Shown piece after piece: positions 1-29,966 of a stretch of DNA of 29,966 nt. Both the position numbers and the translations under genes were made by a program. How positions within the stretch are numbered: the first letter of the stretch is position 1; every line of letters begins with the position of its first letter. Under the pieces are notes generated by a model, which was not told the DNA's origin, made no database searches, and saw nothing but the letters and a program-made list of their open reading frames with translations. This DNA is from Rhizaria sp. SCN 62-66 (Eukaryota). Where the stretch lies: contig MEDY01000158.1 in assembly GCA_001724265.1 (NCBI GenBank), positions 62,001 to 91,966 of the forward strand. Reading direction: 5' to 3'.

Positions 1-2
1 AC

Positions 3-3000
3 CTCCCCGCGCTGCTCGCCACGGCCGCCAATACAAGCGCTGATTCTGACAGCGGCGCCGGCCCGCGCGCGTCCCCGTCGCCGCCGCCCGGGCACCCGCA
101 GGCGTCGCCGCTTGTGTCACCAATCCCGCTCACCGCGCCCGCGCTCGTGCTCGCGCCCAGCGCGCTTGCCCCCGTCCCCACGGGCGCCAGCACCGGCACC
201 AGCACCACTGTCGGCTTCAACACCGCCGCCGCCGCTGCCACTGCTGGCGCTGTATCCGTCATCTGTGAGCCGCCCGCAGTGGTGCTCACGCCCGCAGCGC
301 CGCCGCACGCGCTGCCGCGGCTCGTCCGCGGCTTCCTTCTCGCTGAAGTGCTGGGCCGCGGCGCGTTCGGCGTCGTCTTCCGCGCGCTGCCCACGCCCGC
401 AGCCTACGCGCCCGTGCTCGGCGACGCTGTGACACCGCCGCCAGCGACCGCGCCGCTGTTCGCGGACTGGCCGCGCGCGCTCGCGGACCGCCTGCGCCGC
501 GCCGCACCGCCCGCCTCGGCGGCGGCCTTCGCAGCGGCGGGCGTCGCGGCGGCCAGCGCGGCGGCCGAGGCGGCCGGACTGGCTGGAGAGCCCGCCGAGG
601 GGCCCGTGGCGATCTCGCGCTGCCTGCCGTCGCACGTCGCGGTCAAAGAGCTACCGCTGAGCGCGCTGGCGGGCGCGGACGGTCCTCCCTTGGAGCCCGA
701 TGAGCTCGCCGCTGCCGACGCCGCGCTGCAGCAGGAGGCCGCCGTCGCCGTCGCCGCGCGCGCCGAGGCCGTGTGCCGCGAAGTCGCGATCGCCGCGCAG
801 GTGACGCACCCGTACATCGTGCGCTACCACACGTCGTTCGTGTCGGCCGCGCGCCTGCACTTGGTGTCAGAACTCGTCGCCGGCCCCACCGTCTCCGACC
901 TGGCCGCCGCGCTGCACGCTCGTGCGCTGCGACTGCCGGAGACGCTGTTGTGGTCGCTCTTCGCGCAGCTGTGCCTTGCTGTCACGCACTTGCACGCGGA
1001 CTTGCGCGTTGTGCACCGTGATATCTCGCCCGCGAACGTGCTTGTTGCCGTCCGCGCGCCGCCGCAGAGCCCTGCGCCGCGCGCACACGCCGACGCCGTT
1101 TTCGCTGGCTTCCCCGCGCCCGCGCCGATGCATACGCACACGCGCGCTGCTGGAAGTTGGGGCGATGTGTCTTCTGCGGCGGCCGCGACGGCGGCTGCGT
1201 GGGCGGAGGCGGATTACGTCACGGGGCTCTTCACAGCTGAACCGGGCGCGTACACGCACCACTGCCCCGACGGGCTCTGGCAGCGCCTCCTGCGTCGTCG
1301 CGCGCGTCCGCGCTGCGCCGCCTGTCTCGGCACGCTCTCACGGTCGCGCTTCGGCGCCTCAGCACGGCCCGCGCTTGCAGCGAGCTTCCCCGCCCCGCAC
1401 TGGCAAGACGCACTGCCGCTCTCCGTCGCCGACGCCGTCATCAGCGCCTTGTTGTCTTCGCAGAGCGGCTTCGGTCTCACTGGCGCGTTCGGCGGGACCG
1501 GGGCGTTCTCTGTGCTGGCCACAGGCACCGGTGGCGGCGGCAACGGCGGCGCGCTGCTGGGGCCGCAAGCGCTGTCCCGACAGCCGTCTGGCCCGCAAAC
1601 GCCCGCGCACGGCCGCACGGCCGCACTCGACGCCGCCGGTCCACCCGCCGCGGTCGCGGTCTGGCGCGGCGGCGCGCTGTGCACTGCGGTATCGTGCGCG
1701 TGTGCCTGTGCAGCGCGCGAGAGCGACGACGCCGCCGCGTGTGCGAGTGCGGTCGGCGCGGCGGACTCGGCGCCGTTCCCGCTGCTGCTGACAGTCAAAG
1801 TAACCGATTTCGGCCTCGCACGGCAGACCGCGCCCGGCCACACGCTGCTGCAATCCTCGGTCGGCACGGTGTCGTATTCCTGCCCCGAGATTATCTTGCG
1901 CCAGCCTTACACGGCCAAGGCTGACGTGTGGTCGCTGGGCTGTGTGCTGTACCACCTCGCTGCGCGCCGGCCGCCGTTCGCCGGGTCGAACCCGCTGCTG
2001 CTCGCGCAACGCATCGTCGACGGCGAGTACGACGCCGCGCCGCTATCACGCACTTCCGCTGGCAACGCTAACAATGCTTCAAACTCGATAACAGTTCAGC
2101 TGCAGCCCAAGTCGACGGCGCCGTGGCAGCAGCGGCCGGGCAGCGGCATGTCCGCGCCTGCAGCCCCGCCAGCCCCCGCGCCGGGCGAGGGCTACTCCCC
2201 GCAGCTGCGTGCCGTGGTCGCCGCCTGTCTCACCGGCGCGCCCGCGCAGCGGCCGACGGTGTGGCAGGTACTCGCGATGCTCACGGTCACCGCCGGCGCG
2301 TCGGGCGCGGGGGCGCGCGAGGAAGCCCCGCTGCTGCTTGCGCACGAGTGCAACGCGCTCGCGCAGGCGAACGCGCGCGCTGCGGCAGCGGTCGCCGCTG
2401 CGGAGGCGCGCGCCGCCCGCGCCGAGGCCGCGCTGGCGGTGCTCCAGCAGGTTTCGCGCGACCAAGCACGGCAGCGAAGGCGCGACAAGAGCGGCCGCGC
2501 GCGCAAGGGCATCGTTAGCGGTGTAAGTGGCGAGGAGGCTAAGAAGCTAAGCCGCAGCTCAAACATCACTGTCTCGGTCGACAGCGTGTCTGGCTTCGAC
2601 TCGTTAGCAGTTCCCGTGCCCGTTGCTGCGTCTGCTGGCCCGCGCCGGTCTTTGACCACCGTAGCGCCCCCCTCTGCTGCCTCGCCCAGCTACGCAGCTG
2701 TCGGATACACCGCAAATGTGGGCGGGTATTACGCCTCCGCGGCGGCGCTCGGCGTTCCTGCAGTGCCACCGATGCCGCTCTCGCGCTCGCACACCGCGCA
2801 GGCGACCGCCACCGCCCTAGCCGCCGCCGCAGCTGCCGCAGCAGCTCCAGCGCAGCAGCATCCGACCGGCTCCGCGTCAGCGTCGCCCAAGGGCCCGCTG
2901 CGCTCGCTGCCGCCCTCGCGCGGACCCAGCGCGACGGACCGGTGGAGCGCCTCAGATCGCGACCGCGTGACTGACCGCGTCACCGACCGTGTTGGTGGCG

Positions 3001-4013
3001 AGCGCGGGCTCAGCGCGCGCGTGCCGCAGCCGCCCGGCGCGGTCGTGTCCCTCGTCCCGACACCGCCGCCCGGCAGCGGCGCCGATCGCACGGGGGCGGC
3101 GGCGGCGGACCACCGACCGCGGCGCTCGCTGTCAGGCGTGTCCACGGCTTCCCACGGCTCCTCGCTCTCCGCCGCGGTCCCCACGCACTCATCAGGCGTT
3201 GGCAACAGCGCTCACACACTGCAGCTGCAGACCGGCGCGGCGGCGGACGCGGGCGCACTCTCGGCATCGCCCACACAGCCGCAGTCCCCCGCGGCCTCGA
3301 CCGCGGCTGGCGCGGGCGCCCAGGCCGGCTCGTCTGGTGCTGCGGCCACGCCGACTGCGGCGGTGTCACTGACGACGTTCTCTTCCGCAACACCGCCGCG
3401 CCGGCCCGGCTCCAGCGTGCTCCCCGGTCAAGCCAACGCGGCTGCCGCGCGCACGCCCACGAGCAACAGCAACGGCGCCAGCGGCAGCAGTGCGAACGCG
3501 GGGCTGGGCGCGGCGCTGGACGGCGAGCTCAGCCTCGTCGGCTTCGGGCTCGGCCGCAACGGCAGCGGGCACGGGCACGGCACCACGCCGCACGCGCTCG
3601 CGGGCCCCGGACACCGCCGCAGCGGCTCCACGGGCGGCGCCGGCGCGCTTAACTCCAGCATCGGCTCCGGCGTTGGCGTCGGCGGCGGTTTGCCGCCCGC
3701 CGGCGCTGGGCTCGGGCTGAATGTCGGCGGGGGCGGCGGCGCTAGCGGTCTGAACACGAGCAGCGGACTCGGCCTGGGCACTGTGGGGGAATCTCCGCGC
3801 ACGCCAGCGGTTGCGACGGCGGCGACGGGCGGCGGCGGCGGCGGTGGGGCGGGGCGATGGACCTCGTCCGCGTCGGGCACGCCCACGGGCAGCACGCGCA
3901 AGCTCTCGGCCTCGGGCGGCAGCAACGCGGCGGCCAATAGCGGCGCAACGGCGGGGGGTGCGCTCGCTTCGGCGGGCGCGCGCGTGCTTGCGACGATGCC
4001 GCTGCACGACTAA
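3..4013 (+). CDS. NIMA-related Ser/Thr protein kinase, NEK10-like (5'-partial; frame is open from the window start)
   Basis: All kinase motifs present in order: LGRGAFGVVF (351), VAVK (636-647), HPYIVRYHTSF, VVHRDISPANVL (HRD at 1014), VKVTDFGLARQ (DFG at 1806), SVGTVSYSCPEI, KADVWSLGCVLY, PPFAGSNPLLLAQRIVDGEY. The GT..YSCPE and 'PPF..N.L.LA.KIV...Y' wording resembles NEK10 as I recall it. No stop in this frame from base 3; ends TAA at 4011-4013 where base composition turns AT-rich. Confidence 0.88.
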   Translation, partial: LPALLATAANTSADSDSGAGPRASPSPPPGHPQASPLVSPIPLTAPALVLAPSALAPVPTGASTGTSTTVGFNTAAAAATAGAVSVICEPPAVVLTPAAPPHALPRLVRGFLLAEVLGRGAFGVVFRALPTPAAYAPVLGDAVTPPPATAPLFADWPRALADRLRRAAPPASAAAFAAAGVAAASAAAEAAGLAGEPAEGPVAISRCLPSHVAVKELPLSALAGADGPPLEPDELAAADAALQQEAAVAVAARAEAVCREVAIAAQVTHPYIVRYHTSFVSAARLHLVSELVAGPTVSDLAAALHARALRLPETLLWSLFAQLCLAVTHLHADLRVVHRDISPANVLVAVRAPPQSPAPRAHADAVFAGFPAPAPMHTHTRAAGSWGDVSSAAAATAAAWAEADYVTGLFTAEPGAYTHHCPDGLWQRLLRRRARPRCAACLGTLSRSRFGASARPALAASFPAPHWQDALPLSVADAVISALLSSQSGFGLTGAFGGTGAFSVLATGTGGGGNGGALLGPQALSRQPSGPQTPAHGRTAALDAAGPPAAVAVWRGGALCTAVSCACACAARESDDAAACASAVGAADSAPFPLLLTVKVTDFGLARQTAPGHTLLQSSVGTVSYSCPEIILRQPYTAKADVWSLGCVLYHLAARRPPFAGSNPLLLAQRIVDGEYDAAPLSRTSAGNANNASNSITVQLQPKSTAPWQQRPGSGMSAPAAPPAPAPGEGYSPQLRAVVAACLTGAPAQRPTVWQVLAMLTVTAGASGAGAREEAPLLLAHECNALAQANARAAAAVAAAEARAARAEAALAVLQQVSRDQARQRRRDKSGRARKGIVSGVSGEEAKKLSRSSNITVSVDSVSGFDSLAVPVPVAASAGPRRSLTTVAPPSAASPSYAAVGYTANVGGYYASAAALGVPAVPPMPLSRSHTAQATATALAAAAAAAAAPAQQHPTGSASASPKGPLRSLPPSRGPSATDRWSASDRDRVTDRVTDRVGGERGLSARVPQPPGAVVSLVPTPPPGSGADRTGAAAADHRPRRSLSGVSTASHGSSLSAAVPTHSSGVGNSAHTLQLQTGAAADAGALSASPTQPQSPAASTAAGAGAQAGSSGAAATPTAAVSLTTFSSATPPRRPGSSVLPGQANAAAARTPTSNSNGASGSSANAGLGAALDGELSLVGFGLGRNGSGHGHGTTPHALAGPGHRRSGSTGGAGALNSSIGSGVGVGGGLPPAGAGLGLNVGGGGGASGLNTSSGLGLGTVGESPRTPAVATAATGGGGGGGAGRWTSSASGTPTGSTRKLSASGGSNAAANSGATAGGALASAGARVLATMPLHD

Positions 4014-4400
4014 GAAATGAGAAGTGATCAATCATTACAACACAAAGAAAAAGCTATGGATGCAATTGGACTGCTTTCAACTTTGCATGAATAGCGTTAT
4101 AACTATTATAACGAACTAAAACTACTACTATTTTCAATATTAATTATACTATTTGGTACTTAGACAGATTCTTGTCATCATTGCTTGAGCAAACATGTCA
4201 ATGTCATTGTTGATAGCGACACGTGAATACAAAATCGTATCCTTTATTCCTCTTTTTTGTTGTTCTTGCACTGTTTTACGAATCATCAGCTCCATTAATT
4301 ACAAGTGACAACACATGATGTCTTCGTGGCCAATATCATATTGTTTCCACACTGCATTACACAGCTAGTTCTAAGTTAAGCTTACAGCTGTACACCTACT

Positions 4401-5465
4401 TCACTTCTTCTCAGCAGCGTTGGCGTCGGCGTTCGCGTCAGCGTTGGCGTCCTTCTTGGCGCCAAAGTTGCCGATGCGGTCAAGCTTGGTGTAGTTATTT
4501 TCGGCCTCCGCGGGCTGCTGTTGCACCTGAATGGGCTCCTGCCCAGTCATCTTGTTCTTGAGCTCCTCGCCAGTGGCGGCGAGGATGCGCAGCGTGAGCG
4601 ACTGGCCCGCGGACCACTGCGCACCGGGCGCCAGCGACACGGGGGTCGACACGGAGCCGGCCTCGACGCAGACAAACTCCTTCCACGCGTCTTCGTGCAG
4701 GTCCGCCATCGCGGCGCCCTTCTTGTGGCCGGGGTTCCACACCACAACGTCGGGCATGTTGACGGAGCGCATGACGATGTCGCAGTTGCCGCCGTCGCCG
4801 ACAGCCACAAGACCGTCCGCACGCACGCGGCCCGCGGCATCGACGGCGCCACCGCGCAGGTACACGCGGTCAACCTCGTCCTCAAACACGACGACAGGAA
4901 TTGACTGCTTGTACGTGCCGTTGTTGCGGACCTTGTCCTTGTAGCTGAGGTTGGCGAGGCCCGTCACAGTGGCCTTGTCGATGCCGTCGACGTGGAAGTA
5001 CGTGTGCAACAGCGCGGTGAAGTCGAACGCGGAATCGCCCGTGTTGCGGCACGTAAGCTGCGTTGTGATGTTGGACATGCCGACGCGCACCATGTAGAGG
5101 AGCTCGAACTCGTGCGGCCACATGGCGCGGGTCTCTTCGTTGGCAACGAGGCGGAACGTGCCGGTGCAGTCGCCCGTAGAGACGTCGTGCTCCTCGCCCT
5201 CAAACGTCCACATCTGCGTGCGGGCAAAGCCGTGCTGCGGCAGCGCGTTGGCGCCAGAGCCGGGGCCGAACTGGGGGAAGACGAGCGGGATGCCGCCACG
5301 GATGGGCTTGGAGCCATCCATCACAGCGTTCTTAGACATGAAGAGCAGGTTCTGGTTGAACATCTTCCACGACGTCACCGTGGCACCAAAGAGACTCACT
5401 GTCACATCGGCTTTGCCCGTGTGGTGTGACAGCGACACGGTCTCAATCTTCTTAGGGGCAGACAT
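4401..5465 (-). CDS. Glucose-6-phosphate 1-epimerase (D-hexose-6-phosphate mutarotase, aldose 1-epimerase family)
   Basis: Motifs GATVTSWK, PIRGGIPLVFPQFG, LPQHGFAR, FTALLHTYF, EVDRVY, DVVVWNP, FVCVEAG are typical of this family. The ORF-track start at 5504 is TTG; first ATG is 5465 (MSAPKK). Ends TGA. Confidence 0.93.
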   Translation of the reverse strand: MSAPKKIETVSLSHHTGKADVTVSLFGATVTSWKMFNQNLLFMSKNAVMDGSKPIRGGIPLVFPQFGPGSGANALPQHGFARTQMWTFEGEEHDVSTGDCTGTFRLVANEETRAMWPHEFELLYMVRVGMSNITTQLTCRNTGDSAFDFTALLHTYFHVDGIDKATVTGLANLSYKDKVRNNGTYKQSIPVVVFEDEVDRVYLRGGAVDAAGRVRADGLVAVGDGGNCDIVMRSVNMPDVVVWNPGHKKGAAMADLHEDAWKEFVCVEAGSVSTPVSLAPGAQWSAGQSLTLRILAATGEELKNKMTGQEPIQVQQQPAEAENNYTKLDRIGNFGAKKDANADANADANAAEKK

Positions 5466-6320
5466 AGCAAGAAACCTACACGCACGTAAGAGTGGAACAT
5501 GCAAAGAAACGCGTCAAGTCCGAAGAGCGACAACGAAAGGAAAATAAGGGCTGGTAAGAAAATGAAAAACAAAATTGGTATTTCACGGCAGAAGATATTC
5601 GCTGACCTTCAATACATTGTAAGGCACGGAAATATGACAGTAATATTGCCAATTTTAAATGACGACCACCCGCACAGTTAGAGTCGCTGTACGCTCGCTG
5701 GCAGTCAGCCCGACTGACTTGTGGCGTGAACTGACACTTTTAGAACGGCATTGTGTGATGATGTGAAATTTGATGGAGATGTATTCAAGATATAAGATAC
5801 TTTGTAAACGGGGTAATTCAAAAAAATGCGTGGCATGTTCATCAACGGAAATCGATTACAATCAAGCGCAGCATGTAAGCGTGTGTCTCCGTCTCGTGGT
5901 TGCGCCATGCACGCACTGCGGCAATGCAGTGTGGGGCTTGAAACAAGCACAAGCGCCACAAAACGAAGGACACAAATAAAATAGGAGAACAAATGCGCGA
6001 TGAAGCCCTAATGATGGCACATTGCAGTCAAATTGACACTCTAAGAAAGAGCGACGTTAGCGAATGTCGCACACACAAAACGCACAAACACAGATACAAA
6101 TCAGAAACAAAACGGAAATAAGACACAGTTAAGTGAAGCAAAAATCCAAATGCAGATGCATGCAATAAAAAATATACAGTCATACAACAATTAATGCAGA
6201 CGCTTGTGAAGTTGTCAAGTGTCGTAACTAAAAGAAATGGATGCAGCCAGCTGTAACGTCGCATGTGCACAAATGCACAGAGGCTGCTTCTGACCGCATG
6301 TGAAGCGAAAATCGCATGCT

Positions 6321-9300
6321 TTACGCACGCGCAGAGTCAAAGTCCAGCACTGTGCGATCCTTCCCAGTCGCAGCCCAAGGGGCCTTCGAGCTGTTGATGT
6401 CAGCAAACGTATTGCAGACCGGAGACGCGGCCGCAGGGCTCGCGCCGGGGGGCGGCATCAGCTCCTCCTTCCACGCGCGCACAGTCGCGACTGTGGCCGT
6501 CGTGGGCGCGATGGTGACCGAGATCAGCCCCAGCGCGCGCCCCACCGCGAGCAGCCGCAGCCGCGCGCGCAGCAAGCACGGCAACGCCGCCCGCTCGCGC
6601 GCGCGCTGCAGCCGCGCCCGGCTCTGCTCGGCCTTAGTCATCGTCGCTCCCACCGCGGCGCCGGCGTTCGCGGCCGTTTCAGCGGCCTCAGCGGCGCCGG
6701 CGGCCTCGGCGCCGGCGGCGTGGCGCGCAGCGGCCCAGGCGACGGGGTCGTCGAACGACGCGTCGCAGGAGCCGAGCCTGACGTCGGGCGCGGCGCTCGT
6801 CTCTGAGGACACATCGAACGCGGCGGCCGTGGCCGTGGCAGCGCTGGGCGCGAAGAGCACCGGCGAATACACACCGGGCTCGCTCTCAGCCAGCACGGCG
6901 GCGAGGCGGGCGTCGACGCGCGCGCACTCGCCCTCCCAGCCCACGGGCGCGGCGGACGCGGGCGCGCGGGCCTCGGCGGGGACCGCGGCGGCGCGCGCCA
7001 GACCGGCCGCCGCCGTCGGCAACGTGGCGAGGGCGTCGAAGGCGGGCGCGTACTGCTGACGGCGCCAGAGAAGACGCATGCGCTCGAGGCGCGCCGACAG
7101 CGCGGCCTGGCTAAGGCGTGAGACGAGCGAGCCCAACAGCAGGAAGACGAGGGACGCGGCGAGAACGACCCATGAACCCCAGGTGAACCGCGCGGCGAGC
7201 TCAAAGCATTTGTTCGTGCCCTGGAGCAAGTCGGCAAAGTTGTCTTCAAGGATGACGTTGATGGCGTCGCAGTTGTCGCCGACCATGAACCCGGCCAGCG
7301 TGGTGATCTGCCCCACCGTCGCGGTGACCGAGATGAAGAAGACTTCGAGACTGGACCACGCGAACAGCACATCACTCAGCACCTGCAGCTTGAGGTGGCG
7401 CGATACGGTAAGCGGGAGCATCCATGCCGCGCACATGCACAGCGCATACCCCAGCGGCATAAAAAGTGAGAAAATGAAGTACACGGCCTGCATCCACCGC
7501 GTCGCCAGCGCGTCCGGGTCCGCGGTGTCGCGCGCCATATACACGCCGATGTCGATCAGAGACACTGGACGGTGGCCCGCGGAGCCGAGCAGCCAGCCGG
7601 TAAGGCCGGTGAACTCGAACTCAAACGCGGGGATGATCGACGCGTAGACAATCAACGCAATCGTGCCCAAGAGCAGCGTCAGCATCATCGCACGGCCCAG
7701 CGCAGTAAAACGCACAAACAGAGCGAACCGCGGGGGCGCCTTGGCGCGAGTGCGTGTGGCGTAAAACCCGCTCACGCGCGACACACCGTCCGCGCCGACA
7801 CTGCTCGACCCCGCAGACGTAGTTGCGGTCGCAGTTGCAGTTGCGTGGGTGAAGAAGGGCTTCTCCGCGCCCTTGTGCATCGGTGGCAGCGGCATGGTCA
7901 GCGACGACGCGGACGCGCCCGACGACGGCGACGGCAGCGGCGGAAGCGACTGCGCGCCAGGCACCAACAGCCCGCCGTCGGGCGCCCGCAGCGGCAGCAG
8001 CGCGGGTGTGGCGACCTCCCAGTCGCGCGCGCCGTCGCTGTCGCCGTCGCCGTGGCGCGCGCGGCTGCGGCTACGGCTGCGGCTGCGTCCAGCCCCAGCG
8101 GCGGCGGCGGCGGCCGCGGCGCGCTTGGCGTGCGCAGGCAGCGCCGCTGCGTCGATCGCGTGGTCTTGGCGGTACATGCTGCGGCGGGAGTCCAGGTCGC
8201 GCAGATAAGGGTCAACGGTAGCCGCGAACGCTGAAAGCACGCGTTCGACCGTGCGCGCCTCAGCAGCGCTCTCTGCAGCGGCAGCGGCGGCGGCGGCGGC
8301 GGTGGCGGCCTCGTCCTCGGGCTCGCTGGCGCCGCCAGCGTTGCTGTCCCCCGCCGCAGTGACAGCGGTGATGAGGCGCGAGGGAGCGCGCTCTTGACTG
8401 CGCGCGCGGCGCTGTTGTTTGCCGGGCGAGGCCGTCAGCAGCGAACGCGCCACGGCGCCGCCGTCGTAGACTGCCGTGCCAGCGCCGTCGTCAGTCTCGG
8501 CGGCGGCGGCAGCGGCGGTGCGGGCGGCTGCGCTGTGGCGGCTGCGGCGGCGAGTGCGGCGGCGGCAACGGCGGGCGACGATCGCGGAGACGTCGTCGTA
8601 CGCGGCCAAGAACACGGCCAAGTGCGCAGCATCGTGTGGGACACTAGCACTACTCGCACTCGCGCCCGCGGTTTCAGTTGTTGCATTTACGCTCTCGTTG
8701 GCCGGAAGAGTCGCAGCAGCAGCAGTGGCGGCGGCAGCAGCGGCGGCGAGCTCGCGCTGTGAGAAGACGATGCCGAGCGCGCGCACAGCGAGCTCGGCCT
8801 CGGCCTCAGCGGCGGCGATCGCCTCCGCAGACTCGGGACTCAGAGCCTCCGCGTCAGCTCCCGCCAGCGCGTCCTCGGCAGCACCCGTGCCCTCGTTGTC
8901 GGCGTCGGCGTCGTCGTCGTCGTCGGCGTTGTTGATGATGTCGGAGTGGGCAGATCCGGTCAGGCCGCTGTTGATCGACTGCGCACGCGCACTCGCGGCG
9001 GCCGAGTTACCGCGGCGCTCGCGCTCACGGTCACTGTCGTGCTCACGGCGCGCCAGGGCCGGGTGTTGGCGACCGGCCGCGAGCTCCGCGAACGCGCGTG
9101 GCGGCAGCGCGAATGTCGCGGCCTGGTGTAAAAACCCACCGACCGAGACGGCAAGGCGGGTGACTGAGCCCCGGGTGACCAGAGACGCACCCGCGGTCGC
9201 CGGCACAGCTGAGGCCTCGGCGGCGGCGGCGGCGGCGGTCGCGGCGGCGGCTGCTGAGGGGCGCGCGCGCGACGGCGTCAGCAGTCCCGGCGGCACCACC

Positions 9301-12300
9301 GCGGCGTGCGCGTGTGTGTGCGTGTGGTTCATGTGCGCGAGCGAGAATGACCCGTTGGAGGACGAGGATGCGGTGAGGGACGGTGTGGACAGCAGGGCCG
9401 GTGCAGTAAGGCCGCCTCCCATGCTGTCGTCGCCGCCAGAGGGACCGAGACCCAGCGCGGCGCGCGCGGCCGCGGCGGCGGAGGAGGAATCGTCGGCCTC
9501 AGGCGCACGGTGAGTCGACGCCAGCCACGAATCCGCCGCGCTAGAACTAGCGCATAAGTCATCAGTCGCAAAACCATCGCCGTTGTTGTTGTTGTTGTTG
9601 TTGTTGTTGCCTGCAACCACACTATCGGCGTTAAGACGGCCCAACGCGGCAACGGGCGGCAAACCTGCATGTAGCGCCCTCACCGTGCAATCCCCGTCGG
9701 AAGTGGTAGGAGAAGCGGTGTTGTGCGCGTTGAGCGGCGGTAGCGGGAGCGCTGCTGCGAGACAGAGCCTGCGCTGGACGTGGCGGAACACCAGCCGCTG
9801 GCGCGCGTGCTCGGCCGCGTCTGCGGCGGCCGCGGCGGCGTGCGCGGAAAGCGCGATGATGATGTGTGCGAGGCCGAGAGACATCATCGTCGCAAGCAGG
9901 AAGAGAATGAAACCAGGCGCGGCAACAACGACGATGTCAGCGAGGAAGAAGCCCGCGTCGAACGCCGCCACAGCGGGGCCGGCGCCGGCGGCGAGCCCGG
10001 CGGCGGCAGCGGAGAGCGTGTTTGCGATCACACCCGCGGCAGCGCCGCCGGCGCCGGTGGCAACGGCGCTGGAGTTGGTGATGGGAGCGCCGACGTTGAC
10101 GCGCATGCGGAAGCCGACGACCATGAAAAGCATGACGTAAGCGTCGATCATGGACCACTTGCCGAGCACGTCGACCCAGTGTAGCATGCGGGCGCGCGTG
10201 GCCGGCGACAGCTTCGAGACGGGCGCGGTCCAGCCATACGCCATTAGCAGCAGCTTGAGGTAGGGCCAGATACCGGAGAACGCGACGATGAGCGCAAAGA
10301 GGTAATATACACCAGCAAACCACATCTCCATCGCCGTGGAGACGAGTGTGAAGTCAAAGACGGAGCCCATGTCCAGCACGGTCGCGTCTGCGGGCACGCC
10401 GGGCCCGCTGGGCTGCAGCCGGAGCTGCGCCGTGACGCACGCGCCCGTGCTCGAGTTGGACGCCACGAACAGCGAGATCGTGAGGAAAACGGCGAAAAGA
10501 GCGCCGAAACGCAGCGGAGCAGGGATAAAAGGCGTCAGCAGAAGCGGGGAGCCGTCAGCTTCGATCACGGGCACCGTCGCAGCAGCGGCGCCAGAGCACC
10601 CGCACTCGCACTGAGTCCCAGTCGCAAGCGCTCCAGTAGCAGTGGCTGAGTCAGAAGATACAACAGCAGCGGCAGTGTCGTCAGCGCTCAGCAGCAGCGG
10701 CGCGCTCGCACCTTCGCGCTCACTGCGCTTGCCGCCCTTCGCACTGGAGCCAGAAACGATAACTGCATTAACACTTGCATGAGCGTTATTCGTCTTGTTG
10801 CTGTGTACGCACGTGTACGGGAAGTGCGCGCATACCGCGCGCTCGCGCAACGGCGCACTCGCCCCCGCATTCGCACTCGCGTCTTGAGCGGCCTTGCTTC
10901 CGCTCGCGGACACCGCGGACACAGCGGCGTCGTCAGAGGCCTCGTTCGCAACGCGGCGGCCGCGCTGTTGCCCGCGCGAGCCGACCAAGTGCACGAACAG
11001 CAACAGACACGCGGCGCTGGCGGCGCTGATAACGGCCAGGAAGAGCCCCCATAGCGCGACGCGCACCGCGGACGCGACTGCGCCCTCGCTGGTCGAAGCT
11101 TCACCGGGGACGGTGACGCCCGCGCAGACGTACGGCGCGCGGTCGCCCATGTACCGCAGCGCGGCCGTGGCGGCGGCGGCGACTTCCTTGGCGTGCTCGC
11201 GGAGGAACTTGTTGACGGCGGCGGCATCGGCCAGTCCACCCGCGGACGCGCCCCAGGGCTCGTGACCGGGGGACGCGATGAGTGAAAAAGACAGAGAGAA
11301 GTTACCCATTGTGGTGTCGGAGGAGAGCAACTCGACGCCGGACGCCTCGCGGGGACGCTTGCCGAGAGAAACCGCTTCAGCAACACCGGCGTTGTTCCTA
11401 GGACTGTCGGTGAGCCAGCTCGCAGCGGCGCCGGGGAAAGCGAAGCCGAGCGCAGGACCGAAAATATCACCCAGCGTCGTCGCAGAAGCACCGGGACTGA
11501 CTGCACGCAACTTGCTCCCAGTAGCCTCGCCGCCACTATTGATGCTTGCCGGGTCGTCTTCGGGGAGGTCGGCCTCGGTGACCGCGAGCAGCGTGGGCAG
11601 GCAACCGAGGCGGACCACGCTGGTGAGCGGTTGCCGCAGCAGCAGCAGCCGGTCCGCGGGCGCTAACAAAGCGAAAGCTGTGGTGAAGTTGGCCAGAGAT
11701 GCCGCGAATGAAATGTCGATTGACCGGACGCCGACCGGAAGAGTCAGTGACGCAGACACGGCCAGAGGACCAGCGCCCGCGGGCGGCAGGTCAGCAGCGG
11801 CCAGGCCGGCTGTGGCTGCGGTCCCCGCAGCAGGCTCTGCAGTAGCGCCGAAAGAAAGGGCCTGGAACAGAGTGTCGCCGGCACGGTGTGTGTGGGTAGT
11901 CGCGTTGAGCAAGTCGACAATGTCGAATGAGTCGAGGCCGGAGAGATGAAGAGAGTGGAGCGTGACGTCGATCAGCGAATCCGTTACCGAGTCAAGCAAC
12001 GACTTTGACGCCGACTCAACAGTATCTGCAGCAGAGTCAGAAACAGACGCAGAATCGGAAACAGACACAGAAGCAATGTTTAAGCCCTTAAAGCGCTCGC
12101 CGGCTGCGGCAGCGGTGACAGCGCCAAAGAGACTCTTTCTCGTACTTAGCTCTTTCTCGCGGTCGTAATCATACCGTCCATCGGGCGCAAAACAGCGGAC
12201 AACCTCATCCAGCCCCGCCGCGCCGCGCACGACGTCGCCGACAAGCCAACGCAGCAGTCCCGCAAGCCAGTCCGAGGACCAGTCAATGCGGTCGCGCGCG

Positions 12301-14384
12301 GTCAGCGGCGGCAGCGGCGGGCCCGCGGCCGTGGCGGCGGCGCAGTCGGCGGGCGCGGTGTGGACGGCGGTCGCCAGCGCGGTGTTGGCCGCGGGACGGG
12401 CCATCTTGTCCAGCGCGGCGTCGATGAGCAGTGAGGCGAGACGGCCGACACGGTCGGGATGCAGTGCGAGCGCGAGGAGATTGTTGATCAACCGGTCTAA
12501 ACCGGCTTCGAGTGAGTCGGGGGCTACGTCCAGCGGTGTGAGGGTCGCAGTGTAAGTGCCGTTGACGCTGAGCCGGCCCAGCGCGGCGTCGGAGCACAGG
12601 GCGAGCAGACAGGGACCGGCGGAGGCCGCGAAACTGCCCGGCGAGCGAACACTCGCAGACTCTGACCCAGAGACAAACCCAGACTTAGACTTTGACTCTG
12701 GCGTCGGCTCTGGCTCAGGCTCGGGGTCCGGCTTGGGCAGAGGCGTGGGGTCAACAATCTGATACAGTCGAACGTCCTCGGCGCGCTCAGGGTCGATTAG
12801 CGGGCGTAAATCTAGCTGCAGCGCTGGGGCGGCAACAGTGAGCGAGACGTTGAACCTCTCATCCAGCTCCTGGCCGTGGAAAGTCTCCGAATCCACCGGT
12901 TTGATGTGCAACCGCATTCCGGGCAGCGCGAACGCGACTTCACCCAGTGCGAAACCTGAGAGGAACTCAAGTGGCCGCGCCTTGGGCGACTGATGCAGCA
13001 GCTGCGCGCGTGTGAAGGAAGTTAAACCGCTGAGCGAGAGCAGTGGTACGGCGAGTGTGATGGTCGCGATGCCGGGGATGAGCACCGAGACGTTTGTTCC
13101 CTCGCGCATCAGAGGCACAGGGAGCACTCCAGTCCCGTCGGTGAACACGCGCATCGCGCAGTTGAGGCCCGAGGCGTCGCGGCCGAAAAACCCGCCGGTG
13201 GCGCCCTTGACGTCGTCGCCGCCGCCGGAGCCATGCAGCGCCGTGTCGAGTAAGGTTAGAAGAGGAACAGAGGCCCAGTCAACGGCGCGCGCGGCGGCGG
13301 CGGCGGGCGGCGGCGGGAGCGGGCGGGCGGCGGCGTGGACCAAAGGCTCCGCTCTGGCGCGCATGCGGCGAATCGACTCAGTGCCGTTGACCGCAGTAAG
13401 CTCGGCCAGAGCGGGACAGACCTCCCTGCTGATGAGGCCCTCGATCGCGGACTTGATGACGGGCTTGAGCAGCGATAAGATGAATCCGGAGATAGTGGGG
13501 CCAAACGTCAAGTCGAAGTCGAGTTTAAGCGTGCAATCATCGAGCCGGACCGCCGTAGGCCACAGGCGGCGCAGTTTGAGCTGCTCGTCGTCGCCCGTCG
13601 CGTTTGACTGCAGCGCCAGCGCGGCCGACGCGGCGCCGTCGTGCGCGGTGACCGTGAGCTCAACCTTATCAGTGAACGAGATAGACGGCACAGTGAACGT
13701 GACGCGCCCGGCACAGACCGTGCCGAGTCCAGATAAAGACAGCGTAAGCGCGGCAACGTCGTCGGGCTCCCGCAGCGGCGGCTCAAGCTGCTGCGAGTCA
13801 AGTGTCTGCAAGGCGATCCCGTGGCACGATAAATGCTCCAGAGTGCCGTGGACGGCGCTGGTGTTGAAGTCTTGGGGCGGGACCGAAAAATTGAGGCTCG
13901 CAAGCCAGCACTGCAGAAGACCGTCGCAGTCGTCGCGGAGACGCGCGCGGCCCGCCGCAAACGCAGCGCTGGCAGCACTGGCACTAGCACTGTTGCCGCC
14001 GCGAGAGTGATGAGCGCTAGGGCGATTGTGGGAAGGCTCGGGGGATTTGTAAGCGAGCCACTCTGTGATCACAGAGAGATAGTCGAAGTCGTTAGCATTG
14101 CTCGCAGACAAGCCAGCAGCAGCACCAGCGTCGTCGTCGTCGTCATCATCGGTGACTGTGATCGCAGGATCTGTTGTTTCTGTGGCATACTTGTAAGCAC
14201 TGTTGGATGTTGCGGAGGGAGTCAATGCTGAGGCTGACTGCGGGGCGCATAAAGACAGCAGTAGCAGAAGCGCGGCAACGCGGAGTGTAAAATGGAGTAA
14301 ATGCCTGCGTGGGGCGGGACCTGGGGGCGCGGAGCGGGCGCGCGCAGGCAGGGGCGGCTCTGGTGGTTGTGCAGCGTCACCCAT
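6321..14384 (-). CDS. Giant multi-pass membrane protein: signal peptide, large extracytoplasmic region, two paraquat-inducible protein A (PqiA)-like domains
   Basis: 2687-aa uninterrupted ORF, ATG to TAA. Hydrophobic signal-like segment (VAALLLLLSLCAP). PqiA-like unit 1 at ~10365-9850 (LIVAFSGIWPYLKLLL...LGKWSMIDAYV) and unit 2 at ~7690-7130 (FSLFMPLGY...LFAWSSLEVFFIS); both echo the PqiA 'WSMxDVF' signature. Confidence 0.75.
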   Translation of the reverse strand: MGDAAQPPEPPLPARARSAPPGPAPRRHLLHFTLRVAALLLLLSLCAPQSASALTPSATSNSAYKYATETTDPAITVTDDDDDDDAGAAAGLSASNANDFDYLSVITEWLAYKSPEPSHNRPSAHHSRGGNSASASAASAAFAAGRARLRDDCDGLLQCWLASLNFSVPPQDFNTSAVHGTLEHLSCHGIALQTLDSQQLEPPLREPDDVAALTLSLSGLGTVCAGRVTFTVPSISFTDKVELTVTAHDGAASAALALQSNATGDDEQLKLRRLWPTAVRLDDCTLKLDFDLTFGPTISGFILSLLKPVIKSAIEGLISREVCPALAELTAVNGTESIRRMRARAEPLVHAAARPLPPPPAAAAARAVDWASVPLLTLLDTALHGSGGGDDVKGATGGFFGRDASGLNCAMRVFTDGTGVLPVPLMREGTNVSVLIPGIATITLAVPLLSLSGLTSFTRAQLLHQSPKARPLEFLSGFALGEVAFALPGMRLHIKPVDSETFHGQELDERFNVSLTVAAPALQLDLRPLIDPERAEDVRLYQIVDPTPLPKPDPEPEPEPTPESKSKSGFVSGSESASVRSPGSFAASAGPCLLALCSDAALGRLSVNGTYTATLTPLDVAPDSLEAGLDRLINNLLALALHPDRVGRLASLLIDAALDKMARPAANTALATAVHTAPADCAAATAAGPPLPPLTARDRIDWSSDWLAGLLRWLVGDVVRGAAGLDEVVRCFAPDGRYDYDREKELSTRKSLFGAVTAAAAGERFKGLNIASVSVSDSASVSDSAADTVESASKSLLDSVTDSLIDVTLHSLHLSGLDSFDIVDLLNATTHTHRAGDTLFQALSFGATAEPAAGTAATAGLAAADLPPAGAGPLAVSASLTLPVGVRSIDISFAASLANFTTAFALLAPADRLLLLRQPLTSVVRLGCLPTLLAVTEADLPEDDPASINSGGEATGSKLRAVSPGASATTLGDIFGPALGFAFPGAAASWLTDSPRNNAGVAEAVSLGKRPREASGVELLSSDTTMGNFSLSFSLIASPGHEPWGASAGGLADAAAVNKFLREHAKEVAAAATAALRYMGDRAPYVCAGVTVPGEASTSEGAVASAVRVALWGLFLAVISAASAACLLLFVHLVGSRGQQRGRRVANEASDDAAVSAVSASGSKAAQDASANAGASAPLRERAVCAHFPYTCVHSNKTNNAHASVNAVIVSGSSAKGGKRSEREGASAPLLLSADDTAAAVVSSDSATATGALATGTQCECGCSGAAAATVPVIEADGSPLLLTPFIPAPLRFGALFAVFLTISLFVASNSSTGACVTAQLRLQPSGPGVPADATVLDMGSVFDFTLVSTAMEMWFAGVYYLFALIVAFSGIWPYLKLLLMAYGWTAPVSKLSPATRARMLHWVDVLGKWSMIDAYVMLFMVVGFRMRVNVGAPITNSSAVATGAGGAAAGVIANTLSAAAAGLAAGAGPAVAAFDAGFFLADIVVVAAPGFILFLLATMMSLGLAHIIIALSAHAAAAAADAAEHARQRLVFRHVQRRLCLAAALPLPPLNAHNTASPTTSDGDCTVRALHAGLPPVAALGRLNADSVVAGNNNNNNNNNGDGFATDDLCASSSAADSWLASTHRAPEADDSSSAAAAARAALGLGPSGGDDSMGGGLTAPALLSTPSLTASSSSNGSFSLAHMNHTHTHAHAAVVPPGLLTPSRARPSAAAAATAAAAAAEASAVPATAGASLVTRGSVTRLAVSVGGFLHQAATFALPPRAFAELAAGRQHPALARREHDSDRERERRGNSAAASARAQSINSGLTGSAHSDIINNADDDDDADADNEGTGAAEDALAGADAEALSPESAEAIAAAEAEAELAVRALGIVFSQRELAAAAAAATAAAATLPANESVNATTETAGASASSASVPHDAAHLAVFLAAYDDVSAIVARRCRRRTRRRSRHSAAARTAAAAAAETDDGAGTAVYDGGAVARSLLTASPGKQQRRARSQERAPSRLITAVTAAGDSNAGGASEPEDEAATAAAAAAAAAESAAEARTVERVLSAFAATVDPYLRDLDSRRSMYRQDHAIDAAALPAHAKRAAAAAAAAGAGRSRSRSRSRARHGDGDSDGARDWEVATPALLPLRAPDGGLLVPGAQSLPPLPSPSSGASASSLTMPLPPMHKGAEKPFFTHATATATATTSAGSSSVGADGVSRVSGFYATRTRAKAPPRFALFVRFTALGRAMMLTLLLGTIALIVYASIIPAFEFEFTGLTGWLLGSAGHRPVSLIDIGVYMARDTADPDALATRWMQAVYFIFSLFMPLGYALCMCAAWMLPLTVSRHLKLQVLSDVLFAWSSLEVFFISVTATVGQITTLAGFMVGDNCDAINVILEDNFADLLQGTNKCFELAARFTWGSWVVLAASLVFLLLGSLVSRLSQAALSARLERMRLLWRRQQYAPAFDALATLPTAAAGLARAAAVPAEARAPASAAPVGWEGECARVDARLAAVLAESEPGVYSPVLFAPSAATATAAAFDVSSETSAAPDVRLGSCDASFDDPVAWAAARHAAGAEAAGAAEAAETAANAGAAVGATMTKAEQSRARLQRARERAALPCLLRARLRLLAVGRALGLISVTIAPTTATVATVRAWKEELMPPPGASPAAASPVCNTFADINSSKAPWAATGKDRTVLDFDSARA
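9582..9609. repeat. (GTT)n microsatellite encoding poly-Asn in the PqiA-domain protein
   Basis: Run of nine GTT units read directly; translates as NNNNNNNNN on the minus strand. Confidence 0.9.
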
Positions 14385-15124
14385 TGCAACAAGGGGTGGG
14401 CGCTGGCAGAGAGGCCCGGGGGCGCGGGTTGAGTGCGATAGAGACGAAATCCGCAGGCCCTTGCGTAATACGTTGCGGAAAGCCGAGAAAGCCTAGTATC
14501 ACCGAGTCAGAACAAGCGCAGTAGCTGGAGTGCGGCGGAACGAGTCGGTGGAAGGAAGCAGCCACGTGGCGCGACCCTGGATGCAAAGAAACAGAGAGAT
14601 ACAAGAGGCAAATTATGAGCCTTAAGAATTATTTACTCTAAATACGATTCCTTGTTGTGGCTATAACACCAAAAGAATGTCTATAAATAGTATATATTAA
14701 CATAGCCACGTGTACAGGTCGTCTGGGTAAGTCCGACTTGCTTGGAGAGAGAAGGTGACTGCCTCCATTTAGCAGGGCCGATGCCGCGCATCATGTGCGA
14801 CAGCAGCCTGCTAAAAGAAATATCATAAGCAACCAAGTCAGATTCATCGGTAAACGTCAACAAAGCTCAAGCTTGACGACGGACTTTTGCAGTAAGAGTT
14901 GAACAAATAGAGCGCCAATCGATCTACGTCATTAGGGTCCAACCCGTTTTTTGCAGTGGCTCTCCCAACAACAGACTTCAAGTTGAATATCGACTTATAG
15001 ACTGAAGCAAACGCAAGTGAAAAGTGATTTTTGTGTATTTTGCAAATAAACGTAGCCTTCTGGCCCTGTGATAACTGCAACCGCGCGAACCACGCCTGCA
15101 CACAAGTATCTCGCAGCGTCATGC

Positions 15125-16759
15125 TCAAGACGCAGAAGTGTAGAAATGGTTCTGCTGGAGGTTAAATCCGACCTCAATCACTGCATTGACAAACCCGCCC
15201 AGCACGGGGATATACGCCGCGATGTCCGCAATCGCCTGCAGGGGGACGACCGTGACTGCGTCGAACACCGGCGAGCGCAGCAAGTAGAACAGATACAGCC
15301 TCCTGCGCACTGCCCACGCGGCCGACTGCGCCGGCGACAGCTCACTGCCCCGCGCCGCCAGCGCGTAAGCGATCGCGTCGACGGCCAGCGACGCCGCCAG
15401 CGGCAGCCACGCCTGCGCGCCGAACTTGAGCTTCAGCGCGGCGTACACCAACGGACGCGCCCAGTACAACGCTTCTCCGAGCGCGGCGCCGGCTGGGGCC
15501 GCGGTGCGGGCGCGCTCGCTGCGCGGCGCGGCCGAGGTCGGCGCGGGCGCAAACTGGCCGTGAGGCAGCGCGCCGCGGCCGTGGCGCTGGTATAAACGGC
15601 GCAGAGAGGCGCCCGCGAGCGCGGCGAGGGGCTCCTCGTCGCGGCCGTTCGCGCCGGTCACAGCGGACACTGCGGCAAGCGGGTCCCCCGTCACACTAGT
15701 AGCTGCCGCGGTATTCACGGCTGTGGCGGAGGCGGCCGAGTCGCTGCCACCAGTGACAGCCGTCGTCGCAGCGGCGGCGGTGGCAGCAGCGGCGGGGGTG
15801 GTGACTGTTGTCACGTCAGCTGCAGCGTCATCATCTGCGCCGCCGTTGTTTTTGTTGTTGTTGTTGTTTGCAACGGCGGCTTTGTGAGCGCGCCAGATGG
15901 CCGACAGATGCGCCGCCTGTGCGCGCGCGCGCTCTGCCGCGGCCCTCTCAGCCGCCTCCGCCGCGAGCTCCGCCTGGCGTTGCGCGAGCTCAGCGTGCAC
16001 GTCCGCCGCGTCGGCCGGCAGCAGCATCTTACCGCGGTTGCGCCACAGCAACAGCAGCCGCAGCAGGAGCTTCGCCGCCTCGACCGCGACGACTGCACGC
16101 ATGCGGAACCTCTGGGTCGCCGCCGCGAATCGCGCCAACAAGGGCGCCTGGAACGCGGCGCCAGGTGTGGCGGCGAGCAGGGCGGCACGCTCGGGGGCGC
16201 TGCGGGTCGAGTGCCAGTGGCCGGCCGCGAGCTCAAGCAGACACTCTGAGGAAGAGATGACGAAGAGGAGCGCGTTGAGGATGCGGACGGCGCCGGGCTC
16301 GCGCGCGGTGAGCAAAGCGGGGCGGCCCGAGAGCTTGAGGCGCGAGGGATGAGAGCGTGGACGTGCGCAGATGCCGTCATGATAGTATGACAGCAGGCAG
16401 AGGCCCATGTAGGCAAACTCACCGCGCAAGTCCGTGTCGGAGAAGCGGCCAGGGAGGAAGACGGAGAAAGTCTTGGCGGTCTCGAGCAGACCGGTGTACC
16501 AGGCGGACTCGGCGACAAAGGACTCGTAGCGGGAGACGAGCGAGCGCAGGAGGCCGACGAACGAGAGACGGGGCTCGGACGACGCGGCGGGGGCCGCAGC
16601 AGCAGAAACAGCAGCAGAAACAGCAGCGGCGGCGCGGGGTGCGGGGGAGAGACTGCTGCTGCTGGTCGTCAGAACAGGCGTGGGGGCCTGCTTCGAGACC
16701 GCATGGGCGGAGGACTCGGCGGCAAAGACTGCCGGGGGCGTCGGCGTCGGCGTCGACAT
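15125..16759 (-). CDS. PEX16: Peroxisomal membrane biogenesis protein PEX16
   Basis: LPGRFSDTDLRGEFAY...LLSYYHDGI, ECLLELAA, VEAAKLLLRLLL, GEALYWARPLVY, WLPLAASLAVD, RRLYLFYLLRSPVFD and C-terminal IPVLG...HFYTSAS match the Pex16 pattern. ATG to TGA. Confidence 0.9.
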   Translation of the reverse strand: MSTPTPTPPAVFAAESSAHAVSKQAPTPVLTTSSSSLSPAPRAAAAVSAAVSAAAAPAASSEPRLSFVGLLRSLVSRYESFVAESAWYTGLLETAKTFSVFLPGRFSDTDLRGEFAYMGLCLLSYYHDGICARPRSHPSRLKLSGRPALLTAREPGAVRILNALLFVISSSECLLELAAGHWHSTRSAPERAALLAATPGAAFQAPLLARFAAATQRFRMRAVVAVEAAKLLLRLLLLWRNRGKMLLPADAADVHAELAQRQAELAAEAAERAAAERARAQAAHLSAIWRAHKAAVANNNNNKNNGGADDDAAADVTTVTTPAAAATAAAATTAVTGGSDSAASATAVNTAAATSVTGDPLAAVSAVTGANGRDEEPLAALAGASLRRLYQRHGRGALPHGQFAPAPTSAAPRSERARTAAPAGAALGEALYWARPLVYAALKLKFGAQAWLPLAASLAVDAIAYALAARGSELSPAQSAAWAVRRRLYLFYLLRSPVFDAVTVVPLQAIADIAAYIPVLGGFVNAVIEVGFNLQQNHFYTSAS

Positions 16760-17815
16760 CAGCGGAGCTGCGCGAGACGCGGCGCGGAGCGGGAAAGGGA
16801 AGTTGTGGTTGGGGTTGTTTTGAGAGGGCGAAGTCTGGCGGAGTTTACGCTGCTATATTGGAAATTTAAAGAAAATCACAGAGTGAATATGAGTTTAGTT
16901 AGGGCTTTGATGGCTGTTTGTGCTGCTATAGCTCTATTATCGATCATATGGCTCGTATAAACCGGAAGATAATGAAATGACCGCAAGTTCATCAAGCCGA
17001 CCCCTTCAGAATCGCAAAGAACGATATAGCGGAGAATACGTTGTACAGTAAAGCACCGATTGAAACATATGTTAATATTTGCATCTAAGTTTTACGTGGT
17101 ATGCCTTTGAATGCTAACGACGGATTTAGAAGTGTAAAGTGCTTGTTTTCATTTCCTTCTCTCAGCCTCGCTCGTCGTGACCGTCGAAGGCTGTGGCCGA
17201 CAATCATTCAACTCAAAACTGGGCTCATAGTCGAGCCAAATGATCACAATGAGCACTGAAGTCTACAAAAGTCACATATATTGCACTCAATTAATTATTT
17301 CATGACAAGATCTTGTTTATTCACTTGAAGGTCACTTTTATCATTATAGAATTCTGTGACGAACTGAGTGCTCATCGCACTGTGCGCTTAGATCTCATGT
17401 TACTATTGCCACTAAAGCAGTGAAAAAGGCAGACAGCTCTGAAATTGCACGCTTCCAATAAACAAAATTAATAAGCTGGAGTAGAAGTTAGCGCAAATAC
17501 GAAAAATCTGTTGTACTCCAGTGAAGAAGCATTCTGATACAGATTGCTACGCAACTTGCAACTTGAAGCGAACAACATGACTGTGAGTAACACGCTCGCC
17601 AGCGCAGACAGAAAGACCAATTAGCGTGCGAGCATATACGACCGTCAATGCATGTTGTGTTATTGAAAATACTTTTGATGCGATCTGATTTCCTTCTCAC
17701 GCAACTCAAACCCGTGTGACAACTTCGTTTCGCACCGCAAACTGCAGCGACAAAGCACAGCGCTTCCGTCAATCGGACCAACGCAGGTGAGCCCTTGGCC
17801 TCGTGCCCCCGTGCC

Positions 17816-20800
17816 ATGTTCAACTGGCTTTTCAAAAAGCGCAGCAAAACCCCGCCGGAGCACTCCGCGTCTGCAAGCCCACGCAACGCACGCCAGTCCT
17901 CGCCGGCGCCGCCGCCACCGTCACATAGCTTACCCCCGACACCCCGTCTCAACACCGCAACAGCAGCGCAGCGCCATGGCAGCACACCGCGTCCCCCCAC
18001 CGGCGGGAACCAGAGTGAAGCATGCGCGGCGGACTGCGGGGCTGGATGCCGGTGCGCGTGGTCGCCGCCGCCGGTGTTCCGCGGTGGCACGCCCACGCCA
18101 CAGGCGCTGGCAGCGGATGCGGCCGCCGCGACAGAGCGCCGCCGCCGCCGCTCGCAGCATAGCCGTCAAGGACACGGCCACGGACACGGACACGGGCATA
18201 GCCACGGTAGCGGCAGTGAGCATACAACAAGTGATACGAGTAGCGGGGGGAAGATGCGCGACGACGCGCACTCGCAGTCCCACTAGCAATCGCACACACA
18301 TGCGCATATCCCGGTGAAAGAGCTCGGTGACAAAAGCAAAGTGCAAGATGTTCAAGAGCACAGCGGTGACCGCGAGCAGGAAGAGCGCCCCATTGACCCG
18401 CGCTTAGACGCTGAGTCCGTACACTCTGCTGCACAGTCGTCAAAAGCACCGTCGAAAGCGCCCTCTAAAGCGCCGTCAACAGTGTCGTCGCACGCTGCAT
18501 CTTTAACCCCATGGACACAGGCCCAGCAGCAGGCACAGTTACAGCCGCAGCAGCAGAAGCTCCAGTCCCCGCGGCCTCTCGCGACATGCGCTGCGTCTGC
18601 CGGAGTCACGCCAATCATCAGTAGTGCGCACCCGTCGCCAGTCCTCGCGTCACCCATGCCTGCGCCGCCGCCACCAGCAACTGCGGGCGGCGCCAGCGGT
18701 GGCGGGACAACTGTAAGCGCAGCCGAGTCGTCGGTGGCGGCGCTGCGGCGCGCGCACGCGGACGAACAGCGACGCCGTGCAGTGGCGCAGGCACGCAGTG
18801 CGCAGAGGGCGTTCGAGGCGCAGCAGCGGCAGAAGCAGCGCCAGCTCCAGCGACACCAGCAGATGGAGCTGCAACAGCAGCAGCAGCAGAGTGTGCGGAT
18901 CGATAGCAGCCGCGGCGATGTCAGCAGCGGTGGTGCGGCGATAAGGGAAGTCAGCAGTGGCAGCGAAGGTGACAGTAGCAGTCTCAACGACAGCGCAGAC
19001 AGCGACGACGACTCAGACAGCGGCAAGAAAGCGACAAAGCCCAGCGCAAGCGCAGCTCTAGTACCTGGCATCATTCCCACGTCAGCGCTTTTGACCGCTC
19101 GCGCGCGCGCCAGCAGCGAGTCGGCTGCGCGCCCCTCTGCATCGACAGCCGCTGCCACTGCGTCGAACGCGCAGCCACCCACACGCACAGCTGCAGGCTC
19201 GACAACAACGGCGACGACTACAGCAACAACAGCAGCGACTGGTGGCATTGGGCAGACGCGCGAGTCGCTGCGAAACACACTGGCTCCGGCGCAGCAGAAC
19301 ACCGCGGGCGCGGCGTCACTGCCACCCACACCGCCCGCAGTCCGTAGCTCGCGCAAAGATCGCACCCGCGCGCTCCCACCAAGCCCGCGTCAGTCCGCGG
19401 CGACAGAGACTGCAGCAACGGGAACCAGTGGCGTTGGTGTGGGGCCCGCGAGTGCAGCGGGGAGTGGAGTGGGCGAGCGCAGTGTGTGGTTCACGAGGCC
19501 TGGCGCGAGCCCTGCAGCGCGTGCACGCAGATATGGCGCGACACCGCCTGTTCCAGTTCTGGTCTCTCCTGCAACTACGGCCGCCGTGACGCCGTCAGCA
19601 ATCAACAGCGACACACAGCATGTGCTCGCACAGGGAACCGAGAGCGTATACAGCACACCCGCCTTCACGCCCACGTTGGCACCCATGAGTGGCAAGTCAC
19701 TGCGCGCGGCAAACAACGGTTACGCTGCTGCAAGCAACGGGCGCGATGTTGCTAACAACGGACGTGCTGCAAATGGGCGCGCGCGCACGTATGAAACTCC
19801 GACGCCAGCGCCCACAGCGCAGCGCGCGCCCGTGTCTCTCTGCGCGCCGGCAGCGTTGTCATCAGCAATGTCAGAGGCAGCTGGAGAAACGGGCGATGAG
19901 GTTGAGCTCGCTGAAATCGTTCCTGTCTCGACCGCAATCACAACAGAGAAGGCATCGGCTGCAACACCAGCAACAACAGCAAATGGAAGAGCTGGACGCC
20001 CAACGCCTTCGCTCTACTCAACACTGCTGCGAACACCGGTAATCACTCCGCTGCCATCTTCGCTGACCACCGCTGCGACAACAGCTAGAGCAGCAGCAGC
20101 GGGACCGCATATCGCCGATTTGCGCATCGCTGTCTCGCCGCCCGCGGCCGCCACGCCCGACATCGCTGTCTCAGCGGCTGAGGCCGCCGCCACGGAAGCT
20201 GCGGCGCGCGCAGCGGCAGCGTATACTGCCTCAGTCGAAGCCGCATCCTCAGCAACAAACGCACATCACAAGGCAGCAAAGGGAACAGCTCCAACAGCAA
20301 CACTGCAACAAAGTGCTGGCATTGGTGCTAGATCTGGCGCAGGTGCAAGTGACATTGTTGGCGGAGGCGGCTGGAGCGGTGGACTGGCGGGCGCAGTGTC
20401 AACTGCGATCACGGCGCACCGACTTGGGCTTGCGCCGGGTGCGGCGGCGACTGCAGCTGCGGCGGAGGCTGCGTAGGCTGCGGCCGCGCACGAGCGTCGC
20501 CAGCGCCGTTGGCAGTTGCGCCGGGAGCAACGCCACGCGCAGCACCGGAAGCAACGCCACAGCAGTGCTACTGGCGAAGAGAGCGACCGTAAACACGGTG
20601 GCGAGACAAGCAGCGGTGACGACAGCGACGACGATAACGATGACGACGCCTATGATGACGACACAGAGAGCGGCGGGCCGGGGTCGCCGTACTGGGATGA
20701 ATACGGACAGGTGGCTTACGGACCGGGCCGTTGGTGGTTGCGCGACCAGCGCCGTCAGCAGCAGCAGCAACAGCAGCAGGAGCAACAGAGTTCTTATCAC

Positions 20801-21940
20801 GTGCACGGACACAAAGATGAACACAGCCACAGACATGCGCACGGACTGCGCAGCAACGCAACGGCGCGCGCGCACCACAGCAGCCATGCAGTTGTTCAAG
20901 CCACAGCATAGCAACAGCGGTGCAGCGCGTGTGGCCCGCGGGCGCGCTCTGTTCTGTGGTTCATTGCACGCCTCATACCAGCAGCAATCGTAATCGGACT
21001 AGCGGCCGGGCTGGGGTGCGCGCTACACGCTGATTCGGGCTCGCGCGCGCTGTTTCTGGCGTTTATACTCGCAGCGTGGCTGGCAGGCACAGTCGTGCAC
21101 GAGGCAGCGCACGCGCTTGTCGCGGCCGCATACCATCACGTCGTCGTCAAACCCTCACAAGCAGATCAGCAAGAGCATCGCCATCGCAGCGTAAGCGCGG
21201 ATGAAGGCAGCATCGAGGCCGAGATTGCGAAAGAAAATAAAAACAGCGGCAGCAGCAGTGGCGAGGTGTGGGGGAACGTGCTGAAGTATGAAACCCCCGC
21301 GCAGTCGCTCCTGCTGCCCTTGGTATTCCTGTTGTTGGGAGTCGTCGCACTGCCCGGACCCGCGCCTGCGTTGCGCCCGCGCACGCGCCTCCGCGCCAAC
21401 GCCGACGACGACGCTGCAGTCGAGAGCAACGATGACGGCGACGACATCGACGGCGGTGTCAAGTTAGCGTCCGACAACAGCTGCCGCGGCCGGTGCTGGC
21501 GCGTGGTGGCCGCGCTCGCGGGCCCCGCAGGGTCTCTGCTGGCGGCGTGCGTGTTCGCGGCGCCGCTGTGGGCGCAGGGCGGAGCCTCCGCGGCCCCCGA
21601 GCGCGGCGCGGGCGCCTGGGCAGGGCTCGCGCTTGCCGTGAGGCTGCAGCTGATGGCGACAGTGCTCGCGCTCGTCCCAGTCCCGGGCTCGGACGGGGCC
21701 GCGGCGGTCTCCGCGGCGCTGCCCGCGGCGCTCACGCGCGGCCCGCGGCTGCTGCCGGAGACGGTCTTCAGTCGCCGCGCACGCACGCTGGTGGTGGGCG
21801 TGGGGTCCGTGGCGCTGTTTGTGCTCGTGTGGTGTCTGCCGGGAGGATCCAGCTGGGCCACGGACGCCGCGGTCGGATTCGGGGTGCCGCGTGGAGACGT
21901 TGAGCACGGGCTCACGCGGTTCAGGCTCGTCAAGATGTGA
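17816..21940 (+). CDS. Site-2 protease (peptidase M50) family membrane protein with ~1000-aa low-complexity N-terminus; contains three in-frame TAG codons (18284, 20474, 20909)
   Basis: Track ORFs 17795-18286, 18314-20476, 20516-20911 and 21095-21940 are all in one frame and are separated only by single TAG codons. Start gccATG at 17816, end TGA; 1374 aa when TAG is read as sense. C-terminal domain has TM segments, LAAWLAGTVVHEAAH (HExxH), VAALAGPAG and LALVPVPGSDG (variant of NLLPxxxLDG). Confidence 0.78.
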
Positions 21941-22573
21941 CGCGCGCGCGCGAGGGAGGATGGAAACCATCTTGGTGCCAGATTGCGTGTCGAGTTTTAA
22001 GTCTAGGCCGAGCGTGTCCGGAAGAAGCAGCGCGCCGAAAACGTCGTCTCCAATGAAGATATTGTTATTTTAGTCTATCAGCGCCCTGCTTACACATCTA
22101 AGTTGCAATTTTAACGCGCATATCTAATTACAGCGCTTTCTGTACTGCGATTTTGAATATGTGGTTCATCCGTTGAAGCGCACCAGTGAGTGCTGTGTCA
22201 TCTGGAGAAACTTTCTGTTTTGCGAGAGACACTCGTCGTAAATGTGAGACATCGAATGAGCCATAAACATTAAACTGTTTAATCACACTGTGCAGAAAAT
22301 TACACCACGCGAATAGCTTATCTTGGCTAGTTTAACCTGATAAAAAGTATCGCCCATCCGCACCGCAACTAACTGACGTCGCCTTGCTTCTGTTTCATCC
22401 TACACGACACTCCATACCAGGCGAGATCCGCCTTTTAATAAGGGCGATTGACTTTATTGAGAACGCGTTCAACTAAAACGTGTCTCAAAAGAAAGATCGA
22501 CTTTTCAGCGGGGTCTCCACCCCTTCCGAATTACCGCGAAGCTCTGTTGGCCACGCCGCTGACTCCGCGCCAA

Positions 22574-25500
22574 ATGCGGCCCTGCAGCAGCCCCATCAGG
22601 CTGCTCTCATCTGCCGCCCGCACACACCGCACGCCCTTGCGCGTTTTTACTCTCCTATCCCTTTTTGTTGCCGTTCTGCTCGCTGCGTCACCCGCCGCAG
22701 CCGCGCCCTCCGTCTCCCACTACTCGCCGTCCGCCGCGTCTTCCACCGCTTCAGCTACGCAGGGCGTGGTCGGTGCGGATGCCGTGGGCGTGCTCGACGA
22801 CGCCAGCATGCTCTACGGTGGCGGCGCAGTGCTAGACGACGAGGACGACGTCTTCAACGACCCCTTGCTTTACGCTCGCACACACAGCTCGACTCACCGC
22901 ACCGCCTCCTCAAACTCTGCCACAGCCGCAGCCGCGGCAGCAGCGGCGGCATCGCGCGCGTCGGGCGCCGGCAACGGCGGGTACAAGGGCTACCCGCGCT
23001 CCGGCGCCACGTCACACCCGCCGCGCGCGGCCTCTGGGATTGGGTCACTTGGAATCACCGCCGACGCCGCCGCCGCGGCAGCCGCAGCCGCGGCCGCCGA
23101 CGCGCTTAGCGGACGCGGCTCGCCCGCAGCCACGGCCGCCGCGGGCGGTGGCGCGGGCTCGAGCGCGAGCGCGGCGGACACGCTTGCGGCGGACTCTATG
23201 GCTGCGACATCACGCTTCCTCGTGGATCTGACGATCATCGCAGCGTCGCAACTCTTCTTCTTCGCTGTCGGCTGGGTGTTTTTCCAGTCTAAGCTGCTCC
23301 ACAGCTCCCACCTCGACGAAGCGACCGCCGCGGCTGTGGGCGCCGCTATTGGGGCCGCCTCGGGGCCTGGCGCCACAGCGGGCGCCGTCGCCGCGGCCGG
23401 CGTGCTGCCCCTGCCGGCCGCTCTCAGCGCCGTCTCACTCGACGACACGACGGGCGGCGGCGGGATCGGCTCGGCGACGGCTGCGGCTGCTGTTGCAGCG
23501 GCCGCCGGAGGATCGCCGTCTGTTGCGTCGCTACGACTGCGGCTGCGGCTAGTGCGCGCGCTTTTCTCCCTCACGTTCACTCTCTCCTGCTCGATGTTCC
23601 TTCTGATGCTGTTTGAGATCGCGGATGTGATGGATAAACGCAGTCGCTTGCTCAACTGGCGGCTTGACCTGACGGCGCTGCTCGTGCTGCTCATCTTCGT
23701 CATCCCAAACCTCACCATTTTTTCGGTCCTCACGCGGTACGCGCGGGACACGCGCCGCGCCGCTGCGCTCACTCTCGCTCTTTACGCACTGACTCTATAC
23801 GGCCTCTCAGCGCTCGCGTCGCCGCTTAACCTCACCATCACCACGGCCGCGCCCGCCGCCGGGGCCGCTGTCGGCGCCGCGGCCGACACTGCTGCAGCTG
23901 CAGCCGCCGCAGCCGCCGCAGCCGCGACCGCCTCCGCGTCCGCCGCAGCCGCCGCGGCGCGTGAGTCGGCCCCGTCCCTCCTCTGGTGGCTGTTCGAGTT
24001 TGACCGCGCTTTGGCGCGCATTGGCGTCGTCGGCGTCACGTCCATCGCCATTCTATCCGGGTTTGGCGCTGTCAACTGTCCTTACGAGTACCTCGAGGTG
24101 TTTTTGCGCAAGGTTGACCCGGCTCAGATCGCGCTGTCTGAGCGCCGTAGCTAGCGAGCGGCCACTTTATCGACCGCAAAGAAGCGCCTGTTAGTCGCGC
24201 TGATCAGGTTCCGCACGCGGAGGGACCGCGCGAACGCCGCCGCCGCTGCTGCTGCTGCTGCTGCTGCTGCGGGTGCGAGTACGGGTGACGCGACCGCGCA
24301 GCAGCAACAACAGAACGAGTTGCAGTTGCAACAGCAACAATTGCAGTACCAGTATCACCAGCAACAGCAACAGCAACAGTTTGGCTACCCCGTGGCTCCC
24401 TTCGGCGCGGGCCCTGCATTCAACAACGCCGGCACCTTATACGGACCACACCCGCAGCCGTATCTGACGGGCCAACCTGCGCCTCCGCAGCAGTTCCAGC
24501 CTCATTACCCGCGTCAGTACCAGCCTCAGTACCCGTTTGCGCCCATCCCCGCACCCGTCCCCGCGCCCGCGCCTGCTCTGCATTGCGCTCCTGTGACCGC
24601 CGCCTTTGCATCGCCGCCGCAGCCGGGCAACCCCGGTTTGTACGCACCGGGCGGCGCGGGGCCTGCTGACGCGCTTCTGTTACTGCCGCCGTCCGCGCTT
24701 GAGTCGGAGCCGTCTTCCCCCGCCGCGTCGCTACGCGCGATCCCCGACGAGGAGATCGGGCTCACGCTGCGGTCTGGCAGCAGCAGCGCCGGGGCGCGCA
24801 CGCGGACGACGGCCGCACAGCAGCGAAGGCCGGCGCAGACGCAGACGCAGCCGCTCAGTCACGCGCAAGCTCTGACGACACAGTCTCCGCAAACCACCGG
24901 ATTTGACGGGAGCGTGATTCACGGTGCAAAGACTGCGGGGATGAGTGCCAGAGCGCCGTATGCGCCGCTGCCGCTGGGTCTGGCGCCGTCTCCGCTTGCG
25001 CTTACACTGTCGGGCTCCTCGGCAGCGACTCTCATTGACCCCGCGCCCTACCAACAACAACAGCAACAGCAGCAGCAACAGCATGTTCGGCACCCGTATG
25101 CATACGCGGGGCCTGGTATCGCGTCGCTCGGCTTTGGCTTTGACGCGAACGCCGGCATTGACGCTACGACCGCTACTGCTGCTCCTGCTCCTGCTCCTGC
25201 TGGGGCGGGTGTAGGGGACGTGTTTGTTGACCCGTATTTGGCTGATGGTCACGCCGGAGACAACGCATACGGCTACGGTTACAACGACAATGATGCGGCT
25301 TACGGCGGGATCAGCTATCCTTTTAGCCCTGTCGGCGCCGACGGCGGCTTTGCTTACGACGAGTACGGTCAATTCTCCGGAGGCCACCCCGGACAGTACA
25401 GTCATTTCGGGCAATACGGCCAGTTCGACGACGACGCTGCGTTGTTAGAGCAACCGTTGTCGTCTTTCGCGTCCGCTGGCTACGCCGCTGCCACCGCGGC

Positions 25501-27994
25501 CGCCGCAGCCGCAGCCGCCGCCGCCGCGGACGCTGGCGCCGACGCCGACGCCCAGGCCCTCGCGGCCGCCGACGCCGCCGAGGCCGCCGCGGGCGCGGGC
25601 GTGGGCGGAGGCGGCGGCCGCGGGCTTGGCGGCGGACTCGCTGCGCTGCTCCCGGAGCCGGAGCAGGAGCAGGAGGCCGGTGCCGGCGCCGGCGCAGGGT
25701 CCGCGTCTGCTCTCACGCGCGGTGTTCAATCGGCCGGCTCACGATCACGTGGCAGCGTGAGCGCTACTGTCAGTGGAGCAGTCACAGAGGCACTTGGTTT
25801 CGTGCTCGGCCGCACAGTCGATGACGATGACGACGACGACGACGACGACGACAATGAGGGCGACGGCAACGCTGTGCGCATGCAGCGTCTACGGCTGGGG
25901 GGCGAAACTGACGCCACGGGGGTGCGGCGGACTCTGCTGACCAGCGGCGGCAACGCAGGCGCTCACAGTCACGGTCACGGGCCTAACGGTGGGCTTGCGC
26001 TGGGGCGCGGGCTGGGTCGGGCGCTAGGTCGGTCTGCCGCCAACTCTGACGACAACGACGATGACGATGATGACGACGACGGAGACAATTCGGACAACAT
26101 TGCGGTCAACGGCGACGGCGCTGGCGTCGACAGCGCTAAATCTGGCGATTCTACCGCTGTCTCTGGCGCAGGCGCTGGCGCAGGCGCTGGTGCAACGGGG
26201 ACTGGGGCGCGCCGCAGCCGCGCACAAGACCGCGAGCGCGAGCGTGAGCGCGAGTGGGCTCGCAGCCGCCGCGCGCGCGCACGTGCGATGGCTGACGTTA
26301 TGGCCGCTGCTGATTTCGACAGTGGCAACGCAAGCAGCACACACACACAACACACCGCGAACGCTGCGATGCATAGCATGGCGGCCCCACGCGCGCTGCT
26401 CCCGCGGTTTGACTCTGCGGCATCAGCGGCGTCCGCGGCGGCGGGCTTCTCCGATGCGCAGTCGAGTTCGTCTGAGACTGCACCGACTGACGCTGATGCC
26501 GACACGAGGCGCGCGCGCCAGTTCCCTGCGCCGCTGCTGCAGCCGCACCCGCAATACGCGCAACAGCAGCAACAACAGCAGTACTATGGTGCGCCTGTCG
26601 CCTACACTCAGCATCAGCAGTTATATAGTTACCCTGCGCTTGCGGGGCCAGCGGGGGGCTTTGCTCCTGGCCTTGGTCCCCACGGCCACGGCCACGGCGC
26701 TCCCGCTTATGCTGGATACCCGCCTCCCCCTCAGGGATATGGTGCTGCATACCCGCCGTACATGCAACAACAACAGCATTCCGCGTTTTCTCACCCCGCA
26801 CACTTTGCGAATGCCCAGGCGCAAGCTCACGCTGCTGCGATGCAGCAACAGCAGTTCATGCAGCAACAACAGCAACAGCAGCAGTTCCAGCATCAGCCGC
26901 ATCCTTTGCCCGACGCCTCCCAACAACAGCAACTCCAAACCCGGTCTGACGAGTCACACCAAGTGGAACTACAGTCGCACGCGCTCGCGCCTGACCAGAG
27001 CCAGAGCCAGAGTCAGGCGTACGGCCCCGACTGGCCTGACTGGGACGCCCCCGAGTGGGCGTGGCTGGGGGCCTCTCGCGCGCATCCTCCCTCCGCCGCA
27101 GCGACTGAGCGCGGTGTCTCACAGCTTTCCGTCGAAGTCCGCGCTCTCGAGGAAGTCCGCGCGTTTTACCACAGTGACCATGCTGCGCTGCTCGCCGGCC
27201 GCGGGCTGCAGCTCCGCGCGCGCACGCTACGCGGCCGCCTCACAAACTCACTGGGTTACCTACTCTCGCTCTTCTGTCTGTATAAGATCCTAACTTCGGC
27301 CGCGAACGTACTGTTGCGGCGCGCGGCGCGCACGGACCCTGCCTCGCGCGCGATCCAGCTTTTCCTCGAGTACGTGCTCGACCTAGACATCGACGTGCGC
27401 ACGTGGTCGCAGCACCTGTCGTTCGTCATGGTCGGCGCGCTCGTCGCGACGCAAATGCGCGGTTTCCTGCTCTTCATCGCCAAGGTTTTCCGCGCGTGGG
27501 CCGCTTTCATGACCGTAGACGCAGTGTTGCTTCTGCTGACGGAAGTCATGGGGACGTATTTCCTGTCCATGGTGCTGCTTCTGCGCGTGAATCTGCCCAC
27601 GCAGTACCGCCGCGTCATCACGAAAGTGCTTGGCAAGATCCAGTTCTCGTTCTACCACCGTTGGTTCGACGCTATCTTTGTCGTTTCCGCACTGCTTACG
27701 ATTGTCACGTTTGTCGTCTCGCGCAGGGCCGCTAGATCCAGGCTCGTGGACACTGGCTTCGCTCCGAGGCGCTCTACTGCAGCCCACGCTGGCCGTGGCG
27801 CGAGTGCGAGTGCGCGGGACAACGGGGCGCGCCGGGGACGCAAGCGCGGTGGCGCTAGCTCTGGCACGAGCAAGAGCACTGTGCCCGGTGCTATTGCTGG
27901 AGATGGTGGCGGCGAGCGCACGACGGGCGCCGGCAGTCCGCTGCTGGCGGCGTCGCGCGATGCGGACTCACGGCTGCGGCGCAGCAAGGTCTAA
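22574..27994 (+). CDS. GPR89: Golgi pH regulator / GPR89 / GPCR-type G protein (GTG) homolog; contains one in-frame TAG (24152-24154)
   Basis: N-half: FLVDLTIIAASQLFFFAVGWVFF, LFSLTFTLSCSMFLLMLFEI, RIGVVGVTSIAILSGFGAVNCPY. C-half: RTLRGRLTNSLGYLLSLFCLYKI, DVRTWSQHLSFVMVG, MGTYFLSMVLLLRVNLPTQYRRVIT, IQFSFYHRWFDAIFVVSA. ORFs 22448-24154 and 24320-27994 are in the same frame with only a TAG between. First ATG 22574 (alternative ATG 23198 just before the conserved part); ends TAA. Confidence 0.9.
24235..24271 (+). repeat. (GCC)/(GCT) trinucleotide run encoding poly-Ala just downstream of the GPR89 in-frame TAG
   Basis: gccgccgccgctgctgctgctgctgctgctgctgcg in the continuing frame, followed by CAG/CAA poly-Gln tracts. 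Confidence 0.85.
25820..25852 (+). repeat. (GAC/GAT)n run encoding poly-Asp in the GPR89 insertion
   Basis: gatgacgatgacgacgacgacgacgacgacgac; a second similar run lies at ~26048-26080. Confidence 0.85.
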
Positions 27995-28291
27995 GCAAAC
28001 CTGCGTTTCTCCTGAGCGAAACAATAACACAGCAAAACATGTTATGTAGTCCTGCGAATCCAACTTTATCCTACACAATGCTTACAATTTATACTTAGAT
28101 TCAATACATAGTCTGATTTCCCTTTCTCGCAACAACGTCTGTCTGTAGTTAATCTTGTTTGTATTGTTTTGTTTTGTTATTTGTGATGTCAATTGGTTTA
28201 AGTGTAAATATCTATATATACCGATCAAATTGGCACGCACCCATCCAACTTCGCTTTGCGCACGCAGTATTCCCGCATAGCACCCGCGCAA

Positions 28292-29293
28292 TTACGCGTT
28301 GTGGAGCGAGATGAGCTCATCAGAGATGGCCGCCGGTGTGAGGATACCGAGGTCCGTGAAGAGCAGCGTCACCAGCTCCGGCGGTGTGTAATCACTCGCT
28401 GGGTTGTACGCCACGCTCGCTGCCAGCGCGGCCGCCTTCTCCGCCGCAGCGCGCTCGGTCTCGGAGAGATTCGCGGGCATGGCGACCGACACGGGCACGG
28501 GGACGAAAGTGCCCTGCTGTTCGCGGGGCTCGAGCACGTCAAGCTGCGAGAGCGGGAACACACGCACGAAGCGGTACGACTCGGCCAGTGCGTAGAACGG
28601 CTTGTTCAGTGCCTTGGCCACCAGCGCGGTCTGGTACGTGCCAACGGACGCGATGAGTCCGCCAGACTCAACGACGCCATCGGCCGATGCAACGACCAAG
28701 TCAACGCGGCTCATGACAGCGGCCACGGCGGTGTCAGCGACGACTTCGACGGGGACGTCCGCGGCGGCGAGCGCGGCCGCGGTAGCGTAGCCGCGGCACA
28801 GCGGGCGCGCTTCGGGGACGACGACGTAGAACAGCTTGCCCGCCCGGCGCGCGTGCACCAGCGTGCGCACGAGAGTCGGCGAGTGGCCGCCCGCGACGAG
28901 CACGGTCTGCCCGTTGCGGAAGAAGCGGTTCGCCACGGCCGCCACGCGGTCGCACGCGGCAAGCGAGCTAAGTGCAAAGCAGCGGGAGCGCTCGCGCGCG
29001 GTCTCGAGAGACTCGGCCTTGGTGATGTAGTGCTGGAAGAAGTCGTAACAGCCCTTAAGCGCGACAGAACCCATGCTGAGCGAGAGACGCGCATCGCGCT
29101 GCGCGGGCGCAGAGTAGTGTGCGCGGATGGCATCCCACGCGCCGGTAACGGCGCGTCCAATGCCCTGTAGCGTGCGGTCGTCGCACGTCTCGGCCACCGT
29201 GGCCCAGGTCTGGATCGCGGCAAGCGGGACGTGGTTCTCATGCTTGGCCAAGTATGAGTGGAACATCGACACCGCGTCTGTTATGGGGAACAT
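28292..29293 (-). CDS. EIF2B1: Translation initiation factor eIF2B subunit alpha
   Basis: EARP, VADTAVAAVMSRVDLVVASADGVVESGG, GTYQTALVAKALNKPFYALAESYRFVRVFPLSQ, DYTPPELVTLLFTDLGILTPAAISDELI are characteristic of eIF2B alpha/GCN3; 333 aa, ATG to TAA. Confidence 0.93.
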   Translation of the reverse strand: MFPITDAVSMFHSYLAKHENHVPLAAIQTWATVAETCDDRTLQGIGRAVTGAWDAIRAHYSAPAQRDARLSLSMGSVALKGCYDFFQHYITKAESLETARERSRCFALSSLAACDRVAAVANRFFRNGQTVLVAGGHSPTLVRTLVHARRAGKLFYVVVPEARPLCRGYATAAALAAADVPVEVVADTAVAAVMSRVDLVVASADGVVESGGLIASVGTYQTALVAKALNKPFYALAESYRFVRVFPLSQLDVLEPREQQGTFVPVPVSVAMPANLSETERAAAEKAAALAASVAYNPASDYTPPELVTLLFTDLGILTPAAISDELISLHNA

Positions 29294-29966
29294 TTTTTCG
29301 AAGAGAAATCAAAGAAAAAACAACAGTGTAAGAGCGGACCTAAGTGTTGTCAAGTGTGATTTGTTTTCAGGAGAGGATGGGAGAGTGGAAGACGTACCTG
29401 GAACGGCACCCGATGCCTCCGGGATCACGGCAGACATTGTGAAAAGGCCTGGCAAATAGAAGAGCAAAAACAAGATATTGCGGAGTGTAAAAAAAAAGAG
29501 TTATGTGAAAGTTAATATTAATTCGGCAAAACGATGTGGCATAACTGATTAACGAACGCATTTGCAGAGAGACCTAATTTTGAATACTTGCCACAACCTG
29601 ATCTCGCAACCTGCGGCAGGTCACCATTGGTCAACTAACGTGACGAAGTTCCCATGGTTCCAATTTTGGGGTTGAAACTTTAACATTCTTTGATTCCGCA
29701 ATGTTTTAGTTCTTGATCAGTCCTTTATCGGTTATCAGGAGAGTATAGTTTTTTTTGTATCAGCTCGAGACAGCATATCTTATTCCTCTCTTTTTTGCTC
29801 TCGATTTAGCCCAACTTCCAGTCCAATTGTTACTTACAGTATATGTTCCCAGCCCATTCTCGCGCCTTTTTGGATGCTCAGGCTCTCTCAACGTGGCTGC
29901 AATTGTGGCTGAAGCTGCGGATGCGGCAGTGACTCTGACGAGTGTGCACGCCGCAGCGACGTCTAT

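Follow-up and report, generated by a model that had tools for sequence, protein, structure and literature searches.

Nuclear genetic codes in which UAG alone has changed its meaning are known from a handful of eukaryotic lineages. As described in PMC5304391, UAG is read as Gln in Iotanema spirale and as Leu in the sainouroid rhizarian exLh, while the account of the phyllopharyngean ciliates in PMC11687900 gives Leu or Gln for this codon, partly from metagenome-derived genomes. In Blastocrithidia nonstop, all three stops are reassigned and UAA doubles as the terminator (PMC12153298).

The window analysed here (the whole stretch of 29,966 nucleotides) contains seven long genes, two of which, coding for a predicted intramembrane protease and for a Golgi pH regulator (GPHR), carry in-frame TAG codons. 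With UAG as a sense codon and UAA and UGA as terminators, the window would resemble Iotanema and exLh as they are presented in PMC5304391, and UAG codons are also described there as scarce in Iotanema. Unlike in these two cases, the host is GC-rich and intron-poor, and while they are reported to rest on transcriptome-wide codon alignments (PMC5304391), the present one rests on four codons. The phyllopharyngean ciliates are likewise described as having UAG alone changed and UAA as the preferred stop (PMC11687900), but suppressor tRNAs have been identified in them according to the same source, and in contrast to their genomes the window is a multi-gene stretch of 30 kb with 65-75% GC in its genes. 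In-frame stops in protist nuclear genes are a feature shared with Blastocrithidia nonstop, as reported in PMC12153298; unlike in that organism, no TGA or TAA is found in frame in the window, TGA ends three of the seven genes, and the TGA of the protease gene falls exactly where its homologues end. The reading that we favour, with somewhat better than even confidence, is that UAG codes for an amino acid in the host.

A single reading frame with three internal TAG codons

The protease gene occupies positions 17816..21940 of the forward strand, with 1374 codons between the ATG at 17816 and the TGA at 21938-21940. Its first 1031 codons form an N-terminal extension of low complexity, and an M50-like domain makes up the C-terminus. 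Exactly three internal stops are found in its frame, all of them TAG, and there is no TAA or TGA in the 1374 codons. The three serial TAGs that a preliminary description had reported ahead of the M50 domain are thus confirmed, all on the forward strand: TAG1 at 18284..18286 (codon 157, followed by CAA), TAG2 at 20474..20476 (codon 887, followed by GCT) and TAG3 at 20909..20911 (codon 1032, followed by CAA CAG). Upstream of TAG3, TAA and TGA are absent from frame 0 over 1031 codons, compared to 9 and 24 occurrences in the other two frames, which indicates a single maintained coding frame rather than open reading frames aligned by chance. Trained on the five genes that lack TAG, a codon model prefers frame 0 in three of the four segments, and ties it with frame +1 in the 144-codon segment between TAG2 and TAG3. 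The 1031 N-terminal residues have no match in Pfam. It had also been claimed that no in-frame ATG lies between TAG3 and the HEAAH motif (21098-21112), and this holds as well, the first in-frame ATG 3' of TAG3 being located at 21653..21655 (forward strand), 541 nt beyond HEAAH.

If UAG is a sense codon, the region 17816-21940 would be one gene for a protein of 1374 residues, in which a long, disordered and low-complexity N-terminus precedes a divergent intramembrane metalloprotease domain of the M50/site-2 type. Ribosomes would pass the three UAG codons, and the HExxH domain would be made with its full set of helices. Such decoding would probably be organism-wide and efficient, and could involve a UAG-reading tRNA, an eRF1 blind to UAG, or both.

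The protease domain and its dependence on TAG3

The identification of the C-terminal 342 residues as a divergent M50/site-2 protease domain is supported by HMMER searches, by a profile match to site-2 proteases (S2Ps) and by fold ranking. The M50 label had been given in the preliminary description; Pfam does not yield it directly, since PF02163 matches the domain with an E-value of 9.6 and 5.9 bits, below the cut-off of 27.2, while the homologue search, the profile match to S2Ps and the fold ranking sustain it. No Pfam family was found in the whole protein, and no NCBIfam family matches the domain. An exhaustive search with phmmer gave 127 matches at E<=1e-3, one of which is the window's own fragment. 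The 126 others span E-values from 1e-15 to 1e-3, and all 22 of them that were scanned match Peptidase_M50, 19 above the curated cut-off. The family profile recognizes the solved structures of MjS2P (3b4r, 6e-8), RseP (1e-5 to 2e-4) and SpoIVFB (0.003), and 28 of the 30 matches of the Atlas search are M50. In the VIA ranking, the best six rows are all S2P structures, with Z-scores of 9.4-7.3, which are middling values for helical models, and the next row has 5.7. Foldseek returned nothing at E<=0.001, and its best two rows are 3b4r and 8vjl with E about 1.

The core of the AF2 model of the domain is confident (pLDDT 76, pTM 0.78). Two hydrophobic helices had been proposed from the sequence to follow TAG3 directly, and both are predicted as helices in the model. 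The first transmembrane helix (20939..21037, forward strand; residues 10-42 after TAG3) opens the predicted core 10 codons 3' of TAG3, without a preceding ATG, and aligns with the first helix of MjS2P and SpoIVFB as well as with the N-terminal hydrophobic segment of the homologues. The second (21044..21145, forward strand; residues 45-78) holds an invariant Trp and the zinc-binding HExxH motif, here HEAAH; all 12 sequences compared share W100, H107, E108 and H111. LVPVPGSDG (21671..21697, forward strand) corresponds to the NxxPxxxxDG motif and begins one residue past the Asn position. Its residues P256, P258, D261 and G262 do not vary in any of 43 sequences; Asp261 is presumed to be the third zinc ligand. 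The Asn itself is replaced by Ala253, whereas N253 is found in at least 90% of the 43 sequences. The GGD segment is absent, and two large insertions are present relative to M50 relatives. A conserved C-terminal tail, GFGVPRGDVEHGLTRFRLVKM (21875..21937, forward strand), ends level in the alignment with the homologues, whose C-termini read FRLVK, FRLVP or FRFW. HExxH, Asp-Gly, GP and the extreme C-terminus are all retained.

The domain is similar to the M50 proteases without a PDZ domain, i.e. MjS2P (3b4r), SpoIVFB (8vjl) and short actinobacterial M50 proteins, in having HExxH in a membrane helix and Asp-Gly in a later one, in the order of its helices, and in its length (about 250-320 residues once the insertions are removed). 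It differs from them by the 1031-residue low-complexity extension, the two insertions, the Ala in place of the motif Asn, the missing GGD segment and a score under the Pfam cut-off. Both helix 1 and the invariant Trp fall between TAG3 and the first ATG, and the protease domain, whose proteolytic activity is predicted, can be complete only if TAG3 is passed. Gene callers using the standard or the bacterial code split the proteins of the host at each TAG. A public protein collection indeed contains a fragment of the protease of 281 residues (P0004), called from the GTG at 21095 inside the HExxH helix, and fragments of this kind would mislead the annotation of the lineage. P0004 has been recorded from six contigs, of which the longest measures 120,098 bases.

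A fourth TAG in a conserved domain of GPHR

The neighbouring GPHR gene (22574..27994, forward strand) has 1806 codons, one in-frame TAG and a TAA at its end. Pfam recognizes GPHR_N at residues 476-538 (E 1.1e-16) and ABA_GPCR at residues 1548-1718 of the protein, and the TAG (24152..24154, forward strand; codon 527, followed by CGA) lies within the former. An initial homologue search gave only two matches because low-complexity words dominated it, and no relative of GPHR was found in the PDB. On both sides of the TAG, 23 homologues align unbroken, without extra residues. A residue must therefore be inserted at this position, and an intron is excluded there. The decoding of TAG is thus supported as not being confined to the protease gene, the GPHR codon lying in a conserved domain.

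Stop-codon usage in the window

In the 8434 codons of the seven long genes, TAG is found in frame four times, and TAA and TGA not at all; the off-frames of the same genes contain 53 TAG, 51 TAA and 228 TGA. The genes terminate with TAA (four) or TGA (three), and none with TAG. These four codons and seven terminators, all from one window, constitute the evidence base for TAG. Even the rarest sense codons, which are TTA (26), AAA (30), CTA (32) and TAT (33), are 6-8 times more frequent than TAG. All four TAG sites are tolerant to substitution: the GPHR site occupies a column that varies, and the other three are in sequence of low complexity. That all four in-frame stops are TAG was rejected as a proof of reassignment: 58-61% of the single-mutation nonsense paths lead to TAG, more than to either other stop, and according to this mutational-path calculation the P of obtaining TAG in four out of four random nonsense mutations is 0.11-0.14. 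ARAGORN found no tRNA genes in the window, Rfam gave no matches at the gathering score, and no eRF1 is encoded in it.

Recurrence of the TAG codons and RNA support

The TAGs are unchanged, with no differences, in contigs of three further studies. Run X3 covers all four of them (the GPHR TAG in a contig spanning 23311-24227), X4 covers TAG1 to TAG3, and X5 covers TAG1 and TAG3. The runs bearing the same TAGs date from 2017, 2024 and 2025. Contigs from RNA libraries map onto the protease gene, and one from a polyA-RNA run (X8; 20349-20675) is collinear with the window over TAG2, unspliced and unedited. RNA support accordingly concerns TAG2 and comes from assembled contigs, which may include DNA. 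Two substitutions were seen in the protease gene (17882 C>T and 21927 T>G), both non-synonymous. In X8 and X5, which belong to one study, an extra A behind 21733 shifts the frame within the protease domain, an allele that would destroy the conserved C-terminus. Most contig joints and loose ends coincide with CAG/GCN repeats, have sides of 20-26 letters and were treated as repeat cross-matches; no joint skipping a TAG had support. The depth of X8 contigs is zero in the bins flanking the gene (17000-17373 and 22236-22609). Transcript ends were not drawn from these bins, as missing contig cover is no evidence.

Possible explanations for the in-frame TAGs

The preliminary description had preferred true reassignment over readthrough, a preference which is upheld in part: the need to pass TAG3, the TAG in GPHR, the absence of TAG from the seven terminators and the recurrence of the TAGs in three studies speak for it, while the small base of codons and terminators, the rarity of TAG, the CAA/C context and the P of 0.11-0.14 weaken it. 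Under the standard code, UAG would still be a terminator, and near-cognate tRNAs together with the 3' context would let a fraction of the ribosomes pass, by programmed or leaky readthrough, giving full-length protease and GPHR at reduced levels. We regard this as rather unlikely. A CAA codon or a C 3' of a stop weakens termination, and type-I programmed readthrough, as in the tobamovirus replicase, relies on UAG-CAR-YYA. CAA follows TAG at two of the four sites, although it makes up 0.88% of the codons overall and 1.1% in the protease gene (P about 5e-4 uncorrected and about 0.03 when corrected for 61 codons), and the base after TAG is C at three of the four sites, compared to 27% C at codon position 1 and to a purine after five of the seven true terminators. 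This context agrees equally with assisted readthrough and with reassignment. Moreover, in-frame TAG is very rare, and every site tolerates substitution. The full motif is however found at none of the four sites, the next codons at the two CAA sites being TCG and CAG in place of the YYA half, and the 120 nt downstream are at none of them more stable than shuffled sequences (z of 0.44, -1.02, 0.93 and 1.54). For type-I readthrough it would be atypical to meet three serial stops in one open reading frame, or a stop within a membrane protein of housekeeping function; the losses of product at the three stops would be expected to multiply, an argument of the preliminary description that appears sound, GPHR would hinge on the process, and TAG serves as terminator in none of the seven genes. 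The same features of rarity, context and tolerance are also what a lineage could display in which the capture of a stop codon is in an early or intermediate phase, with UAG no longer ending genes and in frame only rarely, mostly before CAA or C, and at tolerant sites. UAG would then be decoded, probably as Gln, by a near-cognate or new tRNA competing with a weakened eRF1. We hold this to be a minority possibility which, if true, would show in nature how a new nuclear code arises by way of an ambiguous intermediate.

A decaying locus, in which the protease gene, and possibly that of GPHR too, would be a pseudogene, either not expressed or not needed, with CAG, GAG or TCG mutated to TAG, appears improbable to us. 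It would agree with TAG being the likeliest nonsense outcome and with the P-value given above, and also with the frameshift allele behind 21733 in one study, the non-synonymous nature of both substitutions in the protease gene, and the loss of the motif Asn and of the GGD segment. Nonsense paths however represent about 2.4% of single changes (1794 of 75906), so that four neutral nonsense hits should be accompanied by well above a hundred substitutions and by several indels. Given the usual ratios of indels to substitutions, absent frameshifts speak against decay, and the two TAG-bearing genes of the window contain no frameshift, TAA or TGA in 3181 codons, which argues against it here. The retained HExxH, Asp-Gly, GP and C-terminus, the confident core of the model, the identical TAGs fixed in the runs of 2017, 2024 and 2025 and the RNA-library contigs on the protease gene point in the same direction. 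Even less credible is that the TAGs are true stops and that the M50 domain is made separately, from a non-AUG start just 3' of TAG3 or from a transcript of its own. Near-cognate codons are available (CTG 20954, ATT 20963 and GTG 21095), the last being the one from which the gene caller derived its 281-residue product, but CTG 20954 is inside helix 1, and a start at GTG 21095 loses helix 1 and the invariant Trp. The four successive pieces are in one frame, with no spacer and with their coding composition kept, whereas the real intergenic regions of the window are 300-1050 nt long, have about 50% GC and are rich in stops in every frame; the TAG of GPHR would also be left unexplained. An assembly error, small introns or U to C editing, by which the TAGs would be an artefact or be removed at the RNA level, can hardly be credited at all. 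Nothing was found in favour of it, the TAGs are the same in contigs of three other studies, the polyA-RNA contig over TAG2 is collinear and unedited, homologues flank the GPHR TAG without extra residues, and all seven genes can be read without an intron.

If confirmed, the decoding of UAG as an amino acid would be a further, independent UAG-only case, from a GC-rich organism that is not a ciliate, has not been cultivated and turns up repeatedly in metagenomes of wastewater. The rarity of TAG and its context bias could inform how stop codons get captured.

The residue at UAG

One alignment column, that of GPHR, is usable for reading the residue, the three sites of the protease gene being in unalignable sequence. 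Among the 23 homologues, the column contains L in 10, H in 4, M in 3, Q in 2, and five others once each, but when a one-residue gap is moved, Q is found in 14 of the 23. Because of this indel, the column cannot tell Gln from Leu. A likelihood calculation on the neighbouring positions ranks Gln first by 0.6-1.9 lnL. Gln is thus a weak best guess and Leu is possible, while Glu, Tyr and Trp appear disfavoured, judging from this column. Hints of Glu or Ser from a tandem 9-mer at TAG2 (GAG GCT GCG / TAG GCT GCG) and from SQSH/XQSH at TAG1 were set aside as too speculative.

The host and its relatives

The host is best read as an uncultured, GC-rich eukaryote of wastewater and bioreactor metagenomes, with a genome that is apparently intron-free within the window. 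A literature search found no report of such an organism. Scanning metagenomes for the M50 domain gave 594 pattern matches but no relatives, and neither were any found in a scan of genome contigs; the residue at the TAG sites can thus not be read from orthologues. A second metagenome scan, with P0251 as the query, returned only L001, which was read as the same locus and not as a relative, because its open reading frames are the window's own GPHR C-terminus and an eIF2B-alpha of 333 residues. In a quick tree of eIF2B-alpha, the window and P0251 share a long branch that is weakly (74) joined to Fonticula, a tentative placement flagged for long-branch attraction. With regard to the scenario of ongoing stop-codon capture, it can be observed that the genome is GC-rich, UAG being otherwise disfavoured in it, and that the lineage is widespread in wastewater without a close named relative, the closest named eIF2B-alpha being 45% identical.

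Reading frame of the protease gene

Translated with X at TAG, positions 17816-21940 (+ strand) form a single frame of 1374 codons that ends at the TGA at 21938-21940. It has three internal stops, TAG every time: TAG1 at 18284 (codon 157), TAG2 at 20474 (codon 887) and TAG3 at 20909 (codon 1032). The standard code breaks this frame into pieces; reading TAG through gives one ORF. Upstream of TAG3 (1031 codons) the frame contains no TAA or TGA, compared with 9 and 24 in the two other frames, and a codon model trained on the window's five genes without TAG preferred it in three of the four protease segments, the 144-codon TAG2-TAG3 segment being a tie. Since the intergenic flanks (about 50% GC) moreover have abundant stops in every frame, this indicates one maintained coding frame, and a chance line-up of four ORFs is ruled out. 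The preliminary description, which had three serial TAGs preceding the M50 domain and no ATG between the third and HEAAH (the HExxH zinc-binding motif, 21098-21112), is borne out on both counts, the earliest in-frame ATG after TAG3 lying beyond HEAAH at 21653.

TAG2 is part of an imperfect 9-nt tandem (GAG GCT GCG / TAG GCT GCG, 20456-20482), which suggests that it derived from GAG by one change following duplication. The terminal TGA is followed directly by C, a weak termination context, and the frame stays open for 19 further codons up to a TAA (region 21938-22000); this is probably not meaningful, since the homologues end at the TGA.

Assignment of the C-terminus to the M50 family

A Pfam scan of the whole protease protein returned no family, the piece following TAG3 scored 5.9 bits (E 9.6) against PF02163, below the cut-off of 27.2, and an NCBIfam search with the domain gave no match. 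HMMER, run exhaustively against 1.84 billion representatives (threshold E<=1e-3), yielded 127 proteins. The top one was the window's own fragment, whose database entry starts at a GTG within the HExxH helix; the best non-self matches reached 1e-15 and 9e-15. All 22 hits scanned, out of 126 non-self, matched Peptidase_M50 at E<=0.001, and 19 exceeded the curated cut-off. Homologues of 250-320 residues align with the domain over full length and stop where the protease ORF stops. The Trp seven residues ahead of HExxH, the H, E and H of the motif itself, GP, P-x-P-x-x-D-G and the C-terminal FGVP...FRF tail are invariant. Unlike its homologues, the domain has two large insertions, has lost the GGD segment and carries Ala where the motif has Asn. 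A profile built from the alignment of 43 sequences matched the known site-2 proteases (S2Ps) MjS2P (6e-8), RseP proteins (1.2e-5 to 1.9e-4) and SpoIVFB (0.003). The AlphaFold model of the domain (pLDDT 76, pTM 0.78) has predicted helices at residues 10-42 and 45-78, the predicted first core helix starting 10 codons after TAG3. Foldseek placed S2Ps in its two top rows, without significance; in a second look with VIA the best six rows were all S2P structures (Z 9.4-7.3, middling values for a helical model; next row 5.7), with MjS2P and SpoIVFB aligned from model residues 11-12. M50 clusters made up 28 of 30 Atlas feature matches. Because HMMER, profile, alignment and Atlas, and less clearly the VIA ranking, support it despite the missing Pfam family, we accept the C-terminus as an M50 domain; the earlier label thus stands as that of a divergent member, short of the PF02163 cut-off.

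The closest homologue of the domain (metagenome protein records P0005 / P0370, 34% identity) occurs on contigs reaching 296 kb in length, and one group of homologues has in common an N-terminal 'M..I.DGVI' start, which hints at a subfamily of short M50 proteins, eukaryotic or large-genome, that is little known so far.

TAG in a second gene

The seven long genes of the window code for a kinase, an aldose epimerase, a 2687-residue protein (6321-14384, - strand, no in-frame stop), Pex16, the protease, a Golgi pH regulator (GPHR; 22574-27994, + strand, one in-frame TAG) and eIF2B-alpha. They terminate in TAA (4) or TGA (3), never in TAG. The GPHR TAG at 24152 (codon 527) falls in the stretch that Pfam matches to GPHR_N (residues 476-538), far upstream of the ABA_GPCR domain. 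As 23 homologues align on either side without extra residues, a residue must be inserted at this TAG, and an intron is excluded there. TAG decoding would, judging by the sequence, not be peculiar to the protease gene.

GPHR is some four times as long as is usual (1806 vs ~455 residues), with ~1000 low-complexity, A/Q/G/D-rich residues between GPHR_N and ABA_GPCR; large expansions of this kind seem typical of this organism's proteins. In the 2687-residue ORF Pfam recognises a single segment, at residues 1341-1425 (E 2.6e-9), as PqiA (paraquat-inducible protein A), an unusual finding for a eukaryotic protein.

TAGs in other sequencing runs

The window is present, at least in part, in 15 rows from 9 studies among the listed matches, and the metagenome sources of its stretch are wastewater, bioreactor and sludge. 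Contigs from four of these runs (X3, X4, X5 and the polyA-RNA library X8) of three studies were compared; being assembled, they allow neither a single transcript nor an expression level to be deduced. X3 (17642-18378, 19890-21996, 23311-24227) has all four TAGs with 0 differences, X4 (17948-18612, 19960-20716, 20805-21158) has TAG1, TAG2 and TAG3, X5 (18188-18652, 20680-21052) has TAG1 and TAG3, and X8 (20349-20675) has TAG2, collinear and unedited. At none of the TAGs covered by these contigs is a different letter listed.

Two substitutions were seen in the protease gene, both non-synonymous (C>T at 17882 in X4, Arg to Cys; T>G at 21927 in X8 and X5, Leu to Arg), and no synonymous difference is listed. 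At odds with a maintained frame, X8 and X5, from one study, also have an extra A behind 21733 (all of the depth in X8, about one third in X5), a frameshift by which the conserved protease tail would be lost. This may reflect a dead protease copy in some strains, or an error in the low-depth X8/X5 contigs. One X5 contig has nine differences clustered in 70 nt near its end (27385-27454, GPHR 3' part), which could come from a diverged strain or allele or from cross-matching of a repeat.

Reassignment and its alternatives

The preference for reassignment over readthrough, previously put forward from the protease gene, finds partial support in the TAG in a second gene and the lack of TAG terminators, and we lean slightly towards organism-wide decoding of UAG as sense. 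The case is, however, weaker than the first impression. The 0/7 TAG terminators are only suggestive, TAG is used four times, 6-8 times more rarely than the rarest sense codons, and all four sites are tolerant of substitution. CAA comes next after two of the four TAGs (0.88% of codons overall, 1.1% in the protease gene) and C after three, whereas a purine follows five of the seven true terminators. TAG rarity, site tolerance and this CAA/C context speak against a settled, efficient reassignment. The context also favours the main rival, a standard code with context-assisted readthrough, since the classical readthrough context has UAG-CAA as its first half; the second half is missing at the TAG sites. 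We consider this rival unlikely. Folding of the sequence downstream was no better than in shuffles at any of the four TAGs.

Decay of the locus is less probable still. In these GC3-rich genes point mutation leads to TAG more readily than to any other stop (58-61% of paths), so that four nonsense mutations arising at random would be TAG in every case with P 0.11-0.14, which also weakens the case for reassignment. However, nonsense paths are ~2.4% of single changes, and many neutral substitutions generally come with several indels. Four neutral nonsense changes would imply many substitutions and several indels, whereas the 3181 codons of both TAG-bearing genes contain no frameshift, TAA or TGA, and simple decay is therefore rejected. 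The catalytic motifs and extreme C-terminus of the protease are also kept. Separate products from the pieces are very doubtful, and an artefact, intron or editing is hardly credible.

Inserted residue and known codes

One alignment column, that of the GPHR TAG (23 sequences), is usable for the residue inserted under sense decoding. With the gap unmoved it holds L 10, H 4, M 3, Q 2 and one each of five other residues (n=23); setting the 1-residue gap ahead of the TAG brings it to a column where 14 of the 23 have Q. Neither column contains Glu, Tyr or Trp. A neighbour-frequency likelihood puts Gln first, by 1.9 lnL for all seven genes and 0.6 for the two TAG genes. The best guess, a weak one, is Gln; Leu is possible.

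Codes in which UAG alone has changed are known from Iotanema spirale (Gln) and the rhizarian exLh (Leu) (PMC5304391), and from phyllopharyngean ciliates (Leu, Gln) (PMC11687900). A Blastocrithidia-type code is excluded by the absence of in-frame TGA/TAA and the genes terminated by TGA. The literature search found no report on an organism of this kind; if confirmed, it would be a further case among known UAG-only code variants.

The multi-gene, intron-free organisation on both strands (65-75% GC) is in our judgement unlike that of a ciliate or trypanosomatid. The nearest relative of eIF2B-alpha is a metagenome protein (60% identity), named proteins reaching at most 45% (Fonticula alba, 71% of query covered). 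A quick tree places the window and this metagenome protein on a long branch, weakly beside Fonticula, with long-branch attraction flagged.

Follow-up and report, generated by a model that had tools for sequence, protein, structure and literature searches.

To our knowledge, UAA and UAG nearly always shift meaning jointly. For nuclear codes in which only UAG has changed, the available passages of PMC11687900 give Leu, Gln or Ser and no Glu, the variant with UAG = Gln and UAA as a stop having arisen repeatedly. In phyllopharyngean ciliates, where UAG alone is reassigned to Leu or Gln, UAG occurs in 78–91% of genes, a tRNA bearing a CUA anticodon is reported from two genomes, and three of five are from metagenome assemblies (same passages of PMC11687900). 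The sainouroid rhizarian exLh (UAG = Leu) and Iotanema spirale (UAG = Gln) likewise changed UAG alone and retained UAA as a stop; in the accessible text, both codes were derived from transcriptomes, and the tRNAs given for them are predictions, none having been found (PMC5304391). Glu at UAG is described together with a change of UAA: UAR = Glu in peritrich ciliates (PMC11687900) and in Blastocrithidia, in which UAA is also a stop and a tRNA-Glu(CUA) is present (PMC12153298), and UAG = Glu with UAA = Lys in the ciliate Oligohymenophorea sp. PL0344, which stops only at UGA and has ten CUA tRNA genes nearest to tRNA-Glu (PMC10553269), as far as the accessible portions of these papers go. We found no publication that describes UAG as Glu while UAA and UGA terminate, in a literature largely without subscription journals, and the searched passages of two recent rhizarian papers (PMC12930898, PMC13746701) do not mention such a code.

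The window considered here is a stretch of 29,966 nucleotides (positions 62001–91966 of contig C158 in genome G000), part of a eukaryotic assembly of 34.9 Mb in 714 contigs with a GC content of 61–65%. Half or more of its sequence words are present in runs of three studies, the labelled ones being bioreactor or wastewater metagenomes, and one of these runs is possibly its source. Its seven genes end in TAA (four) or TGA (three), and none ends in TAG. We propose that the nuclear code of this organism, an uncultured protist, reads UAG mainly as Glu and keeps UAA and UGA as stops, which we consider probable. Glu at UAG is shared with the peritrichs and Blastocrithidia, whereas UAA is also Glu there and no internal TAA or TGA was found here in 710 kb. 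As in PL0344, the CUA tRNA is nearest to tRNA-Glu, but here both UAA and UGA terminate, one tRNA copy was found, and the organism is probably a rhizarian. The change of UAG alone is shared with exLh, Iotanema and the phyllopharyngeans; the amino acid differs from that of exLh, also a rhizarian, and UAG is very rare here compared with the phyllopharyngeans. The features of the window are given in Table 1.

Table 1. Features of the two TAG-containing genes in the window
Feature	Position	Strand	Remarks
Neighbouring gene, 1374 codons	17816..21940	+	one frame only with three TAGs read; TGA end
In-frame TAG, Gln/His-rich surroundings	18284..18286	+	X6 contig across, 0 differing letters
In-frame TAG, Ala/Glu surroundings	20474..20476	+	X3, X5 and X6 contigs across, 0 differing letters
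In-frame TAG, two Gln codons next	20909..20911	+	X3 contig across, 0 differing letters
GPR89/GPHR (GTG-type) gene, 1598 codons, single internal TAG	23198..27994	+	TAA end at 27992-27994
GPHR_N (PF12537), aa 268-330, across the TAG	23999..24187	+	Pfam E 9.5e-17
In-frame TAG, codon 319, predicted Glu	24152..24154	+	residue from genome-wide evidence, not from its own column
Low-complexity insertion, ~1000 aa, Ala/Gln/Gly/Asp tracts, stop-free	24188..27214	+	between both Pfam domains
ABA_GPCR (PF12430), aa 1340-1510, intact C-terminal membrane half	27215..27727	+	Pfam E 3.1e-35

The GPR89 gene, which encodes a Golgi protein, contains GPHR_N and ABA_GPCR, both above the Pfam cut-off and in the same order as in the GPR89/GPHR and plant GTG family, and the GPHR_N region retrieved 581 relatives at E<=0.001. 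It differs from that family in the long low-complexity insertion and in a helix that lacks one residue and is divergent where the TAG lies. Because the frame stays open upstream to an ATG at 22574, the actual start of the gene is not certain. The preliminary description had read this frame correctly, the TAG being its sole stop between the ATG of Table 1 and the terminal TAA, and its claims that the C-terminal half shows no decay and that no ATG lies near after the TAG also hold: ABA_GPCR is intact, and the first in-frame ATG follows only at 24941, with a TTG at 24320 and a CTG at 24188. An intron removing the TAG was looked for, and none of 162 in-frame GT-AG pairs of at least 20 nt spared both the ERR and the KKRLL motif. 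A contig from a DNA run (X3) of study P2, which is distinct from the possible source study P1, is identical over 23311–24227, with no differing letters and no gaps; among the contigs listed, there was no RNA contig across this TAG. We regard translation through the TAG as almost certain, and a split gene or the splicing out of the TAG as unlikely.

The site had also been presented as the cleanest test of the code, with homology running through the TAG and a gapless spacing from ERR to AKKR. GPHR_N does span residue 319, and to that extent the homology stands; the helix itself carries an indel and non-conservative neighbours. For its alignment, 110 of 151 homologs (150 relatives and P0002) were usable, being long enough and containing the anchor motif. 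Of the 70 in which a KKxL block could be scored, 57 have it at an offset of 34 and four at 33, the offset of the window, and allowing a gap of one residue raises the alignment score from 52.2 to 63.7 bits, which speaks against the claimed spacing. In the 63.7-bit register, the TAG falls on a column of L 43, M 18, Q 8 and E 1, and in the next-best register (60.2 bits) on one of Q 59, H 11, K 10 and E 2 (n=110 for both). The adjoining residues are divergent, several of them non-conservatively, such as Ser where 80 of the 110 homologs have Leu. Considering that the Pfam scores by residue at the TAG are near equal (Q 69.1, E 69.0, K 68.7 and L 67.3 bits) and that the registers point to Leu/Met or Gln, this column is uninformative on the amino acid. 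The site is thus an argument for translation of TAG and not for Glu, misleading towards Leu or Gln, and the evidence that decides the matter comes from beyond the window.

For the neighbouring gene, no Pfam domain was matched. The contig from the poly(A) run (X5) that carries the middle TAG unchanged was rejected as proof of a transcript, since X5 also covers stretches outside open reading frames and contigs of RNA runs may hold DNA; X6 is probably DNA.

Beyond the window, 710 kb of continuous sequence were surveyed on seven contigs, about 2% of the genome, picked because of their large size or because they carry eRF1, the tRNA or the window. Once 40 coding-like codons had been passed, the next stop was TAG in 17 cases, TAA in 59 and TGA in 62, and coding continued past it at 9/17 TAGs, 0/59 TAAs and 0/62 TGAs. 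Stops with coding sequence on either side numbered 12 TAG, 0 TAA and 0 TGA, and 14, 0 and 0 after adding 251 kb of loci, partly overlapping and some chosen for their own TAG. An earlier codon-score run over 620 kb gave continuation at 11/18 TAGs, 0/47 TAAs and 0/50 TGAs, and looser runs flagged one TAA (antisense of PEX16) and one TGA (probably in the wrong frame or strand). After long open reading frames, a set that contains some antisense frames, the frame stayed open until the next TAA or TGA for a median of 217.5 codons where the stop was TAG (n=22), compared with 23 where it was TAA (n=49) and 15 where it was TGA (n=72); five TAGs of this set had a TAA or TGA within 40 codons. Of the eight TAGs without continued coding, four looked intronic by eye and four were followed by 25 to over 120 open codons, and in the 710 kb no gene was seen to end clearly in TAG.

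In-frame TAGs lie in conserved coding sequence of many genes, including eRF1, TTLL9, GPR89 and kinases. Among 142 kinase matches, nine contained one TAG only, one a single TAA and four mixed stops; among 54 kinesin matches, one contained TAG, one TAA and one two TGAs. TAGs at intron acceptors are a confounder here and were removed by eye: those of the dynein loci L050 and L056, of the kinases L121, L122 and L126, one of two in kinase L127, and that of the kinesin L199. Nine further TAG-bearing or neighbouring stretches added no Pfam domain that spans a TAG. These data suggest that UAG is very probably a sense codon genome-wide, and a very rare one: 12 sites against 5002 GAG and 707 GAA among 132,255 training codons, with none in five dynein frames of 3882–5164 aa.

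Which amino acid it encodes is best judged at the only two strongly conserved TAG columns found, both Glu. In TTLL9, Glu occupies the column in 101 of the 118 covering homologs and Gln in none (120 were examined). In eRF1, the exon aligns without gaps and places the TAG at human Glu107, a column of E 106, D 10 and V 1 in 117 homologs (of 120 listed, three long fused records being excluded). Pfam scores summed over seven sites, with six residues tried, rank Glu first (543.5 bits), followed by Gln (542.0), Lys (541.4), Ser (536.3), Tyr (531.6) and Leu (529.2), the gap between Glu and Gln being only 1.5 bits. The context of neighbouring residues at 12 sites selected by rule gave an E-Q value of 19.1, with D, E and K ranked at the top and Q second from the bottom. 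A hand-picked set of 30 sites, in which contrary sites were included, showed a mixed Glu/Gln context (E-Q 3.4), a value as low as that being reached by 2 of 200 pure-Glu controls (40+/-12). TAG also falls off Glu columns at GPR89, at a NEK-like kinase and at locus L161, and a CaMK-like site (L119) is variable among the solved relatives, with Ala and Tyr.

A gene for a tRNA whose anticodon is CUA lies at positions 76008–76080 of contig C84, which it shares with TTLL9. It is followed by a T run and flanked by ordinary host-like open reading frames, and CCA is not encoded. It is the one among five pattern matches at four places that folds as a tRNA, with an Rfam score of 58 bits (63 of 506 tRNA candidates were scored), and a DNA search of the assembly, which is possibly incomplete, found it in a single copy. 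tRNA-Pyl has a small D loop without G18G19, an anticodon stem of 6 bp and a T loop without TTC; the label tRNA-Pyl given by ARAGORN, which reflects the anticodon only, was rejected, given that G18G19, a 5-bp anticodon stem and TTC are present. Among the compared tRNAs of the same genome, Glu(CTC) is closest with 47 of 73 positions, ahead of Glu(TTC) with 40, Asp with 39 and Leu(CAG) with 36, while the two Gln tRNAs share 33 and 29; a tight pattern of the genome's own tRNA-Glu gave no match, and a looser one gave Glu(TTC).

The acceptor pairs U1-A72, C2-G71 and C3-G70 are those of the genome's own tRNA-Glu. The tRNA also carries U11-A24, U13-G22, A46, A37 and a 4-nt variable loop, which together with C36 of the anticodon, absent here, are named as Glu determinants of Escherichia coli in the accessible part of PMC9976931. 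The genome's own Gln(CTG) has the same two D-stem pairs, with a different acceptor stem and position 46. In the anticodon loop, C32-A38 stands where the own tRNA-Glu have C32-C38; in engineered human tRNA-Glu, the seen text of PMC12204705 reports that C32-A38 raised UAG suppression over 20-fold and that a U31-A39 pair, which the CUA tRNA also has, lowered it.

As to its origin, the CUA tRNA does not differ in the D arm from a tRNA-Glu(UUC) on an actinobacterial plasmid, which matches at 54 of 73 positions overall, compared with 47 for the genome's own tRNA-Glu, and the decoder may therefore come from a bacterium or organelle. Among 15 matches listed, with weak E-values, the six annotated phage ones are all tRNA-Glu. 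Exact copies of the D arm plus anticodon were found in 0 viral and 0 prokaryote contigs, so no donor was found, and a transfer is in any case beyond proof from 73 bases.

A family search found one eRF1 and one pelota-like gene, and no second eRF1. A separately assembled contig (L167) is identical to the eRF1 gene over 1626/1626 bases; it was rejected as a transcript because it retains the introns, of which two measured 134 and 292 nt, and is a genomic contig. The protein carries T32S in the GTS motif and G57S, at positions that are Thr and Gly, respectively, in 117/117 homologs, T58K (Thr in 116/117), and further N-domain changes M34V, L124M, L126M and K130Q (human numbering). According to the available passages of PMC5304391, the G of UAG is bonded by Thr32, a residue that is replaced by Gly in Iotanema; here it is Ser. 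The closest relative, P0007 (84% identity), has T58K and M34V in common and retains T32 and G57, which makes T32S and G57S the candidate causes, with a presumed effect on UAG recognition. P0007 has Val at position 107, indicating that this column is relaxed in the lineage.

Taken together, we envisage UAG as a sense codon of low frequency that mainly specifies Glu, with termination left to UAA and UGA. The CUA tRNA would be expressed and charged by GluRS, and T32S, with G57S, T58K, M34V, L124M, L126M and K130Q, may weaken recognition of the third-position G. TAGs derived from GAG by a single change would be silent, and those derived from CAG, TTG or other neighbours would be missense changes tolerated in variable or low-complexity places; a missense origin of some TAGs could account for both the mixture of contexts and the GPR89 site. 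The complete GPR89 protein would be made, its codon 319 giving Glu.

The alternative that survives best, improbable as we judge it, is that UAG is ambiguous or only partly reassigned, either because the CUA tRNA competes with eRF1, giving leaky suppression, or because it is charged with both Glu and Gln, with TAGs persisting only where both outcomes are tolerated. The Glu/Gln mixture at the 30 sites, the single tRNA copy, the rarity of TAG and its absence from the dynein frames all fit this explanation, as does the frequent charging of E. coli amber tRNAs with Gln in the available passages of PMC9976931. A few TAGs precede a TAA or TGA by just 2–13 codons, and residual use of UAG as a stop is thus possible. 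Against ambiguity, the sole eRF1 gene found itself needs UAG to be read, which requires efficient decoding; no TAG seen was a clear gene end, the eight without continued coding looking intronic or remaining open; and an optimised human tRNA-Glu(CUA) inserted about 95% Glu in the portion of PMC12204705 available. The mixed context would also be expected under a fixed Glu code, given that C-to-T changes from CAG are probably frequent and would produce tolerated Gln-to-Glu missense at UAG.

UAG = Gln with UAA as a stop, which Iotanema spirale, Hartmannula and Trochilia use, appears less probable still. It has in its favour the two TAGs at locus L161 that stand opposite CAG of paralogous copies, the Gln of NEK1 at the TAG site of kinase locus L120, a poly-Gln run ended by one TAG, the second-best GPR89 register and the repeated evolution of this variant noted above (PMC11687900). 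A pure Gln context is, however, rejected in both site sets: 0/300 Gln controls reached the E-Q value of the 12 sites, and 0/200 (-50+/-20) came as high as that of the 30. Gln is also missing at the TAG from all 117 eRF1 and 118 TTLL9 homologs, and would be hard to explain at these two near-invariant Glu columns, and the only CUA tRNA found is far closer to the own tRNA-Glu than to either tRNA-Gln.

Under the standard code, the GPR89 TAG would be a readthrough signal specific to this gene, a site of RNA editing, a nonsense allele or an error of assembly, an explanation with very little probability left, since the genome-wide pattern largely refutes it. The GPR89 helix is locally degenerate, false sites exist (several TAGs in Pfam matches were intron acceptors), and the base after TAG at the 30 sites is C in 14, G in 8, A in 6 and T in 2, a C following a stop being a leaky context. 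Yet the genome's own GAG and CAG codons are also often followed by C, no common downstream motif was found among the 30 sites, and the excess concerns TAG alone across unrelated genes, with identical letters in independent DNA (the GPR89 and eRF1 contigs) and a cognate CUA tRNA gene. If the codon were edited to CAG or UGG, it would code for Gln or Trp, neither of which occurs in the conserved eRF1 and TTLL9 columns. Least credible of all is UAG = Leu, as in exLh, possibly a relative: it agrees with the best GPR89 register (Leu/Met), with the Val of P0007 at the eRF1 site and with a grouping with Rhizaria in one quick TTLL9 tree, whereas Leu was the worst of six residues over the seven Pfam sites, 14 bits under Glu, 1/200 Leu controls matched the observed E-L value, the 4-nt variable loop of the CUA tRNA contrasts with an own tRNA-Leu of 82 nt, no Leu-type tRNA was among the five matches of a CUA pattern that permitted long variable arms, and the L69A change of the exLh eRF1 was not among the flagged differences.

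Returning to UAG = Glu, a tentative and rather doubtful extension is that the reassignment is at an early stage, with UAG nearly gone as a terminator and returning at very low frequency as a sense codon. One tRNA would then decode UAG, its D arm being nearer to bacterial tRNA-Glu than to the host's own, and the UAG within the eRF1 gene may act as a feedback, in that residual termination at UAG would lower eRF1. AT drift cannot drive the change in a GC-rich genome. If the Glu reading is true, UAG = Glu occurs with two stops left outside the ciliates, and this is probably a second independent code change in Rhizaria. The genome, a candidate tRNA and eRF1 are all available together for this case. 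T32S is a directly testable cause, since P0007, at 84% identity, retains GTS, and an amber suppressor for Glu that occurs in nature with C32-A38 would have its counterpart in engineered therapeutic tRNAs. Annotation under the standard code would cut short eRF1, TTLL9, GPR89 and kinases in this genome.

The organism is a probable rhizarian. In one quick TTLL9 tree of the query and 63 of 120 homologs, with SH-aLRT support only and without three long rows and most lower-ranked ones, the query, flagged for composition, groups with Plasmodiophora in a clade of nine rows (SH-aLRT 93) that is separate from the alveolates and stramenopiles, is placed within a larger clade with them (SH-aLRT 99) and lies apart from Stentor. 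A sainouroid affinity is only a lead. Its ubiquitin genes start with an extra Met-Ser, and no monomer-monomer junction was seen in them at which the insertion of 1–2 residues expected of rhizarian polyubiquitin could be checked. An SSU rRNA contig, putatively of this genome, is very divergent by eye and contains four group I introns.

The in-frame UAG of the host eRF1 gene, which lies in the stop-recognition domain of the only eRF1 gene found, is the best site for testing what this codon means. Given its position within eRF1's own stop-recognition domain, the codon could possibly form part of a feedback loop. In two unrelated metagenome eRF1 loci (L180 and L181), the translation used here places TAA/TGA-type stops in-frame within the N domain, and ciliate-type codes probably lie behind them.

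The single CUA-anticodon tRNA (L036:1489-1561, minus strand), which has a tRNA-Glu body, shares an identical D arm with an actinobacterial plasmid tRNA-Glu (L215:150-223) and overall matches it (54/73) better than the host's own Glu tRNAs (47 and 40). At real stops in the 710-kb host sample, the following base favours G, after both TAA (42/59) and TGA (35/62).

Among the Gln-pointing sites are the two TAGs of the ubiquitin domain-containing frame L161, each facing CAG in paralogous copies; this frame is possibly a mobile or decaying element. Ubiquitin genes (L159, L160, L162, L163 and L166) start with an extra Met-Ser, and host contig C3 carries, instead of polyubiquitin, several single-ubiquitin copies with a short His-Pro-Gln tail.

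Features in the window and at two other host loci
Feature	Location	Strand	Remarks
Kinase	window 3-4013		domain split
Aldose 1-epimerase family protein	window 4401-5465
Membrane protein, ~2690 aa	window 6321-14384	minus	eukaryotic protein with a PqiA (paraquat-inducible A) domain; reading frame free of internal stops
PEX16	window 15125-16759
Long low-complexity protein	window 17816-21940	plus	terminal membrane segments with HEAAH motif
eIF2B-family subunit	window 28292-29293
eRF1 (L032)	G000:C63:101870-105199	minus	in-frame UAG
L161 frame	G000:C681:1512-4727		internal repeat, ubiquitin and Peptidase_S74 domains; GC 48%

The kinase, aldose 1-epimerase family, PEX16 and eIF2B-family genes all appear to lack introns, and several contain long Ala-rich insertions. 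A Pfam search with the low-complexity protein returned no matches; its HEAAH-bearing membrane end presumably resembles M50 peptidases.

The SSU rRNA on another contig of the assembly (L058, G000:C706:4459-8903) looks very divergent by eye and contains four group I introns. Its long first insert (approximately L058:2070-3060) holds, again by eye, an apparent ORF, perhaps encoding a homing endonuclease.
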